From contig CAZBJL010000002.1 in assembly GCA_964492195.1 (NCBI GenBank), positions 25,472-89,471 of the forward strand: 64,000 nt of DNA. The letters are read 5' to 3'. The position numbers were made by a program, and so were the translations under genes. Below are positions 1-64,000 of this stretch, one piece after another. Every line of letters starts with the position of its first letter. Position 1 is the stretch's first letter. The notes under the pieces are model-generated. The model saw only the letters and a list, made by a program, of their open reading frames with translations. It was not told where the DNA came from and did no database searches. This stretch comes from an uncultured Candidatus Saccharibacteria bacterium (GTDB lineage: Bacteria; Patescibacteriota; Minisyncoccia; Phycocordibacterales; DATGWK01).

Positions 1-570
1 GACAGCAAAGGCGCACGACTCGACCCTGAAAAACTTGTCTATAAATGGAAGCAAGATGACACGGTGAATGGGGCACTTTCAGGATTTGGTAAAAAAACCT
101 TCAAAATTACGCCATCCATCCTTCCTAAACCAATCGATATTGAAGTTGAAGTGTCTTCTTCCGACAATTCCTACCACGCTGTGTCTTCAATCAGCATTCC
201 AAACACGAATCCACAAGTAATTTTTTATGAAAATAAACCACTCTATGGAATTGATTTTGCTCACGCATTAAATAATTCTGCTTTTGAAATTACAGAAAAC
301 GAAGCGCGCATCACCGCAGTTCCATTCTTTTTCTCAAATCAACAAAATCAATTTAATTTACTTTCGTACAACTGGACGCTTAACAGCAACAAGGTAGACC
401 AAGAGGGGAATGAGGTTATTTTGAGGAAGCCGGAAAATGGAACGAGCGGCCAGTCATCGATCAATCTCAATGTTAAAAACTTGGAGAGGTTCATGCAGGC
501 AGCAAGTGCCAGCTTTACTGCAAAATTTAACAATCAAGCCTCAACGCAAAATAGCCAAACCATTTTCTAA
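1..570 (+). CDS. hypothetical protein, 3' portion (ORF open from window start)
   Basis: Frame of the 64..570 ORF has no stop back to position 1; N/S/T-rich, no recognised motif. Confidence 0.35.
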   Translation, partial: DSKGARLDPEKLVYKWKQDDTVNGALSGFGKKTFKITPSILPKPIDIEVEVSSSDNSYHAVSSISIPNTNPQVIFYENKPLYGIDFAHALNNSAFEITENEARITAVPFFFSNQQNQFNLLSYNWTLNSNKVDQEGNEVILRKPENGTSGQSSINLNVKNLERFMQAASASFTAKFNNQASTQNSQTIF

Positions 571-573
571 CAC

Positions 574-1506
574 ATGAAAATCTCCACAAAAAAAATTACA
601 CGAAGTCTCTTGATTGGCTTTTGTGCGTTTGTAATCCTCTCACTCCCTCTCGCTTTTACATTTGCACAAGAAATTAACTACGTCCCACTCGCACCATTGC
701 CGGGAATAGGTGACACAGGGCCCGTCACGAGCTTGTCTTCATACCTTGTCTCGGCATTCCGCCTCATTATTGGTCTTGCGGCATTGCTCGCTGTCGTCAT
801 GATCACGCTCGGAGGCATACAGTACATGTCTACTGACGCCATCAGCGGAAAAAGCGAAGGAAAGGAGAAAATAACAAATGCATTAATTGGTCTATTTCTC
901 GCCATCGGTTCTTGGCTCATTTTGTACACTGTGAACCCACGAACACTCGATTTCAACTTAAACATTTCACCGATTCAAACAGTTACCACCAACCCAACAA
1001 ACTCGGGAGTGATGCGAAAGTTTATTAAAGAAAGATTTTGTTTTCCTGAAGGCACAACGTCGATTGCTGAAGCACACGCAACACAATTTACAGAATTTCC
1101 TTATAGGGTATCTTCAGCTACAGAAAAAAATGAGGCTCGTGTTGCGTGTGCACAATCTTTCCCAGCCAACATGAGTCAAGGCCCGGCAACAAGTAATTGT
1201 CCTGGGGCCTCACAAGAAGCGGTGTACTGCACTGATGTAGAAATCACCGCGAATAGTTCCGGCCCCACAATACAACACGCATGGGTAAAGAAACTTATCT
1301 GCCACCCTACAGCAGGCAACACAGAAACCACAACAGAAGTCAGCGGGGGACGTTTTCCGTACGAAACAGGGAATGCAAACGCGAGAACTGACGCTATGGA
1401 CATGTGTACAGCTGCAAACCCAACCGTTCGCTCTGACACACCGCCCGATCACTGTGGCAACACCGCACGATCAGAAACAATCCAATGTTTTGATGAAACT
1501 ATTTAG
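574..1506 (+). CDS. TrbC/VirB2-like pilin-like membrane protein with Cys-rich C-terminal domain
   Basis: Signal-like N-terminus, two hydrophobic helices separated by a short loop (LIIGLAALLAVVMITLGG...LIGLFLAIGSWLILY), then a 180-aa Cys-rich extracellular region; architecture typical of T4SS pilin-like proteins in small-genome bacteria. Confidence 0.4.
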   Translation: MKISTKKITRSLLIGFCAFVILSLPLAFTFAQEINYVPLAPLPGIGDTGPVTSLSSYLVSAFRLIIGLAALLAVVMITLGGIQYMSTDAISGKSEGKEKITNALIGLFLAIGSWLILYTVNPRTLDFNLNISPIQTVTTNPTNSGVMRKFIKERFCFPEGTTSIAEAHATQFTEFPYRVSSATEKNEARVACAQSFPANMSQGPATSNCPGASQEAVYCTDVEITANSSGPTIQHAWVKKLICHPTAGNTETTTEVSGGRFPYETGNANARTDAMDMCTAANPTVRSDTPPDHCGNTARSETIQCFDETI

Positions 1507-1517
1507 CTCACACACTC

Positions 1518-2789
1518 ATGCTCAAGAAAATTTTTAAAATCTTACTCGTTCTCATAGTTCTCACCGCTCTTGCCTTGGGAGCGTTTTGGTTTTTCAATCA
1601 TCGGAACAATGCCACGAGTGATTCATTTCTTTCCAACATTAGCGTTGGCAACTTCTTTCCGTTTGGACAGGGGACAGTTGAAACACCCGTAACCCCAATC
1701 GAAACAAACAACCCCACAAACCCCGACACAACCTCGTCTCCAGGCATCCCCGTACTTCCACCAGCATTGTGGCAGATTTCAAACCAACCACAGTCAGGGG
1801 CAATTGCTTTTAACGCTTCAGGAACTCCCACTGTTCGCTACATAGACAAAGCAACAGGCAATACATTTGAAGGTGCTTTGAGAATTTTAGGTGTAAAAAG
1901 AATTACAAACACAACGATTCCAAAAGTGTACGAAGCACTCTGGCAGCCAAACGGAAATGCACTCGTTCTTCGTTTTCTCATAAATAAAGACGAAACAATC
2001 CGAAGCACATTCGGCAAATTATCAACGAAATCTGCGAGCTCAACACCAGCAGGGGAGGAAACTTTTCGAGAACTTGCTGTTTCATTTCTCGCAGACAACA
2101 TCACAAGCCTTTCTGTTGATCCATCGAGTGGCGCAATTGCATATGTTTCTAAAAATCCGACTGGTTCAAGAATCTATGTCGCAAGTTCCAACGCCACTAA
2201 TCCAAAACAGATTTTTGAATCTCAAATAAACGATCTCTCGATTTCTTGGGTAAACAGCACGACTTTGGCGGTCCTTAGCAAACCAAGCAAAGACACTATT
2301 GGTCAATTCTATTTCCTTAAAACAGATTCAGGAAAACTTGAAAGGGTGCTTGGTGGTCAAAACGGCCTCATGGCGTTAGCCCAAGCCGATGCCAACACGG
2401 TTGTATACTCATGGACATCGGGCACTTCAATACAATCTGCACTATTTAACAAAAAAACAGGGGAGAGAAACGCACTCCGCTTTGCCGTCATCCCAGAAAA
2501 ATGCGTTTTCTCAAACAAATCTACAAACCTCTACTGTGCTGCACCAAAAGCAATGCAGTCCAACAACCTTCCAGACGATTGGTATCAAGGCCGTATCACA
2601 TTTAACGATTCATTCTGGAGAATTAACACAACAACAGGTGCCGCTGACCTCATTACAGACCCTAAAGTTGCCGCTGGAACAGAAGTTGATGCAACAAACC
2701 TCATGCTCGATCCAAACGAAGAGCATCTTATATTTACAAATAAAAAAGACTCCGCTCTCTGGGGTCTACGAATCGGGGCAGGGAATTAA
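1518..2789 (+). CDS. hypothetical membrane-anchored protein
   Basis: N-terminal TM helix (ILLVLIVLTALALGAFWFF), beta-rich body, no catalytic motif recognised. Confidence 0.45.
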   Translation: MLKKIFKILLVLIVLTALALGAFWFFNHRNNATSDSFLSNISVGNFFPFGQGTVETPVTPIETNNPTNPDTTSSPGIPVLPPALWQISNQPQSGAIAFNASGTPTVRYIDKATGNTFEGALRILGVKRITNTTIPKVYEALWQPNGNALVLRFLINKDETIRSTFGKLSTKSASSTPAGEETFRELAVSFLADNITSLSVDPSSGAIAYVSKNPTGSRIYVASSNATNPKQIFESQINDLSISWVNSTTLAVLSKPSKDTIGQFYFLKTDSGKLERVLGGQNGLMALAQADANTVVYSWTSGTSIQSALFNKKTGERNALRFAVIPEKCVFSNKSTNLYCAAPKAMQSNNLPDDWYQGRITFNDSFWRINTTTGAADLITDPKVAAGTEVDATNLMLDPNEEHLIFTNKKDSALWGLRIGAGN

Positions 2790-2910
2790 TTTTGTTTAGC
2801 ACACCATCTCGCAGCGAGGAAGGATCATGTGTTGAGCGAAGCCTGCGACGCGAAACACATGTCCGAACGCAAGCTGCGTTGGCGAAAGCCAGTACAACAG
2901 CCTAGATCTT

Positions 2911-3696
2911 CTACTTATCTGAAACCAACGCAACTGCAGGGTTTGGAGATGCCGTGGTATCACTCGTTTTTGCAACGGATCGTCGAATTACCAACTCCTG
3001 ACCAATCGTAAAGAGGTTGCTTGTGATCCAGTACACAGCAATCGCACCAGAAACCGTCCACGAAACGATAAATGCGAGAACAGGGAGCATGTATCTCATC
3101 TGTGTGCCCATACTTCGGGTCAAATCGTGCTTAAATTTTTCTTCTTTGGTCATATTTTCCTTCGCAGGCTTACTTGAAACTGGGGGAATAGAAAATCTGA
3201 TCTGAATAAAAGACGTCACACCTGCAAGAATAGCGAGAATCAAACTCTTTCCAGAAATATCGAAAAGGCCTAGGAACATTGTATTGATTACGTGCGGCAC
3301 TGAAACGAAAGAGTAGAGAATCGAAGTGTTTATTTGGTCAAAACCAACAATGAACACTCGGTAGAGAGCAAAAATGATCGGCAACTGAATGAGAATGAGC
3401 ACAACGCTTGCGAATGGATTGATTTTATTATTCTTATAGAGCTCCATCGTCTTGCGAGCGTATTCTTGTTTGTCGTTTTTGTATTTTTCTTTGAGGTTAG
3501 CGAGTTCTGGCTCAACTTTTTTCATTTTGAGCTGGGTGGTGACGGCCTTTTTGGAAATAGGGAAGAGAACAAGCTTTACAATGATGGTAAAAATAACGAT
3601 TGCGACGCCGGCATCAACCCACGGCAATACATCCATTAAAAAAATCAGACCGTTATAAAGCGGGTTAAAAACAATCGTGTGGTAGAGAAATGACAT
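2911..3696 (-). CDS. yidC: membrane protein insertase YidC (short form)
   Basis: YidC/Oxa1 core helices (LFPISKKAVTTQLKMKKVEPELANLKEKYKNDKQ...NPFASVVLILIQLPIIFALY); canonical position next to rnpA-rpmH. Confidence 0.8.
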   Translation of the reverse strand: MSFLYHTIVFNPLYNGLIFLMDVLPWVDAGVAIVIFTIIVKLVLFPISKKAVTTQLKMKKVEPELANLKEKYKNDKQEYARKTMELYKNNKINPFASVVLILIQLPIIFALYRVFIVGFDQINTSILYSFVSVPHVINTMFLGLFDISGKSLILAILAGVTSFIQIRFSIPPVSSKPAKENMTKEEKFKHDLTRSMGTQMRYMLPVLAFIVSWTVSGAIAVYWITSNLFTIGQELVIRRSVAKTSDTTASPNPAVALVSDK

Positions 3697-3727
3697 TCGG
3701 TTATCTTACGCGAAAATAACTTGTTTT

Positions 3728-4069
3728 TCAAACAGAAAGAATGCGGGCACGAGTGAGAAGTTCTTTTATTTCTTGAGCAATGTCTTCATACGCACGCTTT
3801 TCACCACCCTTTTTTACAGACACACCAACAAGGAAGCCAGTAGCTACGCGGGGGAGGAGAGGTCGGATAGCGCTATACACCCTCCGACGAGTTCGATTTC
3901 GCATTACAGCTGTTGGTGCCACCTTTTTAGAAACAGAAACAGCAAAACGCGTATCTCCGTCGGTAGACTTTAGAATTTTGAGTAAGAAAAAGGGTGAAGA
4001 TGTAGAACCACCCCGTATAAACACCTCTCGGGCGAGCGCCTTGGGGATTCGTTGCTCTCGAGAAAGCAT
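3728..4069 (-). CDS. rnpA: ribonuclease P protein component
   Basis: 113 aa, basic, RNR-TRRR motif (AVMRNRTRRRV); located between rpmH and yidC. Confidence 0.8.
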   Translation of the reverse strand: MLSREQRIPKALAREVFIRGGSTSSPFFLLKILKSTDGDTRFAVSVSKKVAPTAVMRNRTRRRVYSAIRPLLPRVATGFLVGVSVKKGGEKRAYEDIAQEIKELLTRARILSV

Positions 4070-4078
4070 GAGGAGTAA

Positions 4079-4219
4079 TTAGACCGTAACTCGCTTACGA
4101 CCCTTTGTACGACGACGGGAAACAGTTCTTTTACCGCCGGCAGACTTCATTCTCTTCAAAAAACCGTGGCTTTTTGAGCGTTTTCTCTTTTTGGGTCTGT
4201 AGGTTAAACCTTGTTTCAT
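4079..4219 (-). CDS. rpmH: 50S ribosomal protein L34
   Basis: Hand-translated 46 aa [46 protein letters not shown]; not in the ORF track (<60 aa). Confidence 0.85.
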
Positions 4220-4289
4220 ATATGAGTGAGATATTACAATGTATTCAAAATTAAATCAATATTCGATCAAGAAAATTCCAAAAAATACA

Positions 4290-4385
4290 AAACTCACACC
4301 CTATCCACAATTTGTGAACATACAACTTGAACTTAAACAAGTATTATAATTCCACATCAAGGATATAATCTACTGCTAACGGACA
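4290..4385 (+). promoter_or_regulatory. dnaA upstream region with DnaA-box-like sites
   Basis: ctatccaca at 4301..4309 (8/9 to TTATCCACA); AT-rich with -10-like tataat. Confidence 0.35.
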
Positions 4386-5771
4386 ATGTCTACTGAAAAC
4401 AAAAAAATTTGGGATAACGTTCTGGTTGAAATGGAACTTTCTGTTTCAAAGCCCAATTTTACGACCTGGTTTCGAGACACTTCTATTTTTAAAGTCGAAG
4501 ATGGGGTAGCGTTCATCAGCGTTCCCAATAATTTCGTCAAAGACTGGCTCTACAAAAAATACCACTCAACAATTCTCAAGATTTTACGCACTGCGGCACC
4601 CACCGTTCGCTCTCTTGAGTATTCCGTAAGCCGAAGTGATGCCAAAAAGCGCAGCCCAGCCGAAGATCGTCCTTCTACAACCTCGTTAATCAACAACGAG
4701 CTTCCTCTAAGCGATTTTTACATAAACAAAGAGGACAATCTCAACCCTCGCTATGGTTTTGACTCATTTATCGTCGGGCCGTTCAACGAACTTGCATACG
4801 CAGCTGCCCAAGCTGTCGTAAAAAAGCCAGGTATCGTCTACAATCCGCTCTTTATATACGGAAACACTGGCCACGGCAAAACCCATCTCATCCAAGCAGT
4901 AGGGAATTACCTCAAACACATGTACCCAGAGATGCGAATTCACTACGTCACATCCGAAAAATTCGCGAGTGACTACGTGAGCTCCGTTCAATCCGCCCAA
5001 AGCAACCCAAACCACTCCAATAAAATAAGCAATTTTAAAGAAAAATACCGAAAATACGACGTTTTGATCATGGATGACATCCAATTCCTCTCAAAAACCG
5101 AGAAAACCCAAGAGGAATTGTTCCACCTGTTCAATCATCTCTACGACAACAACAAACAAATCGTCTTTTCATCCGACAAACACCCAAATTACATTCCCAA
5201 TCTCGAGGATCGCCTTCGTTCTCGCTTCGCGGCCGGCATGATTGTCGATATTCCTGCCCCAGACCACGAGTCGAGAATTGCAATTCTCAAAGCAAAGCTC
5301 CGAAACCAGGAATTAATCCTTTCAGATGAGATCATAGACTTCGTTGCAGCGTCAGTTTCTACAAACATCCGCGAACTTGAAGGAGTTTTGAACGCTGTCA
5401 TCTGCCAGGCACAGCTTAAAGGAAGAGAACTAACCCTCCAGGAAACAAAACTTCTCCTCAAAAACAGTGCGCGACCAGCAAAAAGAACCCTTTCTACCAA
5501 AGAAGTCATTAAAATCGTCGCTGATTTCTACAACATTGAAGAATCAAGTATTTATGAAAAAACCCGAAAGAAAGAAGTTATCCGTCCTCGCCAAATGACG
5601 ATGTATATCCTCCGAGAAGATTTCAAAATCTCATACCCGTCGATCGGGGAGAGACTTGGCGGACGCGACCACACCACTGTTATTCACTCATGCGAGAAGG
5701 TAAAAGGCGACCTCAAGGTCGACCCAACTCTTGGTCAGGAATTGAATCAGATTCGAGCTCTTATCACATAA
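4386..5771 (+). CDS. dnaA: chromosomal replication initiator DnaA
   Basis: Walker A GNTGHGKTHL, AAA+ box, C-terminal DnaA-box-binding HTH (HTTVIHSCEKV). Confidence 0.95.
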   Translation: MSTENKKIWDNVLVEMELSVSKPNFTTWFRDTSIFKVEDGVAFISVPNNFVKDWLYKKYHSTILKILRTAAPTVRSLEYSVSRSDAKKRSPAEDRPSTTSLINNELPLSDFYINKEDNLNPRYGFDSFIVGPFNELAYAAAQAVVKKPGIVYNPLFIYGNTGHGKTHLIQAVGNYLKHMYPEMRIHYVTSEKFASDYVSSVQSAQSNPNHSNKISNFKEKYRKYDVLIMDDIQFLSKTEKTQEELFHLFNHLYDNNKQIVFSSDKHPNYIPNLEDRLRSRFAAGMIVDIPAPDHESRIAILKAKLRNQELILSDEIIDFVAASVSTNIRELEGVLNAVICQAQLKGRELTLQETKLLLKNSARPAKRTLSTKEVIKIVADFYNIEESSIYEKTRKKEVIRPRQMTMYILREDFKISYPSIGERLGGRDHTTVIHSCEKVKGDLKVDPTLGQELNQIRALIT

Positions 5772-6024
5772 GCTGGGGATAAGGTATTGATAAGCTTTGG
5801 AATAGTTGTGAGAAAGCCTGTAGATATCTGGAAATTTCTCTAAACAAGGTGTGGATAAAAAAGCATCGAATCCCCAGATTTCAAATTCACCCACATACAG
5901 TTATATTTAATTCACACACGATGGGGACAAGAATTCACAAAAAACCCTTGAATTTAAAGAGAATTAAGCACTTATCAAGATATCCCCAGTCATAGTAATA
6001 GTAGTAGTATTTATATATAGATAT
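5762..6024. promoter_or_regulatory. putative oriC (DnaA boxes + AT-rich unwinding element) in the dnaA-dnaN intergenic region
   Basis: Perfect DnaA box tgtggataa at 5850..5858, 8/9 box tggggataa at about 5764, further degenerate boxes, AT-rich run 5988..6024 (atagtaatagtagtagtatttatatatagatat). Confidence 0.6.
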
Positions 6025-7128
6025 ATGAAGACCGAATGTGTAAAAGAAAAGTTAACAGCGGCGGTAGCACAAGCTGAAAAAATTACCGGGAAGAATTTAT
6101 CTCTTGCTGTTCTTGGTTGTGTATTTCTTGAAGCAGGAAAAAATACACTTTCGATTAAATCTACAAATCTCGATCTTGGTATTGAAATAACAATTCCAAC
6201 TAAAACCGAAAAGGAAGGGAAGGTGGCAGTGCCCGGGAATATTTTATCTGGTTTCCTTAACAACTCTCCGTACGAAAAAAATATAACCCTTGAAACCACA
6301 GACACAGGTCTTCTTAAAATCACTACAGAAAAAACTTCCACAACTATTAAATCCGTAAGTCCTGATGATTTTCCTTCTATTCCACAGGTTTCAGACGAAC
6401 AATCTTTTAAAATTAAAGGATCAGACTTTGTACGCGGTTTAAAGTCGGTCTGGTATAGCTCTTCGGTCTCAAGTATCAAACCCGAACTATCGAGCGTCCT
6501 GGTGCGTTGTGACGACGATACGCTTGTGTGTGCGGCCACAGACTCCTTCCGTCTTGCCGAGAAGAAAGTAAAACTTAAAGATCAAAAACCTTTCGACAGT
6601 ATTTTGATTCCCTTTAAAAACGTTCAAGAAATCATTCGAGTACTCGATGCTTCAGAGGAGGATGTTCTCTTTTGTGTGACTAAAAACCAAATTTCTATTT
6701 CTTACGACGGTGTGTATCTCACATCTCGCGTTATCGACGGTGTTTTTCCCGATTATCACCAGATTATTCCAAAGGAAAACCAAACAGAAGTTATTGTTCT
6801 TAAAGACGATCTCATTCAAGCCTTCAAAATCGCTAATATTTTCTCCGATAAATTTAATCAGGTGAATATGAAAGCTGAACCGTCAAAGAAAACATTTGAA
6901 ATTAAAACAAATAATGCAGATTTGGGTGAAAGTGTGAATAAAATCGATGCAACATTTAAAGGTGATGACGTTGCGGTGAATTTTAATCACAAATACGTTA
7001 CTGATTGTTTTGGTTCGTTGAGCGGCGACAGTCTTTCTTTGTCTTTTAACGGTTTAAGTCGTCCGCTTGTGATTCGTGGAGTAGGTGATCCATCATTCTT
7101 ATACCTCGTGATGCCAATGAATCGATAA
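6025..7128 (+). CDS. dnaN: DNA polymerase III beta sliding clamp
   Basis: 367 aa, three-domain clamp pattern; directly downstream of dnaA/oriC. Confidence 0.9.
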   Translation: MKTECVKEKLTAAVAQAEKITGKNLSLAVLGCVFLEAGKNTLSIKSTNLDLGIEITIPTKTEKEGKVAVPGNILSGFLNNSPYEKNITLETTDTGLLKITTEKTSTTIKSVSPDDFPSIPQVSDEQSFKIKGSDFVRGLKSVWYSSSVSSIKPELSSVLVRCDDDTLVCAATDSFRLAEKKVKLKDQKPFDSILIPFKNVQEIIRVLDASEEDVLFCVTKNQISISYDGVYLTSRVIDGVFPDYHQIIPKENQTEVIVLKDDLIQAFKIANIFSDKFNQVNMKAEPSKKTFEIKTNNADLGESVNKIDATFKGDDVAVNFNHKYVTDCFGSLSGDSLSLSFNGLSRPLVIRGVGDPSFLYLVMPMNR

Positions 7129-7131
7129 TAT

Positions 7132-7386
7132 ATGAATCATATCGACGGTTTTTTTAGTAAATTCAAAAGTGCTTTCGCCAACATGGCGAACAAAAAGGAA
7201 ATCGTTGCCGCTGTCTGTCTTGCTCACAGCAAAACCACAATTCCTTTGTCTGGTATTGAAATCCAAGGTCCTGTGCTCAGGCTTAACATTAGTCCTGCAG
7301 CAAAAAGTGCTATCTTTATGAAAAAAACAGAAATTTTAGCTGAACTTAATCAAAAAATTAAACCCGCTTTGTTTGATATTCGCTAA
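7132..7386 (+). CDS. DUF721 / DciA-like small protein
   Basis: 84 aa immediately after dnaN; C-terminal segment VLRLNISPAAKSAIFMKKTEILAELNQ resembles the DUF721 consensus (..v.v.ssawaqEl...k..il.kln). Confidence 0.45.
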   Translation: MNHIDGFFSKFKSAFANMANKKEIVAAVCLAHSKTTIPLSGIEIQGPVLRLNISPAAKSAIFMKKTEILAELNQKIKPALFDIR

Positions 7387-7397
7387 GGGTGAGCGTT

Positions 7398-9659
7398 CTA
7401 CCTATTAGAATTGTTTGAAATTCCATTTGCTGTAGCCCATGCTTGGACGCCGTATTCCCAATATTTAAACTGTGGATCATCAGAAGGGTTTGAAGGAATC
7501 GGACCCCGAGGATCGTTTTTATCTACCCAGTAGAGGATAGAGTGAACTCCACCAGAAAGAATTTCACCCAGGTCTTCGACCGGAGTAGAGTCTCGAGCAG
7601 CTCTGTTGGTGTCTGTATCGACGACTGAAGAAATGCCACCTTCCCATCTTCCTCGAAGGACAGGTTTTAGATCCAAACCATTTTCTACGACGGGTCTTTG
7701 GAATTTTGTATCAGGAACTTTTTTGAGTGCTTCTGCCATGACGTTGTGCCAGTACGGAGCAATAATAAAGGCCGCAACCTTTCTTTCCATCGAACTGTTG
7801 TCATTGTTTCCGGCCCAGGCGGCGATAGCGATGTCTGGGGTGTATCCGACAGTAATCGCGTCTTTGTAGTCGTTTGTGGTACCGGTTTTCACCGCAACGT
7901 CACGTCCTGCAAAATGAAGAGGGGAATTATATCCAAAGGCTGGAGCGCGAGCTTGTTCGTCTGACAATACGTCAGAAATTTGTTCGGCAATTTTTGCATC
8001 GAGGACACGAGTTGGGTTTGTTGTTGATTTTTCCAAAGTGTTTCCGTTTTTATCTTTTACTTCAAGAATCATGCGGGGTGCATTTCGTACACCTTCGTTC
8101 GCAAAGACGCTGTATGCACTTGTGAGGTCGAGGAGAGAGACTTCGCCACCTCCAAGGACGAGTGTGAGGCCGTACTGGCCGATGTTTGTGAGGCTTTGGA
8201 TTCCCATACTCTGTGCAAGTTTGAGTGTGTCAGTCATACCTGAAAGATAAAAGGTTTTGATCGATGCAATGTTGATCGACTGGGCCAACGCATCTCGCAT
8301 GCTCATCGGGCCGTGATACTTTCCGTCGTAGTTTACAGGCATGTAGCAGTGTGACGATGAGTTGATTGGTTTTCCGTCGACAGTACATGTTGTTGAAAAT
8401 TCTGTTGGAACGTCGAAAACAACAGTTTCTGGAGTAAAACCTTTTATGAATGCTTCGGCATACGCAAATGGTTTGAAGGCAGAACCCGGCTGACGATGAG
8501 CGGTGGTGATGTTGAAGTTACCGCTGATTTCTTTGTCGAAATAATTTCTTGAACCAACCATAGCGAGAACGTCGCCAGTTTTGGGTTCAATTGCGACGAG
8601 GCCAATGTTTTCTGCGTTAAAATTCTTTTTATTTTCTGTTGCTTGTTTCAGAGCGAGTTCCTCGGCTTTTTTCTCGAGGTCGTAGTCGAGTGTGGTGATG
8701 ACGCGGAGTCCTCCTTGTTCGAGAACTTGTTCGCCATATTTTTGGACAAGTTGGTTTCGAACTTCCATGACGAAGTGTGGCGCTTTTATACCGAACGCTT
8801 CTTGTGGTTGGAAGGTTACGACTTCAGCTTTTGCTTGGTCATATGCATCTTTTTTAATGAAACCGTTTCGAAGCATTTCACTCAAGACAAGATTTTTGCG
8901 GGCGTCGAGTTCTGCTTTGTGTGAACCGTACGGCGAATAGTATGTCGGTGCTTTTGGAAGTGCGGCGAGGTATGCAGACTCGGCGAGGGTAAGGTCTTTT
9001 GACGATGTCGCAAAAAATGCTTGGCTCGCTTCTTCAACGCCGTACAAATTTCCGCCGAAGGGGATTTCGTTGAGATAAATGTTGAAAATCTCATCTTTTG
9101 TGAGGATTTTTTCGAGTTTCGGGGCGAGTACCCATTCTTTTATCTTTCGTGAAATCTGCTTTTCGTCAGTCAAAAGAGCGTTTTTGATGACTTGTTGTGT
9201 GATCGTTGAACCACCTTGGTTGTAGCCAAGGCCTGTGATGTTGGCAAACACAGCGCGAAGGATTGAGGAAATTCTAATGCCGTTATGTTGGTAGAAGTTA
9301 ATGTCTTCGATAGCCAACACAGCTCTTTTGGCGTTTGGTGAAATATCTTCAAACGGAACCACGGTGCGTTTTACGTTTTGAAATACGTCGTAGAGGAGCA
9401 CTTCGCCGGTGCGATCATAGATTTTTGTGGATTGGGTAACCGCACGATCCTGGAAAGATTCGAGGTTTGGAATTCTCCAGCTCGAAATCCAGAGCAAAAA
9501 GAGAGCGGCGACAAAGACAAATACACCAGCTCCTACTGTTGCGGTTCGGAGCGCAAAAGGCTTATTTATTTTGGGGATTTTGATTTTTTTCACAGTTTTT
9601 CTATTTACCCGCGCGACACACAACAGAAGTAATAATAAAATCAATATTATCACAATCAC
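7398..9659 (-). CDS. class A penicillin-binding protein (transglycosylase + transpeptidase), PBP1A-like
   Basis: N-terminal TM, GT51 motifs (EDINFYQHNGI, RISSILRAV), transpeptidase SxxK (SAFKPF), SxN and KTG (KTGTT). Confidence 0.85.
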   Translation of the reverse strand: MIVIILILLLLLLCVARVNRKTVKKIKIPKINKPFALRTATVGAGVFVFVAALFLLWISSWRIPNLESFQDRAVTQSTKIYDRTGEVLLYDVFQNVKRTVVPFEDISPNAKRAVLAIEDINFYQHNGIRISSILRAVFANITGLGYNQGGSTITQQVIKNALLTDEKQISRKIKEWVLAPKLEKILTKDEIFNIYLNEIPFGGNLYGVEEASQAFFATSSKDLTLAESAYLAALPKAPTYYSPYGSHKAELDARKNLVLSEMLRNGFIKKDAYDQAKAEVVTFQPQEAFGIKAPHFVMEVRNQLVQKYGEQVLEQGGLRVITTLDYDLEKKAEELALKQATENKKNFNAENIGLVAIEPKTGDVLAMVGSRNYFDKEISGNFNITTAHRQPGSAFKPFAYAEAFIKGFTPETVVFDVPTEFSTTCTVDGKPINSSSHCYMPVNYDGKYHGPMSMRDALAQSINIASIKTFYLSGMTDTLKLAQSMGIQSLTNIGQYGLTLVLGGGEVSLLDLTSAYSVFANEGVRNAPRMILEVKDKNGNTLEKSTTNPTRVLDAKIAEQISDVLSDEQARAPAFGYNSPLHFAGRDVAVKTGTTNDYKDAITVGYTPDIAIAAWAGNNDNSSMERKVAAFIIAPYWHNVMAEALKKVPDTKFQRPVVENGLDLKPVLRGRWEGGISSVVDTDTNRAARDSTPVEDLGEILSGGVHSILYWVDKNDPRGPIPSNPSDDPQFKYWEYGVQAWATANGISNNSNR

Positions 9660-9693
9660 TTAAAACATATTTCAAATATGCTAAAGTAGAGCC

Positions 9694-10920
9694 ATGTTTA
9701 AGAATTTTTTCTCAAGTTCCGCTTCTGGTGCTTCGACGGATGCCGGTATGATACACGAAATCCTCACTCGTGGCGTGGAGGAGATTTTTGTTAAGGAAAA
9801 TCTGGAAAAGCGTCTCCGATCAGGCAAAAAGCTCCGAATTAAGTTTGGAATTGATCCAACAGGCAAAAATATTCACCTCGGTAATGCAATTCCTCTTTTA
9901 AAACTCCGCGCATTTCAGAATCTTGGACACAAAGTTGTGTTGGTGGTGGGAGATTTTACAGCACAAATCGGCGACCCGTCCGACAAACTCGAAAAACGCC
10001 CAATGCTTACTGACGCGGATATTGCCCAAAACCTTATCGGATACAAAAAACAACTCGGAAAAATTATTGATTTGAAAAAAGCTGAAATCGTTCATAACAG
10101 TTCATGGCTTTCAAAACTTACATTTGAAGAAATTTGTCGCTTGGCGGAAAGTTTTTCTGTGCAACAGATGACAAATCGACGTAATTTTAAAGAGAGAATC
10201 GAAAATGGCACCGAAGTTTCGCTTCGAGAATTTCTATATCCGCTCATGCAGGGCTATGACTCCGTGATGACTCGGGCGGATGTTGAACTTGGTGGTTTCG
10301 ATCAATTGTTTAATCTAAAAGCAGGCCGAACGATTCAGAAACATTATGGAATGGTTGAGCAGGATATTGTCGCAGGCAAAATGCTTCTCGGTACTGACGG
10401 CAGAAAAATGTCGAAATCGTGGGGAAATACGATCAATGTCACCGACGAACCAAACCAAATGTTCGGCAAGGTGATGGCGATTCGAGATGAATTAATGCAG
10501 GATTATTTTTTGCTTTGCACAGATATGCCGCACGCTGATGCAGAAAAAATCGGTGCGCGAATCGAAACAGGGGAAAATCCTCGAGATCTCAAACTTGATC
10601 TCGCAGAACGAATCGTAACGTTGTACTGGGGTGTAAACGCTGCAAAAAAAGCTCGAACGGATTTCATTGAAACATTTAGTGAAAAGAAAATTCCAACAGA
10701 CATCAAAACGGTCCACGTAAATCCTGGCACGAAGCTTGTCGATGTCATTCTTTCCGAAAAACTTATTGAATCAAAAACAGAATGGCGAAGGTTGGTGGGT
10801 GAGGGAGCGGTGACTGATGCCGAAGCAGGGGTTGCTGTCACAGACGCAAACGGTGTCGCTGAAGGAAAAACATATCGGATCGGAAAGAGACGCTGGATAA
10901 AAATTGAAATAAAGAGTTAA
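9694..10920 (+). CDS. tyrS: tyrosyl-tRNA synthetase
   Basis: Class I HIGH (GIDPTGKNIHLGN), VVGDFTAQIGDPSDK, KMSKS; C-terminal S4-like domain; pattern matches TyrRS rather than TrpRS. Confidence 0.75.
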   Translation: MFKNFFSSSASGASTDAGMIHEILTRGVEEIFVKENLEKRLRSGKKLRIKFGIDPTGKNIHLGNAIPLLKLRAFQNLGHKVVLVVGDFTAQIGDPSDKLEKRPMLTDADIAQNLIGYKKQLGKIIDLKKAEIVHNSSWLSKLTFEEICRLAESFSVQQMTNRRNFKERIENGTEVSLREFLYPLMQGYDSVMTRADVELGGFDQLFNLKAGRTIQKHYGMVEQDIVAGKMLLGTDGRKMSKSWGNTINVTDEPNQMFGKVMAIRDELMQDYFLLCTDMPHADAEKIGARIETGENPRDLKLDLAERIVTLYWGVNAAKKARTDFIETFSEKKIPTDIKTVHVNPGTKLVDVILSEKLIESKTEWRRLVGEGAVTDAEAGVAVTDANGVAEGKTYRIGKRRWIKIEIKS

Positions 10921-10926
10921 TAAAAA

Positions 10927-10948
10927 CCCCGCACTCTGCGGGGTTTTT
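10927..10948. terminator. bidirectional rho-independent terminator
   Basis: ccccgcactctgcgggg hairpin flanked by A-run and T-run, between convergent tyrS and small acidic ORF. Confidence 0.6.
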
Positions 10949-10950
10949 AA

Positions 10951-11085
10951 CTACATATCTTTTTCCTCTTCTTCTACGGGGAGATCTTCTCCTTCGACGT
11001 GCATACCACTTGCAGTGAGTTCGTCCTCACCGTCGTTGTCTAAGCCGTCGTCGTAGACTTCCATTGCATCACGCGTATCCTCCAT
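10951..11085 (-). CDS. small acidic protein (44 aa), hypothetical
   Basis: Hand-translated MEDTRDAMEVYDDGLDNDGEDELTASGMHVEGEDLPVEEEEKDM; may be co-transcribed downstream of ruvC. Confidence 0.25.
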   Translation of the reverse strand: MEDTRDAMEVYDDGLDNDGEDELTASGMHVEGEDLPVEEEEKDM

Positions 11086-11189
11086 GTTTATTTTGAAAAA
11101 ATTTACTTTTATAATTTACAAACTATGTTGCCCCCATGTTGTATCAAATTTAAAAAAACTTGGCAAGAAAAAACACATGTTTTTGTCGA

Positions 11190-11693
11190 TTATTGCTTTG
11201 CAAATTTGCTGTGACGACACGCAAGGTGAGTGAGTCCGACGGCGATTGCATCGTACTCGTCGTCTAGCTTTGGTTTTTTCTCCATCTTGATGAGCCGGGA
11301 AACCATGTCGGTGACGTGAGTTTTGTCGCTTCGGCCGTAGCCTGTGACCGCAACTTTTACTTCTATTGGTTTGTAGTAAAAAACTTCTACGGCAGAGCGC
11401 GTGGCTTCATAAATAATGACCCCGAGAGCTTGGGAAACGAGGAGGGCGGTCGTTTGGTTTTTACTAAAGAAAAGCTCTTCGATAGCGAGGGAATGAGGCG
11501 ACCATTCTTGTATGAGCTTTGAAATCGTTTCGCCTACAATACCAAGTCGTTTTTCGTGCACATTTTTTCGGTCGGTGGTGATGCAGTCAGAAAAAAGGAG
11601 AGTTGATTTGCCGTTTTCTTCTTTTATCACTGCAACGCCAAGTCTGTCATAGCCCGGGTCGATAGCGAGAACAATATGCTCGGAATGTTTCAT
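11190..11693 (-). CDS. ruvC: crossover junction endodeoxyribonuclease RuvC
   Basis: IVLAIDPGYDRLGVAV start, RNase H-like fold, catalytic D/E positions; 4-nt overlap with upstream yebC. Confidence 0.85.
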   Translation of the reverse strand: MKHSEHIVLAIDPGYDRLGVAVIKEENGKSTLLFSDCITTDRKNVHEKRLGIVGETISKLIQEWSPHSLAIEELFFSKNQTTALLVSQALGVIIYEATRSAVEVFYYKPIEVKVAVTGYGRSDKTHVTDMVSRLIKMEKKPKLDDEYDAIAVGLTHLACRHSKFAKQ

Positions 11694-12217
11694 TCGGCAT
11701 TAGTATACACCGCTTGAACATCGTCATTTTCTTCGAGTTCGGTGATGAGTTGGTCGAGTTTTGCTACGTCTTCGTCCGCAAGTTCCATTGTTGTGTTTGG
11801 TTTCCAGCCTTCAGCGGATTTTTCAAATGCCCACGATGCTGCGCCCATGCCGGCGAGTTCGTAGCCGTTTCGAGAAAGAATGTGTTTTATTTCTTGCACC
11901 GCTTTATTTTTGTTGTCGGTAAGTGTGTCGATGATGAGCGCGCATCCGCCGGGGCCGTAGGCTTCGTACATTGCGGACTCCATGACTGTGGAATTGTCTG
12001 TTGATTTTTTTACTGCGCGGTCGATGCTGTCGTTTGGCATATTGATAGCTCGCGCACGGTCGATGATTGCTTTGAGCGTGGGGCTATTTTTGTCGCCTCC
12101 AACTTTTTTCGCTTCGACGGTAATGAGTCGAGAAAATTTTGAAAAGGCTTTGCTTTTTTGAGCATCTGTTTTTCCTTTCTGTCTTTTGATTTGCGCCCAT
12201 TTATTATGTCCGGCCAT
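11690..12217 (-). CDS. YebC/PmpR-family regulator, shortened (internal domain missing)
   Basis: MAGHNKWAQIKRQKG... N-terminus and DDVQAVYTNAE C-terminus match YebC, but 175 aa versus about 245 aa. Confidence 0.75.
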   Translation of the reverse strand: MAGHNKWAQIKRQKGKTDAQKSKAFSKFSRLITVEAKKVGGDKNSPTLKAIIDRARAINMPNDSIDRAVKKSTDNSTVMESAMYEAYGPGGCALIIDTLTDNKNKAVQEIKHILSRNGYELAGMGAASWAFEKSAEGWKPNTTMELADEDVAKLDQLITELEENDDVQAVYTNAE

Positions 12218-12340
12218 AGTGGTTTATATAGTAATGGAAGGAAAAATCGAGGGCAAGCGCGAGGAAAATATGTTGACACTGCCATGCCAATAACCGATAC
12301 TTTCCGCAGATCATCGTACACATTCAAAAAGGAGGTAAAA

Positions 12341-12808
12341 ATGTCACACACCGATTTCCCGTCAATTTGCACTGCCTCTACCCATGTGGCAGTTGTCGTG
12401 TGTGTCACGACATTTTTTGAGAGAGTGCTCAACAACGAAACGACGAGTTCAGTACCCGAAGCGGCACTTTTTGCCCTCAAGGAGCGGTTTTTCAATCCCG
12501 TCCTCGATGGAGTTCTGATCGGCCGTGGTCATGTGAAGAAGGGTGCAGATCACGGGTTTGCAATTCAAAATTACGGAATTGCGTTCCGCGTGTTCCAGGC
12601 TCTCACCCCATGTAGATCGCAGGCCCAGATCGAGAAGGACATTGAGCCGAAGATCGAGCTGTATTCGAGCCTTACCGAGAAAGCCCGCAAAGGACTGCTG
12701 AACCTGAAGGATGCGTGCACTCTCAAAGATCTCAATGAAATGCGTTTGTTTTTGCGAGAGCTCGCAAAGCAAGGAGGAGCACATCGGCTTTCGTGTGGAG
12801 GATCCTAG
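12341..12808 (+). CDS. hypothetical protein (GC-rich insert)
   Basis: Strong SD aaaaggaggtaaaaATG; local GC about 52% versus about 40% in neighbours; followed by terminator. Confidence 0.45.
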   Translation: MSHTDFPSICTASTHVAVVVCVTTFFERVLNNETTSSVPEAALFALKERFFNPVLDGVLIGRGHVKKGADHGFAIQNYGIAFRVFQALTPCRSQAQIEKDIEPKIELYSSLTEKARKGLLNLKDACTLKDLNEMRLFLRELAKQGGAHRLSCGGS

Positions 12809-12815
12809 AAAACAA

Positions 12816-12846
12816 AGACCGTTCGAGTGGACGGTCTTTTATTTTG
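12816..12846 (+). terminator. rho-independent terminator
   Basis: agaccgttcgagtggacggtct hairpin + tttatttt. Confidence 0.5.
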
Positions 12847-12927
12847 CTTCAATACTTTACAAACATGTTTTAATGTGATATTTATATTGCAGATCATAGA
12901 GGCAACACACAACACAGGAGGTGAATT

Positions 12928-13404
12928 TTGGAAGATCTGCTTACCAGAGAAGATCGGCACGAGAGGGAGAGGTCGATAAGTGGAGAGATGAAGGTATTCT
13001 TGGATCGCTTGAAAAATAGGGCCTTGCTTCAACACGGAGAGAGTTTGCAGATAAAGGTTGTTCCGCAGCAAGGCCCTGATATGTTTGTGTACACAACAAT
13101 TACTCCTCCGGGTCCGCTGTTAAGGACTGAAAATCCTAATTCTTACTCAAAATTTACAGGGAAGGTTCTTACCGAGGAGGACTGGACCATAATCCTCAAC
13201 CTGCCATGGCGAAAACAAGCGACGTTGGTGAGGGAACTGAAAGACAGAAAGAACAACCCACCAAAAAAGAGAGAAATTACCCTTGCTGTGGTTGGAAGCA
13301 TCAACCGCACTTTTAGGAATAATAAATCTCCCTATCGCCTCCGAGTGTCTCAACGCAGTAGGGATTCAGAAGAAGGTCACTACGCAATCGTTCATGTTTC
13401 GTGA
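12928..13404 (+). CDS. hypothetical protein (TTG start; GC-rich insert)
   Basis: SD aggaggtg 4 nt before TTG; 158 aa; own terminator. Confidence 0.4.
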   Translation: MEDLLTREDRHERERSISGEMKVFLDRLKNRALLQHGESLQIKVVPQQGPDMFVYTTITPPGPLLRTENPNSYSKFTGKVLTEEDWTIILNLPWRKQATLVRELKDRKNNPPKKREITLAVVGSINRTFRNNKSPYRLRVSQRSRDSEEGHYAIVHVS

Positions 13405-13410
13405 TTCCCA

Positions 13411-13439
13411 AGCCCGTCCGAAAGGTCGGGCTTTTTTTA
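13411..13439. terminator. bidirectional terminator (hairpin with GAAA loop + T7)
   Basis: gcccgtccgaaaggtcgggc + ttttttt; overlaps the ruvB stop codon on the other strand. Confidence 0.5.
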
Positions 13440-14465
13440 TAGCAACGCCCCTCGTTCGTGTGGTGGAGAATCGATATGTTTGTACGCAGCGTCAGTTGCA
13501 ATGCGGCCGCGGGGAGTGCGTTCGATGAAACCAATCTGTAAAAGGTACGGTTCGTTAAATTCTTCGACGGTTGCTTCTTCTTCGGAAAGGGAAGCGGAAA
13601 GGGTGTTGAGCCCAACGGGGCCGCCTTTGAATTTTTTAATAATTGTTTCGAGAATTGATCGGTCAGATTGAGTGAGACCCATTTCATCGACTCCGAGGAG
13701 ACGAAGAGCTTCGTCGACAGATTTTTTGTCGAGTGGACGTTTGTGGATCTGGGCATAGTCACGGCATCGCTTCAAAAGATAATTCGCTGTACGTGGTGTG
13801 AATCGGCTTCGTTTTGCAATTTCTTTTATTGCGCCGTCATCACTTTCTACGCCAAGAATTTTCGCCGAGCGACGAACAATTTTTTCAATTTCGGCGTCAG
13901 TGTAAAATTCGAGTCGGAAAATACCGCCAGAGAAACGACTTCGAAGCGGAGCAGAAATCATGGCGATGCGTGTTGTTGCAGCGACGAGTGTAAACGGCGC
14001 GAGCTCAAGTTGAATCGTGCGCGCTGAAGGCCCTTTACCAATAACGATATCGAGTTGGCCAGTTTCCATTGCAGGGTAGAGGACTTCCTCGATCGCTTTG
14101 TTGAGGCGATGGATTTCGTCGATGAAAAGTAGATCTCCGGGTGCGAGGTTTGTAAGGATAGATGCAAGATCGCCAACTTTTTCTATTGCAGGGCCAGACG
14201 TAACTTTTATTTGCGTGTTGGACTCTTTGGCGATGAGGTGGGCGAGCGTCGTCTTACCGAGGCCTGGCGGGCCGTAAAAAAGAATGTGTTCTGGTGGATG
14301 GTTTCGACCCTTTGCAGCAGACAGAAGAATTTTTAAATTTTCTTTTATAGAATGCTGACCAATGTATTCATCAAAATTCTGCGGACGCAGTGTGAGATCA
14401 AGAAAAGAAGTTTCTTTTTTTGTTTCTTCGGTAATCTCGTTTTCTTCGTTCTGAATTTTTGACAT
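13437..14465 (-). CDS. ruvB: Holliday junction branch migration helicase RuvB
   Basis: Walker A GPPGLGKTTLAHLIA, Walker B DEIHRL, sensor 2 and winged-helix C-terminus. Confidence 0.9.
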   Translation of the reverse strand: MSKIQNEENEITEETKKETSFLDLTLRPQNFDEYIGQHSIKENLKILLSAAKGRNHPPEHILFYGPPGLGKTTLAHLIAKESNTQIKVTSGPAIEKVGDLASILTNLAPGDLLFIDEIHRLNKAIEEVLYPAMETGQLDIVIGKGPSARTIQLELAPFTLVAATTRIAMISAPLRSRFSGGIFRLEFYTDAEIEKIVRRSAKILGVESDDGAIKEIAKRSRFTPRTANYLLKRCRDYAQIHKRPLDKKSVDEALRLLGVDEMGLTQSDRSILETIIKKFKGGPVGLNTLSASLSEEEATVEEFNEPYLLQIGFIERTPRGRIATDAAYKHIDSPPHERGALL

Positions 14466-14476
14466 ATTGTTTGAGT

Positions 14477-16159
14477 TTAGAAAACCGGGAGATCAAGCAC
14501 TCGCACAAGTTCTTCTATCGTCGTGACTCCGGTGAGGACTTTGAGTATTCCGTCTTGATTCATGTCGAGGATATTTTGCGCAGCTGAAGCTTTTTTTACT
14601 TCGCGTTCGCTTGGGCTATTTTCCACAACTTCTTCGATGACTGCATCGCTCAATATCGCTTCAAAGATTCCGATTCGGCCTTTGTAGCCGGTATTATGGC
14701 ATTTGTCACAGCCGGCAGCTACCCACATATTTTTTGTTTGAACTCCGTCGGTGTATGTTTTGTCAGTAATTGTTCCTAACACCATATCGACAAGCTTTCT
14801 GTCGGTGTTTTTTATTTCCGTTTCCTTTTTACAGATCGGGCAGAGCTTTCGGACGAGTCGTTGAGCCATCGCAATGCTCAAAGACGACGTAATAACTTTG
14901 GGATTTACACCGAGGTCGATGAGGCGGGGGAACGTGCCGGCTGCGTTGTTAGTGTGAAGTGTTGAAAAGACCAAATGGCCAGTGAGTGCGGCGTTAATCG
15001 CGATCTCGGCAGTTTCATTGTCGCGAATTTCACCAACCATGATGACATCAGGGTCTTGGCGGAGCGCTGAACGCAATCCTTCGAGGAAGGTGTAGCCTTT
15101 TTCGGAATCAGTTTGGGTTTGGACGATGCCGGGCAAATGATATTCGATCGGATTTTCTATGGTGATTATTTTTATTTCCGGCGAATGAATTTTTTTCATG
15201 AACGCGTAGAGTGTTGTTGTTTTTCCGGAACCTGTTGGGCCGGTATTCAAAATCATGCCGTTTGGTTTTTTGATTTCGTGTTCGAGGATTTTGAGAAGGC
15301 GCGGATGAATGCCGAGTTCTTCGAGAGGAACTGCAATGGAATCGGGGTTCAAAATTCGAAGTACAATTGTGTCGTTGTAGGCACCTGGCAAAAGGGACGT
15401 TCGGATTTCAACTTCGCTGTCTTCGTACTTGATGCTGAAGCGTCCGTCTTGCGCTTTGCCTTTTGTGTTTAGTTTTAAATTAGAAAGGAGTTTGATGCGC
15501 GACAAAAGAAGGTTGTACGTGTCTGGGTCGAGACCAATGATGTTGGTGAGGATACCGTCGAGACGATAGCGCAAACCAACGTGCATTTCTTCTGGTTCAA
15601 AATGAATGTCTGATGCTCCAGTTGAAAGTGCTCCGGCAATAATGATTTCAAAAAGGCGAGAAATTCTGTAAATCTTTTTTGAAGCCAAAATTTCTTTAAT
15701 GAGTGCGGTGATGTCTGGGATACTTTGGACTTTTTTTGTGAAATCAACAATTTCTTCGTTGGAAATAGTGAGCGCGCCGCCTTTTGTTTCAAAAGAATAT
15801 GAAAGATCTTTGTAGCGTTCCCAGACTTTTTTCAAACTTTCCATTGAAACGAGAAATAGTATCGGCTCGTAATTTCGATTTTTCAAATCCTCAATGACGT
15901 CGATTGTTGCGGGGTTTTTTGGTGACAAAATGCCGAGTCGAACTTTTTTGTCGACCATGTGAAATGGTGCCACGTTCGCAGCTCGAGCCACGTCTTCTTT
16001 AATAATACGAAGCGCATCAATGTTTACCGGATAAATCGTGAGGTCGAGGTAGGGTAGGGCGTATTTTGCCGAAAGGATTTTGGTGAGATTTTCAGCTTCG
16101 AGTTTTTTGAGCTCGTCGATCCGATCATTTTGTTTTTGCTCATCAAATTCAAGGGCCAT
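14477..16159 (-). CDS. pilB: type II secretion / type IV pilus assembly ATPase (GspE/PilB family)
   Basis: Walker A TGPTGSGKTTTLYA, Asp/His boxes, C-terminal tetracysteine (CPICKK...CDKCHNTGYKGRIGIFE). Confidence 0.85.
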   Translation of the reverse strand: MALEFDEQKQNDRIDELKKLEAENLTKILSAKYALPYLDLTIYPVNIDALRIIKEDVARAANVAPFHMVDKKVRLGILSPKNPATIDVIEDLKNRNYEPILFLVSMESLKKVWERYKDLSYSFETKGGALTISNEEIVDFTKKVQSIPDITALIKEILASKKIYRISRLFEIIIAGALSTGASDIHFEPEEMHVGLRYRLDGILTNIIGLDPDTYNLLLSRIKLLSNLKLNTKGKAQDGRFSIKYEDSEVEIRTSLLPGAYNDTIVLRILNPDSIAVPLEELGIHPRLLKILEHEIKKPNGMILNTGPTGSGKTTTLYAFMKKIHSPEIKIITIENPIEYHLPGIVQTQTDSEKGYTFLEGLRSALRQDPDVIMVGEIRDNETAEIAINAALTGHLVFSTLHTNNAAGTFPRLIDLGVNPKVITSSLSIAMAQRLVRKLCPICKKETEIKNTDRKLVDMVLGTITDKTYTDGVQTKNMWVAAGCDKCHNTGYKGRIGIFEAILSDAVIEEVVENSPSEREVKKASAAQNILDMNQDGILKVLTGVTTIEELVRVLDLPVF

Positions 16160-16303
16160 ATGACATAAGTATATTGTCGGAAGCCTGTTTTCACAATGAA
16201 TTGCTGGTCTGTTTTTGGCTGTTCAAGCATTTGACTAATCACTTTATTTATGATAATATAAATAGAGAGTTCCATACACAAAATTTCACTAGGGAGAATT
16301 GAT

Positions 16304-16771
16304 ATGAAGTGCCTTGCCGTATTGTTTTGTCTGATTGTTTTCTCTGTTACTGGTTGTGGCCCAAGTCATGGCTACGTCCGTACAGGGAATCATGTGCTCG
16401 TGAGCTACGACGATTCCAATACGGTTGTTGTGAAGAACAACATCGGTGGTGCGGTTCTCACAAACCTCTCCGTTGGAGGCAACACAGTTGCTTTCGAAGG
16501 TAGCGGGGGTACAATCAAGCAAATCGAGCTTACTACTGGCCAGGAAATTTCAGTCGGCCTTGGGTATACCGGTCAGTATTCAAACTGGTATATCGAGGTT
16601 AAGGCCGACGTCTACGACCTTTCCGGACAGTACCTCGGTTTGGCTGTGAAGGAGATTCCGCTCCGACACAGCTGGAATGGAAATGGCTACGGATACACCG
16701 AGCTCGTCTCGAAGCTCTGCGTCATCGACGCCTTCAAGCCGGTGCGAAGTATCGAGAAGTCAAAATATTAG
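16304..16771 (+). CDS. putative lipoprotein, hypothetical (GC-rich)
   Basis: Lipobox FSVTGC after signal peptide; -35/-10-like ttgact-17-taatat upstream; followed by hairpin + T-run. Confidence 0.5.
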   Translation: MKCLAVLFCLIVFSVTGCGPSHGYVRTGNHVLVSYDDSNTVVVKNNIGGAVLTNLSVGGNTVAFEGSGGTIKQIELTTGQEISVGLGYTGQYSNWYIEVKADVYDLSGQYLGLAVKEIPLRHSWNGNGYGYTELVSKLCVIDAFKPVRSIEKSKY

Positions 16772-16859
16772 CTCCTTTGTGAAGCCCGTCTGGTCTCTGC
16801 TTATGTAAATGGCAGAACCAGGCGGGTTTTTTATTTGTGTCGCATGTTACAATCACCCC

Positions 16860-17303
16860 ATGAATTCCGCTCCGCTTAAAATTTCCGAGACTCAAAATAT
16901 GGCCCAAAACCTACTCCAGCGCGTGGCTAACGTTTCTCGGGCGGGAGCGCTCGTGGTCGGCCTTTTTGGCGATTTGGGTGCTGGCAAGACTACATTTATG
17001 CAGTTTTTCGGTGCTTCTCTGGGCGTAAAAGAAAAAATACTAAGCCCAACGTTTGTTATTGAAAAAATCTACAAAATTGATCATGCGGATTTTGATCACC
17101 TCATTCACATCGACGCGTATCGTCTCGAAAATTCAAAAGAATTGCTTAATTTAGGTTGGGAAGAAATCGTTGCAAATCCGCGCAATATCATTTGTGTTGA
17201 ATGGGCAGATAAAATTGCTGATTTACTTCCGCGTGGTTACGTTTCACTTCGTTTCAGCCATCACGACGAAGAAAGTCGTCGCATAACTCTCGACAATGTC
17301 TGA
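16860..17303 (+). CDS. tsaE: tRNA threonylcarbamoyladenosine biosynthesis ATPase TsaE
   Basis: P-loop GDLGAGKTTFMQ, about 150 aa; start placed at MNSAPLK because the longer ORF would overlap the upstream terminator. Confidence 0.65.
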   Translation: MNSAPLKISETQNMAQNLLQRVANVSRAGALVVGLFGDLGAGKTTFMQFFGASLGVKEKILSPTFVIEKIYKIDHADFDHLIHIDAYRLENSKELLNLGWEEIVANPRNIICVEWADKIADLLPRGYVSLRFSHHDEESRRITLDNV

Positions 17304-19734
17304 AAAAACAAAAAAAAGACTCGTTTTGCTCGACTCGCACGCGATCATTCATCGGGCGTATCATGCGTTGCCAGAGTTTGCGTCTTCGAAAGGGGAGCCA
17401 ACGGGAGCGATCTACGGTCTCGTTTCGATGCTCATAAAAATAATCACGGATCTTTCTCCGGATTACATTGTTGCGGCGTACGATGTCCCATCACCGACAC
17501 ATCGACACGACGTGTACGAAGGATACAAAGCAACGCGAAAGAAAATCGACGATGCACTTATTGCTCAACTCATTCGTTCGAAAGATGTCTTTACGGCTTT
17601 GAATATTCCGATGTATGAAATCAAAGGTTTCGAAGCCGACGATATTTTGGGTACGATTGTTGAAAAACTAAAAACTGACAAAGACACTGAAATCATCATT
17701 GCCTCTGGTGACATGGACACGTTCCAACTTATTTCTGGAAAAAAAGTTCGCGTGTACACATTGCGCAAAGGTTTGACTGACACGATTACATATGACGAAG
17801 ATGCTGTGAAAGCACGTTTTGGTTTTGGTCCGGAACTTTTGCCTGACTACAAAGGTCTTCGTGGTGATCCTTCCGACAACATCATTGGTGTTCCAGGAAT
17901 TGGCGAAAAGACAGCGACAGTGTTGATTCAAAAATTCGGCACGATCGAACACATGTACGAAAAAATAAAAGCTGGTGAAAATATTGTTGACGGAGCGATT
18001 AAAGAAAGAACCGTTGAACTTCTAAAAACCAACGAAGACGAAGCTCGATTTTCCAAAATGCTCGCAACCATTCGTCTCGACGCACCGGTTGAATTTGTAT
18101 TGCCGGAAAAACACTGGCGCGAGGCGATCGAAATAGAAAAAGTAAAAAAACTTTTTAGCGAACTCGAATTCAGGTCTCTTCTTGATCGTTTGCAGAGTGT
18201 AATGAACGGTGCAGGTAAAAAAGAAACCCAACAACCAACCGAGCATAAAAAAATACCAACGAGTAAAAAAACCACTGATGCAGGGAAGGGGACGCTTACG
18301 CTTGGTGGTGAGGTTGCGGATTTACCCGCCGGTGTTACCCAGGAAGACGTCGACACCGTTGCGCTCGCACTCTGGGTTGTCGATTCTAATATTTCAAATC
18401 CTGGCATTGCGGAGATTTTAAACTACGCGAACACAGATTCTTTTGAAATTGCTAAAGAAAAAATTTATACAAAGCTGAAAGAAGGAAGAACAGAAGAGGT
18501 CTATGAAAAAATCGAATTGCCACTTCGTCCGATTGTTAAAAAGATGGAAGTGCGTGGTGTAAAAATTGATACCGACTATTTAAAAAAGCTTTCTGTTGAA
18601 TATCACACCGAGCTCGACAAGCTCCAGAAAAAAATCTGGGAATATGCTGGCGAGGAATTCAACATCAATTCACCAAAACAGATGGGCGAAATTCTTTTCG
18701 GAAAAATCCTCCTTCAAACAAAAGGTAAAAAAACAGCAAGTGGAAACCGATCTACAAAAGAATCTGAACTCGAAAAAGTTCGCGACGCTCACCCAATCGT
18801 GCCGCTTATCCTCGAATACCGCGAACTCCAAAAGCTTCTTTCAACATACATAGACAGCATTCCGGAAAAAGTTGCACCAGACGGCAGGCTCCATGCAAAA
18901 TTTATTCAGACGGGGGCAGTAACTGGTCGACTTTCTTCTCAAGATCCAAACCTTCAAAACATTCCGATCAAAAGTGAACTCGGTCAGCGAATTCGCAACG
19001 CGTTTACATCTGAAAAAGGGTTCGAGCTTGTTGCGTTTGATTATTCGCAGATCGAGCTTCGCATTGCCGCATTCATGTCTGGCGAACAAAAGCTTATCGA
19101 TATTTTCAAAAGCGGGGGAGATGTTCACACAGGTGTCGCATCTTTTGTGTTTAACGTACCGCCAGAAAAAGTCGACAAAGAAATGCGCCGCCGAGCAAAG
19201 GTTATTAATTTCGGAATTCTCTACGGTATGGGCGTGAACGCACTTCGAACAAACCTCGGAACAGACAAAGACGAAGCAAAACGTTTCCACGAAGAATATT
19301 TTAAAAATTTCAACACGTTGGCGGCATATCTCGAGCAAACTAAATACGAAGCGGGAAAAACTGGCTTCACAGAAACATTTTTTGGCCGACGACGACATTT
19401 TCCAGGTCTTCGTTCCAAACTTCCGTTTATTCGTGCATCGAGCGAACGCATGGCGATAAACGCGCCACTTCAAGGAACAAGTGCCGATATCATCAAGCTT
19501 GCGATGATCAGAGTGAATGAATATATTGAAAAAGAAAAACTCGAAGACAGTGTTTCTCTTATCCTCACAATTCACGATGAATTGGTCTATGAAATTAAAA
19601 AAGAAATCGTTGCAGACGTTCGCCAGAAAATAGTTGAAACTATGGAAAGCATCATTTTGCCTGCAGAAATAAAAGGTGTGCCGCTCGTTGTTTCAAGCGC
19701 CGTTGGAAAAAACTGGGGCGAGATGAAGAAATAA
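17296..19734 (+). CDS. polA: DNA polymerase I (5'-3' exonuclease + polymerase; no obvious 3'-5' exo domain)
   Basis: FEN-like N-terminus (LLDSHAIIHRAYHA), pol motif A (DYSQIELRI), motif B (RRRAKVINFGILYG), motif C (HDELVYE); 812 aa. Confidence 0.9.
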   Translation: MSEKTKKRLVLLDSHAIIHRAYHALPEFASSKGEPTGAIYGLVSMLIKIITDLSPDYIVAAYDVPSPTHRHDVYEGYKATRKKIDDALIAQLIRSKDVFTALNIPMYEIKGFEADDILGTIVEKLKTDKDTEIIIASGDMDTFQLISGKKVRVYTLRKGLTDTITYDEDAVKARFGFGPELLPDYKGLRGDPSDNIIGVPGIGEKTATVLIQKFGTIEHMYEKIKAGENIVDGAIKERTVELLKTNEDEARFSKMLATIRLDAPVEFVLPEKHWREAIEIEKVKKLFSELEFRSLLDRLQSVMNGAGKKETQQPTEHKKIPTSKKTTDAGKGTLTLGGEVADLPAGVTQEDVDTVALALWVVDSNISNPGIAEILNYANTDSFEIAKEKIYTKLKEGRTEEVYEKIELPLRPIVKKMEVRGVKIDTDYLKKLSVEYHTELDKLQKKIWEYAGEEFNINSPKQMGEILFGKILLQTKGKKTASGNRSTKESELEKVRDAHPIVPLILEYRELQKLLSTYIDSIPEKVAPDGRLHAKFIQTGAVTGRLSSQDPNLQNIPIKSELGQRIRNAFTSEKGFELVAFDYSQIELRIAAFMSGEQKLIDIFKSGGDVHTGVASFVFNVPPEKVDKEMRRRAKVINFGILYGMGVNALRTNLGTDKDEAKRFHEEYFKNFNTLAAYLEQTKYEAGKTGFTETFFGRRRHFPGLRSKLPFIRASSERMAINAPLQGTSADIIKLAMIRVNEYIEKEKLEDSVSLILTIHDELVYEIKKEIVADVRQKIVETMESIILPAEIKGVPLVVSSAVGKNWGEMKK

Positions 19735-19735
19735 T

Positions 19736-20452
19736 ATGATTTATTTTGTTACAGGCGATGGTCGCGAAAAAGTCCAAAAAACTACACATGGACTTGTTGA
19801 AGCATTGCAGAAAAAGCGTCCCGACGCGCTCGTCTTTCGAATTGGGGAAGGTGAATGGGACAAAGACACCTTCAACGGTATCGCATCTGGGCAGGGCCTT
19901 TTTGAGAAAAAATATATTATCGTTCTTGATTCTGTTTTTCAAAACGAAGACGCGGCAGAGTACCTAAAAAGTATTCTTGGAGATTTACGTTCGGCTGAAC
20001 ACGCATTTGTAATTTCCGAACACGCACCAAAAGCTCCGATCAAAAATGCAATAAAGAAATTTTCAGAAAAAGTATGGGAAGTTGCAGAAGCCGAAAAAAT
20101 TTCCAAAAAAGAATTTAATATTTTTTCATTAACAGACGCATTGGGCGAGCGAAACAAAAGCCGACTCTGGACGCTTTACCAGAAGGCGATTATGGATGGA
20201 TCCGAACCAGAAGAAATTCACGGCATTTTATTTTGGCAGGTAAAAAGTCTCCTTGCTGCGGCACAAAGCAAGGATGCAGCGGAAGCTGGGCTTAAGCCAT
20301 TTGTGTGGGGGAAAGCGCGAGGATTTTTAAATAATTATTCGCTCGATGAACTCAAAAAGATATCGAGTAACATGGTGAGTTTGTATCACAACTCGAGACT
20401 CGAAAGTGTGCCACTCGAAGTTTCACTCGAGGAGTTTGTGTTAAGTATTTAA
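19736..20452 (+). CDS. DNA polymerase III delta subunit-like (HolA-like)
   Basis: Translationally coupled to polA; N-terminal Rossmann-like segment (KYIIVLD) and helical middle (FSLTDALGERNKSRLWTLYQ) resemble HolA; weak. Confidence 0.4.
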   Translation: MIYFVTGDGREKVQKTTHGLVEALQKKRPDALVFRIGEGEWDKDTFNGIASGQGLFEKKYIIVLDSVFQNEDAAEYLKSILGDLRSAEHAFVISEHAPKAPIKNAIKKFSEKVWEVAEAEKISKKEFNIFSLTDALGERNKSRLWTLYQKAIMDGSEPEEIHGILFWQVKSLLAAAQSKDAAEAGLKPFVWGKARGFLNNYSLDELKKISSNMVSLYHNSRLESVPLEVSLEEFVLSI

Positions 20453-20470
20453 AATCTGAACTTCTTAGAT

Positions 20471-20499
20471 TTGTAAGTTTATTTCTAATCCGTTACAAT
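20471..20499 (+). promoter_or_regulatory. sigma70-like promoter TTGTAA-17-TACAAT
   Basis: Near-consensus hexamers with 17-nt spacer upstream of the GC-rich orphan locus. Confidence 0.45.
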
Positions 20500-20575
20500 T
20501 TCGCAGGAAATAGGGTGTCTGGCGCGTGCCGGGTATTTCCTTACATGGCTCTTTAAAAGAAGGATGAGGTGAACA

Positions 20576-21121
20576 GTGAGTGCAATCTCTACTGTGGAGT
20601 CTGGGCCAAGAGCCGTTCAGTCACTCGGTTGTTTGAGGCAGGTCACGGGTGCAGAGAGGGTGGTCATTCCAGCTTTTCGGAGCACACGAACAATCGCAAG
20701 TGCGTTTCCGGAAGTTTTCAGTTTTGTGGCGAATGATTTTTTGCGTCCTGACGTGAACATTCCGCTCGAGGTGAATTCTCTCGACACGTCTGTTCGGGTC
20801 TGTGAACCATTTCGTGAGTGCTCGTTCGAAGAGATGTTCGGTGATTTCAACCCCGCGAGATACGATGAACTCTGCCTTTCGCAGGCGCACATCGTCAATT
20901 TTTTCCTTATTCCTGGTGTCGAACAGTTGTTGGCCAAGGTGGAGCCCATCACGTTGTTCCTTTTGAAGGTGGAAGACAGCTTCTCGGTTGTGAAGGTGTG
21001 TACACTTCCGAGTCGCAAACAGGAGGCGTCGATGTATCCACTCTCGCTTCTTCGCAACTGGAAGAGGATCACACAGATTCGAGTCGTCGTTCCGTGCTCG
21101 TTGTCGCCAGTTCCGACTTGA
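20576..21121 (+). CDS. hypothetical protein (GTG start), GC-rich orphan; coding status uncertain
   Basis: 181-codon ORF with gaggtg SD-like 5 nt upstream of GTG, bounded by promoter and terminator on + strand; local GC about 52%; a 206-aa antisense ORF also open. Confidence 0.35.
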   Translation: MSAISTVESGPRAVQSLGCLRQVTGAERVVIPAFRSTRTIASAFPEVFSFVANDFLRPDVNIPLEVNSLDTSVRVCEPFRECSFEEMFGDFNPARYDELCLSQAHIVNFFLIPGVEQLLAKVEPITLFLLKVEDSFSVVKVCTLPSRKQEASMYPLSLLRNWKRITQIRVVVPCSLSPVPT

Positions 21122-21130
21122 TCGTTTAAA

Positions 21131-21158
21131 CCCCCAGACATGTTCTGGGGGTTTTTGT
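21131..21158 (+). terminator. rho-independent terminator
   Basis: cccccagacatgttctggggg + ttttt. Confidence 0.55.
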
Positions 21159-21247
21159 TATGCCGGATTCTATTTTTAGAGTAATATGGCCTAGGAAAAA
21201 TGAATAGCTGTGTGCTGTTCGTGTCGATCTTTAACAAGGAGAATGAG

Positions 21248-22336
21248 ATGCGTTTTCTACTATCGCTGTTTGTTGTTTTGTCTTTCGTTATTCAACCAGC
21301 TTCAGCTCAAAGGTATACGGTGACCGATTTGGGAACACTCGGGGGTGGTTCTAGTCGAGCTACTGGAATCAATAATTATGGGCAGGTTGTTGGGTGGGCG
21401 AATACACCCAATGGATTTCAGCGGGCGTTTTTGTACACGAACGGTTCAATGCAGAATCTTTCACTCGGCGGCGCATCCAGTGTTGCTAATGGAATTAATG
21501 ATAATGGACAAGTTGTCGGACAGTCCGAATATGTTAATGGTTTTGGTATTAAACACGCTTTCCTGTACTCTTCCTCAAATGGTGCAATGCTTGATTTATT
21601 TGCTTCATCTGGCAATTTAATTAACGGTTACAGTAGTGCTGAAGCGATCAATAATAATGGGGAAATAGTCGGGTGGCATTTTCGAGGTGTTGAAGTTCAT
21701 CAAGCCTTCAAATATTCGGCTGGGGTTTTGCATGACCTAGTAACTCTTACGGGCTCTGGTCCAGGTTTTAATGGAAGTAAGGGGATCAACGATGTTGGTG
21801 AGGTTGTGGGCTATAGCTGGGCCAGTGTCGATCCAATTGTCAGCCACGCATTTCTTCATGTTGATGGAGCGGCGCGTGATTTGGGAACCCTCGGTGGTTC
21901 CTTTAGTATTGCTGTAGGAATTAATCTCACCCGACAAATAGTTGGGTGGTCTAACACTACAAATAACGTCTCTACTCATGCGACGCTCTGGCAAAATGAT
22001 ATGGTACGAGATCTGGGAACTCTTGGAGGGGATTATAGTTACGCAAACTCAATTAATGTAGGTGGGCAGGTGGTAGGTAGTTCTTCAAGAGCTGATGCGA
22101 CCTATCGAGCTTTTGTGTATCTAGATGATCAAATACAAGACCTGAATGATCTGATTGACCCTAATCTGGGTTGGACTCTGCTCGATGCAACTTCTATAAA
22201 CAACTCCGGTCAAATTGTTGGTTATGGAACAAATTCATTGGGTCAAGAACATGCGTTTCTACTCAATCCTGTTCCGGAACCAGCGACCTTGTTGTTCGTT
22301 ACGTTCCCTCTTCTTATTTTTCGGCGTCAACGATAA
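21248..22336 (+). CDS. HAF-repeat extracellular protein with PEP-CTERM-like sorting tail
   Basis: Signal peptide; at least 6 repeats of G.N..GQVVG.......HAFL..G.M.DLGTLGG; C-terminal VPEPATLLFVTFPLLIFRRQR (PEP motif, TM, Arg cluster); SD aaggaga before ATG. Confidence 0.6.
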   Translation: MRFLLSLFVVLSFVIQPASAQRYTVTDLGTLGGGSSRATGINNYGQVVGWANTPNGFQRAFLYTNGSMQNLSLGGASSVANGINDNGQVVGQSEYVNGFGIKHAFLYSSSNGAMLDLFASSGNLINGYSSAEAINNNGEIVGWHFRGVEVHQAFKYSAGVLHDLVTLTGSGPGFNGSKGINDVGEVVGYSWASVDPIVSHAFLHVDGAARDLGTLGGSFSIAVGINLTRQIVGWSNTTNNVSTHATLWQNDMVRDLGTLGGDYSYANSINVGGQVVGSSSRADATYRAFVYLDDQIQDLNDLIDPNLGWTLLDATSINNSGQIVGYGTNSLGQEHAFLLNPVPEPATLLFVTFPLLIFRRQR

Positions 22337-22362
22337 TTGTTCTGTGTGTAAAAATAAACTAA

Positions 22363-22392
22363 CCCGGCGATTACATCGCCGGGTTTTTTTCT
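22363..22392 (+). terminator. rho-independent terminator
   Basis: cccggcgattacatcgccggg + ttttttt. Confidence 0.5.
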
Positions 22393-22473
22393 TTACTAAA
22401 TTTTTAATAGTAGTTTTTACCTCGTGTCGTCACGGATAATTTCCTCGCCGACGCCCTGGATTTTTCTTGCTTG

Positions 22474-22546
22474 TCCGCCCAGCAGGATTCGAACCTGCGA
22501 CCAAGTGCTTAAAAGGCACCTGCTCTACCAACTGAGCTATAGGCGG
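22474..22546 (-). tRNA. tRNA-Lys (anticodon TTT)
   Basis: Hand-folded cloverleaf: acceptor CCGCCTA/TGGGCGG, D arm GCTCAGTTGGTAGAGC, anticodon loop CTTTTAA, T arm GCAGGTTCGAATCCTGC. Confidence 0.75.
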
Positions 22547-22580
22547 ATATTTTGTGGTTTTGTGCGCAATTCCTCCTGTA

Positions 22581-22605
22581 ACTACCAAAACAGCTATAGG
22601 CGGAT
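22581..22605 (-). pseudogene. partial tRNA copy (5' acceptor + D-arm-like fragment)
   Basis: aactaccaaaacagctataggcggat matches 21/24 nt to the tRNA-Lys 5' third located 35 nt away; no T arm follows. Confidence 0.4.
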
Positions 22606-22687
22606 TGTTCATGTCTACACCTTGTAGACGCTCCGAAAATATAACGGAATAAAGGCGAAAAGTAAAACGCTACTCACTGCGGTCGAT

Positions 22688-23092
22688 TTACAACGGCAAA
22701 TCAATTGCGAGCGAACCTGCTCCGAGGAAAAGGAGAGAAAGTCCGATTACTGTTACCAAAACAGCAAGCCAAAGTTCCTGAAAGGGAATTGTGGTGCCGT
22801 TCGTGCGTTTTTTAAACCATTCGACCCACACAAAAAGGAGAGCGAGAATGCCTGCGACTTGGGTAAAAAGACCAACAAATAAAAGTACGCCGATTATAAT
22901 CTGAATTTTTGCGAGAATGGCAGCGACGGTGTACGTGCCGAGTTTTTTATTTACCCAGAGCGCATTCCATCCCATGCTGTCTTCTTTGTGACGGCGGATG
23001 CCCTGCAAAACAAAAAAACTACCGAGCGCTATTCGTAAAACGAAAGGGGCGATGAGGGAATAGGTGAATAAATCTGGAAAAATTGAAAGCAT
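22688..23092 (-). CDS. DoxX-family membrane protein
   Basis: 134 aa, four TM helices, DoxX-like N-terminus (LIAPFVLRIALGSFFVLQG). Confidence 0.55.
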   Translation of the reverse strand: MLSIFPDLFTYSLIAPFVLRIALGSFFVLQGIRRHKEDSMGWNALWVNKKLGTYTVAAILAKIQIIIGVLLFVGLFTQVAGILALLFVWVEWFKKRTNGTTIPFQELWLAVLVTVIGLSLLFLGAGSLAIDLPL

Positions 23093-23135
23093 GGAAAGAG
23101 TATATCATTTTCCTTTAAGAGTGTACTATGCCCGT

Positions 23136-23615
23136 ATGAAAAAGAGTCAGCCAGCGAGAATAATCCTCCACGACATCCGAAGTTCCCACAATGTGGGGTC
23201 TATTTTCCGTACGGCGGATGCGTTAGGCATTGAGAAAGCATACCTCACTGGTTTTACGCCGGCGCCACAGGATCAGTTTGGTCGGGACAATAAAGAGATC
23301 ATAAAAGTTGCACTGGGCGGAGAAAAGTCAGTTGCATGGGAAGCAGTAAAAAATATTGGCACAGTTATTAAAAAATTAAAAGCAGAAGGGTTTAGAATTG
23401 TCGCAGTTGAACAGCATGCGCGGTCAGTGGATTATAAAAAGTACAAAATATCTAAACCGACTGTATTTATTTTTGGAAATGAAGTTAATGGCGTGCCAGA
23501 AAAAGTTATTTCACTTTGTGACGATGTGCTTTGTATTGATATGAAAGGGAAGAAGGAGTCGCTTAATGTTTCGGTGGCGTTTGGAATTGCTCTCTCGAGA
23601 ATTTTGAATTTATAA
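23136..23615 (+). CDS. SpoU/TrmH-family RNA 2'-O-methyltransferase
   Basis: SPOUT motifs (NVGSIFRTADALG; FIFGNEVNGV; LNVSVAFGIAL); start placed at MKKSQPA to avoid overlap with the doxX ORF. Confidence 0.7.
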   Translation: MKKSQPARIILHDIRSSHNVGSIFRTADALGIEKAYLTGFTPAPQDQFGRDNKEIIKVALGGEKSVAWEAVKNIGTVIKKLKAEGFRIVAVEQHARSVDYKKYKISKPTVFIFGNEVNGVPEKVISLCDDVLCIDMKGKKESLNVSVAFGIALSRILNL

Positions 23616-23617
23616 TT

Positions 23618-24562
23618 TTAATATGTGTACGTATCAACCACTAACCCTGCATTGTCGAGGAGTTGGATGTTGTCTCTTTTGCTAAGCCAGAGAAGTTTTG
23701 TGTGGCCTGCATAAAATCTCCATTCGTGGGTCAAAAAATCTCTGTCGTATTGATGATTCGCAACACAGCTTCCGTAATTTACTTGGGTTTCGAGAAAATC
23801 TTCACACGAACGACTTAAATCTTCAGGAAAATCGTTGTCATCGGGAATTTTGCATCGAGGAAGATTGTCGATGTAATCGAGGCATTCATTATCTATTGTA
23901 TTTGAAAGTGCGGGAGCGTCTTCACTCACTTCTGGACAAGAACTTTGTAGCGCAGGACGAAAGTTTCGTATTTCTTGGAGATAGCCAGCGCATTTATTTA
24001 TTCGAAATGAAATACCAATTGGAGAACGACCTTGCTGAACGATTATCTGTGAATTTCCCGCGACAACGATCGATCTTTCTATTTGAGAATTTACACCAGG
24101 AATATTTACTGCATTACCGATCACAATCTCACTTCCTGTAACGGTGCTTCGCAATCTCCAGCCAGAAAGCAAAAGTTCTTCGCCATCGTTGAAGTTTGTG
24201 TCTAAAACAATGTATTCATTCAACGAACCAGCCTCATTTACTTCAGAAATTGCTACTTTGTATTTGTACGGCGAATCATATCGATTTTCTACATATTTTT
24301 GAACGTCTCTTGAGAGAATAGAAACCTGCTGTGAAATGTCTTCGACTTGCTGTGCGGTGTCGGCTCTGCTTTGGCTGGAAGAATTGTCGTTGATCGGCAC
24401 AATGAAGCCGTTTTCGTCTGTGTAGTGACCGAGGCCACTGTTTGTTTGATACACCGCAGTACTCGTCGCATAATATCCGGTGCCAAAAATCTTGCCGCCG
24501 GTGATGACACCGAGAACAATGAAAAAAATAATTATTAAAATTCCGAGAGTGTCGCTACTCAT
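23618..24562 (-). CDS. membrane-anchored protein with lamin-tail-domain (LTD)-like segment
   Basis: N-terminal TM; ISEVNEAGSLNEYIVLDTNFNDGEELLLSGWRLRS resembles the LTD core; Cys-rich C-terminus. Confidence 0.45.
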   Translation of the reverse strand: MSSDTLGILIIIFFIVLGVITGGKIFGTGYYATSTAVYQTNSGLGHYTDENGFIVPINDNSSSQSRADTAQQVEDISQQVSILSRDVQKYVENRYDSPYKYKVAISEVNEAGSLNEYIVLDTNFNDGEELLLSGWRLRSTVTGSEIVIGNAVNIPGVNSQIERSIVVAGNSQIIVQQGRSPIGISFRINKCAGYLQEIRNFRPALQSSCPEVSEDAPALSNTIDNECLDYIDNLPRCKIPDDNDFPEDLSRSCEDFLETQVNYGSCVANHQYDRDFLTHEWRFYAGHTKLLWLSKRDNIQLLDNAGLVVDTYTY

Positions 24563-25509
24563 TTATTTTTGCGAGATTTTTTAACAGCATCTGTTTTGAA
24601 AAGTGTTTGATGCTTTGGGCAAAAATGGGCACTTCTGCCGCCGATCTTCGCTCTTGCAATTATGCCTCCACAGCTCTTCCGAAAGCAAATCTCGCCAGTG
24701 TGTCTGTATGCATGATGTTTGTTTTGAAATTCGCCAGGAGTTCCTTCGATGTTTCTGTAATCAGAATCCGAATCACCGCCAAAATTTATTCCTTTTTCTA
24801 AAACTAATTTCATTTCTTTAAAAAGTGATTTCAGAAATGGTTCCGGAACATCAGCCGGAGCCGAAAGGGGATGAATGCCTGCTGTCCAGAGCATTTCATC
24901 GGAATAAATATTACCGATGCCGGCGATCACGTGTTGGTCCATGAGAACTGATTTTATCGGAGCGTGAGGTCTCTCAAGGATTCGCACTTTAAATTTTTCA
25001 AATGAGAAATCTTTTTCTAATGGTTCTGGGCCAAGAACAGAAATATCTGGCAACATGCTAAGTTCTTTTGTCGGAAAAATAAAAACTTTCCCGAACTTTC
25101 TTAAATCCGAAAAAACTAAATGTTTTTTATCCGACAGTGTAAATACAAGCCTGATGTATTGGTTAAACGGATCTCGAAGCGGACCATCGTTCTTCGCATG
25201 CCATTCATTTTTATGTGTATCGAATGTGTAAGAACCGTAGAGCAAATGCCCGGTCATCTTCATGTGAACGAGAATAGTGTGATGGTTTGAAAGATGAATG
25301 AGAATGTTTTTGCCTCGACGTTTGGCCTCAAGGAACTTCGCACCAGAAACCGCTTCGCGAAAATTTTTAAAATAATGAACGTTTTTTATATTTGATTTTC
25401 CTTTATGAAATGGACTGTTGTAGCTCGACCATACATCAGTGATGGTTTTGTTTTTGAGTTTTTGGTTGAGGCCCGTGACAGTTGTGTGGACTTCTGGGAG
25501 TTCTGGCAT
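24559..25509 (-). CDS. mutM: formamidopyrimidine-DNA glycosylase / Nei-family (Fpg/MutM)
   Basis: N-terminal MPELPEV, H2TH region, C-terminal zinc finger CFRKSCGG...CPKHQ. Confidence 0.85.
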   Translation of the reverse strand: MPELPEVHTTVTGLNQKLKNKTITDVWSSYNSPFHKGKSNIKNVHYFKNFREAVSGAKFLEAKRRGKNILIHLSNHHTILVHMKMTGHLLYGSYTFDTHKNEWHAKNDGPLRDPFNQYIRLVFTLSDKKHLVFSDLRKFGKVFIFPTKELSMLPDISVLGPEPLEKDFSFEKFKVRILERPHAPIKSVLMDQHVIAGIGNIYSDEMLWTAGIHPLSAPADVPEPFLKSLFKEMKLVLEKGINFGGDSDSDYRNIEGTPGEFQNKHHAYRHTGEICFRKSCGGIIARAKIGGRSAHFCPKHQTLFKTDAVKKSRKNK

Positions 25510-25629
25510 GCGGTAAATGTAGCTTCAAGTAGATATAAAGTAAATATTCAGATAATTCATTGACCTTCCTGGCTCCGCATGACAGTCTTAAAAGAGAAAC
25601 GTGTAAAAATATTTTTGAGAGGAACCACA

Positions 25630-25740
25630 ATGAATGAACGCTATTGGTATAACGGTCGAGTCGCTGGGATCATGTACGGCTTCGTCGTTTTCGGAAGTAT
25701 TATCGCTCTCGTTATCCTTTGTATTGTAAAAGCAACATGA
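25630..25740 (+). CDS. small membrane protein (36 aa), hypothetical
   Basis: Hand-translated MNERYWYNGRVAGIMYGFVVFGSIIALVILCIVKAT; gagagg SD-like; own terminator. Confidence 0.3.
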   Translation: MNERYWYNGRVAGIMYGFVVFGSIIALVILCIVKAT

Positions 25741-25746
25741 CCTCGT

Positions 25747-25779
25747 ACCGCTATGCATCTGTGTAGCGGTTTTTATTTT
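25747..25779. terminator. bidirectional terminator
   Basis: accgctatgcatctgtgtagcggt + tttttatttt; overlaps stop of convergent murE-like gene. Confidence 0.5.
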
Positions 25780-27029
25780 CCAAATTGCTTTTCGAGTTCT
25801 TCGCGTGCAACTGTCGCATCACTCCACGGAGTTTTTTTGCCATGAGCTTCCATAATGTATGGGTCAGTACCTTTGCCGGAAATGAGGACAACGTCGCCAG
25901 CGTGTGCGAGCGAGATCGCTTTTGCAATTGCTTCACGACGATCCATGATTATTTCGCAGGGCTTTTTTGTAATCGCTACGCGCATTTCCTGGATGATTTT
26001 TTGTGGATCTTCGTCGTACGGATCCTCGTTGGTGAGAATGATGTGGTCACAATACGTGTCAGCAATTTTTGCCATTTCTGGACGTTTCCACGTGTCTCGG
26101 CCGCCGCCTGTATTGCCGAGCACACCAATCTTTTTTTGATTCGGAAAGGCTTTGTAGAGTTTTTCGAGTGAGTCTGCGGTGTGAGCATAGTCGACATACA
26201 CACCAAAATTTTGACCAACGTCAATTTTTTCAACACGTCCGTCGATACCCTTTATATTTTCAATTCCTCTTTTGATTACCTCGTTTGAAATTCCTAATGC
26301 TTTGGCGAGTGTTGCAGCAGCGAGCGCATTATATATATTGAAAACACCGATGAGTTTCGGTTCCATTTTTGTGTTATTGAAAGTGAAGAAACTATTTTTC
26401 TCGTCGGTGGCGTATGGCTCGGCATGTGTAAGAGAGTATAAAATTTTTGTAGGAACTTTGAGGTTGAGAAAGAGGGAAGCGTTCGGATCGTCACCGTTTA
26501 CCACCATTACTTTATTCGGTTTTTTAGATGATTCGATGAGTGTGCCGATCGAAACTTTTGCTTTTTTATAATTTTCATACGAACCATGAGACTCGATGTG
26601 TTCTGGTGAAAGGTTCGTAAATACAAATGCGTCGAGATCGATCCATTTGTGTCTGAATTGCCGCGCGCCTTCAGAAGTCATTTCAACAATTGCATGAGTG
26701 CATCCAGCTTTTTTTGCTTCAGAAAGAAAATGTTGAATGAAAAAGCGTCCCGGCATCGACATTTTGTAGAGATTTTTTTGTGAATTGTCACCGATTTTAA
26801 ATCGAATCGTATTCGACACAGCTGTTTTGTGACCGGCTGCTTCGAGAATGCTGTTGATGATTTCTGTCGTACTCGATTTTCCTTTTGTGCCTGTAACGCC
26901 GATCACATAAAGTTTGCGGGAAGGGAAGCCATACACGACTGCGCCGAGAAGAGCGATGCTGTAGTGGTACATTGGTTGGAAAAATCTAAATACTCGTCTA
27001 GGAATAATTTTTTTGAGAAATTCAGTCAT
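25773..27029 (-). CDS. murE: Mur ligase, MurE-like (UDP-MurNAc-tripeptide synthetase), N-terminally short
   Basis: P-loop GVTGTKGKSST, DYAHTADSLEKL, GNTGGGRD...ILTNEDP resembling MurE DNPR; 418 aa, lacks most of the N-terminal domain. Confidence 0.6.
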   Translation of the reverse strand: MTEFLKKIIPRRVFRFFQPMYHYSIALLGAVVYGFPSRKLYVIGVTGTKGKSSTTEIINSILEAAGHKTAVSNTIRFKIGDNSQKNLYKMSMPGRFFIQHFLSEAKKAGCTHAIVEMTSEGARQFRHKWIDLDAFVFTNLSPEHIESHGSYENYKKAKVSIGTLIESSKKPNKVMVVNGDDPNASLFLNLKVPTKILYSLTHAEPYATDEKNSFFTFNNTKMEPKLIGVFNIYNALAAATLAKALGISNEVIKRGIENIKGIDGRVEKIDVGQNFGVYVDYAHTADSLEKLYKAFPNQKKIGVLGNTGGGRDTWKRPEMAKIADTYCDHIILTNEDPYDEDPQKIIQEMRVAITKKPCEIIMDRREAIAKAISLAHAGDVVLISGKGTDPYIMEAHGKKTPWSDATVAREELEKQFGK

Positions 27030-27031
27030 TT

Positions 27032-27607
27032 TTATTTATTACTACCCAAAGATTTGAGCGCCTTTTTAACTTTGTCTCCAGCAGAAATATTTTCTCCAGA
27101 AAGTTTTTTGAGGGCTTCGCGAGCTTCGCGTTCAGAATATCCGAGCGATTTGAGTGCCTCGAGAGCGTCTGTCTCGCCACGGAGATCTTCTTGTTCGGTT
27201 TCGCCGTATACAGAAAGTTTTTCTTTGAGTTCGAGGATTATTTTTTCAGCGAGTTTGCGGCCGATACCAGAGACTTTGGTGAGGTAGGCGAGGTCGCCAG
27301 AAGACACTGCTCGGCGGAGTGTTTGTGGGCTTGCGACGTTTACGATACCGATTGCAGTTTTGGGCCCAATACCCGAAATATTTATCAAAAGTTCAAAAAG
27401 ACTTAATGAATCTTTGTCAGGAAAGCCATATAAATCAAGGGCATTTTCGCGTACGGCCAGGTGAGTCCAAAACGAGGCCGTGGCGCCTTCTGTGGCACTG
27501 TGGAGCGCTTCATCGGTGGTAAAAACCTTGTATCCAACGCCTCCAACGTCCAAAACACAGAATCTAAGGGCTTTATCGATAACCTTTCCGTGGAGGTGTG
27601 AAATCAT
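27032..27607 (-). CDS. ruvA: Holliday junction DNA helicase RuvA
   Basis: MISHLHGKV...VLDVGGVGYKV OB domain, two HhH (LINISGIGPKTAIGI, LTKVSGIGRKLAEKI), C-terminal domain III; start at internal M (ORF extends upstream without support). Confidence 0.85.
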   Translation of the reverse strand: MISHLHGKVIDKALRFCVLDVGGVGYKVFTTDEALHSATEGATASFWTHLAVRENALDLYGFPDKDSLSLFELLINISGIGPKTAIGIVNVASPQTLRRAVSSGDLAYLTKVSGIGRKLAEKIILELKEKLSVYGETEQEDLRGETDALEALKSLGYSEREAREALKKLSGENISAGDKVKKALKSLGSNK

Positions 27608-27668
27608 TGGGGAATCATAACAAAATTTGTCACTAACCGCGACATGTGTTAAAGTACCCGACACAAAT

Positions 27669-27947
27669 ATGCCGATCACAGAATCAGCCAAAAAAGCCTT
27701 AAGAAATTCTCGCCGAAAGCGAGGTTTTAACATGGCTCGAAAAACAGCACTTTCATCTTCTATTAAGAAATTTAGAAAGCTTGTTGTTGCAGGCAAAATC
27801 GAAGAAGCCAAGAAAATGGTTCCAGAAGTTGAACAAGCAATAGACAAGGCAGCAAAAACTAACCTCATTAAGGGAAACAATGCGAGCCGAAAGAAGGCCC
27901 GACTTGCTGCGTATCTCACGAAAAGCGCAAAAGCAAAAACTAAGTAA
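27669..27947 (+). CDS. rpsT: 30S ribosomal protein S20
   Basis: MPITESAKKALRNSRRKR...ASRKKARLAAYL basic helical protein matching S20; divergent from ruvA. Confidence 0.8.
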   Translation: MPITESAKKALRNSRRKRGFNMARKTALSSSIKKFRKLVVAGKIEEAKKMVPEVEQAIDKAAKTNLIKGNNASRKKARLAAYLTKSAKAKTK

Positions 27948-27954
27948 TAAAAAA

Positions 27955-27978
27955 CTCCCTAGTCAGGGAGTTTTTTTG
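27955..27978 (+). terminator. rho-independent terminator
   Basis: ctccctagtcagggag + ttttttt. Confidence 0.55.
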
Positions 27979-28002
27979 ATTCAAAAAGGAGAGTGAAAAA
28001 AT

Positions 28003-28169
28003 TAGCGTCCAATGAGATCGAGCATTTGTCCGGCCATGGTGACCCAGATGATGTGGGCTGCAGCTGCACCAACGATAAAGCCAGTTAATGAAGAGGCGAC
28101 AGTTCGGCCGATTTTCATCGGATACTCTCTCTGTTCTGTGGAAACGAAATCTCTAAAAATTTTTTTCAT
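28003..28169 (-). CDS. small hydrophobic protein (55 aa), hypothetical
   Basis: Hand-translated MKKIFRDFVSTEQREYPMKIGRTVASSLTGFIVGAAAAHIIWVTMAGQMLDLIGR; not in ORF track. Confidence 0.2.
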
Positions 28170-28226
28170 ATGTTATGTATAGCTGATAAATACTTTAGGT
28201 ATTATACATCATAACATTTAGCTACT

Positions 28227-28241
28227 ATATGCCCTCGGTAG
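28227..28241 (-). repeat. 14/15-nt copy of tRNA-Arg 3' end (atgccctcggtaggc)
   Basis: Matches atgccctcggcagga at the 3' end of tRNA-Arg 55 nt away; intervening segment holds two short palindromes. Confidence 0.4.
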
Positions 28242-28297
28242 GCCGCGAGTACGCGGTCGACCCTTACAGGGTCAGTACCCATGTCTCTCACAATCTA

Positions 28298-28369
28298 TGC
28301 CCTCGGCAGGAATCGAACCTGCATTTTGAGTTCCGCAAACTCATGTTCTATCCATTGAACTACGAGGAC
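28298..28369 (-). tRNA. tRNA-Arg (anticodon read as GCG)
   Basis: Hand-folded: acceptor GTCCTCG/CGAGGGC, D arm GTTCAATGGATAGAAC, perfect anticodon stem TGAGT/ACTCA with loop TTGCGGA, T arm CAGGTTCGATTCCTG; anticodon assignment not software-checked. Confidence 0.6.
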
Positions 28370-28429
28370 GATAAAAACTACACACGAATGAACTTCGACA
28401 ATGTACTACAAAAGACGCCCCTAATCCAA

Positions 28430-28891
28430 TCAAAAACCAAGATGTTCCATGATGAGCTCGAGAAGTGGCTCGCTTTGCTCGTATTCTGTTATTTTGGTTT
28501 TGAGGAATACACGAAGCTCTTCTTTCTCAATTTCTGAAAGACCGTCGACAGGAATAATGACGTGCGGCATGAAAAATCGCTTTGTTTTGATGAGAAGGCG
28601 AGGGTGTTCGTGGTGTTCGAGCCAAAAAGATTCAAGGTTTGCGTACGAAAAAAGATATTTGCTGATTTTAATTCCGGCGTCACTGATTTCAATATCGTTT
28701 TCGTCTGGCAAACGAGCGGCGTACATCAAAAGAGAGAAGGAGGCGAGGAGAATAAGGATCGCAAGGAGAATGTTGCCAAAAATTATCGCTGTGGCTGCTG
28801 ATGCAATCGTAATGATGCCGACAGTCCAGTACCAATCAGCACTTTTATGTCGATGATGATACTCGACAGCTTTAAAACGGAACGAAGTCAT
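28430..28891 (-). CDS. hypothetical membrane protein
   Basis: Two TM helices then soluble domain; start chosen at MTSFRF. Confidence 0.4.
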   Translation of the reverse strand: MTSFRFKAVEYHHRHKSADWYWTVGIITIASAATAIIFGNILLAILILLASFSLLMYAARLPDENDIEISDAGIKISKYLFSYANLESFWLEHHEHPRLLIKTKRFFMPHVIIPVDGLSEIEKEELRVFLKTKITEYEQSEPLLELIMEHLGF

Positions 28892-28954
28892 TCGTAAATT
28901 GTAGCACACGAGAAAAAAGCGAAAGATGTCTCACTAACACACCGTACGATTTAA

Positions 28955-29356
28955 TTATTTTGCGTTCTTGTCTGCCTGATGAATGCCAAATGTATTGCCT
29001 TCGGTGTCGAGGAAATATCCTTGCCACGCCATACCGACGAGAGCAAACTTCGGCATCGCAACGATACCGCCATTTTCCAAAATCTTTTTTGCTGTTTCGT
29101 CGTAATTATCAACCTGCATGGTGCAGACAAATGCATTCGTACCACATTCTTTTTCGGCGGTTTTTGCGGGACGTTGGAGCATACCGCCGTTAATTCCTAA
29201 TTCCTTGCTGTCTTTGTCTGCGGTCATAATCATCCAGTATTCTGTTCCTGGGTTTTCCCATTTTTGAAAATTCCAATCAAAGGCGTTCTTGTAGAAATTA
29301 ATCGCGCGTTCCGGGTTGTCTACTTGAATTTCAAAATGTACTGGTCTGTTGCTCAT
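28955..29356 (-). CDS. glyoxalase/VOC-family protein
   Basis: VHFEIQVDN...GGM...FGI beta-alpha-beta-beta-beta pattern typical of VOC fold; start at MSNRPVHF. Confidence 0.55.
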   Translation of the reverse strand: MSNRPVHFEIQVDNPERAINFYKNAFDWNFQKWENPGTEYWMIMTADKDSKELGINGGMLQRPAKTAEKECGTNAFVCTMQVDNYDETAKKILENGGIVAMPKFALVGMAWQGYFLDTEGNTFGIHQADKNAK

Positions 29357-29474
29357 GATTTTAAATTTAAGAATAATCTTGCCTGCATTATAGTCTACCT
29401 TCTGAAATAACATCAAATGTTTGAAAAAGCATAACGTTGTATTTTTTTATTTTAAATTTATCTATAATGAATAC

Positions 29475-29939
29475 ATGTCACTACAAACATTTGAAAGAGC
29501 ATTTGATATTCGACTCATTCATTTTTTCCGAAGAATTTTTATTCCTGTCGCTCGGTTTGCATTATTCGCGGTTTTTTTCTGGTTCGGACTTTTGAAAGTG
29601 CTTGGACTAAGCCCGGCAAGTGGGCTCGTCCAGCGTTTGTTTGAACAGACTATCCCATTTATGTCGTTCGGTACGTTTCTTATTTTGTTCGGGCTCTTTG
29701 AATGTATTATAGGCGTTCTGTTTCTTATACGAGGAGCGGAACGGATCGTCATTCCACTTCTTTTTGTTCATATGATCACAACGTTTGGTCCGCTCTTTTT
29801 ATTGCCTGAAGAAACGTGGTCTGGGTTTTTGGTACCAACACTCGAAGGTCAGTACATCATTAAAAATCTTGTGATTATTGCGACAGGAATAGGTATTGCT
29901 TCCCATATGCATCCGATGCATATCAGCACGAAAAGGTAA
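29475..29939 (+). CDS. hypothetical 4-TM membrane protein
   Basis: Four hydrophobic helices; start at MSLQTF. Confidence 0.4.
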   Translation: MSLQTFERAFDIRLIHFFRRIFIPVARFALFAVFFWFGLLKVLGLSPASGLVQRLFEQTIPFMSFGTFLILFGLFECIIGVLFLIRGAERIVIPLLFVHMITTFGPLFLLPEETWSGFLVPTLEGQYIIKNLVIIATGIGIASHMHPMHISTKR

Positions 29940-30000
29940 GTTCTTAATTTTTATAAAAGAAAAGGCCCGAACTTTTTGTTCGAGCCAATGTTGTGTGAGG

Positions 30001-30267
30001 TTATTCGCCCACGTAAGCAGCGGTGAGGCCGCTTTTGTCGCGAACAAAATCCTCAGCTTCTTTTTCGTGAAAGGTGGCCCAGCGTCTGACCGCCATATCA
30101 AATTCTCCTCGTTTTGTGCTGTCCTCCGTGAGCTCCATGCATTGTTCGGGTTTGAGGTTCGCGATTTTCTTGACACCTTCGACCAAGCTTGCTGGCCAGT
30201 GGGATGGGTTGGTTGCAAGCAAGTGGGGAATGAGCATTCCTTGTCGGTCTGTGTAATCACGAGGCAT
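30001..30267 (-). CDS. hypothetical small protein (GC-rich), downstream member of overlapping pair
   Basis: 88 aa, local GC above 50%, 11-nt overlap with upstream ORF. Confidence 0.4.
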   Translation of the reverse strand: MPRDYTDRQGMLIPHLLATNPSHWPASLVEGVKKIANLKPEQCMELTEDSTKRGEFDMAVRRWATFHEKEAEDFVRDKSGLTAAYVGE

Positions 30268-30508
30268 TGGTAACTCCTTCTGTGGTTTTCAGGTGTGCGG
30301 CGGCTTTTTCGACCACCGTGCGAGTGATCCGGGGATTTTCTATGGCCGTATTGCCATACGCAAAACTCTGCCGTTGTTCTTCCATCTCGGTCGGGGTCAT
30401 TACGTGCCCTCGAGCCTTTGCAACAAGCATGTCTAATCTGGTCTCCACAACTACCTCCTTTTTAAAAGATTCCATATTCAATAGTAAAGATTTGTGAAAA
30501 AATGACAA
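30257..30508 (-). CDS. hypothetical small protein, upstream member of overlapping pair
   Basis: 83 aa; may start at internal MESFKKE. Confidence 0.35.
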   Translation of the reverse strand: MSFFHKSLLLNMESFKKEVVVETRLDMLVAKARGHVMTPTEMEEQRQSFAYGNTAIENPRITRTVVEKAAAHLKTTEGVTNAS

Positions 30509-30612
30509 GAAAATACCGACCTTGTCGGTATTTTTATGTTAACAGGGGATTGTTGATGTTGTTAAAACTTATTATCTGAATAATGCAAAGGCGGAAACTG
30601 TGGTACGGGAAA

Positions 30613-30987
30613 TTATCCCTGAACCAAAACTTTAAAACCACCATATGCCATCTTTTTCATATCAAAGGGCATTTCCATCTTCTTGCTGTCTGCATCCTGT
30701 GTTTTCATATTTTTCATTACTTTTGCGTTTACTTGATCTCGATGAGCGCGAGACTTGAACGTAATGAAAGAAAAGAATACGACCTCATTTTTCTTCGCTT
30801 TCGTTAATTGGGGAAAGGGAAGCGCCCACTTGGCACTCATATCGTCGGCGATACATTCTTTGTAGTCTAATGCACCATATTCTTTCCACATGCGAGCGCC
30901 CTCAAGGGCCATTTTTTTATACACTGCGAGTTTGCTTTTCGGAACTACGAGTACAAAACCATCTACGTATTTTTCTTGTGTAGTCAT
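30613..30987 (-). CDS. DUF1428-family protein
   Basis: KYVDGFVLVVPKSKLAVYKKMA...WKEYGALDYKECIADD resembles the DUF1428 consensus. Confidence 0.55.
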   Translation of the reverse strand: MTTQEKYVDGFVLVVPKSKLAVYKKMALEGARMWKEYGALDYKECIADDMSAKWALPFPQLTKAKKNEVVFFSFITFKSRAHRDQVNAKVMKNMKTQDADSKKMEMPFDMKKMAYGGFKVLVQG

Positions 30988-31077
30988 GTGTGTATCTGAT
31001 TAGTAATGATTAATTATACCCATTGCCAGAATTAAAATAGCCCGGAAAACCGGCTATTTTAAATTGGCGGAGGACCG

Positions 31078-32373
31078 TTGAGGCCGTTAGAACTCATTGG
31101 TATACTTCCTAGCATGTTCACATATCTTATTTTTGAAATATTGTCAGGGGTTTTTGGAGTCATTGCCCTTATTGTCTTAGTTATCCATTTAATAAAAAAA
31201 CCTGCAATTCGCGATATTGTAAAAAAACCCGGCATTTACGTCCCTTTCGTTTTGTTCGTGATCGCTCTTTTCACCGGCCTTATCTCCAACCGCACATACG
31301 CACCAGATTTTGCCATGCCGGCGTTCATGCACTCTCATGCTCCTGGCGGTTTACCACCGTCGATTCCTTTTTCTAAAATTTTTGATTTCTTTCAGCACGG
31401 AAAAGATTTTGCGAGGGTCGCTGATATTGGCGCCGATCCAAACGCCGTTCCGAGTGAACCGCAACAGTCAGACGTCGATGGAATTGTGAGAATAAAATTA
31501 CGAGCGCAAGAAGTGATTTCAGAAATTGCCCCAGGAATATATTTTAATTATTGGACGTACAACAATCAGGTTCCAGGACCGATGCTTCGGGTACGTGAGG
31601 GTGACACTGTTGAGGTCGAACTCACCAATGACTCAACAAGCCTGCATGATCATAATATTGACCTGCATGCGGTTACTGGTCCCGGTGGGGGCGCAACCCT
31701 TACTCACGTCGCGCCGGGGGAAACCAAGACTTTCCGGTTTAAGGCGCTCAATCCTGGTTTGTACATTTATCACTGTGCAATGCCAAACGTCAGCACCCAC
31801 AATTCACATGGGCAGTATGGGCTAATCATGGTGGATCCGTTGGATCCAACTTTAGCGCTGTCTCCGGTCGATAAAGAGTTTTATGTTTCCCAGGGTGAGC
31901 TTTATACCGAAGGTCAGCTCGGCAAAAAAGGACTTGTGCCCTTCGATAGCAATGCTTTGCTTGCGGGTGTGCCAAACTACGTCGTGTTTAATGGAAAGGT
32001 CGAAGGTGTGCCAAGAATGCAGGCAAAAGTAGGGGATAAGATAAGAATGTATGTCGGCAACGGCGGGGTGAATTTAATTTCTTCATTTCACGTCATCGGA
32101 GAAATTTTTGACACGGTGTATCCAAATGCAAGTATCGGCGGAGCGCTTGAGCACAATACTCAGGCGACAGGTGTGCTTCCTGGCGGGGCTGCTATTGTTG
32201 AGTTCACCACAGACGTGCCAGGTAAGTATTTGTTGGTTGACCACGCGCTTGCGAGAATGAACAAGGGCGCCTGGGCGGTGCTCGAGGTGTCTGGTCCGGA
32301 AAATCCAGAGATTTTTAGTCAGGTGAACGGCGGGTCTAAAGACGCCCACGTCGGAAGTATGGAGGCGAACTAG
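31078..32373 (+). CDS. copper-containing nitrite reductase-like two-domain cupredoxin (NirK-like), membrane anchored
   Basis: Two N-terminal TM helices; type-2 Cu motif HNIDLHAVTGPGGGA (cf. NirK HN.DFHAATGalGGG); type-1 site YIYHCAMPNVSTH; GC about 50%. Confidence 0.6.
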   Translation: MRPLELIGILPSMFTYLIFEILSGVFGVIALIVLVIHLIKKPAIRDIVKKPGIYVPFVLFVIALFTGLISNRTYAPDFAMPAFMHSHAPGGLPPSIPFSKIFDFFQHGKDFARVADIGADPNAVPSEPQQSDVDGIVRIKLRAQEVISEIAPGIYFNYWTYNNQVPGPMLRVREGDTVEVELTNDSTSLHDHNIDLHAVTGPGGGATLTHVAPGETKTFRFKALNPGLYIYHCAMPNVSTHNSHGQYGLIMVDPLDPTLALSPVDKEFYVSQGELYTEGQLGKKGLVPFDSNALLAGVPNYVVFNGKVEGVPRMQAKVGDKIRMYVGNGGVNLISSFHVIGEIFDTVYPNASIGGALEHNTQATGVLPGGAAIVEFTTDVPGKYLLVDHALARMNKGAWAVLEVSGPENPEIFSQVNGGSKDAHVGSMEAN

Positions 32374-32376
32374 TTA

Positions 32377-32405
32377 TAAAAAGAGCGACCGTCGTCGCTC
32401 TTTTA
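32377..32405 (+). terminator. rho-independent terminator after nirK-like gene
   Basis: aaaaagagcgaccgtcgtcgctcttttaaa. Confidence 0.5.
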
Positions 32406-32582
32406 AATGTGCGGGAGTGGTTAGATGCGTTTAGAACTGTTAATTGGAAGGAAATAAGGCATGAACTCCAGTTTAGTGGAATTTTGGGTTTTATACCATT
32501 ACTCCCAGATGTCGCAGTCTAATTTTCCGAAGCAGGGACTTTTCTTTTATTCTAGAAGTTAAATCCAAAAAAATGTAAGCTG

Positions 32583-33320
32583 TTGCCTATGCTAGCTTTT
32601 ATCGACGAAACCGGAGACCACAACTTAACTGTAATTGATACACAGTATCCTATATTTGGACTCGGAGTCCTTCTGATTTCTGAAAATGAATATTTGAAAA
32701 TGGATGCTGAAGTAAATTCTCTCAAAAAAAAGTTTTTTGCAGACGACGGAACCTTTATTCTGCATTCATCAGAGCTCAAGCGACCAGTTGATAAAAGGTC
32801 AGATGAACGGAACCTTTGTATGTTAAAGCCAGAAACTCGTACCTTGTTCTATAACGAGTTTGATGAACGAATCATAAAATCCTTAGATTTCAAAATTGTC
32901 ACCTGTTTTATTTTGAAAAAAAGAATGGTTGATAGATACGTGTATCCGGTAGACCCGTACTATCTTTCGTATGAAAACTTGCTTAACAGAATTATAAGAC
33001 ACGGTGGTCAAATGAACACGATGTATGTAGAAAAAAGGGGGCCTGAGCTTGATACTGAGTTGTTGTCGGAACACGAAAGATTAACAAAAACAGGCATCCA
33101 CTCTTTCTCAGCCGAGTCTGTATCTACCAAAACCAGTCTTAACCTGGTGAGTAAAAATAAAAACATGAACGGATTACAGGTTATCGACCTCGTCCTTTCT
33201 TCTTTAACTCGCGCTGGGTTGGGGAAAAAAGACAAAATGATTGGCAATGACCTTAATCCTGAATTTCTTAAAATAAAATACGCTTGCCCTGCGACAGTTT
33301 TCCCCAAAAAACGCATGTGA
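32583..33320 (+). CDS. DUF3800-family protein
   Basis: N-terminal LAFIDETGDHN (DUF3800 ..iDESG.. signature) and HSSELKR (cf. E.HAsE motif); 245 aa. Confidence 0.5.
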   Translation: MPMLAFIDETGDHNLTVIDTQYPIFGLGVLLISENEYLKMDAEVNSLKKKFFADDGTFILHSSELKRPVDKRSDERNLCMLKPETRTLFYNEFDERIIKSLDFKIVTCFILKKRMVDRYVYPVDPYYLSYENLLNRIIRHGGQMNTMYVEKRGPELDTELLSEHERLTKTGIHSFSAESVSTKTSLNLVSKNKNMNGLQVIDLVLSSLTRAGLGKKDKMIGNDLNPEFLKIKYACPATVFPKKRM

Positions 33321-33533
33321 TTTAGTACAAAAGCAAAGGGACCCCCCGCTAGGCAGTGAGTCCCTTATGCGCTCTCAGTCTACTCTATTTAGGGTCATTT
33401 TTCAACAAAAAAGACATTTCGAAACTGGGTATCAAAGCTTAGAAAATAAGTACCATTTCAAGTCTATTTTAAGCCATTTTCTACTGAGTTATTGCGAAGG
33501 AGGTTTTATTCTCACTGTAAACTAATGTAAGGT

Positions 33534-34733
33534 GTGGGAGAAAATATGACCGAGCGCAATAAACGAAAACAGGACTATTTACCGGAGGCAGATTTGTACA
33601 TACTCTGGCTTTTGTGCGATGCGAATAAAATGTTCAGAAAATCAAGAATAGTTTTCGGCGACCTCACAGCTCTTGGCTCAAGCGAAATGCTTTCGGTCGT
33701 TATCACCAAGAATCTTTCTCGTGCCTTCGGCTTTGAACTTAAAGATTTTGAACTCGTGCGAGGTAAGTACGCTTTCGATGGTTTTTGTGCTGACAAATAT
33801 GAGAAAAATAAAGAATTTTGCGAAAAGCATCCCGACAGCACAATGGCAAAAGCGTTAGCCAAAATACATGAAGGCGATTTTGATTTTGAAGATGTGGAGA
33901 AGGCGAATTTTCGTCTGAATGGATACTTGGAGTTCATTGAATTTTCTCCTCAGATTTCAAAAAAATCTAAAAAAACAATTTTGGACTTCATGTCGCGTTA
34001 CCTTACTGACTATGTGAACGACGGGCTCAGGCCAGAGAAAGAAAATTTCTACGAGTTCAACAAACAACTCCTTTTTACATACGGATTACTGAAGAAATAC
34101 ATCGACCAGTACGGGAATAGTTTTGTTTTTGAAATAGCCCAACTCACGGTGAAACCGAACGAGTTTCCCGAGCAAAAAGAAAGCCCTTACCTGCCGGTTC
34201 ACAACCTGCTTGCCCTGGAAGCAATGAAGTTTATCGAGATAGACCAGGTTTGGATTTCTGATTGGGAAGTGAATCCTGAAGAAGAGCGGGGTACTTACAA
34301 GGTACGAGTGAAAATAAATCAGGCAATGATTGATTTCTTTGGCGATTTTGACCCAAAAATCACTTACGATTTTGGTGAAAAAACGAAAGACGACTCTGCT
34401 GTAAAAACTGATGATGCTGATGCGAAACTAGAATTTGACGGTGTCACTAGAACGCTGTTTTTTGCCAACACGTCAATTCTTATCTCGAAGCAGTCAGAGA
34501 GTGACCCGTGCAAGCTAATGAAAACTCTTTTCAAGGATAAAAATAAGGTTTGGGCTAATGATGAAATATTGGAAGACTGGGGCTACTCTTTTGACGATGA
34601 AACATCGAAAAACAAGGTCTATCAGGCAGGCAAGGCCGTCAACCGGATTGTGGCTCAGGATACGAAAATAAAAGATTTCCTTGATGTTAGTACAAAATCA
34701 GTATCGATAAACAAAAAATATTTGAAGACCTAA
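33534..34733 (+). CDS. hypothetical protein (399 aa)
   Basis: SD-like aaggaggt upstream; acidic, no recognised motif; followed by hairpin + T7. Confidence 0.4.
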   Translation: MGENMTERNKRKQDYLPEADLYILWLLCDANKMFRKSRIVFGDLTALGSSEMLSVVITKNLSRAFGFELKDFELVRGKYAFDGFCADKYEKNKEFCEKHPDSTMAKALAKIHEGDFDFEDVEKANFRLNGYLEFIEFSPQISKKSKKTILDFMSRYLTDYVNDGLRPEKENFYEFNKQLLFTYGLLKKYIDQYGNSFVFEIAQLTVKPNEFPEQKESPYLPVHNLLALEAMKFIEIDQVWISDWEVNPEEERGTYKVRVKINQAMIDFFGDFDPKITYDFGEKTKDDSAVKTDDADAKLEFDGVTRTLFFANTSILISKQSESDPCKLMKTLFKDKNKVWANDEILEDWGYSFDDETSKNKVYQAGKAVNRIVAQDTKIKDFLDVSTKSVSINKKYLKT

Positions 34734-34769
34734 AAAGTTTACAAACTTTTGTAAACGAGCATACGAATA

Positions 34770-34798
34770 ACCTGAGGGCACACCCTAACAGGTTTTTT
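34770..34798 (+). terminator. rho-independent terminator
   Basis: cctgagggcacaccctaacagg + ttttttt. Confidence 0.45.
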
Positions 34799-34984
34799 TA
34801 TGTCCGACGAAAATATTATCAACGAAGAATCAAAACCGGACTGGTCGTTAAAAGAACTTGGCGAAACAGAGCGAAATAATTTACTCGGTTTTTTCGCTCT
34901 GGGTTTTAAGGTCGATAGAAGGGTAAATCCACATTTGTACAAAAAAACAGATGAGCGCTACGGAAGCTTAGAGTAAAAATAGCC

Positions 34985-36100
34985 ATGTTGGACACTGTCG
35001 TTCTAAACGTGCCGAGAGGGTCGTATAAGCTCAGACCCGAAGCGTTTACGCCAAACGCAATCATTCTCAGGATGTCTGGGAATTATCTAGTGAAGTGCGT
35101 CAATAATCCGAGTGCCGCCGACAAGAAAGCCGGAATCTATAGGCCACGTTTGACCTTAATGAAAAGGATGACACGAAACGGTAGCGAAATACCGCTTAAA
35201 ATCGAGTTCTCTGTGGCAAAGATGCTTTATGGAAATAATGTTGACGAGGTGGAAGAAATCGACTTTGAAAAAGTTATTTCGGCACTACATGAAGCAATGA
35301 TTGAAATGCAGGTCTATGTGTCGCACGAGAATTTAAGAAATGCCAAAGTGTCGGCTTTTCATCCGTCAAAAAACGTTAGGCTTACAGACGGGTACACTTC
35401 AAGCTTCGTGATTACTGAACTCCGTAAGGTTGATGTCAGTAAGAAAATGGACATTAACCGTGACAGCTTCAGGAATAGTGGACATTCGCTCCAGTTCTAC
35501 ACAAACTCCCATTCGCTTGTTGTGTACGACAAAGTTTACGACCTTAAAAAACCCGAGAAACGAGCTATGGATAAAAACCAGAACTCACTTCAACTTTCTC
35601 TCTTCGACACACTAACGAAGAAGAAAAAGACAGAGGTCTTGCGTATTGAAGCTCGACTCGCAAAAAAAGTTAAAATGAATGCGATTTTGAGAGGGCTGGG
35701 ACTCAAGGAAAATCCAACTTTTGCAGATGTTTTTAAGAAGAATGTTTGTCAGAAAATACTTCTCAATTACTGGGATGAAATCATTGTGGGTAAAAATCTT
35801 TTCTTGTTCGATGTTGAGAGCAATCCGAAGAAAACCCTTGATTCCATTTTCAAAAATAAGCCCAAAATAAAACCAAAAGACGCTCTGTACCTCGTGGGTC
35901 TCAGGGTTCTCAGTAAGGGTGGAATCAGAGACACGAGGTCGGTTGTCGAGCGGTATTCGACACCTCGAACTTGGTATCGGATAGCAAAAGATTTGAAGTT
36001 TCTCGACGACATTTCAAGTAAGACCTACCACGGTTGGGTAAGACAAATAAAAGATGCGCTCGATGATTTCGTACCATTCCGAATATCCACGGCCGAATGA
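34985..36100 (+). CDS. hypothetical protein (371 aa), possible replication/mobilisation function
   Basis: Basic, Lys-rich; located in recombinase-associated cluster; no catalytic motif securely recognised. Confidence 0.4.
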   Translation: MLDTVVLNVPRGSYKLRPEAFTPNAIILRMSGNYLVKCVNNPSAADKKAGIYRPRLTLMKRMTRNGSEIPLKIEFSVAKMLYGNNVDEVEEIDFEKVISALHEAMIEMQVYVSHENLRNAKVSAFHPSKNVRLTDGYTSSFVITELRKVDVSKKMDINRDSFRNSGHSLQFYTNSHSLVVYDKVYDLKKPEKRAMDKNQNSLQLSLFDTLTKKKKTEVLRIEARLAKKVKMNAILRGLGLKENPTFADVFKKNVCQKILLNYWDEIIVGKNLFLFDVESNPKKTLDSIFKNKPKIKPKDALYLVGLRVLSKGGIRDTRSVVERYSTPRTWYRIAKDLKFLDDISSKTYHGWVRQIKDALDDFVPFRISTAE

Positions 36101-36131
36101 TTGGCTTGTAAAGAATTGTAAAGTATAATTA

Positions 36132-36329
36132 TTGACATCAAAACATAAAACCATGAAAGAAAAAGACTTTTACACAGCAAAAGATTTAGCGGAAAAACTG
36201 GGACTGAACGTGATGACCATTTATCGTTACATCGACTCCAAGAAACTTGGAGCATATAAAATCGGCAAGGAATATCGGATAGAGAAAGTCGAGTTTGAGG
36301 CGTTTTTGAAAAAGGTAAGCACTAAATAA
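36132..36329 (+). CDS. excisionase-family helix-turn-helix DNA-binding protein
   Basis: 65 aa; FYTAKDLAEKLGLNVMTIYRYIDSKKLGAYKIGKEYRI matches the excisionase/MerR-like HTH_17 pattern. Confidence 0.6.
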   Translation: MTSKHKTMKEKDFYTAKDLAEKLGLNVMTIYRYIDSKKLGAYKIGKEYRIEKVEFEAFLKKVSTK

Positions 36330-36330
36330 A

Positions 36331-39300
36331 ATGGCCGGATTATTCAAAAATAAAATCATAAAAGGAAAGATTGAACGGTTTGAAATACCCGATTTTGACC
36401 AGAAGCTCTCGGTAGTTAAATCCTGGTCTGATGCCTACAATGCAGGGGAACTTCAAAAGAAAAATGAGACCCAGTGCGAGCAGGCTTTCAATCAAGATTT
36501 TTTCATAAACATCCTTGGCTACTCGGCTTTTCCAAAAGAAAACTACACTATTCAGCCTAAAGACAATGTGGAAAGTGGAGGCGGTCAGATGCCTGACGCA
36601 ACGCTCGGCTATTTCGGCAAAGAGGGAAAGCGTGTTGTGGCCGTCGTTGAAATAAAAGACGCCAATACATCTCTTGATAAGTCGCAGTATCGGGAAGGTA
36701 GCCTGAGTCCAATCCAGCAGGCTTTCAAATACAAACCTCAATTCAAGGAGTGTGGTTTTGTTATAGCTACGAACTTTTTTGAACTCCGATTATTCCGAGA
36801 TAATCAACTCGATTACGAAAAATTTACACTCACGGAGCTAATCGACCCAAAAGATAATTATTACAATTTTCGCAAATTCTTTTTTCTCCTGAATGTTCAG
36901 AATTTTGTAACGGAAAAGGGGCAGACAGAAACCGAAATGCTTCTTTCGGCTATTCGTGTTGAGCAAGAAAAAATTACGAACCGGTTTTATGCGCAGTATA
37001 AGGAACTCCGTGAAAGTCTAATTACCGACATCGTAGAAAACAATAAAGACATTAAGCGGCCGGACTTTTATGGTTATATCGTTGAAAAGGCGCAGAAAAT
37101 TGTAGACCGAATAGTGTTCATATGTTTCTTCGAGGACTCCGGATTGTTGCCAGAGAATAAATTGGTCGAGGTTGTTGAGTATTCGCAAAAAAGCCAGTTG
37201 AGCGAACCGATTTGGGAAACCCTAAAAAAGTTCTTTAAGGCTGTAGATGAGGGAAGTGACCGGTTGGGAGTGCCGAACGGATATAACGGTGAACTTTTTA
37301 AGCAGGACAATGACCTTGATAGGCTGAAGGTAAGCGACTCAATTTGCAAACGCTTCATCGAACTTACGAATTTTGATTTTCAGGAAGACCTCTCGGTTAA
37401 CATTCTTGGTCACATTTTTGAGCAATCTATTACCGACCTTGAGAGACTGAAACAGTATTCAGAAGCAAGCACAATCACTGTCAGTAAAAAGGACACAAAG
37501 CGTAAAAAGGATGGAATTTTTTATACACCGGAGTATGTTGTTGATTACATTGTTAAAAACTCGTTGGGTAAATTCTTGTTTGAAAAAGAGACCGAAATTT
37601 TACAGAAGTTTAATCTTGACGACAAAAGGGTAAAAGAAGCTGGCTACAATAAAAAATTGGCACAAGCGTACTCGGAGTACAGTCAGTTTTTGAGAGGCGT
37701 GAAAATTCTTGACCCCGCTTGTGGCTCCGGAGCTTTTTTGGTAAAAGTGTTCGATTACTTACTTGCCGAACATAAAAGAGTTTTCAAGGTCGTTAATGAA
37801 GCGGAGGGACTAGACGGCAATAGCGCGTTACTTTCTGAAGAGAGTTACATAAAGCCGATTTTGGAAAACAATATTTTCGGTGTAGACCTTAACCCTGAGA
37901 GCGTCGAAATAACCAAGCTTTCGCTATGGCTCAAGTCGGCTCAAAAAGGTCAGAAGCTTATTACGCTCAAAGGAAATATAAAATGTGGCAACAGTTTGAT
38001 TGATGATTCGCAGATTGCAGGTGAACGAGCTTTCAATTGGTCTGCCGAGTTTCCATCAGTTATGAATGAAGGGGGCTTTGATGTTGTCGTTGGTAATCCT
38101 CCATATGTATTTGCCCGCGGTGGTAATTTCAATGAAAAAGAAAAGGAATACTATTACGGAAAATATAAGCTCGCAAACTATCAGATAAATACCTTCCTTC
38201 TTTTTATCGAGTTATCCAGGGGTTTGTTAAAGAAAAATGGTGAACTCGGTTTCATTATCCCGAACAACTGGCTCACGATAAGTTCCTTCGCGCCATTGAG
38301 AGAATTTATCATCAAAGAAAATGGCGATGTTCACATCTACAATGCGGTAGATAAAATATTCAACCAAGCCAGTGTAGATACTTGTTTGTTGTTTTTGAAA
38401 AAAGCTGAACCAACTACTGTCGTTCTTGGCGAACTTACAGCAGAAGAGGTAACGGTCGTGTCTGAGTCAAAACCCGAAGCATTTTTTGGCAACGATTTTA
38501 TATTGAGAATTGCTCACAAAGACAAGGTAGCAATAAAGTTTAAAAATTGTATTTCTTTGAAAGAAATTGCAACCGTAAAATCAGGGCTGAAAGCTTACGA
38601 GGTTGGAAAAGGTATCCCACAGCAGACGAAAGAAATGAAAGACACTCGAGTTTATCATTCGACGACATCTAATGGCGTGGATTGGCTTAAATACCTAGAG
38701 GGAGCAGATGTTGTCCGTTATCATCTTGGTTGGTCTGGCGAATATATCAAATATGGTCATAACCTAGCGGCTCAAAGGAGTTTGGAGCTATTTAATAGCC
38801 CAAGAATTGTGGTTCGCCAGATACCCTCGCGGCCGCCTTACTGCATAAATGCAATTTATTCAAAAGACATATATATAAACGACATCAATAGCCACAATAT
38901 TCTAAATATAAAAAGTGATTACCCTTATTTATACGTTCTTGGTGTTATCAATTCGGCGTTGCTGTCTCACTGGTTTGTAAATACCTTTGATAAATTCCAG
39001 AGAAAGATTTTTCCTCAATTTAAGGTTAATGAGCTTGAGCAATTTCCAATCGCAGAGGCGACGGATAAGGACAAAAATTCACTAGAGGTTCTTGTTGGAA
39101 ATACAATTTTGGCTAATGACGAGTTCTACTCAAAACTTAACAAGAGCAAAGAGCTTTTACGCATTGAGCTTAGTCTTGAAAAATTACCGACAAAACTCAA
39201 TCATTTCTATGAATTTTCATTTGACGAAGTGCTCAAGATTTCAAAAGCATCATTGAGTTTGGATAAAAAATCAGAACTCATGGATTTCTTCACAAAACAA

Positions 39301-39432
39301 AAAGACGAACTAAAAAATCTTAACGGTCGAATCGTTGCTTTAGACCAAGAGATTGACGAGCTTGTCTATAAGGTCTATGGGCTTTTAGCCGACGAAATCA
39401 AGGTTGTAGAAGACTTCAAAAAGAACAAATGA
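36331..39432 (+). CDS. Type IIG restriction-modification enzyme (MmeI-like fused endonuclease / N6-adenine methyltransferase)
   Basis: N-terminal PD-ExK (PDATLGYF...VVAVVEIKD), gamma-class MTase motif I LDPACGSGAFL and motif IV VVGNPPYV, long C-terminal TRD; 1033 aa. Confidence 0.65.
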   Translation: MAGLFKNKIIKGKIERFEIPDFDQKLSVVKSWSDAYNAGELQKKNETQCEQAFNQDFFINILGYSAFPKENYTIQPKDNVESGGGQMPDATLGYFGKEGKRVVAVVEIKDANTSLDKSQYREGSLSPIQQAFKYKPQFKECGFVIATNFFELRLFRDNQLDYEKFTLTELIDPKDNYYNFRKFFFLLNVQNFVTEKGQTETEMLLSAIRVEQEKITNRFYAQYKELRESLITDIVENNKDIKRPDFYGYIVEKAQKIVDRIVFICFFEDSGLLPENKLVEVVEYSQKSQLSEPIWETLKKFFKAVDEGSDRLGVPNGYNGELFKQDNDLDRLKVSDSICKRFIELTNFDFQEDLSVNILGHIFEQSITDLERLKQYSEASTITVSKKDTKRKKDGIFYTPEYVVDYIVKNSLGKFLFEKETEILQKFNLDDKRVKEAGYNKKLAQAYSEYSQFLRGVKILDPACGSGAFLVKVFDYLLAEHKRVFKVVNEAEGLDGNSALLSEESYIKPILENNIFGVDLNPESVEITKLSLWLKSAQKGQKLITLKGNIKCGNSLIDDSQIAGERAFNWSAEFPSVMNEGGFDVVVGNPPYVFARGGNFNEKEKEYYYGKYKLANYQINTFLLFIELSRGLLKKNGELGFIIPNNWLTISSFAPLREFIIKENGDVHIYNAVDKIFNQASVDTCLLFLKKAEPTTVVLGELTAEEVTVVSESKPEAFFGNDFILRIAHKDKVAIKFKNCISLKEIATVKSGLKAYEVGKGIPQQTKEMKDTRVYHSTTSNGVDWLKYLEGADVVRYHLGWSGEYIKYGHNLAAQRSLELFNSPRIVVRQIPSRPPYCINAIYSKDIYINDINSHNILNIKSDYPYLYVLGVINSALLSHWFVNTFDKFQRKIFPQFKVNELEQFPIAEATDKDKNSLEVLVGNTILANDEFYSKLNKSKELLRIELSLEKLPTKLNHFYEFSFDEVLKISKASLSLDKKSELMDFFTKQKDELKNLNGRIVALDQEIDELVYKVYGLLADEIKVVEDFKKNK

Positions 39433-40901
39433 AAGCCATAATCCTCGCCAGAGTTTCGGATAAAAAACAGGACTCAAACGAGGCTCAACTTTCACGAATA
39501 CTTTCGTATGCCAAGAGTAAGAATTTAGAAAAATGGAAAGTTTTTGAGCTAGAGGAGTCGTCCACTAAAGGTGTTAGAAAAAAGTTTCAGGAAATAATCG
39601 ACATCATCCGAGCATCCAAAGAGATAATCGCGCTTGTTGTTGATACGGTAGACCGACTGCAAAGGAGTTTTCAGGAATCGGTTGTTTTCGACGAACTTCG
39701 CAGAGAAGGAAAGGTAGAAATACATTTTTTTAGAGAAAATTTAATCATCAACAAAAAATCGAATAGCGCAGACATTCTTCGTTGGGATATGGGCGTCATG
39801 TTCGCCAAAAGCTACGTGTTGCAACTCAGCGACAACGTCAAAAGGAAGCAGGACAAAATGCGAGAAGATGGAGATATAACCGGAGCGCCGCCAATCGGCT
39901 ACGAGAGTGTATATAACGAAGCAGAAAAGAAGAGAAGAATCGATGTTATTCCAGACGAAAAAGCACACTACATCGTTAAAATTTTTGAAGAATACGCAAA
40001 GGGTGACGTGTCAGTAAAAACACTTTCAGAACGGATGTATAACGTCGGCTTGAGGAGCAAGACTGGCGTGAAGGTTAATCACGCAATGATTTTCAAAATT
40101 TTGAACGACACTTTCTATCACGGTGAAGCTTATTCGCGTACGCACAAACTCAGGTATCGTCACAAGTTCAAGTCAATAATCACAAAGGAACTTTTTGATA
40201 GATGTCAGGCTGTGATGGCGAAACACAATAAAGTACCGACAAAATATGCCTCGATGCCCTTTATGTTCGGAGGAGGCTCTGTTACGTGCGCACATTGTGG
40301 CGGTACTGTCGGGGGACAACTTAAAAAGGGTAAATACGTCTATTACAGTTGTTCTGGGTACAAGAAGTGTAAGAGGGTATACGTAACCGAAGAAGAGCTT
40401 GTGGGGCAGGTATACGGCGTTCTAGACAACCTGGAGCTACCTGATGACAGGATTGAAGAAATCACTGCCGGTCTAAAGGAAATCGGCGAGAACGAGAACA
40501 AATTTTATCGAACCAATATAACCGGCCTCAGGGCGGAATATGACAAGTACGATGCAAGAATAAAGAAAATGTACGAAGACCGGCTCGACGGACGTATTAC
40601 GGAAGATTTGTATGACAGTTATTTAAGAGAGTACAAAGAAAAACAGGCTGAACTCTTGAGTCAGATGCAAGACCACTCGAGCGCTGACGAACAATTCTAT
40701 ATAACCGCGAATATGACTTTGAATATAGCCCAAAGAGCCAAAGAGATATTCTTGAGTTCTGAACCCGAGGAGAAAAGGCAATTTTTGGGTTTTCTACTTC
40801 AGAACTGTACCCTAGACGAGAAAAAGCTATATTTCTCCCTACGTTCACCCTTTAATTTCATATCGGATTACACCGATAATACTACGTTGCGGAGGAGGTG
40901 A
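39429..40901 (+). CDS. large serine recombinase (integrase)
   Basis: Resolvase catalytic domain with Ser in AIILARVSDKKQ, recombinase domain, Cys4 zinc ribbon (CAHCGG...YYSCSGYKKCK), coiled-coil tail; last 12 nt overlap tRNA-Ser 3' end. Confidence 0.8.
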   Translation: MKAIILARVSDKKQDSNEAQLSRILSYAKSKNLEKWKVFELEESSTKGVRKKFQEIIDIIRASKEIIALVVDTVDRLQRSFQESVVFDELRREGKVEIHFFRENLIINKKSNSADILRWDMGVMFAKSYVLQLSDNVKRKQDKMREDGDITGAPPIGYESVYNEAEKKRRIDVIPDEKAHYIVKIFEEYAKGDVSVKTLSERMYNVGLRSKTGVKVNHAMIFKILNDTFYHGEAYSRTHKLRYRHKFKSIITKELFDRCQAVMAKHNKVPTKYASMPFMFGGGSVTCAHCGGTVGGQLKKGKYVYYSCSGYKKCKRVYVTEEELVGQVYGVLDNLELPDDRIEEITAGLKEIGENENKFYRTNITGLRAEYDKYDARIKKMYEDRLDGRITEDLYDSYLREYKEKQAELLSQMQDHSSADEQFYITANMTLNIAQRAKEIFLSSEPEEKRQFLGFLLQNCTLDEKKLYFSLRSPFNFISDYTDNTTLRRR

Positions 40902-40975
40902 GATTCGAACTCACGGTCCCTTGCGAGACTCTCGTTTTCAAGACGAGCGCGTTAGACCACTCTGCCACTCCTCCA
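40890..40975 (-). tRNA. tRNA-Ser (anticodon TGA)
   Basis: Hand-folded: acceptor GGAGGAG/CTCCTCC, anticodon stem CTCGT/ACGAG loop CTTGAAA, long variable arm, T arm GTGAGTTCGAATCTCAC. Confidence 0.8.
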
Positions 40976-40979
40976 TATA

Positions 40980-41249
40980 TTATTTTGTTTCACTCACAAC
41001 CTCTTCTTCTACTGTGTACTTTCTCGCAATGAAATAAATGTAAATTATTTCTAAAATTCCCACGGTGTTGGCGATCATGATTACGATAAACCACCACTTG
41101 TGCGAAAGGCGAGCTGCTTTCCAGAGCGCGACGCCTTTCCACGCGAGGGTCCAGACAAGAATCGCTATCAAGGCAATTGGATTTGCTTGAAGAAATCCAA
41201 GAATTCCTGAATCTTCGCCTGAAGCGAACTGTGTAAGTACATCCATCAT
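40980..41249 (-). CDS. small 2-TM membrane protein, hypothetical
   Basis: 89 aa, two hydrophobic helices. Confidence 0.4.
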   Translation of the reverse strand: MMDVLTQFASGEDSGILGFLQANPIALIAILVWTLAWKGVALWKAARLSHKWWFIVIMIANTVGILEIIYIYFIARKYTVEEEVVSETK

Positions 41250-41361
41250 ATTTTTGCTTGAAACTGCCGAAGTGCTCTGGCGTTACTGCCGGAGAACACA
41301 GGCGAGTGTCCTTTACTATACCGAAATTTTGCCTGTTCGCAATCAGATGTACAATGGTCGC

Positions 41362-41745
41362 ATGACACGATTAATGGGAATTGATTACGGTTCGAAAAGG
41401 GTTGGCATCTCTCTTTCTGACGAAAGTCACACGATTGCGATGCCAAAAGCGACATTTCCCAATGATCGAAATCTTTTTGGTTCAATAAAAACGCTCTGCA
41501 AGGGCCATGATGTGGAAGCGATTGTTATTGGAGAATCAAAAGACTATAAAGGAAATGACAATCCAATCATGAAAGACATTACTTTTTTTAAAGGCGAACT
41601 CGAGCGCGAATTACATCTTCCGGTTTACCTTCAACCTGAATACATGACGAGTCATGAAGCGGCTCGAACACAAGACGACAAAACACTTCTCGATGTATCT
41701 GCCGCAGCACTTATTTTGCAAAGTTACCTCGATAAGAAAAAATAG
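41362..41745 (+). CDS. ruvX: RuvX/YqgF pre-16S rRNA nuclease (Holliday junction resolvase-like)
   Basis: MTRLMGIDYGSKRVGISLSD start, RNase H-like; about 127 aa from internal M. Confidence 0.75.
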   Translation: MTRLMGIDYGSKRVGISLSDESHTIAMPKATFPNDRNLFGSIKTLCKGHDVEAIVIGESKDYKGNDNPIMKDITFFKGELERELHLPVYLQPEYMTSHEAARTQDDKTLLDVSAAALILQSYLDKKK

Positions 41746-41765
41746 GTTTGTTTGTATTTGTATTT

Positions 41766-41818
41766 CTACCCCAATAAACTCCGCCGGGGCGGGGCCCGCT
41801 CCGGCGGAGTTTATTGAA
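41766..41818. repeat. 15-bp-arm GC-rich inverted repeat
   Basis: aataaactccgccgg-ggcggggcccgct-ccggcggagtttatt between ruvX and pilM; no flanking T-run. Confidence 0.4.
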
Positions 41819-41843
41819 AAAAACACATGTTATAATTTTTTGA

Positions 41844-42860
41844 ATGAAGAGTTTACGTTTCTTTGATTTTTTTCCGCCGCCGAAATTCCTTGTCATGCCT
41901 GCTGTCGGCATTTCAGTTGAGAGTACTGCTCTCCGCGTTGTTTCATTTGAAAAAAAACACAACGCACTTACGTTGAAAAGTATCGATGAAATTAAACTCG
42001 AACCCGGAGTAATCGTCGCTGGTGATATTGCCAAACCCGACAAACTCGTAAGTGTGCTCAAAGATATTCGAAGCACATACGGCGCTCATTTTGCCCGCCT
42101 CGCATTGCCAGAAGAAAAAGCCTACGTGTACGAAACCGTTATTCCATTACCAGAAGAAGGGGATTTGCAGGATGCGGTTGAATTTTCTCTCGACCAAAAT
42201 ATTCCACTCAAAGCAACAGACGTTGTGTTTGATTTTGAAATTATCGAAGGACCATTTGCAGTAAATAATGTGCAGTCTGTCCGCGTTGTGGTTTCGGCGT
42301 ATTCAAAAGGTGTTGCTGAAACATGGGTTGAACTTTTAAAACAGGCGAGGATCACACCTCTTTCTTTTGCTACAGAATCGCAGGCAGTGGCTCGGGCTGT
42401 AGTGCCGCACGGCGACACAGAGGCGTCTCTCCTTGTTCACTTTTTGAAAGACAAAACAATTATTGCGATTTCTTCTGGAGGTCTTGTGCGGTTTACAACA
42501 ACGGTTTCTTCTTCGCTTGAAAATTCCGACAAAATTCTCAAATCTCACGAAGGTGAAAAAATTGCCGAATCTGTTGAGCTTCTTTCTGTGTCTGACGAAG
42601 TAAAAAAAGTGTATTCATATTGGATTTCGAGGTCTGGAGTGAAATCAAAAAATGATTCAGGAAAAATTAAAGCATTGGTAGTGAGTGGCCACGTCGGAGA
42701 CATGACTGACGTTGCGGATTATCTTGGTAAAAATATCGGAATCCCCGCACGACGTGGGAATGTCTGGGTAAATGCATTTTCTCTCGATGCTGTCGTACCA
42801 TCGATACCGTTCGAAGAGTCTTTGCTTTTTTCTGCTGCGATCGGCGCGGCATTGTCATAA
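41844..42860 (+). CDS. pilM: type IV pilus assembly protein PilM (actin-like ATPase)
   Basis: Actin-like fold pattern (AVGISVESTALRVV...); precedes PilN/PilO-like genes; start may be internal M at 41895. Confidence 0.65.
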   Translation: MKSLRFFDFFPPPKFLVMPAVGISVESTALRVVSFEKKHNALTLKSIDEIKLEPGVIVAGDIAKPDKLVSVLKDIRSTYGAHFARLALPEEKAYVYETVIPLPEEGDLQDAVEFSLDQNIPLKATDVVFDFEIIEGPFAVNNVQSVRVVVSAYSKGVAETWVELLKQARITPLSFATESQAVARAVVPHGDTEASLLVHFLKDKTIIAISSGGLVRFTTTVSSSLENSDKILKSHEGEKIAESVELLSVSDEVKKVYSYWISRSGVKSKNDSGKIKALVVSGHVGDMTDVADYLGKNIGIPARRGNVWVNAFSLDAVVPSIPFEESLLFSAAIGAALS

Positions 42861-42864
42861 ATAT

Positions 42865-43401
42865 ATGCTCAATATTCTTCCGAGAGAACAAAAAATAATT
42901 TTGAGAAAAGAGTATCGACTCCGACGCATTGCAGTGTGGCTTGGACTCGTACTTGTTTCACTCGCAGTTTCACTCGTGCTTTTAGTGCCCTCGTATTTCA
43001 TATATAGAGTCAAAGCAGGGGACGTTCGAGGTGAGCTCGAACGTTCGCGAAAAGTGTTGGAGGCCGATCTTCAAACAGGGGAATCGGCTGCAGAAGTTGC
43101 GGAGGCGCTAAAAAATGTGGAGGAATTAAAACCGTTTACTCCTCGCACGTCTGTTTATTCTTTGATGCGAATTTTTGAAGGGAAGCCACAAACGATTCGA
43201 ATTCTCGACATCACATTTCTTGCAAAAGCTGTCGACAAGCCAACTATTGTGCTCCGTGGTATTGCCGCTGACCGTGAAAGCCTCACCACGTTTAGCCGAG
43301 CACTTGAAAGTCGTTCAGAGTTCGGTTCTATCGACTTGCCCGTTTCGAATTTTGCCAAAGAGCGAAATATCGATTTTTCTATGACTATCACCGTAAAATA
43401 A
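42865..43401 (+). CDS. pilN: PilN-like bitopic membrane protein
   Basis: Basic N-terminus, single TM, periplasmic coiled-coil; translationally coupled after pilM. Confidence 0.5.
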   Translation: MLNILPREQKIILRKEYRLRRIAVWLGLVLVSLAVSLVLLVPSYFIYRVKAGDVRGELERSRKVLEADLQTGESAAEVAEALKNVEELKPFTPRTSVYSLMRIFEGKPQTIRILDITFLAKAVDKPTIVLRGIAADRESLTTFSRALESRSEFGSIDLPVSNFAKERNIDFSMTITVK

Positions 43402-43947
43402 ATGAAAACGCTTTCAACAAAAAAAATCATTATCATTTCCGCAATTCTGATTGTGGTATTAATCGCAGGACACTTTGTGGTGTTTGGATTTATAAAAAAT
43501 TCTGCAACGACCGTTTCTACATTGGAGCGCGATATTAATTCACTGCAAGCTCAAGCAGTTGAGTTTTCAAAATACAGTCCAGAAGATCTCAAAAAACTCG
43601 CCGAGTCTGTGAACAGTCGAATTATTTCGCACACAGATTTTGTTAGTTTTATCGAAAAAATTGAGGCCACTGGTCGGGTACAGAATGTTCCCGTCATCGT
43701 TCGGTCTGTTAACGTTGAACCACGAAACATTGAAGACACCGCTGATGATAAAGAAATCATGCGTCTCAAACTTGAAACAACAGGAACATGGGAAAATACC
43801 CAGCGCTATATTAATTATCTCGAACATTTGCCGTACAAAATCGCTATCACCAACCTCGGCCTTTCAATACTCAAAACAGAAGGGAAGGCGAGCAGTACGC
43901 CGACCTGGCGTGGGCAAATTGAATTAACTGCACTGAAATTCAAATGA
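43402..43947 (+). CDS. pilO: PilO-like bitopic membrane protein
   Basis: Start 1 nt after pilN stop; TM + coiled-coil + alpha/beta region. Confidence 0.45.
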   Translation: MKTLSTKKIIIISAILIVVLIAGHFVVFGFIKNSATTVSTLERDINSLQAQAVEFSKYSPEDLKKLAESVNSRIISHTDFVSFIEKIEATGRVQNVPVIVRSVNVEPRNIEDTADDKEIMRLKLETTGTWENTQRYINYLEHLPYKIAITNLGLSILKTEGKASSTPTWRGQIELTALKFK

Positions 43948-44267
43948 AACTTTTCAATAAAGAAAAAAAACCAAGTAAAAATATCGTAAAGCCAAAGTCG
44001 ACTATGGCGGAAGTTACGATGCGCGATTGGAAGTTAATGCTCATCGTGTTTACCGTGCTCATTGTGTGCGCCGTTGGGATAGACGGATATCTTTCAGTAC
44101 GGGTGAATAGGGGCGACTTTTTTGTGGTGGAGCCGGAGTCTACAGTTAACCCAGCTACTGCGGGAAGGAAGAGTCTTCTCGATGCTGACAACTTTTTTGT
44201 GAATCGGGAGAAGGAGTACGAAAACTTCAAAGCCTCTGCCGTGCCCGAAATTGACCCCTCTATATAG
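43944..44267 (+). CDS. small bitopic membrane protein, pilus-operon associated
   Basis: 4-nt overlap with pilO-like gene; one TM helix. Confidence 0.35.
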   Translation: MKLFNKEKKPSKNIVKPKSTMAEVTMRDWKLMLIVFTVLIVCAVGIDGYLSVRVNRGDFFVVEPESTVNPATAGRKSLLDADNFFVNREKEYENFKASAVPEIDPSI

Positions 44268-44287
44268 CCCTGGTATATTTCGACAAG

Positions 44288-44359
44288 GTCCTCGTAGCTC
44301 AACGGATAGAGCAGTGCTCTTCTAAGGCATTGATGTAGGTTCGATTCCTACCGAGGGCA
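44288..44359 (+). tRNA. tRNA-Arg (anticodon TCT)
   Basis: Hand-folded: acceptor GTCCTCG/CGAGGGC, D arm GCTCAACGGATAGAGC, anticodon loop CTTCTAA (stem has two G-U pairs), T arm GTAGGTTCGATTCCTAC. Confidence 0.65.
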
Positions 44360-44365
44360 GAGAAT

Positions 44366-45157
44366 TTGCGTATAAATTGTTATGAGATGGAATTAGACGG
44401 CCCTATTTTAGACAAAATTAAAATCTCTTTTTCAGATAACGTGGATTTTTCGGAGTATCCATTTTCTCTGGACATCGTTAGAAATTTGAAAGATATCGTT
44501 TTTTCGTCACAAGTTACTTTTTTTATTGGTGAAAACGGAACGGGTAAATCAACCATTTTGGAAGCAATAGCGAGTAAGTCGGGATTTGGCAGAGAAGGAG
44601 GAAGTAAGAACATAAATTTTAACACCGCAGATAATTCCTTTTATTCCGAAATTCAAAAGTTGTCGGATTGCATGACGTTGTCCTGGAGGAAGAAAACAAA
44701 AGACGGGTATTTTTTTAGAGCAGAAAGTTTTTTTAATCTCGCAAATCACATCGATCATCTTGAGAAAGAAGGAGGTCAGCGCGCCGGGGTCGCATATTCT
44801 CCCTATGGTGGGAAGTCGTTACATAAACAATCTCACGGCGAGAGTTTTTTCTCTTTTTTCAAAAATAGGTTAGGTGGCGGAGGGTTTTATATTCTTGATG
44901 AACCAGAAGCAGCTCTTTCTCCGCAACGTCAACTTGCTCTACTGATCATAATAAATGATTTGTGTAAAAATCCTGAAACACAATTTCTTATAGCTACTCA
45001 TTCTCCGATATTGCTTGCGTTTCCGAATTCAACTATTTATTCATGTGATGGAAGTGCATTAGAGAAAATCGACTATAAAAAAACTGATCATTACGAAATA
45101 ACCAAAGGGTTTCTCAATAATCCGGAGCAATACTTAAAACGTTTATTGCGGGATTAG
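44366..45157 (+). CDS. AAA/ABC-type ATPase (AAA_21-like), orphan
   Basis: Walker A GENGTGKSTIL, Walker B FYILDEPEAALS, H-loop LIATHSP; 263 aa; no nuclease partner in cis. Confidence 0.6.
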   Translation: MRINCYEMELDGPILDKIKISFSDNVDFSEYPFSLDIVRNLKDIVFSSQVTFFIGENGTGKSTILEAIASKSGFGREGGSKNINFNTADNSFYSEIQKLSDCMTLSWRKKTKDGYFFRAESFFNLANHIDHLEKEGGQRAGVAYSPYGGKSLHKQSHGESFFSFFKNRLGGGGFYILDEPEAALSPQRQLALLIIINDLCKNPETQFLIATHSPILLAFPNSTIYSCDGSALEKIDYKKTDHYEITKGFLNNPEQYLKRLLRD

Positions 45158-45164
45158 AGTATTT

Positions 45165-45206
45165 CAGGATAATTAAAACAACCAAACTTTAACGTTTGGT
45201 TGTTTT
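45165..45206. repeat. perfect 17-bp-arm palindrome
   Basis: aattaaaacaaccaaac-tttaac-gtttggttgttttaatt between the ATPase gene and tRNA-Val. Confidence 0.45.
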
Positions 45207-45213
45207 AATTAAT

Positions 45214-45286
45214 GTGCGGGCTGAGGGACTTGAACCCCCGACCTTCTCAGTGTAAATGAGTTGCTCTACCAACTGAGCTAAGCCCG
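45214..45286 (-). tRNA. tRNA-Val (anticodon TAC)
   Basis: Hand-folded: acceptor GCGGGCT/AGCCCGC, D arm GCTCAGTTGGTAGAGC, anticodon loop TTTACAC, T arm GGGGGTTCAAGTCCCTC. Confidence 0.7.
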
Positions 45287-45339
45287 CATGACGTACCTTC
45301 GATTTTCAAGAAAGCTGATTACCACTGTCTAGTTCAACG

Positions 45340-45367
45340 ACCTACCAAGACAGCTAAGCCCACATTC
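45340..45367 (-). pseudogene. partial tRNA-Val-like copy (5' acceptor + D-arm-like)
   Basis: cctaccaagacagctaagcccacat versus tRNA-Val ctaccaactgagctaagcccgcat; shares ctaccaaRacagcta core with the tRNA-Lys-adjacent fragment. Confidence 0.35.
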
Positions 45368-45453
45368 TTTTAGTCCGCATTGTGTTGCGGTCCTGTGAGA
45401 ATACTAGACAAAGCCGATTTTTTCAACTGGAGCAGGCGTGCTAGTATCAAAAA

Positions 45454-46173
45454 ATGAAAATCCTGGTTCTCTATGAAGACGACAATTACATAATTTTCAA
45501 CAAACCGGCTGGATTGGTCGTGCATGCTGACGGACGAACAACTGAACCCACGCTTGTGGATTGGCTTATGGAAAATCGCCCAGAAATGAAAGATGTAGGC
45601 GAACCAATACTCCTTAAAACAGGGGAGACAATCGTGCGTCCTGGCATTGTTCACCGTCTCGACAAAGATACCTCTGGTGCAATCGTTGTTGCAAAAAATC
45701 CTGCTGCGTTTGCTGACCTCAAAAAGAAATTCCAAGACAGAGAAGTCGAAAAAAAATATCACGCATTTGTGTACGGAAATGTAAAAGAAGACGATGGAAT
45801 TATTGATCGACCAATCGGCCGGAGCAAAAGCGACTTCCGAATGTGGTCTGCCCAGCGTGGCGCCCGTGGCGAAATGAGGGAAGCGATCACTCATTACAAA
45901 GTGATTACTCGGAGCGAACAGGCAGCACTTGTAGAAATTGAATTAAAAACTGGCCGAACACATCAGATCCGTGTCCATTTTAAGGCAATTCATCATCCAG
46001 TCGTTGCAGATACTCTGTACGCACCAAACCAAGCTCCACTTTTTGGCTTTGAACGTCAGGCGCTCCATGCGTTTTCGATCTCTTTTACAGGAATTGATGG
46101 TAAAAAAATCTCGGCAGAGGCTCCGTACCCGACGGACTTTAAAAAGGCTGTAAAGCTCATTCAAAACGACTAA
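45454..46173 (+). CDS. RluA-family pseudouridine synthase
   Basis: Catalytic motif HRLDKDTSGAIVVAKN and downstream R.HQIRVH. Confidence 0.8.
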   Translation: MKILVLYEDDNYIIFNKPAGLVVHADGRTTEPTLVDWLMENRPEMKDVGEPILLKTGETIVRPGIVHRLDKDTSGAIVVAKNPAAFADLKKKFQDREVEKKYHAFVYGNVKEDDGIIDRPIGRSKSDFRMWSAQRGARGEMREAITHYKVITRSEQAALVEIELKTGRTHQIRVHFKAIHHPVVADTLYAPNQAPLFGFERQALHAFSISFTGIDGKKISAEAPYPTDFKKAVKLIQND

Positions 46174-46215
46174 GATTTGCCCTCAAGTGGCTATCATGTT
46201 ACATTATTGACCTAT

Positions 46216-46638
46216 ATGAATCCGACGGAAATCAAATTTTCAACAGTCAATATGGCCGAGCGAAAGAAGCTCGGTATTCGTTCTGGAGACACCGTGAAGG
46301 TCTGGCAGAAAATCCAGGAGAAAGACAAGACTCGCGTTCAGGCTTTTGACGGCCTTGTTCTTGCGGTAAAGCACGGTCTTGAAGCTGGTTCTACTTTCAC
46401 TGTTCGTAAAGTTGCGAGCGGTGTTGGTGTTGAGAAAATTTTTCCTCTCTATTCTCCTATGATCGACAAGATCGAAATCGTAAAACGTTCAAAAGTTCGC
46501 CGTGCAAAGCTCTACCACGTTCGTGACAAAGCCGCTAAAGAAGTTCGCCGCCAAATGCGCCATACTCGCGCAGAAAAGGGTGGTGATGTTTCTGCTGAAG
46601 AAGCTCCTGTTGAGAAAACAGAAGTCGAAGCAAAATAA
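46216..46638 (+). CDS. rplS: 50S ribosomal protein L19 with C-terminal basic/acidic extension
   Basis: GDTVKVWQKIQEKDKTRVQAFDGLVLAVKHGLEAGSTFTVRKVASGVGVEKIFPLYSP matches L19. Confidence 0.85.
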   Translation: MNPTEIKFSTVNMAERKKLGIRSGDTVKVWQKIQEKDKTRVQAFDGLVLAVKHGLEAGSTFTVRKVASGVGVEKIFPLYSPMIDKIEIVKRSKVRRAKLYHVRDKAAKEVRRQMRHTRAEKGGDVSAEEAPVEKTEVEAK

Positions 46639-46702
46639 GTAAATTAGGCGAGGTCTCTGCCTTGCTTGTGTAAGCTCTCGTTTTTACATATCATTTGTCT
46701 AC

Positions 46703-46785
46703 GCGCAGGTGGCGAAATTGGTAGACGCACTACCTTGAGGTGGTAACGCCCATCGGGCATGGAGGTTCAAGTCCTCTCCTGCGCA
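46703..46785 (+). tRNA. tRNA-Leu (anticodon GAG)
   Basis: 83 nt, acceptor GCGCAGG/CCTGCGC, anticodon loop TTGAGGT, long variable arm, T arm GGAGGTTCAAGTCCTCT. Confidence 0.75.
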
Positions 46786-46797
46786 CTGGTTTTTTAT

Positions 46798-46869
46798 GGT
46801 GGCTATAGTTTAGTGGTAAAACCCAAGTTTGTGGAACTTGAGTCGAGGGTTCGATTCCCTCTAGTCACC
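46798..46869 (+). tRNA. tRNA-His (anticodon GTG) with encoded G-1
   Basis: G-1 + GTGGCTA acceptor pairing TAGTCAC with C73 discriminator; anticodon stem CAAGT/ACTTG loop TTGTGGA; T arm GAGGGTTCGATTCCCTC. Confidence 0.8.
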
Positions 46870-46951
46870 CTAGTTGGGATTTTCTTAAAATAGCTTTATT
46901 TGGTAAGGGCTTTTTAGTTCTAGCCGCTTCATATACAAGATTGATTTATTA

Positions 46952-47632
46952 TTGTACCCTTGTCTTATCATGAAAAACTTACAAAGAGGATTTATTGTCC
47001 CACTTTTAATAGTTATTGCTGTTTTGGTGATTGGTGGAGGAATTTATTTTTATTCAAAAAATAAGGCCAAAGATATCACCATTGATACACAAAATTGGAA
47101 AATCTATACAAACACAAAGTATGGATTTAGTTTTAAATATCCTGAGACTTGGTTTATACGAGAGACGCCAGACAAAACAAATGTAGATTTCTCCAAATCC
47201 GAACTGACAGCAAACGACCCACAGGGAGCGACAAAGGTTTTTGCAAAATTTTACATAAGTACCCCTCTGTATTCAAATAAAGAAGGATCTGCGCCGACAT
47301 ACTTTACTGCACAGGGATACTTTAAATCGTATTATCCAGAACCTGATCCTTTTTCATTCAGTCCAGAGAATAAGATAGTAAGGGGATGGGACAACATATC
47401 AGGCATTCCAGTGTTTCATCATTGGGTTGCCAGCGATTCACATTTTCCATTTGATAACAGATATATGTTTTTTACGGATAATACTCTGTACGATTTTGTT
47501 TTGTATGCTGGAACTAGTCATCAACCTACTACGTATGAGCAGAGTGATGATGCGCTCATCAAGGAAATTATCGGTACTTTTTCCTTGAACGATAAGACAA
47601 AAGCATTTGTTAGGGCTGACCAATCAAACTAA
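46952..47632 (+). CDS. hypothetical membrane-anchored protein
   Basis: N-terminal TM (IVPLLIVIAVLVIGGGIYFY), beta-rich body; true start may be 46970. Confidence 0.4.
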   Translation: MYPCLIMKNLQRGFIVPLLIVIAVLVIGGGIYFYSKNKAKDITIDTQNWKIYTNTKYGFSFKYPETWFIRETPDKTNVDFSKSELTANDPQGATKVFAKFYISTPLYSNKEGSAPTYFTAQGYFKSYYPEPDPFSFSPENKIVRGWDNISGIPVFHHWVASDSHFPFDNRYMFFTDNTLYDFVLYAGTSHQPTTYEQSDDALIKEIIGTFSLNDKTKAFVRADQSN

Positions 47633-47711
47633 AACGTCTTAAGAGTTGGAATATAAATCGTCGCATCATTCCTCCTCTCAAACCCAGTTCTAACGTCCTC
47701 TAGTCACACCA

Positions 47712-48329
47712 ATGAAGAAAACACAAAAAATTTTTATTGTATTCTCGGTAGCCATTGTCCTTATTGGCGTGGTCGGGTGCTTTTCCTTTATCTCCTTTAT
47801 CGGAAAATCAAAAAACAATGATGTGGTAGCATCGTGGAAGTCGTACACATACGGTTCAAAAGAATCTGGAATTTTGCCTGATATAACCTTTAAACTCCCT
47901 TCTTCAACATTTGGGGGTGATCCATTTATCTCCTCTCGAAGCACAAATCGTCCTGAAAATATTTCCCAAGATTGGGGAGGATTTATTGGATTCGGCCCTG
48001 ATGGAGATATTAGCGACGATGTGTTACGTATAGAATTCTTTAAACGACAAAATTCTGAAAATACTTTTGAAAGTTATGTTTCGAAGTCGTCTTCGGGTGG
48101 TTGGGATTCAATAAAATATTTTGAAGTAGATGGTCGTAATGCTGCTCGTGTGAGGTTTTTATCTCCATCACATCGTGACGCTGATATAGGCTGGTATTTT
48201 ATAGAACTGTCTGATAAAAGCATCCTAGCAATCTCAACAGGTGGTGATAAAAAACTTTTATACGATGATGATCGAAATGGTAATTCCACAAGAGATAGAA
48301 TTATCTCCACGATTGTTATCAGTCACTGA
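47712..48329 (+). CDS. hypothetical membrane-anchored protein
   Basis: N-terminal TM, no motif. Confidence 0.4.
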   Translation: MKKTQKIFIVFSVAIVLIGVVGCFSFISFIGKSKNNDVVASWKSYTYGSKESGILPDITFKLPSSTFGGDPFISSRSTNRPENISQDWGGFIGFGPDGDISDDVLRIEFFKRQNSENTFESYVSKSSSGGWDSIKYFEVDGRNAARVRFLSPSHRDADIGWYFIELSDKSILAISTGGDKKLLYDDDRNGNSTRDRIISTIVISH

Positions 48330-48502
48330 TATGAAACAATTGAATCAAGGTTCTAAACCCATCTAACCACCGACCCATGTTAAAATAGTTTACTTGTGCC
48401 TACCAAAGAACGTTCCTGCGGGCGACCGTACGTAAATTATTTCGGTAGAGGATTCGAGAACTCTTATAACATTAATCTGTTATTCATCTAATAAATAAAA
48501 AT

Positions 48503-49120
48503 ATGCAAACAAAATCAGTTGTAATTGGTTTGGTGGCAGGGCTGGTTCTAGGTTTACTGGTTTATCCTACGGTTTTTCAAGGTAGAGGAATGATGAATGG
48601 CAGATTTTCGTCAAATGGCACGAACAACCAAATGATGGGCAATATCGATCGTCATTTTATTGAGCAAATGATTCCACACCATGAAGGGGCGATCGAAATG
48701 GCAAAACTTGCGTTAGAAAAATCAAAACGTCCAGAAATGATTTCTCTTGCGAAGGGAATTATCGAGGCTCAACAGCGTGAAATTACGGACATGAAGAAGT
48801 GGTATAAGGATTGGTTCGGTGCAGACGTGCCTGTGACAAGTCAGCACATGATGGGCGGTAACATAATGAGTGGCAGTAACTCGCACATGAGTAGCATGAG
48901 TGGAGACCTCGACAATCTCAAGGCCGCAAAAGATTTTGACCTAGAGTTTATCAACCAAATGATTCCACATCACGAAATGGCAGTAATGATGGCAACGATG
49001 CTTAAGGGTTCAACCGATCGACCTGAAATGAAAGAACTGGCTGATAATATTATTTCATCTCAAACCAGTGAAGTTGAGATGATGCGTTCTTGGGCGAAGG
49101 TCTGGAGTAAGCAGTTATAA
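48503..49120 (+). CDS. DUF305-family protein
   Basis: Duplicated FIEQMIPHHEGAIEMA / FINQMIPHHEMAVMMA motif typical of DUF305; N-terminal TM/signal. Confidence 0.6.
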   Translation: MQTKSVVIGLVAGLVLGLLVYPTVFQGRGMMNGRFSSNGTNNQMMGNIDRHFIEQMIPHHEGAIEMAKLALEKSKRPEMISLAKGIIEAQQREITDMKKWYKDWFGADVPVTSQHMMGGNIMSGSNSHMSSMSGDLDNLKAAKDFDLEFINQMIPHHEMAVMMATMLKGSTDRPEMKELADNIISSQTSEVEMMRSWAKVWSKQL

Positions 49121-49183
49121 TAGTTCGCAACTTATCCACCTAGGCGCAAGATTTTTGAAATTGCCATTGTTACAATTATTGGT

Positions 49184-49546
49184 ATGACAAACGATAAAAA
49201 AATAGAGTGGATTTTGAGGATTGGTGTTGCGGGGGAGTTCTTGGGTCATGGCGTTTTCGCTTTACAAGGTAAGGCAGATTGGATTACCTGGACAGAGAAA
49301 TTGACTGGCATGGGTCACTCTGCCGCCGCAACCTTTATCTTAGTCGTCGGGATTGTTGATGTTCTCCTAGCTTTGTTAGTTTTAGTAAAACCAATGCGTC
49401 CGCTGTTGCTTTGGATGGCATTTTGGGGTTTGTGGACCGCGCTCGTACGTCCACTTGTTGGTTTGCCTGTATGGGATTTTATTGAGAGACTTGCAAATTG
49501 TGCCGCTCCTCTTGCTCTATTTTACTTTTATAAATCTAAAAAATAA
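49184..49546 (+). CDS. small 4-TM membrane protein, hypothetical
   Basis: Hydrophobicity pattern only. Confidence 0.4.
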   Translation: MTNDKKIEWILRIGVAGEFLGHGVFALQGKADWITWTEKLTGMGHSAAATFILVVGIVDVLLALLVLVKPMRPLLLWMAFWGLWTALVRPLVGLPVWDFIERLANCAAPLALFYFYKSKK

Positions 49547-49657
49547 AAGCAGGAATGTAGATGGTTGCGTCGTTTTTCTGCTCAAATTTAGTCCTAACTA
49601 AGTGCTTCGCCTTATCCACGACGGCATCCCAAGGAGAGAATGTGATATTCTCAGAGC

Positions 49658-50746
49658 GTGCGTTCTCATTTTAAAAAAGTAAAAAATTGGATTGGTAGGC
49701 ATGAACGTAAACTTGCCTCGCTCGCTCTTTTTTTGGGCTTTATTCTTGACGCTTTAACATTGCGTCGCATTGATAACCTCTACGAGAACGCGGTCTTTGC
49801 CTTTTATTTTCTTATTGTTGGATTTTCTATTTTTGCCATAAATTATATTGAAGCTGGGAAATACGAGAGGGAATGGGTGGGTCGAACACATCCTTTCTTA
49901 CTCCTTCTTACGCAGTTTGCCTTCGGTGGTCTTTTCAGTGCTTTTTCAGTTTTTTATTTTCGCAGCGGGTCTCTGTTGTCGAGCTGGCCGTTCATCTTGA
50001 TTCTTTTCGCATTGCTTGTCGGAAACGACCACCTTCGTAAACAGTATGAACGTTTAATTTTTCAAATTTCGCTCCTGTTCGTCTCGGTGTTCTTTTTTGC
50101 AATCTTTGCGGTACCTGTGGTGTTAAATCGTATGGGCCCAATTATTTTTGTCATGAGTGGAGTCATTGCGCTCGCTTTCGTTATTGTCTTTGTGTATGTG
50201 CTCGGCCGTTTTGTGCCGGAGCGAGTTATGCAAAGCAAACGTTCGCTTATGTATTCTGTTAGTTTTATTTTTCTATTTATCAATGTACTTTATTTCACCA
50301 ATCTCATTCCACCGATCCCACTTTCTTTGAAAAATGTCGGTGTCTATCACTCTATTCAATACACCGGGAGTAAATATATTGTTGAAGAAGAGCAGACGGC
50401 TGGCCTTCTGGCTTTGCGGATTTTCAAAAACATACATATTAAAAAAGGTGAGCCCGTGTATGTATACAGCGCGGTTTTTGCACCGGACAACATCAGTACT
50501 ACCGTGGTTCACAATTGGCGATATTTTGATTCTAAAACAGATAGTTGGATTTCGGTGAGTCGGATTCCTTACACAGTCATCGGTGGTGTGGATCGAGGGT
50601 ATCGCGGGTACACCAAGAAGTCGAACCTTGCAGAAGGTCTGTGGAGGGTCAATATTGAAACTAGCCGTGGTCAGGTCCTCGGTCGAGTGACCTTTGAAGT
50701 GGTTTACGACACCTCGTCTCCTCAACTTGTGGAGAAGGTTATATAG
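49658..50746 (+). CDS. polytopic membrane protein with C-terminal beta-rich extracytoplasmic domain, hypothetical
   Basis: About 7 TM helices in first 230 aa. Confidence 0.45.
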   Translation: MRSHFKKVKNWIGRHERKLASLALFLGFILDALTLRRIDNLYENAVFAFYFLIVGFSIFAINYIEAGKYEREWVGRTHPFLLLLTQFAFGGLFSAFSVFYFRSGSLLSSWPFILILFALLVGNDHLRKQYERLIFQISLLFVSVFFFAIFAVPVVLNRMGPIIFVMSGVIALAFVIVFVYVLGRFVPERVMQSKRSLMYSVSFIFLFINVLYFTNLIPPIPLSLKNVGVYHSIQYTGSKYIVEEEQTAGLLALRIFKNIHIKKGEPVYVYSAVFAPDNISTTVVHNWRYFDSKTDSWISVSRIPYTVIGGVDRGYRGYTKKSNLAEGLWRVNIETSRGQVLGRVTFEVVYDTSSPQLVEKVI

Positions 50747-50791
50747 ATTGATTCTCACATTCTTCACCTTGGACGCACGAGATGATTGATT

Positions 50792-51184
50792 TTATTCCGT
50801 TGTTTCTCCGTCAAAATGTTCTTTGTCGGCTTCTGCTTCAGCTTTTGTTTTGTGAATTACGCCGTCACGGTGATGGGGTGGCATGTAGAGAGTATAAAGT
50901 TTCATCGGGGCGGAATCTGAGTTACGTATGTTGTGTGTGGCGCCGGCAGGAACAAGGATAACGCTCCCGTCAGAAATATCATGAGAGTTGCCATCAAGAA
51001 TCGCTTTGCCGACACCCTTTTCAACACGCAAGAATTGATCCACGTCGTGGACTTCTTCACCAATTTCTTCTCCTGGAAGAAGTGACATCAAAACGAGCTG
51101 ACTATTTTTGTCCGTGTAAAGAACCTCTCTGAAATTGTTGTTTTCCAGAGAAAGCGTTTCGATGTTTGAGACGTAGCCTTTCAT
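50792..51184 (-). CDS. cupin-domain protein
   Basis: Cupin motifs G(X)5HXH-like (GEEIGEEVHDVDQ) and G.....PAGATHNIRN. Confidence 0.55.
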   Translation of the reverse strand: MKGYVSNIETLSLENNNFREVLYTDKNSQLVLMSLLPGEEIGEEVHDVDQFLRVEKGVGKAILDGNSHDISDGSVILVPAGATHNIRNSDSAPMKLYTLYMPPHHRDGVIHKTKAEAEADKEHFDGETTE

Positions 51185-51304
51185 GAAATCTATAATATCA
51201 CATTAGTTAATTAGCGACTTCATGATAAGGGGTGGAAGATAGTTTTTACCTTGCGCACAAAATATAGATAACCGATAATTAAATTACGTTTCACGTAGTT
51301 TTTT

Positions 51305-51916
51305 ATGCTTACTAAAAATAATTCTTTTCGATTAGTAAAAGGAGATTCTTTGAAAGAAAAGGAAAAAATTCCTACCGCGGTTATTTCTTCGTCGACTGAG
51401 AAAAAACATGTTCCAGATGAAAATAAAAGAATTTTTCTAAAAGCGCTTGGTGTTGCAGGAGTTGGAATTGCTGCATCTCAACTTTTACCAAGGAAAGCAG
51501 AAGCACTTGTGATGGGTAGTACGCCTTCGTCGAGTGTCGTTGGTCTCAAAAATGCAAGCAATACTCGGATCAATCCTGCGACCGAAGAAACCCTCGTCTC
51601 ACTATTGTCAGGTCAGAGTGTTGAAAAATTGTCCATCAACTTGTCTGCGTCGGGTAACGTGTTGGTGCCTGGGTCAGGTAATAAAATTAGAGTGTACGCT
51701 TCGAGATTTTCATTAACTGCAGACGCAACGTCAGTTTCATTTCGTTTTACTGCTGGTGGAACTGATCATGAAAAATATGTAACACCAAAAACCGGTGGAC
51801 TCTATGGTGCAAATAATCACCCCAACTATATTGAAGGGGGAGTGGACGAAGTTTTGTATTGTGTAATTTCTGGCACAACAACAGTGCAAATTAATGTTGA
51901 TTATTTAGAAGTTTAA
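51305..51916 (+). CDS. secreted hypothetical protein with Tat-like (KR-FLK) signal
   Basis: NKRIFLKALGVAGVGIAASQLLPRKAEA resembles an RR-x-FLK twin-arginine signal with KR variant. Confidence 0.4.
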   Translation: MLTKNNSFRLVKGDSLKEKEKIPTAVISSSTEKKHVPDENKRIFLKALGVAGVGIAASQLLPRKAEALVMGSTPSSSVVGLKNASNTRINPATEETLVSLLSGQSVEKLSINLSASGNVLVPGSGNKIRVYASRFSLTADATSVSFRFTAGGTDHEKYVTPKTGGLYGANNHPNYIEGGVDEVLYCVISGTTTVQINVDYLEV

Positions 51917-51941
51917 TTTTTTTGTACCTTATACTATAGTC

Positions 51942-54608
51942 ATGGCAAAGCGCGCAATTGAACATATTTTTACAGGAGCAACGGTACCGTACGAAAATTA
52001 CGATGCTGATAAAACGATGTTGGGAGATTTGATCGAGCAGTACACCGGTGCTCTTGCGACAGACAATTTTGCTGGACCTGCAAAAATTGGCGTCGCTCGT
52101 CCTTTCGAAACAGGAACATCGATCCCGGGAATCTTTCCACATGTTATTTCGTGGGGAAACAAAGAGGGCTTTTATTCTACTGGCACAGTTTCAGTTGCGG
52201 CCACAGCGGTTACCGGATCGGGGACTGGTTGGCTTGCCAACGGAGTTCCGATTGGTGCCCGTATCGGCTTCGGTTCAACAGATCCCGCTAGCATAACTAC
52301 CTGGTATACGATAACGGCAGTAGCTTCAGCTACGGCTCTAACAATAGGTAGTTCTGCGGGGACGATCGCCGGAGGTACCGCTTTTGTTATAAATAAGGAA
52401 ATTAAAAAAGACTGGGTATTTTTGGCTGACGGTATCGCTGCATCTGCAATTCGTCGCATTACATGTTTTGAATACGACAGACTCACATCGCTTTTTTCGT
52501 GGAGAGGTTTCATCACTATCACATACGCTGCCGGTGGAGGTAACCAAACGATTCGTGGAATGCGAGCGGTGTATGAGACGTACACTACAGGAACAATAGG
52601 TGTTTCAGGTGCCACGGTTACTGGTTCCAGCACAACGTGGTCAGCAGATCGAATTGCTATTGGTTCACGTATTGGTTTCGGTAGCACGGATCCAACACAA
52701 ATATCTACGTGGTACTACATCAACGCTGTTGGTTCTGATACCTCTATTACTATTCAAACAAACATAACCGCGAGCGGTACTGGTGGAACCGCGGCAAATA
52801 TTTCAGTATCGTCGAGTACCGCCTATGTCATTGAGGATTTGAAAATTTTAACTGCCACTACCACTGCTACGAATATAAACGCAGGTGGTCTTACAATGGT
52901 GAACGGTCTTTCGTATGACGATTTTGCTGTTGGAGGTACTACCATTGCTGCGGCAACAACGGTGGATAAAACAAAAGCCGCATATTCTCTTGTTGATCTC
53001 GATTCGGTGTATTCAACGGGAACAATAAACACAGTTACCAATTCAACAACAGTTACCGGTTCTGGAACAACGTGGGTGTCAGCCTCTCACGTGGGTTGTA
53101 TGATCGGTTTTGGTTCAACAAGTCCCGCCTCGATTACAGAATGGTTCACTATTACTGCGTTTACGTCGGGTACCTCCATAACTATTTCCTCCGCCACCAC
53201 TGTCACCAACGGTTCAGCGTATGTGATCGTTGGTGGAAACGGTATATCCTGCGGTTTGGCGATGGATGATCGTGATAGTTGGACACAACAATATGCATAC
53301 ATCATTGAGCTTCAGGGAGGAACGACACCACAGGTGTATAAATATAATTTCCGAGTGAACCTCAGTACCCTCGGAAACGTAGAAGCGGGAAAAGCTGCAG
53401 CTGCGTGGGTGCTCACAACCGGTACCCAGACGCTTACTGGAACCGTGACACAAACAAATAATGGGCGAATTGGAACGCTCGCTCATGGTCCTGGTTCTGG
53501 TACGAAGTGTTTGTATTTCGCAGCAACAACAAGGATTCATCGTGCTCCACTCGCTAGTATCACCCAAGGAAGTATTACGTGGGTCGCGGATTCGATGACA
53601 GAAGTACCAACAGGAGGATCGGGAACGTATACCTTAACGAGCTTGATGACATCAGTAGAAATTGCCGATCAGATCGATCGACTTATTATTACTTCAACAG
53701 GAGCAGGCGCGACCGTTGCCCATCATCGTGCCTACATTACAAAATACGACGCCTCTGGTTCGTACCAATTTGACCATATGTTTTTGGCAGATACTGCACA
53801 ACAAGACCAATCTACTGCAGACTCGACCTCTACACCCCACCCGAGTTACCAGGGAGCCGCTTTGTCTGTGTGGTCACAGGCTGGTCTTGTATATATTGTT
53901 CGTACCGGACTTACAGCAACGACGAATATTATGTACGCTGTTCCGCTCGGTGCTGATTGGCAGTACGCGGATGGTACGGTAAATCAAAGACTCATCACAC
54001 CTTCACTTCCTACAACAAATGCAGAAAAACTATCCAGGGTGTTTGTAAATAATGCTGATTATCTTGGATCAGGTGGACTTACGTTGCCGACAGAACCTTT
54101 AAGAATTTATTATCGAACAGCGGATATTACTGATGATTCTGGTTCCTGGACACTCGTAGACACTACAGGAGATTTGTCTGCTGCGAACGTCACGACCGAG
54201 ATACAGTTTGCAATAGAATTTCGAATGATCGGAGCATTGTGTATTCCAAACCGTGTCTACAATCTTTGCTGCACGTACGAAGACAACACAACTGATAGTC
54301 ACTATCAGCCGTCTGTGGGCCAGTCATCTACAACTGGAAAGATTTTTGCATGGAGATTTTCAACTGCATTCGGTGGTACAGTACCGACATTGCGTATCAG
54401 GCTCTACAATGCTGAAACAGATGCGGAATTGCTCGATGACACAACAACGGCTTCTGCTGATGGAACGTGGGGAAAATCAACAAACGATGGGGCAGGGTGG
54501 GGTTTATACGACGCAACGGACAAGGGAAATGAAACGACGTACATTCGGTATACCCCAACGGTCCTTGCTGACAATATAAAAGTAAGAGCGCTTCTCACTC
54601 AAGCATAA
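51942..54608 (+). CDS. large repeat protein (888 aa) with about 45-aa GSGT.W...IGFGST.P..IT.WYTI repeats
   Basis: At least 4 copies of the repeat in the N-terminal 450 aa; Thr/Ser/Gly-rich; no signal peptide seen. Confidence 0.5.
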   Translation: MAKRAIEHIFTGATVPYENYDADKTMLGDLIEQYTGALATDNFAGPAKIGVARPFETGTSIPGIFPHVISWGNKEGFYSTGTVSVAATAVTGSGTGWLANGVPIGARIGFGSTDPASITTWYTITAVASATALTIGSSAGTIAGGTAFVINKEIKKDWVFLADGIAASAIRRITCFEYDRLTSLFSWRGFITITYAAGGGNQTIRGMRAVYETYTTGTIGVSGATVTGSSTTWSADRIAIGSRIGFGSTDPTQISTWYYINAVGSDTSITIQTNITASGTGGTAANISVSSSTAYVIEDLKILTATTTATNINAGGLTMVNGLSYDDFAVGGTTIAAATTVDKTKAAYSLVDLDSVYSTGTINTVTNSTTVTGSGTTWVSASHVGCMIGFGSTSPASITEWFTITAFTSGTSITISSATTVTNGSAYVIVGGNGISCGLAMDDRDSWTQQYAYIIELQGGTTPQVYKYNFRVNLSTLGNVEAGKAAAAWVLTTGTQTLTGTVTQTNNGRIGTLAHGPGSGTKCLYFAATTRIHRAPLASITQGSITWVADSMTEVPTGGSGTYTLTSLMTSVEIADQIDRLIITSTGAGATVAHHRAYITKYDASGSYQFDHMFLADTAQQDQSTADSTSTPHPSYQGAALSVWSQAGLVYIVRTGLTATTNIMYAVPLGADWQYADGTVNQRLITPSLPTTNAEKLSRVFVNNADYLGSGGLTLPTEPLRIYYRTADITDDSGSWTLVDTTGDLSAANVTTEIQFAIEFRMIGALCIPNRVYNLCCTYEDNTTDSHYQPSVGQSSTTGKIFAWRFSTAFGGTVPTLRIRLYNAETDAELLDDTTTASADGTWGKSTNDGAGWGLYDATDKGNETTYIRYTPTVLADNIKVRALLTQA

Positions 54609-54611
54609 TTT

Positions 54612-55301
54612 ATGATCCACATAGAAAAAGGAGAATTCGTAGCAGAAAATCCGTCACTAAAAGTAGTGACTAATACTGGTGACTACGAAGATACAGCTCT
54701 CATTGAATTTAAGGATGTGAACTCCGAAGACGAACTTGTGGCAGGTGCGTACCAGGCGCAGTTTGTGAAATACGGAAGCCTGGTCTACAAGTTCAATGAT
54801 CCAAAAAGTTTAGGAACGGAAATTTTAAGAATTGATCCAGAGTCGACTCACACAGCGGCGTCTTTTGTGAGAATGAGTAATGAACTTTTGGATCAGATGA
54901 ACGGGGGAACTCTGGAGTCGGATTCTTTGGATAAAATGATTCCACAAGAACCGGTAAAACCAAAAGAACCCGTTGTCGAACCAGAGGTGGTTGAAGAAGA
55001 AGATGATGAAGATGAGGAGACAGAACCAACGGACACTGAAACGCGTACCACTCCGCCCGTTGTGATAATTCCAGATACGATTCCTGCAACGACGACCGTT
55101 CCAATCATCGATACTTCTACTACAACACCTGCTCTTCCTGATATTTATACACCAACGTCAACTTCCACAATAAAGTCAGACGCAGTCGAGGAATTACTAA
55201 GAGAAGAAGGATCGGATACTCCATCGGTAGCAAATGAGATTGTTGCGTATGCAAAAAAGAAAGTTAAGAAAAACATTAGGAAAAAGTTAGGCCTTAATTA
55301 A
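54612..55301 (+). CDS. acidic Thr/Pro-rich protein, hypothetical
   Basis: Start 4 nt after previous stop; poly-acidic EEEDDEDEE and TTTPxxP low complexity. Confidence 0.4.
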   Translation: MIHIEKGEFVAENPSLKVVTNTGDYEDTALIEFKDVNSEDELVAGAYQAQFVKYGSLVYKFNDPKSLGTEILRIDPESTHTAASFVRMSNELLDQMNGGTLESDSLDKMIPQEPVKPKEPVVEPEVVEEEDDEDEETEPTDTETRTTPPVVIIPDTIPATTTVPIIDTSTTTPALPDIYTPTSTSTIKSDAVEELLREEGSDTPSVANEIVAYAKKKVKKNIRKKLGLN

Positions 55302-55444
55302 TATGGCTATCACAGATGTAATTTTTCAATCAGGTGATAAGCAGGATTTTGTTGTGGAACTACCAAGTGCCACGTACAGCGGCACACTCAAAGATGTCGC
55401 TGTAGAGTCAGGAAGTACGCAGTACCTTTTGCTCGAAGTCCCTC

Positions 55445-56236
55445 TTGCTTCAAGTAGTATCTTCATCATGTCAGAATAGGCGTGATATTCTAGGGTTTGT
55501 GGAAAGGTTCAAAAATTTCATACACAAATTTACTCCGTATCTCGAAGACATACGAAAGCGTCTGTATTTTACTGCGGTTTTCTTTGCAGCATTTTTCGTA
55601 ATAGGATTTTTAGCTACCAGTAGGATTTTAAGAGCGCTGGTTTCAATTTTTGATATTCAGGATGTTGCCATTGCAACCACGTCTCCTTTTCAATTTGCTG
55701 ATCTTTCTATCGACATTGGCCTTTTCAGTGCGTTTCTAGTATCTCTGCCAATTTTCATTTACAACATTTTTGCCTTCTTGCGACCAGCTCTTAGTAAAAA
55801 GGAAAGGGGAATATTTTTTCTTATGATCCCGCTTTCAATTTTTCTTTTTGCTTTAGGGTTTATGTACGGTTTTTTAATTTTGTACTACGCACTTATGATT
55901 TTGGCTCAAGTTAACGTACGCATAGGAATTCAAAATATTTGGGATATTGGAATGTTTTTGACACAAATCGTCCTTACTTCGGCGTTGCTCGGGGTGTTGT
56001 TTCAGTTTCCGCTTGTCATGACGGGTCTCATCCGTGCCGGCTTTCTAGATGTGTCTTTTTTAAAGAAAAAAAGACGAGTGGCGGTGTTCATTATCTTCAT
56101 TTTTACAACTTTACTTCCCCCAACTGATGGTCTATCATTAATGGCAATGGCGTTACCGCTTATCTTACTTTACGAAATTGCAATTCTTGTAAATTCGGGT
56201 GTGAGAAGGCAAAAAGTGGGAGAAGTTTCGATATAA
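55445..56236 (+). CDS. tatC: twin-arginine translocase subunit TatC
   Basis: FIHKFTPYLEDIRKRLY (TatC HLxELRxRL-like), six TM helices. Confidence 0.75.
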   Translation: MLQVVSSSCQNRRDILGFVERFKNFIHKFTPYLEDIRKRLYFTAVFFAAFFVIGFLATSRILRALVSIFDIQDVAIATTSPFQFADLSIDIGLFSAFLVSLPIFIYNIFAFLRPALSKKERGIFFLMIPLSIFLFALGFMYGFLILYYALMILAQVNVRIGIQNIWDIGMFLTQIVLTSALLGVLFQFPLVMTGLIRAGFLDVSFLKKKRRVAVFIIFIFTTLLPPTDGLSLMAMALPLILLYEIAILVNSGVRRQKVGEVSI

Positions 56237-56264
56237 TCGTTGATTATTAATTTAAATAAATAAA

Positions 56265-56432
56265 ATGCTCGGAAACATTGGCACAAAGGAAATAATAATC
56301 ATCGCGATTATTTTCATCATTCTGTTCGGTGCAAAGAAAATCCCGGAACTTTCTAAAAGTCTTGTAGAATCAATCCGACATCTTCGAGGTGCGTTCAAAG
56401 ATCTTCCTGAAGATGCTAACAAGAAGAAATAG
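56265..56432 (+). CDS. tatA: twin-arginine translocase subunit TatA/E
   Basis: Hand-translated 55 aa MLGNIGTKEIIIIAIIFIILFGAKKIPELSKSLVESIRHLRGAFKD...: TM + amphipathic helix with conserved FG and KLP-like signature. Confidence 0.7.
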   Translation: MLGNIGTKEIIIIAIIFIILFGAKKIPELSKSLVESIRHLRGAFKDLPEDANKKK

Positions 56433-56466
56433 TTTTCGTTTGCTCTTTCGTATTTTTAAAATTTAA

Positions 56467-59400
56467 ATGTCTGTTCGTGCCCCTTCTATTTCCAATGGAT
56501 TGCGTAGAGTGTCCATATTCACTTGGGCATTAATTATTTTTTTATCTGGGGTTCCAGCAGTTGTAAATGCAGCGTATGAGCGATACGGAACCGGGGAAAC
56601 GGCCGTTGTCGGCGAATTTGTGTATGACGATGATTTTGTGGCGACGACGACCCCTTGTACTGTTTCAATATATGACCCATCGGGATCTTTGATTGTAAAC
56701 GCGGCCTCCATGACTGCTGATGCAAATGGTTGGCATCATTACGACTATTCAGTTCCGTCTTCGGGTCCAGAGGGTACGTGGCCTTCATCAATGACGTGTG
56801 GCAGTGTGCCGACAGGTGATCTGGTAAAGCTAGATAAGACGTTTGTGGTTGGAGCGACTTTTGTATCAACTTCCACGTTGGCGACTTCTGTATGGACGAG
56901 CACAGCTCGAACTTTGACATCGTTCGGTACGCTTGTGGCAGATGTGTGGAGCAATACAAGTCGAACATTGACTGGTGCAGGGCTAAATTCAGGATCACTT
57001 GCAACACAGCTTGACGTTAACAACGCGTCGTCTTCACTTGCGGCAACCTTACCTGCATCTATTTGGGCAAATCCAACTCGTTCACTTACAACGTTCGGAA
57101 CATTGGCTGCAGATGTGTGGGCAAATAGCACACGCACATTATCTTCCGGCGGCGTAACAGCAGTTTCAACTGACGTATGGTCATTTGCAACCCGTAGACT
57201 TTCAGACGCCACGCTTGATTCTGGTTCGCTCGCAACGGTTTCAAATCTTACAACAGCAAGCTCATCTCTTGCCGCTGTCGTAAACGGAACTATTTCAACT
57301 GCCTCAACTTCTTTGGCAGCTGTAATAAACGCGAATACAGATACTCAAGCGTCGACAATAACTTCAGGAGTTAATTCAAATACAAATGCTGCAATTCTTA
57401 GCGCAACTTCATCTCTTGCCGCTGTCGTAAACGGAACTATTTCAACTGCCTCAACTTCTTTGGCAGCTGTAATAAACGCGAATACCAATTCTCAAATTTC
57501 AAGTGCGGTTGTGACTATCAACAACAATACAAATTCAACTGTCCTCACGGCATCTTCTTCTCTTGTTGCAACTATTCCTACCGCGGTATGGTCAAACAAC
57601 ACAAGATCACTTACAACGTTCGGAACATTGGCTGCAGATGTGTGGAACGTAGCTACGTCATCTTTTGTGACGGCAGGGTCAGTGGGTCTCCAGTTGGTAA
57701 CAAATCTTGATGTGCCTGTTTCAACAGCAGTGGGCAGTGCAGCACCAACCGCTTCGGACATTTGGAGTTTTGCGAGTCGAACACTTACAGACTCAACGCT
57801 TACTTCTGGTTCACTCGCAACATTGGCGAACGTAACGAGCGCGTCGTCTTCGCTGGCGTCAGCGGTTAGTGCAGGAACCGCAAGTGTCAATTCAAATACA
57901 AATGCCGCTGTGCTTGTAGCGTCAACTTCTCTCGCAACAGTTATTAATGCAAACACGAATTCACAAATATCGAGCGCAATCGCTACGATAAACAGCAACA
58001 CAGATTCTCAAGTTCTTACGGCCTCGACATCGTTGGTCGCCACTATCCCTACGGCTGTCTGGTCGAGTACGTCACGTTCATTAACAACATTCGGAACATT
58101 GATTGCAGATATTTGGACTAATCCAACTCGTACGCTCACATCCGGGGGTTCTCTAACGGCAGCAGACGTCTGGTCGTTTGCAACTCGTCGTCTTTCAGAC
58201 GCTTCGCTTGATTCTGGTTCGCTCGCAACGGTTTCAAATCTTACAACAGCAAGTACATCTCTCGCTGCGGTAATAAATGCGAATACAGATACTCAGACAT
58301 CAGGAATAGCTTCATCGGTTAATTCAAATACAAATTCAGCAATACTTAATGCGTCTACGTCGATTGCGTCAGGCGTAAATGCAAATACAAATGCCGCAAT
58401 TCTTGGCGCAACTTCATCTCTTGCCGCTGTCGTAAACGGAACTATTTCAACTGCCTCAAGCTCTTTGGCATCTGTAATAAACGCGAATACAAACTCTGTG
58501 GTTCTCGGTGCGTCCACATCGGTTGCTGCGGTTGTGAATACTAATACTAATTCCCAAACATCTGGAATCGCATCAGCAGTTAACTCAAACACGAATTCCA
58601 TTGTTGGTAGCGCTTCTACATCTCTCGGAGTATCTCTCACCTCGCTTCCAGCTTCCGTGTGGGCATATAGCTCACGTTCACTTACAACCTTTGGAACGCT
58701 CGTTGCGGATATTTGGGCAAACGTAACAAGAACACTCACGTCATCAACGGGCGCTACATGGTCTATGACAGTTTCTGATTTTGGAACTATTACAGCAGGA
58801 AGTAATTATCTCGCGACACTCCACACAGTTTTTGACGGTACTCTTACTGATGCCGACACTGTTCCGACAGTTACTCTCTATGATCCTAGTCGAAACGTGG
58901 TCGTGAGTGGGGTATCTATGACTCGTGTTTCTGCGGGTACTTATACATATTCATACACGACGTCAGGGTCTGCAGAAGCAGGAACGTGGGAAACAGTATT
59001 TTCTGCGACCGTAGAAACAGGAAAGACGTTGGGTGGTAACGATTACTGGGAGGTTTCTTCAAGTCCGGCGCAAGTAATTATTAATAGTATTTCAGACAAC
59101 ACAGTGCCGTCCATCGAAGCAAACGTTACGATAACAAACGAAGGTTTGACTGGATATGAATATCAATACGAGTGGTGCGTGGTTTCAGATATAAATAATT
59201 CTTGTGGAGGCGGAGATGACATTTTCCACGCAACTGCAGCAAAATTTATTAACCCTGGTGAAGATTTCAACACAACGCTTACCTCGACTGTTTCTTCTGT
59301 TGGGGATTACTACTTTAAAGCCGTGGTCTATTTCGGGACTGAAAGTTCCGGTGCTTCAAGGTCTTTTTCCGCAATATCAGACTCAACGTCACCGCCAACT

Positions 59401-59640
59401 ACTCCTAGAGGAGGTGGTGGAGGGGGCGGTGGTTCGTCCGGTTCTGGGGTTGTCCAAACACAGGGATGTCCGAACGCTGATTTCAACTGTGACAACAGAG
59501 TAAACTCAATTGATTTCTCGATATTGTTGTACTACTGGAAGGCAACTCCACCGTTTGGAAATGCAAGCACGGATATGAATCATGATGGTAAAATAGACTC
59601 AGTTGATTTCTCGATATTGTTGTATTGGTGGGGTAATTAA
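56467..59640 (+). CDS. giant secreted Ser/Thr/Ala-rich repeat protein with poly-Gly linker and C-terminal dockerin-like duplicated Ca-binding segment
   Basis: Signal peptide; dozens of about 25-aa repeats; PRGGGGGGGGSSGSG; C-terminus DFNCDNRVNSIDFSILLYYW ... DMNHDGKIDSVDFSILLYWW (two dockerin-like repeats). Confidence 0.55.
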   Translation: MSVRAPSISNGLRRVSIFTWALIIFLSGVPAVVNAAYERYGTGETAVVGEFVYDDDFVATTTPCTVSIYDPSGSLIVNAASMTADANGWHHYDYSVPSSGPEGTWPSSMTCGSVPTGDLVKLDKTFVVGATFVSTSTLATSVWTSTARTLTSFGTLVADVWSNTSRTLTGAGLNSGSLATQLDVNNASSSLAATLPASIWANPTRSLTTFGTLAADVWANSTRTLSSGGVTAVSTDVWSFATRRLSDATLDSGSLATVSNLTTASSSLAAVVNGTISTASTSLAAVINANTDTQASTITSGVNSNTNAAILSATSSLAAVVNGTISTASTSLAAVINANTNSQISSAVVTINNNTNSTVLTASSSLVATIPTAVWSNNTRSLTTFGTLAADVWNVATSSFVTAGSVGLQLVTNLDVPVSTAVGSAAPTASDIWSFASRTLTDSTLTSGSLATLANVTSASSSLASAVSAGTASVNSNTNAAVLVASTSLATVINANTNSQISSAIATINSNTDSQVLTASTSLVATIPTAVWSSTSRSLTTFGTLIADIWTNPTRTLTSGGSLTAADVWSFATRRLSDASLDSGSLATVSNLTTASTSLAAVINANTDTQTSGIASSVNSNTNSAILNASTSIASGVNANTNAAILGATSSLAAVVNGTISTASSSLASVINANTNSVVLGASTSVAAVVNTNTNSQTSGIASAVNSNTNSIVGSASTSLGVSLTSLPASVWAYSSRSLTTFGTLVADIWANVTRTLTSSTGATWSMTVSDFGTITAGSNYLATLHTVFDGTLTDADTVPTVTLYDPSRNVVVSGVSMTRVSAGTYTYSYTTSGSAEAGTWETVFSATVETGKTLGGNDYWEVSSSPAQVIINSISDNTVPSIEANVTITNEGLTGYEYQYEWCVVSDINNSCGGGDDIFHATAAKFINPGEDFNTTLTSTVSSVGDYYFKAVVYFGTESSGASRSFSAISDSTSPPTTPRGGGGGGGGSSGSGVVQTQGCPNADFNCDNRVNSIDFSILLYYWKATPPFGNASTDMNHDGKIDSVDFSILLYWWGN
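57190..58500 (+). repeat. near-identical intragenic nucleotide repeats (about 77-85 nt units)
   Basis: Unit gcaacttcatctcttgccgctgtcgtaaacggaactatttcaactgcctcaa...ctgtaataaacgcgaatac occurs at about 57262, 57402 and 58408 with 1-3 mismatches; a second unit at about 57196 and 58184. Confidence 0.6.
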
Positions 59641-59647
59641 TTAAAAA

Positions 59648-60550
59648 ATGAAAAATATATTCAATATAAAATTTATAATCTTTGCGGTTTTGTTCAGTGT
59701 ATTACCTGCGAGCGTTTCTGCGGCGACTGTGTATCTGGAATCTTCTCGAAACACCATATCCGTCGGTGACACTGCTGTTGTTGCTGTAAAAATAAACGCA
59801 GAAGGGGGAGTGCTTAACACTGTGGACGGCGAAATAGGTATGAAGTCTCTCTTGAACAATGTTGTTGTGCAGGAGTTCAGTTTATCTAATTCCTCTTTTG
59901 GTTTGTGGCCGCGAACTCCTTCACTTTCTACCGACGGTAAAACAGTTTCTTTCGTTGGTGGTGTACCGGGAGGATTCAGTATTGAAGGAGCAACCCTTTT
60001 TAAAATGATAATTGAAGCGAGAAAAGAAGGTACTGTAATTATTAGTCCGCAAAATATTTCTGTCTTTGCTAATGATGGTGCGGGCACAAAAATGCCCGTT
60101 ACTATGAAAAACTTGGCAATTCGGGTTGTGCCAAAAAATCCCAACACTCCTGTACAAAATGACTGGGCTGGAATTGTGGCACAAGACGCCGTTGCTCCGG
60201 AGTCATTTATTATTGTTCTTGGACAAGACAACTCACTTTTTCAGGGTAAAAAGTTCGCATTTTTCAGCTCTGTCGACAATCAGTCGGGGATAGACTATTA
60301 CGAGGTCTCTGAAAATGGCAGACCCGCAGTCCGAAGCGGCAGTACATACGTCCTCCAAGATCAAAGTGAAAACGTAACTCTTGATGTTGTTGCGGTTGAT
60401 AAGGCTGGAAACAAAAAAACGGCATCGCTTCGTTCCGGAAAAGACGGCATCGCGTGGCCTTTCGTTATTGTTGTGGTGATCCTGGGAGTTATTGGTAAAT
60501 GGTTGTACAGAAGATGGAAAAATAAGAGAAATGCTTCACGCGTTCTTTAA
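59648..60550 (+). CDS. secreted beta-sandwich (cohesin-like) protein with C-terminal TM anchor
   Basis: Signal peptide, SSRNTISVGDTAVVAVKINAEG... pattern, C-terminal TM WPFVIVVVILGVIGKWLY + basic tail. Confidence 0.45.
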   Translation: MKNIFNIKFIIFAVLFSVLPASVSAATVYLESSRNTISVGDTAVVAVKINAEGGVLNTVDGEIGMKSLLNNVVVQEFSLSNSSFGLWPRTPSLSTDGKTVSFVGGVPGGFSIEGATLFKMIIEARKEGTVIISPQNISVFANDGAGTKMPVTMKNLAIRVVPKNPNTPVQNDWAGIVAQDAVAPESFIIVLGQDNSLFQGKKFAFFSSVDNQSGIDYYEVSENGRPAVRSGSTYVLQDQSENVTLDVVAVDKAGNKKTASLRSGKDGIAWPFVIVVVILGVIGKWLYRRWKNKRNASRVL

Positions 60551-62243
60551 AAAAAATACGGGCGGTTTTGTTCTTCTGTTCGCTGTATTGTTAAGCTGTT
60601 CTTTTCTGTGGGCAGATGTTGCTCACGCCGCAACTATTTCTTTTTCTCCCTCTGTTTCAACGGTGTCTGTCGGTAATATTGTTACCGTAAAAGCGTTGGT
60701 GAACACGGCTGGAAAAGCTATCAATAATGCCGACAGCATTATTCAGTTTCCTTCAGATCTACTCGAAGTTATTTCTGTAAGTAAGGGCGGATCCGTTTTT
60801 TCTCTTTGGGTAGAAGAACCTTCATTTTCTAACCCATTAGGTCGGGTAACTTTCAATGGAGGTCTTCCAAATCCTGGCTTCAATGGTGTAAGCGGTGAAA
60901 TGGTTTCAGTTGTATTTAAGGCGAAAAAAACTGGTGTAGCGACGATTGCTTTCTCTGATTCCGCCGTGCGTGAAAACGATGGTCTCGGAACAGACATTCT
61001 TACTGCAAAGCAATCAACAACACTCCAGATTGGTGCGAGTGTTCCAGTTGTTCCTTCATTGGCAGGCGTCCCCGTAAAACCAACAGTTACTTCTTCAACT
61101 CATTCAGAGCAGGAATCTTGGTACACAGAAACAACCGCAATATTAAGCTGGGTTATTCCGAGCGGGGTCTCATCTATTCAAACTCTTCTCACCAAGAATC
61201 CAAATGAAACACCAACACTTACGTACGACAGTTCTGTATCACAGCGTACCGTTACTGATATTGCTAATGGTGTTTCATATTTCCATTTGCGCTACATGAA
61301 TGCCGCTGGTTGGGGACCAACAGCTCATTACAAAATCCAAATCGACAATGTGTCACCTGACGCCTTTCTACCCCGTGTCCGTATAGAAAATAGCAAAAAT
61401 ATTGTGGTACTCGATGCCACTGACGCTACGTCTGGGATAGATTCATATTCATTACAGATCGATAATTACCCTGCACTTACTGTGCGGAAGGATTCTATTA
61501 AAAATGGTGAATATGAACTCCCGGTTCAAACTGTAGGAGATCATAGCTTGCAGGTTGTTGCTTACGATAAGGCGGGGAACAAAACCGAAGCGCATACATC
61601 ATTTTTAAGTCCACAGATAACCGCTCCGAAAATAGTTCTTTCATCGGAGACAGTTCAACGTGGTGAAAGCGTGATAGTAAATGGAACGTCTGCGTATGCA
61701 CGAGTACCGGTTGAAGTATTTACTCAAATAAATGACAAGAAGATAAAAGTTTACAGCGCCACAACTGGTGACGATGGATCGTTCACGATTACTTCAGAAA
61801 AATTAAATACGAGCGGATCGCTTCATGTGTGGGCACAACTTGTATTTTCAGAAAGCGTACAGAGTCCACTTTCTGAAAAAGTAGAAATGCAGGTTGATGA
61901 TTCTCTTGTAGTTCAAACAAGTCTGTCGCTTATTTACACTCTTGCGTTTGTGATTCCAACAATAATTCTGATAATAATACTTACATTTATCATGTATCTC
62001 GGTTGGCACAAGTTCTTTGGTTTGCGACGAAAACTTCAGGATGATTTAGATGAAACGGTAAAAGAAACACACAAAGCATTCACTCTTTTCAAAGAAGAAC
62101 TTGGTTTGCAGTTAGAAAAACTAGAGAAGATAAAAGAGGATCGAGATCTGAATAAAAAAGAAGAGAAGATATTCAAACAACTTCAGTCAAATATTGATGA
62201 TATTGATGAGTTTATACACAAACGCCTTCGAAAAATCACATAG
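60531..62243 (+). CDS. paralogous secreted cohesin-like/Ig-like multi-domain protein with C-terminal TM anchor and coiled-coil tail
   Basis: N-terminal domain ATISFSPSVSTVSVGNIVTVKALVNTAGKAINNADS parallels previous gene; TM near residue 480; start at MLHAFFKK. Confidence 0.45.
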   Translation: MLHAFFKKNTGGFVLLFAVLLSCSFLWADVAHAATISFSPSVSTVSVGNIVTVKALVNTAGKAINNADSIIQFPSDLLEVISVSKGGSVFSLWVEEPSFSNPLGRVTFNGGLPNPGFNGVSGEMVSVVFKAKKTGVATIAFSDSAVRENDGLGTDILTAKQSTTLQIGASVPVVPSLAGVPVKPTVTSSTHSEQESWYTETTAILSWVIPSGVSSIQTLLTKNPNETPTLTYDSSVSQRTVTDIANGVSYFHLRYMNAAGWGPTAHYKIQIDNVSPDAFLPRVRIENSKNIVVLDATDATSGIDSYSLQIDNYPALTVRKDSIKNGEYELPVQTVGDHSLQVVAYDKAGNKTEAHTSFLSPQITAPKIVLSSETVQRGESVIVNGTSAYARVPVEVFTQINDKKIKVYSATTGDDGSFTITSEKLNTSGSLHVWAQLVFSESVQSPLSEKVEMQVDDSLVVQTSLSLIYTLAFVIPTIILIIILTFIMYLGWHKFFGLRRKLQDDLDETVKETHKAFTLFKEELGLQLEKLEKIKEDRDLNKKEEKIFKQLQSNIDDIDEFIHKRLRKIT

Positions 62244-62946
62244 ATTCTTTGTCGATCCTTTGTAAAACGCCGCCAGTTACGTGCGCTTGGATAATTTCCA
62301 ACTCTTTGGTGGCAGTAATTGAGTATTCGATTGTTATTATATTGTCTGTGATATAAATATTTTTTGGAACCACTTCATCTCCTAGAAAAATAAGATTTGT
62401 GCCTGTGTAGCCGGTCTCACCATTCAGAGCAGCGGCGAGATAGTAGAGCATTCCTCTGGAATCATCATTTCTATTTATTATAAAAGCAACATCCTCTTTT
62501 CCGTCACCGTCCAAATCACCCCTTGCTTCGGTGCCGAAATATTGTTTCGGAGTTTTATTTGTTGCTTGCAAGACGGTTGCTGTGTGTGCAAAAACATCAT
62601 CTACAATGACATGCTTTTTAGAGCCGGCATTTTGTTCTGCAAAAATTAAGCCTCCAACAAGGAGAATGATTGGAATAATAACGTAAGCGGCGCGAGTTAA
62701 TTTTTTAATGATTAAACCAACAATAGCTCCATATAAAGTGAAGACTGTGACGAAGAAGGCAAAGGATGTTATCAAAACTTGATTTTCTGGAATGTGAAAT
62801 TGTACAAGAAGGGGACGAAGCGATATCCAGTGCAGCGCATGACCAACAAAGCCACCGTTGCTTATGAGAAAGGTTGTGTATGCGGCCACAACAACCCCAA
62901 TAAAAAACCCAATAATACTTGTTTCAAGAACCGTGAGTCTTTTCAT
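62236..62946 (-). CDS. hypothetical membrane protein (N-terminal TM helices + C-terminal soluble domain)
   Basis: Hydropathy only. Confidence 0.4.
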   Translation of the reverse strand: MKRLTVLETSIIGFFIGVVVAAYTTFLISNGGFVGHALHWISLRPLLVQFHIPENQVLITSFAFFVTVFTLYGAIVGLIIKKLTRAAYVIIPIILLVGGLIFAEQNAGSKKHVIVDDVFAHTATVLQATNKTPKQYFGTEARGDLDGDGKEDVAFIINRNDDSRGMLYYLAAALNGETGYTGTNLIFLGDEVVPKNIYITDNIITIEYSITATKELEIIQAHVTGGVLQRIDKESM

Positions 62947-63028
62947 TTCAATTATTCTACCTCATTAAAAACTAGTCCGCGAGATCGGTTTTGTAATGTG
63001 TTTATGGCCGTGTCCAGAAATTTTATTT

Positions 63029-63817
63029 TCAATAACTTTTCTTCAAAACGTCTTTTTTAAAATGTTTGAGATATGCAACTAAAATAAAACTTATTATTAC
63101 CATGAGAAACCACGAGGTAATTTTATTTGTCGAAACGACATTCCACACATGGACCTGATCCGGATATTGCCAGGCACCAAAAAAGGTAGAAATATTTTCG
63201 GCAATCCAGATGAAAAAGGCAATCAAAATAAATCCAAGATTTAGCGGCATCCATCGTCTTTTGTCTGTAACAGTAAAGTACACTCGCGTTTTCCAAAAGA
63301 AAATAAAAACAGCAGCGATAAGAAGAAGGCGAAAATCATACACGTAATGGTTCGTGAAAAAATTGATGTATATGAGTGCGCAGAGAACGACGCTCCACAC
63401 GTAATGAGTGTAGTGCGTCAGTTCGAGCTTCATCACTTTCCACGACTGGCTTATGTAGCTCCCAACAGCGGCGTACATGAAGCCGCTATACAGTGGCACG
63501 GTCCCGATCTTAAAAAAGGCTGCTTCTGGATAACCCCACGAACCGATCGCTGGATTTGTTTTATAGAGTTCAAGCATGAGCCCGATAATATGAAAAAGAA
63601 AAATAACCTTAACTTCATCTTTTGTTTCAAGGCCGAAAAAATACAAAGCGATTTGAATTAATATTGCGGATACAAATAAAAAGTCGTATCTCGCAACGCC
63701 AAAGGGGGGAAGCGTCGTTGAGAGAAATAAAAGAACGAAAAAAGACCCAGCAAAACATGCAGCGCGAGCTTGTTTGATTCCGAATATAAAAAATTCTCCG
63801 ACGAAAGATGTGAACAT
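63029..63817 (-). CDS. polytopic membrane protein, possibly DUF817-like
   Basis: About 8 TM helices, 262 aa; family assignment from recollection only. Confidence 0.35.
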   Translation of the reverse strand: MFTSFVGEFFIFGIKQARAACFAGSFFVLLFLSTTLPPFGVARYDFLFVSAILIQIALYFFGLETKDEVKVIFLFHIIGLMLELYKTNPAIGSWGYPEAAFFKIGTVPLYSGFMYAAVGSYISQSWKVMKLELTHYTHYVWSVVLCALIYINFFTNHYVYDFRLLLIAAVFIFFWKTRVYFTVTDKRRWMPLNLGFILIAFFIWIAENISTFFGAWQYPDQVHVWNVVSTNKITSWFLMVIISFILVAYLKHFKKDVLKKSY

Positions 63818-64000
63818 ATCGACATCGTATATCTCTCGAGGTTAATTGCAATAGTTTCAAAACCGCACCCGATAATGCAGACGTTTGACACTCCCAATTT
63901 TTATTGTAATTATGTGCGTGCACGTTCTTTCACATACACACAGTAATTCACTCAATATATAAGGAGATTCGCATGACAACCTCTGGGCATGTTGGAAGCT

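Follow-up and report, generated by a model that had tools for sequence, protein, structure and literature searches.

The open reading frame at 31078..32373 (+ strand) of a 64-kb stretch of DNA, hereafter the window, encodes a copper nitrite reductase (NirK) of the AniA-like class in which the axial methionine of the type-1 copper site is replaced by glutamine. This glutamine is found throughout a large clade of related proteins, whose full-length members also carry an N-terminal membrane anchor. By its homologies, the host is an ultra-small bacterium of the Paceibacterota (Patescibacteria/CPR): the named homologues of the window's RuvB come from Parcubacteria/Paceibacterota, and every one of the closest NirK loci is labelled Patescibacteria or bears an obviously mis-binned label, in keeping with the reduced-genome host supposed in a preliminary description of this DNA. 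Taken as a whole, the evidence makes it likely, in our judgement, that the gene specifies a functional, NO-forming NirK of the Paceibacterota that is tethered outside the membrane and has a Gln-modified site of electron entry.

A copper nitrite reductase with glutamine at the axial type-1 position

The reading frame contains both motifs cited in the preliminary description, HNIDLHAVTGPGGGA and YIYHCAMPNVSTHNSHGQYG. We placed the start of the protein at ATG 31114, which is the start in all homologues and yields 419 residues, also the length of the database twin P0001. The preliminary description had instead opened the frame at TTG 31078, a codon that overlaps a -35-like hexamer. We rejected this start despite a GGAGG four bases upstream of it, as the 12-residue extension that it adds is unconserved, the homologues use the ATG, and the clade mostly lacks Shine-Dalgarno motifs. 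Two residue numberings follow from the two starts, one for the 431-aa ORF (from TTG 31078) and one for the 419-aa protein (from ATG 31114); we use the latter except where stated. Coordinates of all features are collected in the table.

Features of the nirK locus, in coordinates of the window
Feature	Coordinates	Strand	Details
Promoter-like site	31078..31106	+	-35 TTGAGG 31078-31083, 17-nt spacer, TG-extended -10 TGgTATACT 31098-31106; consensus scan
nirK coding sequence, AniA-like class II core	31114..32373	+	419 aa + stop; TIGR02376, AniA match, homologue starts
Transmembrane helix 1	31117..31194	+	Residues 2-27; Kyte-Doolittle 19-residue score 2.86; AlphaFold2 helix 2-27
Basic loop KKPAIRDIVKKPGI, predicted cytoplasmic	31195..31236	+	Positive-inside rule
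Transmembrane helix 2	31237..31290	+	Residues 42-59; hydropathy 1.86; AlphaFold2 helix 42-59
Tether motif TYAPDFAMPAFMHSHAPGG	31294..31350	+	Residues 61-79; Met/His-rich, low-confidence modelled segment
Cupredoxin domain I	31465..31848	+	About residues 118-245; type-1 site and two type-2 His; Cu-oxidase_3, pLDDT above 90
Sensor loop HDHNIDLH	31645..31668	+	Extra His178, type-1 His180, catalytic Asp183, type-2 His185; all four invariant in 81/81 loci
Type-1 loop HCAMPNVSTHNSHGQ	31771..31815	+	Type-2 His220, type-1 Cys221 and His229, extra His232, axial Gln234
Cupredoxin domain II	31861..32328	+	About residues 250-405; catalytic His326, Ile328, type-2 His377; pLDDT above 90
Terminator-like hairpin AAAAGAGCGAC-cgtc-GTCGCTCTTTT	32379..32404	+	Begins 6 nt past stop codon

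Several lines of evidence place the protein in the NirK family. It scores 302.6 bits against the NCBIfam equivalog TIGR02376 over residues 116-417, above the cutoff of 296.3 by a narrow margin, and HMMER aligns it with AniA (1kbv/5tb7) at E values of about 4e-94 to 6e-94, with 54% identity over 283 aa. Pfam finds Cu-oxidase_3 (E 1e-15) and Cu-oxidase_2, that is, two consecutive cupredoxin domains. The core of an AlphaFold2 monomer has pLDDT above 90 and matches solved NirK cores in Foldseek with TM scores of 0.90-0.95 (0.95 for 6THE, about 0.90 for AniA). The extra fused redox domain of class III three-domain NirKs is absent: residues 1-117 comprise two transmembrane helices, a disordered tether and one short helix, and the C-terminus lies 14 residues past the core.

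Alignment with AniA by HMMER and MAFFT accounts for every functional position. In the 431-residue numbering, AniA H94, D97 and H99 correspond to H192, D195 and H197; H134 and C135 to H232 and C233; H143 to H241; M148 to Q246; and H240 and H289 to H338 and H389. Renumbered from the ATG, the type-2 copper ligands are H185, H220 and H377 (AniA H99, H134 and H289) and the catalytic pair is D183 and H326 (AniA D97 and H240). All five are invariant in 81/81 loci, as are, at species level, all eight functional residues other than the axial one; Ile328 is near-invariant among the related loci. Given this invariance of the catalytic residues, we rejected a pseudogene or decaying enzyme. The subunit-interface type-2 ligand, His377, is among the conserved residues, and the enzyme is presumably homotrimeric. 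The type-1 site departs from the canonical set His-Cys-His-Met, with His180, Cys221 and His229 kept and Gln234 standing in for the axial Met. An accepted NirK, TsNirK, departs from it likewise (PMC6400189), so that an axial Gln is no bar to membership of the family. The preliminary description had read the gene as a two-domain NirK-like cupredoxin with a NirK type-2 motif and with Cys and His spaced as in NirK. Each of these points holds: the domains and fold are those of NirK, every type-2 His ligand is kept, and C221-x7-H229-x4-Q234 has the spacing of AniA C135-H143-M148.

Gln234 (Q246 in the 431-residue numbering) is encoded by CAG at 31813-31815, two base changes from ATG, and aligns with AniA Met148. 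The species-level loci have Gln at this position in 81/81 cases, as do another 239 protein clusters at 90% identity (120/120 and 119/119 in two sets). Both Gln codons are in use across the loci (CAA in 47, CAG in 33), which indicates selection at the level of the amino acid. A regex tally of the axial residue in NirK representatives at 50% identity gave 117 Met, 5 Gln, 4 Leu and 1 Ala, and the alignment behind our NJ tree gave 99 Met, 11 Gln, 4 Leu and 2 Ala. Within the Met-type class II enzymes of this tree, the Gln clade forms a monophyletic group with Met-type and Leu-type sisters, which indicates an origin of its Gln separate from that of TsNirK. The preliminary description had suspected Gln in place of the axial Met and a stellacyanin-like site; no canonical Met is found at the position, and the residue set His2-Cys-Gln is indeed that of stellacyanin, with coordination of the metal expected by analogy.

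Membrane anchor, tether and predicted flanking signals

All 78 of the 78 full-length clade members have two hydrophobic 19-residue stretches, which AlphaFold2 models as helices in the window protein, and the N-terminal 2-TM anchor proposed earlier is thereby borne out. The loop between the helices has a mean net charge of +3.3 over the 78 members, versus about 0 for the N-terminal tail. The predicted topology is a two-helix hairpin in the cytoplasmic membrane with the catalytic part on the extracellular side. Residues 57-85, which follow, have pLDDT below 50. Within the tether motif, P64, F66, M68 and P69 are invariant and H73 and H75 almost so across 81 loci; the deeper clade has the consensus FAMP.FMH[ST][MH]APG, in which Met and His swap. 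We infer that these Met and His residues bind copper, but the motif could also be a mere packing or partner-binding segment.

The sequence ahead of the gene suggests how it is expressed. TTG 31078 probably serves as the -35 box of a promoter. The putative -10 element ends 7 nt 5' of ATG 31114, a distance that implies a leaderless transcript. A -10-like hexamer ending 5-9 nt 5' of the conserved ATG is present in 39/78 related loci, compared with 4-5/78 at control offsets, and the distance peaks at 6 nt (26 loci). A Shine-Dalgarno motif is absent from 74 of 77 related loci. Downstream, the hairpin has a predicted folding energy of -15.7 kcal/mol (z -5.1), and 0/200 shuffles were equally stable; a consensus scan did not call it because its T run is short. 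Folding thus predicts what the preliminary description had called the gene's own terminator.

Genomic setting and evidence on transfer

The preliminary description gave the gene about 50% GC in a background of roughly 40% and took this as a sign of horizontal acquisition. The computed values are 47.7% for the ORF and 42.6% for the window, and the excess lies mostly at codon position 1 (56.9%) because the protein is rich in Gly, Ala, Val and Pro. GC3, at 0.475 (0.472 in the stop-to-stop frame used for comparison), exceeds the average of the long ORFs (0.407, sd 0.053) with z about +1.2. Synonymous codon usage, with z about -1.3 (-1.27), ranks 6 of 49. Both measures fall inside the range of the window; since neither is an outlier, they offer no good evidence of transfer. 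The protein is also 65-87% identical to hundreds of Patescibacteria NirKs, so any transfer would have occurred within the group and not from a classical denitrifier, and the specificity of the clade to Patescibacteria excludes a source outside the phylum.

The surroundings of the gene give a weaker hint of mobility, in that nirK sits in a variable region beside a recombinase/restriction-modification island. The neighbours of nirK in the window (DUF1428, glyoxalase, DUF3800) are common to 0/80 related loci, and the closest relatives (82% identity) adjoin a class II ribonucleotide reductase and an ArsR gene. A run of housekeeping genes (RuvA, RuvX) is interrupted by a 12.5-kb stretch between tRNA-Arg (28298-28369) and tRNA-Ser (40889-40974), at the end of which come a type IIG restriction-modification gene and a gene for a large serine recombinase. 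In 7 related loci nirK has a serine recombinase no more than 4 kb away, and the family occurs in 10/81 loci including the window. These arrangements, together with a nirK GC content that is the highest among the long ORFs, are what would be expected if nirK were a recent horizontal acquisition that arrived with the adjacent island. We nevertheless think such an origin rather unlikely, given the unexceptional GC3 and codon usage and the tracing of the GC excess to amino-acid composition. Around the region between the two tRNA genes, a search for att-like repeats, direct or inverted, returned only short, chance-level matches, no relatives were found on viral contigs, and in the window 7 kb part nirK from the recombinase downstream of it, with nirK having its own predicted promoter and terminator.

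A cupredoxin/CxxCH motif scan and Pfam searches of 55 ORFs, covering the window except for three ORFs near its 3' end (60492-63817) and some short or overlapping ones, found no electron donor (cupredoxin or cytochrome c), nitrite transporter or NO reductase in the 64-kb window; a DUF305 gene lies at 48503-49120. A search of the 80 related loci for a conserved cupredoxin neighbour yielded only a PF13473 'Cupredoxin_1' membrane protein that lacks type-1 ligands and is found in 3 loci, beside copper-export genes. In 10/81 loci, a gene for a Cu-exporting P-type ATPase that includes an HMA domain is no more than 4 kb from nirK; in 20/81, an ArsR-type metalloregulator-like gene is nearby, often 10-60 bp upstream on the same strand. 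A 698-aa neighbour of nirK was considered as a further P-type ATPase and rejected, as Pfam identifies a b5 and cytochrome d1 propeller protein; such a TM-b5-d1 gene adjoins nirK in four loci.

Proposed function and comparison with known systems

We propose that the two-helix hairpin and a flexible tether of ~40 residues would hold the enzyme at the outer face of the cytoplasmic membrane, where the type-2 copper would catalyse NO2- + 2H+ + e- -> NO + H2O. The three type-2 His, the catalytic Asp, His and Ile and the Cys-His bridge are intact, so the usual active-site chemistry is expected. Stellacyanins are single-domain plant electron carriers with a His2-Cys-Gln copper, and in the structures of stellacyanin and azurin M121Q the Gln oxygen binds the metal; by analogy, Gln234 would coordinate the type-1 copper. 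Met-to-Gln type-1 sites have reportedly been engineered in AcNiR (Met150Gln, by Kataoka et al. in 2003) as well as in azurin (M121Q). Since stellacyanin has, and these mutants are reported to have, a lower potential, a Gln oxygen ligand would be expected to lower the type-1 potential, by roughly 0.1 V if the size and sign follow those in the mutants, and so to provide more driving force towards the type-2 copper. Such a site would suit a donor other than the azurin, pseudoazurin or cytochrome c of classical denitrifiers; the hosts of the clade would be without a bc1 complex and c-type cytochromes. In the simplest reading, the tether, FAMPxFMH[ST][HM]APG, would be a Cu(I)-handling or partner-binding arm beside the membrane.

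A more far-reaching proposal is that the Patescibacteria clade constitutes a distinct functional type of nitrite reductase, tethered to the membrane, with a low-potential type-1 site that is ligated by Gln and decorated with His, a Met/His copper-binding arm and an unconventional donor, and that it is core to an episymbiotic lifestyle. Cells lacking a quinol:cytochrome c pathway could then pass electrons to nitrite, perhaps from a haem b5-type membrane protein (compare TM-b5-d1) or from a partner on the host-cell surface, and nitrite reduction or NO production would be central to their way of life and not a remnant of denitrification. We regard this full version as improbable.

Two other readings depart from ours, one in function and one in the type-1 ligand. 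The NirK fold might have another main job, either copper handling (by an oxidase, cuprous or other, that acts together with the copper exporter) or the deliberate making of NO to serve as a signal or as a weapon aimed at the host cell, in place of nitrite respiration or detoxification. The copper ATPases and ArsR-type genes near nirK would fit copper handling, and the DUF305 gene, the lack of a respiratory partner in the window and the published doubt over the purpose of CPR nirK (PMC5581439) can be counted on the same side. The residues specific to nitrite catalysis (Asp, His and, nearly so, Ile) are, however, invariant; the trinuclear cluster required by a laccase-like or cuprous oxidase is missing here; a nearby copper exporter is equally expected for the metallation of an extracytoplasmic copper enzyme; and NO used as a weapon would still be made by nitrite reductase chemistry. 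We consider another main job improbable. Improbable too, in our view, is that Gln234 is no copper ligand and that the site is three-coordinate (compare axial Leu or Phe) or ligated by His232, with a potential raised or otherwise unlike that of stellacyanin. The close relatives P0124, P0131 and P0134 have Leu or Ala at the axial position, so a non-coordinating residue is tolerated in the branch. His232, two residues ahead of Gln234, is one of two extra clade-invariant histidines (the other is His178) and is Asn in AniA; the pLDDT of the type-1 loop falls to 73. Set against this, more than 300 sequences whose flanks vary keep the Gln without exception, the Cys-to-His and His-to-axial spacings match AniA exactly, and every solved axial-Gln case (stellacyanin, azurin M121Q, TsNirK Gln130) has the oxygen on the copper (PMC6400189, PMC3764938).

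Publications on NirK in CPR bacteria go back to 2017 (Danczak et al., PMC5581439), and the clade was surveyed again in 2025 (PMC12931201); why these bacteria carry nirK is a point on which the literature is itself unsure (PMC5581439). The clade of Danczak et al. is that of the window protein (65-87% identity), and the published supplementary alignment displays the same TM-...FAMP.FMH...HGQYG features. Neither PMC5581439 nor PMC12931201 mentions the axial Gln, the anchor or the tether motif, and the published statement that 'all ligands are conserved' in CPR NirK is, judged by these alignments, not accurate. Thus the gene family is known, while the clade-wide change of ligand seems to have passed unremarked in the open-access literature, where we also found no biochemically characterised member of the clade. 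The preliminary description had called such an enzyme metabolically notable; a membrane-anchored NirK in Patescibacteria stands, whereas the presence of NirK in CPR bacteria was already published in 2017. A large share of the bacteria in groundwater and wastewater are Patescibacteria, and their nirK is routinely entered in nitrogen-cycle inventories as a standard enzyme. If the whole clade is Gln-ligated and membrane-tethered, with a remodelled surface for donor docking, its redox tuning, its donor and perhaps its rate would differ from those of textbook enzymes. It would also offer a large natural series, numbering hundreds, of two-domain NirKs with an exposed stellacyanin-like site, of which the only examples to date are the buried relay centre of one Thermus enzyme and crippled mutants made in the laboratory.

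Among characterised enzymes, AniA of Neisseria gonorrhoeae (1KBV, 5TB7) has the same two-cupredoxin fold, at the identity given above. AniA and the class II cores (the RpNiR core, the Bradyrhizobium ORS375 core 6THE, and HdNiR) have the same type-1 His, Cys and His, type-2 His and catalytic Asp, His and Ile, identically spaced. As predicted for the window protein, AniA is extracytoplasmic and membrane-attached, but as an outer-membrane lipoprotein, whereas the window protein has a two-helix hairpin anchor and a Met/His tether. AniA has axial Met148 where the window protein has Gln, and its hydrophobic patch PVGM-H-IANG around the exposed His is replaced here by the polar NVST-H-NSHG and two extra invariant His. 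One of these, His178, takes the position of RpNiR Met92 in the alignment, and Met92 is in contact with the tethered haem (PMC13324648). Changing the axial ligand shifts the type-1 potential, as in AxNiR Met144Leu, where it is 96 mV higher (PMC13324648). The Met-to-Gln mutants are artificial and impaired in donor interaction, whereas the Gln of the window protein occurs naturally, is fixed and comes with compensating changes at the surface.

The closest natural parallel in residue set is TsNirK of Thermus scotoductus SA-01 (6HBE), which, with its Thermus oshimai homologue, is a natural His2-Cys-Gln NirK. Thermus NirK with an axial Gln has been known since 2013 and its structure was solved in 2019 (PMC3764938, PMC6400189); the side-chain oxygen of Gln130 binds the copper (PMC6400189, PMC3764938), and the enzyme, with its Gln-ligated core type-1 copper, is active (kcat 65 s-1; PMC6400189). 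TsNirK is only a distant relative of the window protein (E 5e-32) and has Ser for the catalytic Asp that the window protein retains. Its C-terminal cupredoxin domain buries the Gln site, making of it an internal relay, whereas the window protein has no such domain, and its Gln site must therefore be the point of electron entry.

Glutamine at the axial type-1 copper position

The nirK gene lies in a single long open reading frame, and its product belongs to the known NirK clade of Patescibacteria. The protein matches the Pfam multicopper-oxidase cupredoxin domains and the NCBIfam equivalog for copper-containing nitrite reductase (TIGR02376; 302.6 bits, slightly over the 296.3-bit cutoff). Its top solved relatives are structures of AniA, the Neisseria gonorrhoeae NirK (1KBV/5TB7, E about 4e-94; 54% identity over 283 residues), followed by the cores of other class II and three-domain NirKs. 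An AlphaFold2 model, for which 91 homologues served as input, had pLDDT above 90 throughout the core and superposed on solved cores with TM 0.95 (6THE) and about 0.90 (AniA). The family match, the similarity to AniA and the fold thus confirm the preliminary description in naming the enzyme NirK.

To place the copper-site residues, we used an HMMER alignment to AniA and a MAFFT alignment of AniA with 81 clade members, namely the window protein and its relatives from 80 loci of species-representative genomes. None of the type-2 His ligands is lost, and apart from the axial Met both copper sites are complete. The catalytic Ile (I328) is kept, as is the AniA spacing of the type-1 loop, Cys-x7-His-x4-axial. 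In both alignments Q234 falls on AniA M148, bearing out the proposal that Gln occupies the axial position; its codon, CAG, is two base changes from ATG. The catalytic copper site thus has all that a NirK requires, and the residue set of the type-1 site is His2-Cys-Gln.

Nitrite reductase residues and features of the window (residues numbered on the 419-aa protein; other positions in nucleotides)
Feature	Position	Strand	Remark
Type-1 His	H180		AniA H94
Catalytic Asp	D183		AniA D97
Type-2 His	H185		AniA H99
Type-2 His	H220		AniA H134
Type-1 Cys	C221		AniA C135
Type-1 His	H229		AniA H143
Axial ligand position	Q234 (31813-31815)		AniA M148
Catalytic His	H326		AniA H240
Type-2 His	H377		AniA H289
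DnaA and DnaN genes	4386-7128
Hairpin between DUF1428 gene and nirK	31037-31064		perfect; ATAGCCGG-aaaa-CCGGCTAT, with A and T runs on either side
nirK mechanical ORF	31078-32373	+	conserved ATG at 31114
Promoter-like site	31078 onward	+	TTGAGG, 17 nt, TG-extended TATACT; ends 7 nt before ATG
Hairpin after nirK stop codon	32379-32404		-15.7 kcal/mol, z -5.1
DUF3800	32583-33320		follows nirK
ORFs without family match	33534-34733, 34985-36100
Type IIG restriction-modification enzyme	36331-39432		MmeI/Eco57I type, 1033 aa
Large serine recombinase	39429-40901		end overlaps tRNA-Ser(tga)
tRNA-Ser(tga)	40889-40974	opposite to serine recombinase
tRNA, irregular anticodon 'tg'	46703-46786		Rfam tRNA score 49 bits; directly before tRNA-His
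DUF305 protein	48503-49120		E 2e-41
Very large ORF	51942-54608		888 aa, no family match
Very large ORF	56467-59640		1057 aa, weak MG2 and dockerin matches only

The axial Gln is a real, clade-wide feature that has apparently been overlooked. The motif HGQ[YF]G occurs in 120/120 of the closest protein clusters (71-100% identity) and in 119/119 further clusters (58-89% identity to the peripheral member used as query). All 80 related loci encode the Gln, 47 with CAA and 33 with CAG, and the use of both codons indicates that selection acts on the amino acid. An alignment published as a supplement to earlier work on Patescibacteria NirK also includes CPR proteins that have HGQYG and FAMP.FMH. For NirK representatives at 50% identity, the axial residue by regex tally was Met in 117, Gln in 5, Leu in 4 and Ala in 1; in the tree alignment it was Met in 99, Gln in 11, Leu in 4 and Ala in 2. 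In a neighbour-joining tree, a crude distance tree that supports monophyly but not fine branching order, the clade's Gln sequences form one group within the AniA-like class, with sisters carrying Met (P0126, P0123) or Leu (P0124). A second Gln lineage (P0145) was placed apart; this protein is closest to HdNiR and AniA rather than to TsNirK, the Thermus scotoductus NirK with a Gln axial ligand.

Natural axial Leu (4) or Ala (1-2) occurs among about 120-150 NirK representatives, including P0124, P0131, P0134, P0205 and P0247; its presence in natural homologues indicates that the axial ligand is labile in that branch of the family.

The surroundings of the type-1 site also differ from AniA. Two residues ahead of H180 and of Q234 stand the clade-invariant His178 and His232, which are Val and Asn in AniA, and the exposed His ligand has polar flanks in the clade (NVST-H-NSHG) where AniA has PVGM-H-IANG. 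With the same numbering offset as for AniA, His178 corresponds in the alignment to Met92 of the Ralstonia enzyme, a residue that directly contacts the haem of the tethered donor (PMC13324648). We infer that the donor-docking surface was remodelled together with the axial ligand. Met- and Leu-type relatives also have a His at -2, which is thus not by itself tied to Gln.

Membrane anchor, tether and gene start

The AlphaFold2 model has two N-terminal hydrophobic helices (residues 2-27 and 42-59), and exactly two hydrophobic 19-residue stretches were found in 78/78 full-length clade members and 111/119 of the deeper set. The loop between the helices carries a mean net charge of +3.3 and the N-terminal tail is neutral; by the positive-inside rule, the basic loop predicts that the N-terminus and the catalytic domain lie outside the cell. 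The segment linking helix 2 to the core (residues 57-85) has pLDDT below 50 and is strongly conserved as T-Y-[PA]-P-x-F-A-M-P-x-F-M-H-S-H-A-P-G-G. Across the deeper clade, Met often replaces the last His and sometimes the first. A Cu(I)-binding 'Met motif' would be expected to show such Met/His interchange in a flexible extracytoplasmic segment close to the membrane, and we propose Cu(I) binding as the most likely role of the tether. Related NirKs outside the clade have a looser segment, T[FY]GPG...P.H[MH], following their own anchors.

All homologues start at ATG 31114, including a 419-aa database twin. The TTG at 31078, where the mechanical ORF and the interval of the preliminary description open, coincides with the -35 hexamer of a promoter-like site. 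No Shine-Dalgarno motif was found within 18 nt of the conserved ATG in 74/77 related loci, and a -10-like hexamer ends 5-9 nt upstream of the ATG in 39/78 loci (4-5/78 at control offsets), peaking at exactly 6 nt (26 loci). The lack of a Shine-Dalgarno motif together with a -10-like box so close to the ATG suggests that clade nirK mRNAs are probably leaderless. The predicted hairpin after the stop codon supports the earlier suggestion that nirK has its own terminator, and a consensus scan made no call there. Directly upstream of the promoter-like site, another hairpin, set between nirK and the convergent-divergent DUF1428 gene, looks like the terminator of that gene on the minus strand.

Genomic setting and the question of transfer

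The named homologues of the window's RuvB are from Parcubacteria, Paceibacterota or Patescibacteria, and the best 80 NirK loci are from Patescibacteria MAGs. The window also encodes DnaA/DnaN, YidC, PBP1, RuvABC, PolA, type IV pilus genes and TatC. A replication origin probably lies within it, near DnaA and DnaN, where GC skew turns from negative to positive around 3-7 kb. One tRNA was not assigned an identity by ARAGORN, and two very large ORFs likely encode episymbiont surface proteins.

nirK sits inside a 12.5-kb stretch that runs from tRNA-Arg to tRNA-Ser and divides RuvA from RuvX. Ahead of the gene are small membrane proteins, a glyoxalase-fold protein and DUF1428; beyond it, positions 32583-40974 look like an island-like block. 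No att-like repeats were found for this region and no viral relatives were found for NirK. Horizontal acquisition had been proposed from base composition, but the GC contents are 47.7% for nirK and 42.6% for the window rather than about 50% and 40%, and the compositional argument fails: codon position 1 (56.9%) accounts for the excess, GC3 departs by no more than 1.2 sd from that of the other long ORFs, and synonymous codon usage is unremarkable (z -1.27, rank 6 of 49). Membership of a Patescibacteria-specific clade excludes acquisition from a classical denitrifier. That nirK was relocated or exchanged inside the phylum is plausible, at a rather low probability, since the island is adjacent and the context unshared: none of the immediate neighbours of nirK recurs among the 80 related loci. 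The preliminary description thus holds for the enzyme and its ligand, but not for the start codon, the GC figures or the transfer argument.

Genes found repeatedly near nirK in related loci encode a class II (B12) ribonucleotide reductase (28-29 loci), a DUF6580/ECF-S-like membrane protein (22), a PNPOx-like protein (15) and a PduO-type cobalamin adenosyltransferase (12-14). Within 4 kb, 20/81 loci have an ArsR-type HTH regulator, in many cases on the same strand and 10-60 bp upstream, and 10/81 a copper P-type ATPase with an HMA domain; HMA-DsbD_2 and Cupredoxin_1 membrane proteins occur occasionally. A cobalamin-related block (the reductase, DUF6580/ECF-S-like, PduO-type and DUF4430 genes) adjoins nirK upstream in about 22-28 loci (L003, L006, L016, L029, L045 and others), probably reflecting lineage synteny.

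Candidate electron donors and comparison with known enzymes

Pfam scans of 55 ORFs of the 64-kb window, together with a motif scan for cupredoxins and CxxCH, found neither a cupredoxin or c-type cytochrome nor a NO reductase or nitrite transporter. Besides nirK, one gene noticed there may be related to copper; it encodes a DUF305 protein, of a family that includes copper-binding four-helix-bundle proteins. Leads to the clade's electron donor come from two genes found outside the window. In four related loci (L013, L014, L024 at 1696-3792, and L032), a 698-aa gene directly precedes nirK on the same strand, with an ArsR-type gene ahead of it. In its product a polytopic membrane domain is joined to a cytochrome b5-like domain (PF00173) and to a cytochrome d1 beta-propeller (PF02239, E 2e-67). 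This architecture appears unusual, and the protein may serve as an electron-transfer or N-oxide partner. The second lead is P0122 (438 aa), the nearest Met-type relative of the clade at 58% identity; read from its sequence, an N-terminal transmembrane helix is followed by a cytochrome b5-like haem domain fused before the NirK core.

A Gln axial ligand lowers the type-1 potential, and the potentials of stellacyanins are the lowest among cupredoxins. In work by Kataoka et al. in 2003, the Met150Gln change in AcNiR reportedly shifted the potential negative by roughly 0.1 V, with poor reaction with pseudoazurin. We propose that the clade's type-1 entry site would have a lower potential and a polar, His-rich docking surface, and would be suited to a donor on the outer face of the membrane that is neither azurin or pseudoazurin nor cytochrome c. 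The Met/His tether may take up copper from the exporter or bind a partner. In AxNiR, Met144Leu raised the type-1 potential by 96 mV, and axial-ligand shifts are about 0.1 V (PMC13324648).

A 2017 study reported NirK in Patescibacteria (PMC5581439), and a further survey appeared in 2025 (PMC12931201); both treat it as a standard enzyme, and neither mentions Gln, methionine or ligands in the axial sense. Nothing further on stellacyanin or an axial Gln in CPR NirK was found in the open-access literature. The gene family is already annotated and discussed, and Gln-ligated NirK has structural precedent: the natural Met-to-Gln change in Thermus NirK was noted in 2013 and the structure solved in 2019. 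In TsNirK, a Gln-ligated type-1 copper, with Gln130 O bound to the metal, is active in nitrite reductase (kcat 65 s-1; PMC6400189). TsNirK is a distant relative with Ser in place of the catalytic Asp, and its Gln site lies buried under an extra cupredoxin domain. We class the clade as an undescribed NirK variant, defined by its two-helix anchor, its Met/His tether and a type-1 site that is exposed and predicted to be Gln-ligated.

What the first reader, a model, noticed from the sequence alone, without database searches (positions are those of the whole stretch)
32583..40975. Serine-recombinase element docked at tRNA-Ser carrying a Type IIG RM enzyme and an unexplained DUF3800-led gene set
The recombinase ORF (39429..40901) ends 12 nt inside the 3' end of tRNA-Ser(TGA). 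Just upstream lie an excisionase-type HTH (36132..36329) and a 1033-aa MmeI-like fused endonuclease/methyltransferase (PD-ExK, DPACGSGAFL, NPPY). Further upstream, on the same strand, are three proteins with no assignable function (371 aa, 399 aa, DUF3800 245 aa). The co-oriented block, docked at a tRNA and carrying RM, looks like a mobile defence island whose unknown members could form a new system.
Basis: partly seen in the sequence, partly recalled or inferred. Interest (0 to 1): 0.8.

Follow-up and report, generated by a model that had tools for sequence, protein, structure and literature searches.

The report
tRNA-docked integrative element carrying restriction-modification
This is an 8.5-kb mobile element sitting at the end of a tRNA-Ser gene in a Patescibacteria genome; it belongs to a large family I could not find described, it carries a restriction-modification enzyme as swappable cargo, and its integrase gene is rewritten at its 3' end each time the element enters or leaves the chromosome.

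Summary
All six ORFs, the domains and the overlap between the recombinase stop codon and tRNA-Ser(UGA) are as described.

The block is an integrated element of 8,478 bp, bounded by a 5-bp core TGCGG at 32410-32414 and 40888-40892. The Type IIG enzyme is cargo.

The "unknown" genes are not a new defence system. They are mostly the backbone of a large Patescibacteria element family (88 loci analysed; more than 1,200 Rep clusters at 50% identity). The conserved order is:
- a winged-helix protein (p399)
- a small protein (p58)
- a G2P/Rep_trans-like rolling-circle initiator (p371)
- an HTH_17 excisionase-like protein
- a variable cargo slot, mostly RM systems
- a large serine recombinase (LSR)
- a tRNA gene on the opposite strand

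DUF3800 is an accessory protein with an RNase H-like fold. It also occurs alone in other genomes.

Two features look new. First, attP lies inside the LSR ORF. The integrated form encodes a 490-aa LSR that ends in the tRNA. The excised form would encode a 523-aa LSR with a conserved tail, and that tail is encoded at the far (left) end of the integrated element. Second, the attB half-site uses the tRNA T-loop (TTCGAAC). The attP half-site carries TTYAGAAC exactly 5 bp further out in 9 of 9 elements, which matches known serine-integrase geometry.

45 of 48 syntenic relatives have no LSR-like ORF within 2.5 kb of this tRNA.

The parts
32410..32414 (+). Left copy of the 5-bp common core TGCGG. This is the crossover region and the left boundary of the element.
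   Evidence: The same pentamer occurs at 40888-40892. Sequence conservation with L087 and L026 begins exactly here, while the flank to the left is unrelated.
32412..32522 (+). P' arm of attP and coding segment for the 35-aa C-terminal tail (R-EWLDAFRTVNWKEIRHELQFSGILGFIPLLPDVAV*). The tail is joined to the LSR ORF only in the excised form. The segment contains the T-loop-like heptamer TTAGAAC at 32431-32437.
   Evidence: An in-silico join gives a 523-aa ORF in frame. The tail motif was found left of Rep in 36 loci. The codon-position pattern indicates purifying selection on the protein. The reading frame stays open for a median of 27 codons, against 3 and 0 in the other frames. Tails are fused to real LSR ORFs in L162, L109, L141 and L120.
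32583..33320 (+). DUF3800 protein with an RNase H-like fold and a probable nuclease active site. It is accessory cargo in the left slot, not backbone.
33335..33366 (.). Conserved hairpin immediately after DUF3800 (GGGAC-CCCCCGCTAGGCAGTGA-GTCCC).
   Evidence: The same loop with compensatory stem changes follows DUF3800 homologues in L169, L170 and L173. There is no Rfam match. DUF3800-associated RNA motifs are known from PMC5737381.
33534..34733 (+). p399: backbone protein with a hypervariable N-terminal region and a conserved C-terminal OmpR/PhoB/ToxR-type winged-helix DNA-binding domain (residues ~300-399).
   Evidence: Only the last ~110 aa are conserved in most homologues. In the AF2 model the C-terminal domain has pLDDT >90. 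Foldseek matches ToxR, GlnR, PhoP and PhoB DNA-binding domains with TM 0.6-0.72. A family member lies directly upstream of Rep in 35 of 59 loci.
34733..34799 (+). Conserved intergenic control region: the palindrome AAAAGTTTACAAACTTTT (34733-34750), then a hairpin (34771-34792) with a T7 run that abuts the p58 start codon. It is a candidate operator, terminator or replication origin.
   Evidence: An alignment of 14 elements shows lineage-specific palindromes and compensatory changes in the hairpin. The function is inferred.
34800..34976 (+). p58: small conserved backbone protein just upstream of Rep. It is possibly a copy-control or DNA-binding protein.
   Evidence: It is conserved in 31 loci at the same position. 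It has no family hit. The function is inferred from its position only.
34985..36100 (+). p371: replication initiator of the G2P (Phage_CRI)/Rep_trans rolling-circle superfamily, with an invariant Y181-D182-K183.
   Evidence: phrog_702 'replication protein' at 1.4e-4. 7 of 39 homologues hit PF05144. Family member P0356 passes the gathering scores of both PF02486 and PF05144. Invariant residues are listed. The profile search found 1,246 clusters at 50% identity.
36132..36329 (+). HTH_17 (MerR-type excisionase-like) backbone protein, a candidate recombination directionality factor or regulator. A promoter-like site lies at 36101-36129.
   Evidence: Pfam at 3.6e-14, TIGR01764 at 9e-13, phrog_66 excisionase at 4e-10. 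It is present in 60 of 88 loci directly after Rep, including elements without cargo. Promoter scan.
36331..39432 (+). Type IIG (MmeI-like) fused restriction endonuclease, methyltransferase and specificity protein. This is the variable cargo.
   Evidence: The HTH-to-LSR gap ranges from 0 to 6.7 kb across elements. Other occupants are Type III-like MTase+Res pairs, C5-MTase + R.HpaII, and a PLD-SNF2 protein with a IIG-like MTase. Comparison with the L168 cargo suggests a swap of the specificity domain.
39429..40901 (+). Large serine recombinase, integrated ('short') form of 490 aa. The last four codons (CGG AGG AGG TGA) are read from the tRNA-Ser 3' end.
   Evidence: Pfam PF00239, PF07508 and PF13408. 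phrog_95 integrase at 4e-52. Ser10 sits in ARVSDKKQ. Orthologues at 74-80% identity lie at the same tRNA in L087 and L094.
40888..40892 (+). Right copy of the core TGCGG, the right boundary of the element. It spans the last 3 nt of the tRNA plus 2 nt downstream.
40889..40974 (-). tRNA-Ser(UGA), intact. Its acceptor and T arm form the B' half-site, with the T-loop TTCGAAC at 40904-40910, 11 nt from the core.
   Evidence: The 5-bp offset relative to the P' motif holds in 9 of 9 elements.

Best explanation
Window 32410-40892 is one integrated copy (8,478 bp) of a small, probably self-replicating integrative element that is widespread in Patescibacteria (Paceibacteria).

**Shown**
- The element is bounded by two copies of TGCGG. 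The right copy spans the last 3 nt of tRNA-Ser(UGA), so the tRNA stays intact.
- The backbone is p399 (winged-helix DNA binder), p58, Rep, HTH_17 and the LSR.
- The slot between HTH_17 and the LSR holds interchangeable cargo, mostly RM systems. Here it holds a Type IIG enzyme.
- A second slot, at the left end, holds DUF3800.
- The attP crossover lies inside the LSR ORF. In the chromosome the LSR is 490 aa and ends in the tRNA. Joining the two ends in silico extends it in frame to 523 aa, adding a tail (WLDAFRTVNWKEIxxELQFSG...) that is conserved at the protein level across the family.
- The tRNA-side half-site has the T-loop heptamer TTCGAAC 10-11 nt from the core. The element-side half-site has TTYAGAAC 15-16 nt from the core. 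This is the 5-bp shift expected between the zinc-ribbon-domain sites of attB and attP.

**Inferred**
- The short LSR, probably with HTH_17 as directionality factor, excises the element as a circle.
- Rep then copies the circle by rolling-circle replication.
- The long LSR re-integrates it at a tRNA 3' end. It recognises the near-universal T-loop, which would explain the jumps between tRNA-Ser, Asn, His and Gln within the family.
- The RM cargo protects the host and/or stabilises the element.
- The tail acts as a switch that depends on the integration state. It could control directionality or protein stability.
For: **Boundaries**
- A conserved block begins exactly at the core in the window, L087 and L026, with unrelated flanks to the left.
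- The cores are identical.

**Mobility**
- 45 of 48 syntenic genomes have tRNA-Ser(tga) without an LSR.
- In L021 and L020 the gap between tRNA-Arg(gcg) and tRNA-Ser is only 0.5-0.8 kb, against 12.5 kb here.
- L026 holds a remnant with an LSR C-terminal fragment and the left block.
- Tandem arrays exist.
- 13 of 36 loci start within 200 nt of the left junction, which points to contigs breaking there.

**Family architecture**
- Of 33 loci whose LSR is not cut by the locus end, 22 have a tRNA on the opposite strand within 200 nt of the stop, and in 21 the stop falls 13-63 nt inside that tRNA.

**Rep assignment**
-.

**Cargo**
-.

**ORF spanning attP**
- In-silico join.
- In frame in 7 of 9 non-redundant elements by the automatic choice of core. 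The other two are in frame when read by hand with cores GCGG and GGT.
- Real LSR+tail ORFs occur in L162 (530 aa), L109 (528 aa), L141 and L120.
- Codon-level conservation of the tail extends beyond the ~27-bp half-site.
- The reading frame stays open.

**5-bp shift**
- Found in 9 of 9 elements.
- The geometry matches the phiC31 integrase structures, in which the ZD binds +/-17-27 at attP and 5 bp closer at attB (bioRxiv 10.1101/2025.05.02.651858).
Against: - No excised circle or attP junction was observed for this particular copy. The exact 523-aa protein is not in the 15-billion-protein collection, and only one other contig carries these proteins.
- The window Rep itself has no Pfam hit. The assignment rests on homologues and one weak PHROG hit. 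The profile found nothing in the PDB by sequence, and the protein found nothing in annotated phages or plasmids.
- No replication origin was defined.
- No clear dyad symmetry was found between the P and P' arms (by eye only).
- The role of HTH_17 as directionality factor and any function of the tail are untested.
- The LSR+tail contigs could be tandem arrays rather than circles. The L109 circularity test was only approximate: the spacing fits but the frame is off by 2 nt.
- The means of cell-to-cell transfer is unknown.
Confidence: 0.8

Rival explanations
1. DUF3800, p399 and p371 together form a new multi-gene anti-phage defence system that rides on the island next to the RM enzyme.
For: - The genes are co-oriented and adjacent to an RM enzyme on a mobile element.
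- DUF3800 has a nuclease-like RNase H fold.
- p399 has a hypervariable N-terminal region, as sensor proteins often do.
Against: - p371, p58 and the p399 family travel with HTH_17 and the LSR in elements with no RM and no DUF3800, for example L104, L127, L135, L148 and L165.
- p371 is related to rolling-circle initiators.
- DUF3800 is absent from most elements. In L169, L170 and L173 it stands alone, without p399 or p371.
- None of the three has a PADLOC hit.
Confidence: 0.04
2. The element is a phage satellite or cryptic prophage (PICI- or tycheposon-like). It spreads by hijacking the capsids of a helper phage, and the Rep amplifies it during helper infection.
For: - It has the size and layout of such elements: site-specific integrase, excisionase-like HTH, replication module and defence cargo at a tRNA. 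This resembles PICIs and tycheposons (bioRxiv 10.1101/2020.12.28.424599).
- One partial Rep homologue lies on an IMG/VR contig.
Against: - No capsid, terminase, portal or packaging gene was found in the window copy or in the recurrent gene clusters that were scanned.
- Only 1 confirmed Rep hit in 2.9 million viral contigs, against more than 428 in metagenome contigs.
- No match in annotated phages.
Confidence: 0.1
3. This copy is a fixed, no longer mobile remnant: a domesticated RM locus with a leftover integrase.
For: - No excised form or alternative context of this exact copy was found.
- Decayed relatives exist (L026).
Against: - All backbone ORFs are full length.
- The LSR keeps its catalytic motif.
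- The tail segment is intact and in frame.
- The left block is 95% identical to that of other elements.
- Both cores are identical.
Confidence: 0.1
4. The C-terminal tail has no function of its own. It is read-through over the P' half-site, and its conservation reflects only DNA-level constraints of attP.
For: - The most conserved codons (F-R-T, TTY AGA ACN) coincide with the TTYAGAAC DNA motif, and Arg is always AGA.
- No experimental data exist.
Against: - Conservation continues 8-17 codons past the motif, roughly 45-70 nt from the core and beyond a serine-integrase half-site.
- There the second codon positions are fixed while the first and third vary: Leu switches between TTR and CTN, and positions alternate Ile/Val and Glu/Asp.
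- The frame stays open for a median of 27 codons in 36 unique sequences.
- The junction can be joined in frame in all 9 elements tested.
Confidence: 0.25

Closest known systems
Large serine integrases of phages and mobile elements (phiC31, Bxb1, A118/LI, SPbeta SprA, SCCmec Ccr)
   Same: - Same domain set: resolvase catalytic domain with a Ser nucleophile, recombinase domain and zinc ribbon.
- Short att sites with a tiny common core.
- The element-side half-site carries its outer motif 5 bp further from the centre than the host-side half-site, as in the phiC31 structures.
   Different: - The target is the extreme 3' end of tRNA genes, with the T-loop as the outer motif. tRNA targeting is classically a trait of tyrosine integrases (Islander abstract; mycobacteriophage review PMC9262239).
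- attP lies inside the integrase ORF, so integrated and excised states encode different C-termini.
- The closest NCBIfam model (CcrA) scores only 38 bits, against a cut-off of 700.
Integration-dependent immunity of mycobacteriophages (BPs, Brujita; Broussard et al. 2013, as reviewed in PMC9262239)
   Same: attP lies inside a coding gene, the attB overlaps a tRNA 3' end, and integration replaces the C-terminus of the protein. The integration state is thereby written into a protein isoform.
   Different: - There the split gene is the repressor, the integrase is a tyrosine recombinase, and the removed piece is a proven ssrA-like degradation tag.
- Here the split gene is the serine integrase itself, and the role of the tail is unknown. 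Only some tails end in small hydrophobic residues.
SSV-type integrases of archaeal fuselloviruses (from general knowledge, not checked here)
   Same: attP lies within the integrase ORF, and integration into a tRNA gene partitions the gene.
   Different: - That case involves a tyrosine recombinase that is split into two large, presumably inactive fragments.
- Here only about 35 C-terminal residues are exchanged, and all catalytic and DNA-binding domains remain.
Tycheposons of Prochlorococcus, and PICI-like elements
   Same: - Small cargo-carrying, replication-competent integrative elements at tRNA genes of bacteria with streamlined genomes.
- Tandem arrays and degenerate remnants next to the tRNA.
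- Defence cargo.
   Different: - Tycheposons mostly use tyrosine recombinases (910 of 937) and primase/helicase/polymerase replication modules.
- This family uses an LSR and a G2P/Rep_trans-like initiator, and occurs in a different phylum.
- No homology was tested.
Rolling-circle plasmids and elements with Rep_trans/G2P initiators (pT181 family, Ff phage gene II; MOB_T relaxases of streptococcal ICEs and IMEs)
   Same: - Family members pass the Pfam thresholds for Rep_trans and Phage_CRI.
- An invariant Tyr sits in a YDK motif.
- A small protein is encoded just upstream of rep, as in many RCR plasmids (the last point is from general knowledge).
   Different: - The relationship is very distant. 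The window protein has no Pfam hit, the profile has no PDB sequence hit, and there is no tblastn hit in phages or plasmids.
- The origin is not identified.
- The protein could act as a relaxase rather than, or as well as, a replicase.
MmeI-family Type IIG/IIL restriction-modification enzymes
   Same: Single polypeptide with an N-terminal PD-ExK nuclease, a gamma-class N6-adenine methyltransferase (DPACGSGAFL, NPPY) and a TaqI_C-type specificity domain.
   Different: Nothing unusual was detected. The recognition sequence and activity are unknown.

Membership tests
Large serine recombinase (serine integrase) | N-terminal resolvase catalytic domain with a serine nucleophile | tested here: met
   PF00239 at 1.6e-13 over residues 3-148. 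Ser10 sits in ARVSDKKQ.
Large serine recombinase (serine integrase) | Recombinase domain plus zinc-ribbon domain C-terminal to the catalytic domain | tested here: met
   PF07508 at 2.8e-10 and PF13408 at 6e-7. phrog_95 integrase at 4e-52.
Large serine recombinase (serine integrase) | Short att sites with a minimal common core, and the outer (ZD) motif 5 bp closer to the centre in attB than in attP | tested here: met
   The common cores are 4-6 bp. T-loop TTCGAAC lies at +10/11 in B' and TTYAGAAC at +15/16 in P', in 9 of 9 elements. The exact central dinucleotide was not determined.
Large serine recombinase (serine integrase) | Coiled-coil motif and a cognate recombination directionality factor | not testable with these tools
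   HTH_17 is only a candidate. No multimer prediction or assay was available.
Type IIG (MmeI-like) RM enzyme | Fused nuclease, gamma-class MTase and TRD in one polypeptide | tested here: met
   Eco57I 2.9e-41, N6_Mtase, MmeI_Mtase 7e-13 and TaqI_C 7.6e-21. MmeI_N is weak (20 bits, below the cut-off of 27). PADLOC IIG model at 1e-118. The motifs are visible in the sequence.
Rep_trans / G2P (Phage_CRI) rolling-circle initiators | Significant match to the family profiles | tested here: inconclusive
   The window protein has no Pfam hit and only phrog_702 at 1.4e-4. Among its homologues, 7 of 39 hit PF05144. P0356 passes the gathering scores of both PF02486 (31.9 against 29.6) and PF05144 (30.5 against 21.7).
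Rep_trans / G2P (Phage_CRI) rolling-circle initiators | Catalytic tyrosine and a cognate nick site or origin | tested here: inconclusive
   Y181 is invariant in a YDK motif. A conserved palindrome and hairpin at 34733-34799 are only a candidate origin.
DUF3800 (PF12686) | Match above the Pfam gathering score | tested here: met
MADS (methylation-associated defence system) | MAD1 and MAD2 equivalogs above the NCBIfam cut-offs | tested here: not met
   MAD1 scores 29.3 bits against 80. MAD2 scores 56.9 against 720. HTH_17 is a backbone gene present without any MTase.
BREX (PglX) | PglX equivalog score plus the other BREX genes | tested here: not met
   The best PglX model scores 124.9 bits against 500. 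No other BREX genes are in the block.
Tycheposon / PICI-like satellite | tRNA-targeting site-specific integrase, replication module and cargo | tested here: met
   This is a functional resemblance only. Homology to tycheposon genes was not tested.
Tycheposon / PICI-like satellite | Capsid, terminase or packaging-interference genes, or packaging in particles | tested here: not met
   No such gene was found in the window copy or in the recurrent clusters that were scanned. Packaging itself is not testable here.

The most novel reading that the evidence does not exclude
The family uses a topology-encoded isoform switch. attP lies inside the integrase ORF, so the chromosome-borne element makes a tail-less LSR and the excised circle makes an LSR with a conserved ~35-aa amphipathic tail. 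The two isoforms differ in directionality or stability. For example, the tail could make the integrase insensitive to the co-transcribed HTH_17 directionality factor, so that the free circle integrates. Alternatively the tail could act as a degron. Either way, recombination direction would be controlled without separate regulation of an RDF. In addition, the enzyme reads the universal tRNA T-loop as its outer attB motif, which would give a naturally retargetable tRNA-gene integrase.
Probability: 0.4. Interest if true: 0.85.

Novelty: new variant of a known kind. Interest (0 to 1): 0.68.

Why it matters
**For Patescibacteria biology.** Mobile elements of this group (the CPR), which has tiny genomes and makes up a large share of bacterial diversity, are barely characterised. 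This family has more than 1,200 Rep clusters at 50% identity. It appears to be a major vehicle for RM systems in these organisms, and it builds a variable region next to tRNA genes.

**For recombinase biology.**
- The serine integrases target tRNA 3' ends, normally the territory of tyrosine integrases. They use the T-loop as a recognition motif with the canonical 5-bp attP/attB offset.
- The integrase gene spans attP, so integration and excision rewrite the enzyme's own C-terminus. This is a directly testable way of controlling directionality.

**For genome engineering.** Both points bear on engineering with serine integrases. They offer conserved natural landing sites, a set of related enzymes with different tRNA targets, and a possible built-in directionality switch.

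The result is sobering. The unknown genes are element housekeeping, not a new defence system.

Tried and rejected
- **Long direct or inverted repeats between the island ends.** None were found, as expected for a serine integrase. The ends were found by comparison with L026 and L087 instead.
- **Composition.** GC and skew profiles show no clear island signal.
- **Other contexts for this exact copy.** Exact-protein look-ups of the LSR and the neighbouring Cu-oxidase found only one Logan contig with the same arrangement. The reconstructed 523-aa LSR is not in the protein collection.
- **Left-block 19-mer in IMG/VR.** No hit.
- **Rep in annotated collections.** The Rep profile against PDB sequences found nothing. 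The Rep protein by tblastn against phages and plasmids found nothing.
- **Defence and other family libraries.** PADLOC, PHROGs and NCBIfam give nothing for DUF3800, p399 and p58.
- **Circularity.** No contig has a terminal overlap. In L109 the c5 gene is split across the contig ends with the right spacing, but the frame is off by 2 nt. I treat this as suggestive only.
- **Left block as a decayed tRNA 3' fragment.** I first read it this way. I rejected that because it is 95% identical across hosts whose tRNA acceptor stems differ, and because it is protein-coding.
- **Dyad symmetry between the P and P' arms.** Not evident by eye, and I did not pursue it.
- **Rfam around DUF3800, at permissive thresholds.** No DUF3800 motif was found. 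The minus-strand fold of the 213-nt spacer is not unusual (z = -1.35).
- **Promoter and terminator scan.** The counts are not above the shuffled expectation.
- **Literature.** Six of the seven search calls ran (one search failed on a syntax error). None found a description of this family or of a serine integrase gene that spans attP.

Full report
**1. The observation**

tRNA-Ser(tga) lies at 40889-40974 on the - strand (Rfam gives 40890-40974). The 490-aa ORF ends at 40901, so its last four codons (CGG AGG AGG TGA) are read from the tRNA 3' end.

The domain calls hold up:
- DUF3800 (PF12686, 8e-11).
- HTH_17 (3.6e-14), which also matches TIGR01764 'excise' at 9e-13.
- Eco57I, N6_Mtase, MmeI_Mtase and TaqI_C in the 1033-aa protein, with the PADLOC Type IIG model at 1e-118.
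- Resolvase + Recombinase + Zn_ribbon_recom in the 490-aa protein, with phrog_95 integrase at 4e-52.

The recombinase has the nucleophile motif ARVSDKKQ, so it is not obviously dead. The 399-aa and 371-aa proteins have no Pfam, PADLOC or NCBIfam hit.

**2. Host and empty sites**

RuvX, just right of the tRNA, finds relatives only in Patescibacteria/Paceibacteria MAGs. The best matches are 72-73% identical. The local order is conserved in these genomes: tRNA-Lys, tRNA-Arg(gcg), a ~159-aa gene, tRNA-Ser(tga), an ~89-aa gene, RuvX, PilM, tRNA-Arg(tct), tRNA-Val, tRNA-Leu, tRNA-His.

The distance between tRNA-Arg(gcg) and tRNA-Ser is 0.5-0.8 kb in L020 and L021. It is 12.5 kb in the window.

Of 48 syntenic genomes with at least 1.5 kb on the 3' side of tRNA-Ser(tga), 45 have no LSR-like ORF there.

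**3. Boundaries**

There are no long repeats. The ends came from comparison with other genomes.

L026 carries, next to its tRNA-Ser, a 97-aa remnant of the LSR C-terminus. It is 68% identical and has the same ...TLRRR* ending inside the tRNA. About 1.7 kb to the left it has a ~41-nt block that is 95% identical (39 of 41 nt) to window 32410-32450, although the flanks are unrelated. L087 has an intact orthologous element (LSR 74% identical) at its tRNA-Ser, with the same block 7.2 kb to the left.

Conservation begins exactly at TGCGG (32410-32414). The same pentamer lies at 40888-40892, spanning the last 3 nt of the tRNA plus 2 nt downstream. The element is thus 8,478 bp long and leaves the tRNA intact. 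The Cu-oxidase, DUF1428 and glyoxalase-like genes to the left (28955-32373) lie outside it.

**4. The unknown genes are the backbone of a large element family**

p371 has hundreds of homologues, up to 86% identical. A profile search finds 1,246 clusters at 50% identity, 576 of them below 1e-30. I fetched 88 loci and clustered their ORFs. The recurring order is:
1. A p399-family protein (41 loci), or an unrelated alternative (clusters c8, c13, c20).
2. p58, or cluster c6.
3. p371 (all loci, since they were fetched with it).
4. HTH_17 (60 loci).
5. A gap of 0 to 6.7 kb.
6. The LSR (51 loci).
7. A tRNA gene on the opposite strand.

Of the 33 loci whose LSR is not cut by the locus end, 22 have such a tRNA within 200 nt of the stop. 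In 21 of them the stop falls 13-63 nt inside the tRNA. The tRNAs are Ser-tga, a Ser tRNA whose anticodon is read as 'act', Asn-gtt (the most frequent), His-gtg and Gln-ctg.

Elements with no cargo at all exist: L087, L104, L127, L135, L148, L165 and L167.

Assignments for the three unknowns:
- **p371** is a distant member of the G2P (Phage_CRI)/Rep_trans rolling-circle initiator superfamily. It hits phrog_702 'replication protein' at 1.4e-4. 7 of 39 homologues hit PF05144. Family member P0356 passes the gathering scores of both PF02486 and PF05144. A YDK motif with invariant Y181 lies in the matched region.
- **p399** is conserved only in its last ~110 residues. AlphaFold models that part with pLDDT above 90. 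Foldseek matches it to OmpR/PhoB/ToxR/GlnR winged-helix DNA-binding domains, with TM 0.6-0.72 on the target although the E-values are weak.

The three proteins therefore do not form a unit.

**5. Cargo**

Occupants of the slot between HTH_17 and the LSR include:
- Type IIG enzymes (19 loci).
- An N6/N4-MTase with a ResIII helicase, which looks like a Type III system.
- A C5-MTase with R.HpaII.
- A IIG/Type I-like MTase with an S subunit.
- A PLD-SNF2 protein with a IIG-like MTase.

The window enzyme is 52% identical overall to the cargo of L168. By eye, the alignment is much more similar over the first ~590 residues and again at the C-terminus than across residues ~600-900, the specificity region. 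The two elements' LSR and Rep are only 35% and 41% identical. This pattern suggests that cargo moves between elements and that specificity domains have been swapped.

**6. The integrase gene spans attP**

Read in frame, the left block encodes R-EWLDAFRTVNWKEIRHELQFSGILGFIPLLPDVAV*. Joining the right end to the left end at the core, as excision must do, extends the LSR ORF in frame from 490 to 523 aa.

The same peptide motif, (W/L)LP(L)L(D/N)xFRT(V/L)(D/N)WxxIKxELxFSG, is encoded on the LSR strand left of Rep in 36 loci. In integrated copies it is preceded by unrelated sequence or by stop codons. In L162 (530-aa LSR), L109 (528 aa), L141 and L120 it is fused to an LSR C-terminus in real contigs.

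Some of these contigs are tandem arrays, in which a second element has integrated behind the first, as described for tycheposons. In L097, L091, L149 and L136 an LSR of a different clade reads into the tail of the next element.

The junction is in frame in 7 of 9 non-redundant elements with the automatically chosen core. The remaining two (L104, L160) are in frame when the cores GCGG and GGT are read by hand.

The tail is under protein-level selection. At positions +3, +8, +11 and +12 relative to the Phe, the second codon base is fixed while the first and third vary (Leu TTR/CTN, Ile/Val, Glu/Asp). This continues to about 50 nt beyond the DNA motif. The frame stays open for a median of 27 codons after the Phe, against 3 and 0 in the other frames.

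**7. att-site logic**

In every target group the core is the extreme 3' end of the tRNA: TGCGG for Ser, GCTCC for Asn, and GGGT (within TTGGGT) for His. In 9 of 9 elements the tRNA-side arm carries the T-loop heptamer ([TAC]T[CT]GAAC, usually TTCGAAC or ATCGAAC) 10-11 nt from the core. The element-side arm carries TTYAGAAC 15-16 nt from the core. The shift is exactly 5 bp.

This matches the phiC31 integrase structures. There the zinc-ribbon domain binds positions +/-17-27 at attP and sits 5 bp closer to the centre at attB (bioRxiv 10.1101/2025.05.02.651858). I infer that the zinc-ribbon domain of these LSRs reads the near-universal T-loop. That would explain how the family has moved between tRNA species by changing only the inner part of the site. 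The F-R-T codons of the tail overlap this DNA motif, so this stretch is constrained at both the DNA and the protein level.

**8. How it most likely works**

Shown:
- The anatomy, the boundaries and the sporadic distribution.
- The family-wide architecture and the variability of the cargo.
- The in-frame ORF across attP and the 5-bp motif offset.

Inferred:
- p58, Rep, HTH_17, the IIG enzyme and the LSR form one operon. The gaps between them are 8, 31 and 1 nt, then a 4-nt overlap. A promoter-like site lies before HTH_17.
- The short LSR, with HTH_17 as directionality factor, excises a circle.
- Rep amplifies the circle from an origin that may be the conserved palindrome and hairpin at 34733-34799.
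- The long LSR integrates the circle at a tRNA 3' end.
- The RM cargo benefits the host and/or stabilises the element.

The tail may set directionality or stability. HTH_17 and the LSR appear to be co-transcribed, so an isoform switch would solve the problem of telling the enzyme which way to go. The nearest precedent is integration-dependent immunity in mycobacteriophages. There attP lies in the repressor gene and integration removes a C-terminal degradation tag (PMC9262239). About a third of the tails here end in small hydrophobic residues (-NLA, -QIA, -VAV, -LAV), which is only a weak hint of a degron.

**9. Rivals**

- **A new defence system made of the three unknowns.** The distribution data contradict this (sections 4-5).
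- **A satellite or prophage lifestyle.** It cannot be excluded, but there are no structural or packaging genes, and only one Rep relative was found among 2.9 million viral contigs.
- **This copy is immobile.** No excised form of this copy was found. However, every part needed for mobility is intact.
- **The tail is functionless read-through.** This is the main uncertainty for the most interesting claim.

**10. Novelty**

Six literature searches (a seventh call, 83, failed on a syntax error) found no description of this Patescibacteria family, and none of a serine integrase whose ORF spans attP. Reviews state that tRNA targets are typical of tyrosine integrases.

The kind of element is known: a site-specific integrative element with a serine integrase, a replication module and RM cargo. 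The variant appears new: a T-loop-reading LSR that targets tRNA 3' ends and has a state-dependent C-terminus, in a very large family specific to this phylum.

Noticed in passing
window 33335-33366; L169 10745-10780; L170 and L173 just after the DUF3800 stop: A hairpin directly downstream of DUF3800 has a conserved loop (CCCCCGC-N3-4-GCAGTGA) and compensatory stem changes (GGGAC/GTCCC, AGAGC/GCTCT, GGGGG/CCCCC) in four genomes. In three of them DUF3800 is a lone chromosomal gene. Weinberg et al. 2017 (PMC5737381) reported 11 unrelated RNA motifs associated with DUF3800 genes, of unknown function. This one has no Rfam match. The other DUF3800 type (L084, L087) has a different downstream block of ~90 nt that is conserved between those two loci.
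   Followed up: partly
window 36331-39432 compared with L168 5251-8475: The Type IIG enzyme is 52% identical overall to the cargo of a very distant element (LSR 35%, Rep 41%). Similarity is high over the first ~590 aa and at the C-terminus, and low at ~600-900. This looks like a swap of the specificity domain plus exchange of cargo between elements.
   Followed up: partly
window 34733-34799: A perfect palindrome AAAAGTTTACAAACTTTT overlaps the p399 stop codon. A hairpin with a T7 run follows and runs straight into the ATG of p58. Across the family the hairpin keeps its shape through compensatory changes, and the palindrome changes by lineage. It is a candidate operator, attenuator or replication origin.
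   Followed up: partly
window 28955-32373: The stretch between the conserved 159-aa gene and the element holds a glyoxalase-like gene, small ORFs, DUF1428 and a 431-aa multicopper oxidase/cupredoxin protein with an N-terminal membrane segment. Of the ORFs tested, only the 172-aa ORF (29421-29939) had a match among the syntenic relatives, in L026. The stretch may be older material deposited at the same tRNA hot spot.
   Followed up: no
L002 460-1503, L067 6692-7666: Unrelated LSRs (about 25% identical to the window enzyme) also lie next to tRNA-Ser(tga) in the closest relative and in one other genome. Several recombinase lineages therefore use this tRNA.
   Followed up: no
L141, L097, L091, L149, L136, L137: Tandem arrays of two elements at one tRNA. 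The upstream element's LSR reads in frame into the tail segment of the downstream element, even when the two LSRs belong to different clades.
   Followed up: partly
L136 1886-1958 and L167 (directly left of the c32 gene; coordinates not printed): A tRNA-Arg(tct) gene and a conserved ~95-aa gene (cluster c32) sit close to the tail segment in these two elements: immediately after it in L136, position not checked in L167. The tRNA gene may be carried by the element.
   Followed up: no
L082 5714-5799, L104 12794-12884; L094 4476-4549: The tRNA next to some LSRs of the Ser group is called tRNA-Ser with anticodon ACT, which is unusual. L094 has a tRNA called 'Stop(tta)' upstream of its element.
   Followed up: no
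window 46703-46786: ARAGORN's 'tRNA-???' is a tRNA-Leu(GAG) by sequence and by synteny with relatives. It is a parsing oddity, not a novel tRNA.
   Followed up: yes
Starts of L085, L086, L095, L097, L100, L105, L111, L115, L120, L125, L139, L141, L145; the contig behind L001 and L088: 13 of 36 loci begin within 200 nt of the left att junction, and many end just after the LSR stop. The Logan contig for this window runs from about tRNA-Arg(gcg) to 15 nt past the LSR stop. Assemblies break at the att sites, which would fit mixed integrated, empty and excised forms in the sampled populations.
   Followed up: partly

Follow-up and report, generated by a model that had tools for sequence, protein, structure and literature searches.

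A phage tail-fibre-like gene cassette beside tatC and tatA in Paceibacteria and its possible export by the Tat pathway

Genes and proteins of the locus

The window, the whole 64-kb stretch of DNA that was analysed, carries on its forward strand four adjoining open reading frames at 51305-55479 that had been proposed in an earlier note and are real: p203 (51305-51916, 203 residues), the first gene of the cassette, p888 (51942-54608, 888 residues), p229 (54612-55301, 229 residues) and p58 (55303-55479, 58 residues). The two genes that follow on the same strand had been correctly named as tatC (55445-56236; PF00902, E = 1.8e-37) and tatA (56265-56432; PF02416, E = 9.4e-14), with tatC probably starting at the GTG at 55499 rather than the TTG at 55445. 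The gaps between the four cassette genes are 25, 3 and 1 nt, with about 19 nt then leading to tatC, consistent with a single operon. Beyond tatA, again on the forward strand, lie p1057 (56467-59640), a giant protein with a Sec-type signal, an MG2 domain, long S/T/A/N-rich repeats and a C-terminal dockerin; p300 (59648-60550), with an N-terminal signal, an Ig/OmpL47-type barrel and a C-terminal TM helix; and p583 (60492-62243), with an N-terminal signal, an OmpL47-type barrel and Ig-like domains. p1057 is co-conserved with tatCA, as are p300 and p583. The counterpart of p583 in locus L001 has a C-terminal TM helix.

p203 is made up of a long n-region, a Tat-type signal at residues ~38-67 (K41-R42-I-F-L-K), a short stalk motif, VVGLKNASNTRINPATEETL, and a C-terminal jelly-roll of ~100 residues. 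Reading of the sequence and the alignments places the stretch from the motif KRIFLKA to the predicted AxA cleavage site (residues 41-67) at 51425-51505 on the forward strand. The signal runs from N-K-R-I-F-L-K through a G/A-rich h-region to PRKAEA/LV and, as KRIFLKALGVAGVGIAASQLLPRKAEA/LV (the slash marking the predicted cut), combines x-F-L-K, a weakly hydrophobic h-region, a basic c-region residue and AxA, a pattern that the homologs share. The Tat-like signal suspected on this protein is borne out: p203 scores 17.6 bits against TIGR01409 (TAT_signal_seq), for which the curated cut-off is 16.7, in an alignment of residues 44-67 that spans the h- and c-regions and not the arginine pair, and all 66 of the distinct cellular homologs (54 KR, 12 RR) have [K/R]-R-x-F-L-K, which none of three viral ones has. 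It is the sole clean Tat candidate within the window. The second arginine of the pair is invariant, while the protein of the window has K41-R42, not R-R. Natural KR signals exist, and the plant Rieske protein also uses K-R. In general, a twin-arginine pair seldom tolerates a lysine well (review PMC7317946). The n-region, 40-110 residues with a conserved N-terminal tag, is unusually long.

The structure model of p203 is of moderate confidence (mean pLDDT 60.6). In its viral relatives the C-terminal jelly-roll stands behind a coiled-coil or another N-terminal domain; cellular p203 is a short fibre-type protein in which a Tat signal peptide takes the place of this phage N-terminal region. Among the 314 proteins matched by a p203 profile, one class has the same Tat N-terminal module joined to other fibre-like C-termini. 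In locus L175 a gene of this class adjoins two copies of tatA and an MG2/dockerin block.

The all-beta, signal-less p888 comprises an N-terminal segment, a propeller core into which three small barrels are inserted, and a C-terminal beta-sandwich (residues 694-888, 54021-54608). The structure model shows the core as a six-bladed beta-propeller whose blades, each of four strands, are set about a central axis. The 45-residue repeat in at least four copies described in the earlier note is not what is found. There are three copies of a small beta-barrel of ~75 residues, with pairwise identities of 51-56% in alignments of 70-74 residues, and a profile of the three finds no fourth. They are not in tandem but ~140 residues apart, between strands of the modelled propeller. 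Copy 1 (residues 77-152, 52170-52397) and copy 3 (residues 356-429, 53007-53228) are clean insertions missing from the phage homologs; copy 3 is confined to a subclade of ~885 residues and is also missing from cellular homologs of ~800 residues. Copy 2 (residues 213-297, 52578-52832) is ancestral, nearly invariant and present in all homologs. Against the five phage or prophage homologs compared, the best-conserved segments are this copy (51-61% identity) and the C-terminal sandwich (52-59%).

No Pfam or NCBIfam family matches p888, nor were NHL, YWTD or other sequence repeats found in it. The likeness of the modelled propeller to NHL proteins is one of fold only and not of family membership: identity to Brat NHL (1q7f), the PknD sensor (1rwi) and PAL (3fw0) is 8-12%, there are no Pfam NHL repeats and, unlike these proteins, p888 has the three inter-blade barrels, the N-terminal segment and the C-terminal sandwich. 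The small barrel, and only that part of p888, matches phrog_2712 'tail fiber protein' (E = 1.7e-5). Foldseek searches of BFVD gave E values down to 1e-12 but TM scores of at most 0.19, and there was a match to the 'Decoration protein' in PDB 8eci (E = 0.017). As the earlier note had it, p888 has no obvious signal, and none is seen in the 120 homologs listed (Tat-like motif in 0 of 120).

p229, rightly described before as an acidic T/P-rich protein (pI 4.3), has a conserved N-domain of ~60-110 residues, an acidic low-complexity tail rich in T, P and E and a basic C-terminus; the 95 residues from 106 to 200 include 18 T, 14 P and 25 D+E. The acidic p58 starts with MA(L/I)TD and ends with IFIMSE. 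Neither has a signal recognisable by sequence.

Linkage of the cassette to tatC and tatA

The suggested link to the Tat genes is conserved. Among the 44 Paceibacteria genome loci with enough flank, tatC lies less than 10 kb from the cassette in 43, and the linkage survives rearrangement, with tatC downstream, upstream or on the opposite strand depending on the locus. All nine genes are present in 37 of the 44, in at least four gene orders, and cassettes linked to tatC are usually accompanied by the MG2/dockerin giant protein and two membrane-anchored proteins. The reverse test, starting from TatCs at least 65% identical and taking in only metagenome contigs having sequence upstream of TatC, found cassette genes there in five of five. 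The nine-gene neighbourhood recurs across dozens of species-level genomes with its ORFs intact and 71-92% identical, a range that holds within the window's own 48-member clade. The acidic positions that bind the signal in E. coli TatC are retained in the TatC of the window and throughout the four CPR TatCs compared, E103 (E. coli numbering) unchanged and E15 as Asp.

In cellular loci p888 always lies directly 3' of p203, and the two do not diverge together. The divergence of p888 tracks that of p229 (rho -0.70) and p58 (rho -0.54), and that of p203 tracks TatC (rho 0.64), with no tracking between p888 and either p203 or TatC (|rho| at most 0.1). By these sequence comparisons, p888-p229-p58 is a unit swapped between lineages as a module, and any interface of p888 with p203 or TatC would need to tolerate such swapping. 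Tandem paralogs of the p888 unit also occur. A sister lineage (L167-L169) has another phage-like module upstream of tatC, none of whose proteins bears a visible signal.

Relatives in phage genomes

The earlier note could place the repeat protein in no known family; its homologs prove to belong to phage tail-fibre modules. Full-length homologs of p888 occur in at least 164 viral contigs at 32-47% identity, rising to 42-51% once the two inserted repeats are removed, and terminase (TerL), portal and tail tube genes occur in the viral loci checked. In most of the viral loci checked the p888 homolog lies directly 3' of tail-fibre or virion-structural genes. Relatives of p58 often follow it (directly downstream in ~20 of 80 viral loci) and those of the p229 N-domain sometimes do (~10 loci), the latter also as stand-alone proteins of 55-64 residues. 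The order of p888, p229 N-domain and p58 relatives is the same in phage contigs. In phages the genes that follow a fibre gene in this way are usually those of its chaperones or adaptors. Relatives of the p203 jelly-roll rarely precede a viral p888 homolog (three loci). Neither tat genes nor p1057, p300 or p583 were found in any viral locus examined, no match to p888 was found among the INPHARED GenBank phages, and no annotated phage family was found to match the whole protein. In a p888 tree cellular and viral sequences interleave, and an Armatimonadota MAG has a homolog within a region that resembles a prophage. The earlier note took a match to phage tail/capsid or S-layer families, together with an unconserved linkage to tatCA, as what would refute it; the match is found, to phage tail-fibre modules, and the linkage is conserved.

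The cassette resembles phage fibre modules in that p888 homologs follow tail-fibre or virion genes with p229N-like and p58-like genes 3' in some loci, and in having a distal unit with module swapping and tandem paralogs. Pairs of fibre and chaperone or adaptor genes include lambda stf/tfa and T4 gp37/gp38. Another example of a fibre with a downstream chaperone is that of cyanophage Pam3 (PMC9608196). Unlike in these modules, a Tat signal occupies in cellular p203 the position of the virion-attachment domain, and no virion is present; p888 has extra small-barrel insertions and a C-terminal domain that is conserved and not hypervariable. Domesticated phage tail machines (R/F-type tailocins, eCIS/PVC and T6SS) share with the cassette the fixation of phage-structural-type genes in a bacterial chromosome for cellular use. 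In those machines the sheath, tube and baseplate are retained, and lysis sets them free or they fire from within the cell, whereas the cassette keeps only a fibre-type module, predicted to leave through Tat.

Proposed export as a fibre and other readings

The explanation that we prefer, at about even odds, is a module of the phage tail-fibre kind that has become fixed in the chromosomes of Paceibacteria (Patescibacteria/CPR), is coupled to a minimal TatA-TatC and is exported as a fibre. p203, p888 and their partners would fold and associate in the cytoplasm, like phage fibres; TatC would recognise the [K/R]-R-x-F-L-K signal of p203, and the folded cargo would pass via TatA. Having no signal of its own, p888 would hitch-hike, and p229 and p58 would travel with it or remain in the cytoplasm as chaperones. 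Signal peptidase would cleave p203 at AxA, or the signal might be retained as an anchor. The complex would then stand on the cell surface beside the giant MG2/dockerin protein, which Sec would export, and the two membrane-anchored proteins that partner it, and may serve in recognition of or adhesion to the surface of another cell, like a phage receptor-binding module. Such an adhesin role is inferred by analogy. In the comparison with phage homologs the p888 C-terminal domain is among the best-conserved parts, which is unusual for a receptor-binding tip and counts against this explanation.

That p888 hitch-hikes on p203 through Tat is a reasonable inference with precedents in known cases, among them hydrogenase-2 (HybO/HybC), DmsAB and Streptomyces MelC1/MelC2. 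The multi-subunit form is documented for E. coli PaoABC (PMC4273604). As in these systems, a small, first-encoded subunit has the signal and the large partner directly downstream, in an operon-like arrangement, has none; there, cytoplasmic folding precedes export, as is proposed here. In contrast to these cofactor-containing redox or copper enzymes, the cassette has no cofactor motif, a phage-fibre-like structural cargo, a mostly K-R signal, a very long n-region and the tat genes in the same cluster, and its complex is putative. Uncleaved Tat signals can act as anchors, as in the Rieske protein (PMC7317946), and the N-terminal signal of p203 could do likewise; p203 differs in having no Fe-S domain, and its conserved AxA after the h-region makes cleavage no less likely than anchoring. 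The computed mass is 107.5 kDa for p203 and p888 at 1:1 and 139 kDa for all four proteins. Phage fibres are usually trimers, and a trimeric complex of the cassette proteins would exceed 300 kDa; the largest Tat cargoes known to us are of ~150 kDa. We count this size against the preferred explanation, together with the K-R signal, the long n-region, the divergence of p888 independently of p203 and TatC, the signal-less module of L167-L169 and the moderate p203 model.

Alternatively, p203 may be the sole Tat substrate, and p888, p229 and p58 may remain cytoplasmic, where they might help p203 to assemble, control its quality or do something unrelated. In favour of this, these three have no signal, the divergence of p888 follows neither that of p203 nor that of TatC, and the sister lineage has signal-less phage-like proteins adjoining tatC. 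We consider this unlikely, as a 93-kDa propeller with phage-tail-type barrels and relatives in tail-fibre modules would be a strange helper for a 14-kDa jelly-roll, and its fixed place directly 3' of p203 also speaks against it. Less probable again is receptor masking, or superinfection exclusion, in which an exported copy of the receptor-binding module of the cell's own putative phages would block adsorption by occupying their receptor on the cell itself, for which the giant MG2/dockerin protein next to the cassette would be a candidate. The 42-51% identity of phage and cellular p888 over the full core, their interleaving in the tree, the giant surface protein that usually adjoins the cassette, and the swapping and tandem paralogs of p888-p229-p58, expected of an arms race, are consistent with this; however, no PADLOC anti-phage defence model matched any of the seven proteins, and 71-92% identity within the 48-member clade fits a conserved cellular role better.

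We give similarly little credence to p888 as an exported propeller hydrolase or lyase (sialidase-, lactonase-, phytase- or PAL-like) that scavenges nutrients or attacks the host envelope with p203 as its carrier, as MelC1 is for tyrosinase: by sequence it matches no enzyme family, NHL and PknD-sensor propellers, which are not catalytic, match its model at least as well as enzyme propellers do, and the setting of its phage relatives is that of tail-fibre modules, lysis genes being close by in just one of the viral loci examined. Still more doubtful is an S-layer or other lattice-forming envelope protein. p888 is abundant, highly conserved, all-beta and acidic, but no Sec signal, SLH or other anchoring domain was found in it, and such proteins usually diverge fast and would not be expected to have homologs in phage tail modules. 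A decaying prophage remnant lying beside tatCA by chance might be suggested by the homologs in phages and in the Armatimonadota prophage-like region; it is the least credible reading and already contradicted by the recurrence of the intact neighbourhood at such identity and by a Tat signal acquired only in cellular copies. The neighbouring proteins scanned in the window (DUF305, DUF2914, cupin, Tat, surface proteins and DUF817) likewise include no integrase, terminase, portal or capsid, just a sub-threshold holin-like match (E = 0.034) in a 236-residue ORF at 62236-62946.

Four genes with counterparts in phage tail-fibre modules, a Tat signal on the first of them and their place beside the TatC-TatA exporter of folded proteins in almost every relative sampled together suggest that this ultra-small bacterium uses a phage-type fibre as a cell-surface structure. 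Such a cassette-Tat system appears to be undescribed. A fibre that folds in the cytoplasm with the help of chaperones would need Tat for its export, which would account for the retention of Tat in these reduced genomes.

The cassette and the Tat signal of p203

The six ORFs claimed by the earlier note are all present on the forward strand, with the genes for proteins of 203, 888, 229 and 58 residues (p203, 51305-51916; p888, 51942-54608; p229, 54612-55301; p58, 55303-55479), together termed the cassette, followed by tatC (55445-56236; PF00902, E 1.8e-37) and tatA (56265-56432; PF02416, E 9.4e-14), whose identities are unambiguous. The four cassette genes are separated by 25, 3 and 1 nt. The tatC ORF as called mechanically, from the TTG at 55445, runs into p58; when it is aligned with other TatCs, the likely start is the GTG at 55499, 19 nt past the p58 stop codon. 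The protein previously described as acidic and T/P-rich corresponds to p229, an acidic protein whose tail is rich in T, P and E; p58 too is acidic. A promoter and terminator scan gave counts close to the shuffle expectation and was uninformative. At 46703-46786, directly 5' of tRNA-His, ARAGORN reported a 'tRNA-???' whose anticodon it called as two bases.

The signal region of p203 reads N-K-R-I-F-L-K-ALGVAGVGIAASQLL-PRK-AEA|LV and scores 17.6 bits with TIGR01409, above the curated threshold of 16.7, the aligned stretch starting past the K-R pair. N-K-R-x-F-L-K is almost invariant among the 120 closest homologs, and in all 66 distinct cellular homologs from the fetched loci [K/R]-R-x-[FLIMV]-[FLIVM]-K is followed by a weakly hydrophobic stretch, so the Tat-like signal ascribed to this protein is borne out. 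The motif begins with KR in 54 of the 66 and RR in 12; exchange of lysine and arginine beside an invariant second arginine is the pattern expected of a Tat motif under selection. It is established that the cassette carries a Tat-type signal on p203 only, and in cellular copies only, and p203 is the sole clean Tat candidate in the 64-kb window. The TatCs of CPR bacteria keep E103 and have an aspartate at E. coli position E15, both positions having a role in signal binding. Counting against Tat export are the K-R pair in most p203 members, given that lysine in the twin-arginine pair is usually poorly tolerated (PMC7317946), and the long n-region with its conserved N-terminal tag. This tag, M..S-K/R-Y/F-S-F-R/K, is conserved at the extreme N-terminus of the Tat-signal proteins (P0270-P0294; window 51305-51430), where 30-100 residues separate it from the K-R motif in two classes with different C-termini. 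We are not aware of a function for a tag of this kind before a Tat signal.

A search of 1.84 billion cluster representatives with the p203 profile gave 314 proteins, among which two classes stand out. In the phage-type class the jelly roll is the C-terminal part of proteins of 115-621 residues that have coiled-coil N-termini, fibre repeats and no signal. Class T keeps the whole p203 N-terminal module, running from an 'SKYSFR' start through D-x-K-R-x-F-L-K and the AxA site to a stalk motif, and ends in other fibre-like domains.

Architecture and phage relatives of p888

The earlier note had described a 45-aa repeat in at least four copies. The actual unit is a domain of about 75 residues, present in p888 in three copies (residues 77-152, 213-297 and 356-429) that lie about 140 residues apart. 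Any two of them share 51-56% identity over the 70-74 residues aligned, and a search of p888 and its neighbours with a profile made from the three brought up no further copy. Pfam, NCBIfam and PADLOC gave no useful match to p888, p229 or p58, and PDB sequence searches with p888 and with profiles of p203, p58 and p229N gave chance-level matches only. An AlphaFold2 model of p888 built from 56 homologs is confident and all-beta (pLDDT 82.3, pTM 0.79). From it we infer an N-terminal segment, propeller blades, three inserted small barrels, predicted to lie before blade 1, after blade 1 and after blade 2, and a C-terminal sandwich of about 195 residues; the fold assignments we regard as established. 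The small barrel alone matches the PHROG tail-fibre family phrog_2712 weakly (E 1.7e-5), and its match to the phage decoration protein 8eci is also weak (E 0.017). Foldseek comparison of p888 with viral models gave E-values down to 1e-12 with TM-scores of at most 0.19, the matches being multi-domain phage tail or structural proteins, some annotated as 'E1 FCCH' small barrel; on these predicted structures the likeness is local, without a common overall architecture. There are more than 1000 p888 homologs, all the source-named ones being hypothetical proteins of Pacebacteria, Parcubacteria or the Patescibacteria group, and the 39 closest listed are 71-92% identical.

Full-length relatives of p888, 32-47% identical, occur in at least 164 viral stretches of IMG/VR; the GenBank phages of INPHARED gave no p888 match by tblastn. 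The p888-bearing viral loci are real phages, with tail tube, large terminase and portal encoded in one (L089) and holin-like and endolysin-domain genes in another (L116). In L089 (14118-21613) the large terminase (1347 aa) and the portal (1139 aa) both have HNH or endonuclease-like insertions, which may be inteins. A tail-fibre or virion-structural gene lies directly 5' of the p888 homolog in L089, L092, L101, L120, L128, L081 and L147, and none does in L116, L111, L091 and L097. Kinship with phage tail-fibre modules is established, and the repeat protein, which the earlier note left unplaced, is no novelty without kin, its relatives being found in phage contigs, after such genes in most loci checked. 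The upstream genes often end in a phrog_10330/35197 domain; the phrog_10330-type domain was ruled out as a homolog of the p203 jelly roll (hhalign probability 0.3%).

Local profiles place a p58-like ORF directly 3' of the p888 homolog in about 20 viral loci and a match to the N-domain of p229, in a protein of 55-64 residues, in about 10, in the same cassette order as in the cellular loci. The p203 jelly roll forms the C-terminus of the upstream protein in three viral loci, never with a Tat signal; further weak matches (E ~0.005) were lost in a search of all viral ORFs, leaving these three as solid. None of the 80 viral loci kept has tatC, tatA or the genes of the MG2 block that lies 3' of tatA in the window. 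Phage p888 homologs of 708-719 residues correspond to a window protein that lacks repeat copies 1 and 3, and over this remainder they are 42-51% identical to it, so the p888 repeats arose in the cellular lineage by duplication of one ancestral barrel.

Divergence of p888 was measured by alignment distance, the best-HSP score having been dropped because it is confounded by insertions. Divergence from the window copy follows the identity of p229 (rho -0.70) and p58 (rho -0.54) and does not track TatC, TatA, p203 or the MG2-block protein p300 (absolute rho at most 0.1); p203 correlates with TatC (rho 0.64). We read p888, p229 and p58 as a swappable distal unit and p203 with Tat as a vertically inherited chassis. 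A neighbour-joining tree of p888 has a star-like backbone with cellular and viral clades interleaved, and gives no direction for transfer between phage and cell. Tandem p888 paralogs occur in both cellular and viral loci, with two or three in a row in L055 (10001-17934; 883, 811 and 947 aa) and in viral L122, L104 and L109.

Linkage with tatCA and the MG2/dockerin block

One genome per species was scanned, giving 76 loci that were searched with nine window proteins. Where there was enough flanking sequence tatC lies within 10 kb in 43 of 44 genome loci, and in 37 of these 44 the set of nine is complete (p203, p888, p229, p58, tatC, tatA and those for the 1057-, 300- and 583-aa proteins p1057, p300 and p583). 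The position of tatCA varies: it may lie downstream, it precedes the cassette in L001 and L022, and it is on the opposite strand in L058 and L072; the MG2 block is either downstream or divergent upstream. The linkage to tatC-tatA noticed in the window is thus conserved through several gene orders, and a linkage that outlasts rearrangement argues for a functional tie. Among the well-flanked genome loci a single one, L070 of an Armatimonadota MAG, has no Tat genes; there the neighbours of the p888 homolog are an HNH protein, a phrog_644 protein and a repeat protein of minor-tail type. This prophage-like tail region (L070 8450-14262) is part of a 1.36-Mb contig. The homolog has 719 residues and is 49% identical to the window p888 in a multiple alignment, a sign that the gene has been exchanged beyond Patescibacteria. 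Many MAG records among L005-L080 are titled 'uncultured Candidatus Saccharibacteria' or 'Gammaproteobacteria', which looks like default or mis-assigned taxonomy; the same gene block occurs in records titled Paceibacterota, Parcubacteria, Adlerbacteria, Nomurabacteria and Zambryskiibacteriota.

In the reverse test, with TatC as the starting point in metagenomes, cassette genes were found upstream in all five contigs that have a TatC at least 65% identical and some upstream sequence, and were absent from four contigs with a TatC 47-50% identical. Most of these four retain part of the MG2/p300/p583 block beside tatCA, and three have another, signal-less phage-like module upstream of tatC. This sister-lineage module (L167 1-2853, L168 65-9995, L169 133-1161) comprises a giant protein (2775 aa in L168) and proteins of 187 and 342 residues, the last of which begins with a coiled coil and weakly matches glucosaminidase (E 3.7e-4). 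A signal peptide is visible on none of them, which counts against a fibre exported by Tat.

The block of p1057, p300 and p583 (56467-62243) is co-conserved with tatCA, and parts of it persist in most loci without the cassette (L167, L168, L170, L175). The first protein has a Sec-type signal, an MG2 domain, long S/T/A/N-rich repeats and a C-terminal dockerin, and its counterpart in L001 has 2305 residues; p300 and p583 bear signals, with OmpL47-type barrel or Ig matches. These two might bind the p1057 dockerin in a cohesin-dockerin anchoring, but Pfam and PDB sequence searches gave no signal for cohesin in either. In L175 (10001-16032) the gene for the class-T protein P0271 precedes one for a 1183-aa protein of small-barrel repeats. 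Next come a protein that begins with a coiled coil, has a lysin-like motif and ends in a T/P-rich tail, and whose L167 relative is the one with the glucosaminidase match, then two tandem tatA genes and the MG2/dockerin block. PilM is upstream, and no tatC was seen within the 20.9-kb locus. The pattern is one of variable phage-fibre-like cargo, the Tat-signal protein first, next to tat genes and a block of surface proteins that stays the same.

A possible surface fibre

Paceibacteria, ultra-small and with reduced genomes, are probably episymbiotic. We tentatively propose that a phage receptor-binding fibre module serves them as a surface organelle with which to find or hold a partner cell, and that they retain a minimal TatAC largely for exporting this fibre, folded in the cytoplasm with the help of chaperones. 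In the proximal protein the Tat signal would have taken the place of the domain for virion attachment, and the distal unit with the propeller would be swapped with phages like a host-range cassette. Taken whole this is possible, and our doubts are considerable. The cassette proteins would fold and associate in the cytoplasm, p229 and p58 serving as unit-specific chaperones or adaptors. TatC would bind the p203 signal and p888 would pass through as a hitch-hiker, in the way that PaoB and PaoC ride on PaoA (PMC4273604). The product would be displayed beside the Sec-exported MG2/dockerin protein and work in surface recognition.

A trimeric fibre would exceed 300 kDa, which counts against its export, and the absence of covariation between p888 and p203 counts against hitch-hiking; that only p203 is exported seems to us unlikely. 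The C-terminal domain and the middle barrel are the two parts of p888 most strongly conserved in the phage homologs, and conservation of the former, atypical of a receptor-binding tip, counts against surface recognition. An exported propeller enzyme, with p203 as its carrier, is quite improbable, and the chance is similarly small that the product masks receptors against phages with the same module. An S-layer would be very unlikely, and a prophage remnant, beside a tatCA linkage so widely kept, is hardly credible.

Tat genes have been reported in Paceibacteria with no substrate named (PMC9166423), and our literature search found none described. In searches of the literature on Patescibacteria with Tat substrates, dockerin, tail fibres or surface appendages we found no account of the system, nor one of Tat export of phage-fibre-like proteins. 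The parts, namely the Tat signal, hitch-hiking, phage fibre modules and phage-type genes in bacterial chromosomes, are already known, and their combination appears new. The locus offers a concrete candidate Tat substrate for Paceibacteria and gives context to several large unannotated families (over 1000 homologs of p888, 564 close homologs of p203 and the 314 cluster representatives found with the p203 profile), and the shared, exchanged fibre genes connect a number of uncultured phages with these bacteria. If the fibre reading is true, it would be, to our knowledge, the first case of a phage-fibre-type module routed via Tat; hitch-hiker export would widen from cofactor enzymes to structural proteins, and there would be a molecular handle on how CPR cells other than Saccharibacteria recognise or hold their partners.
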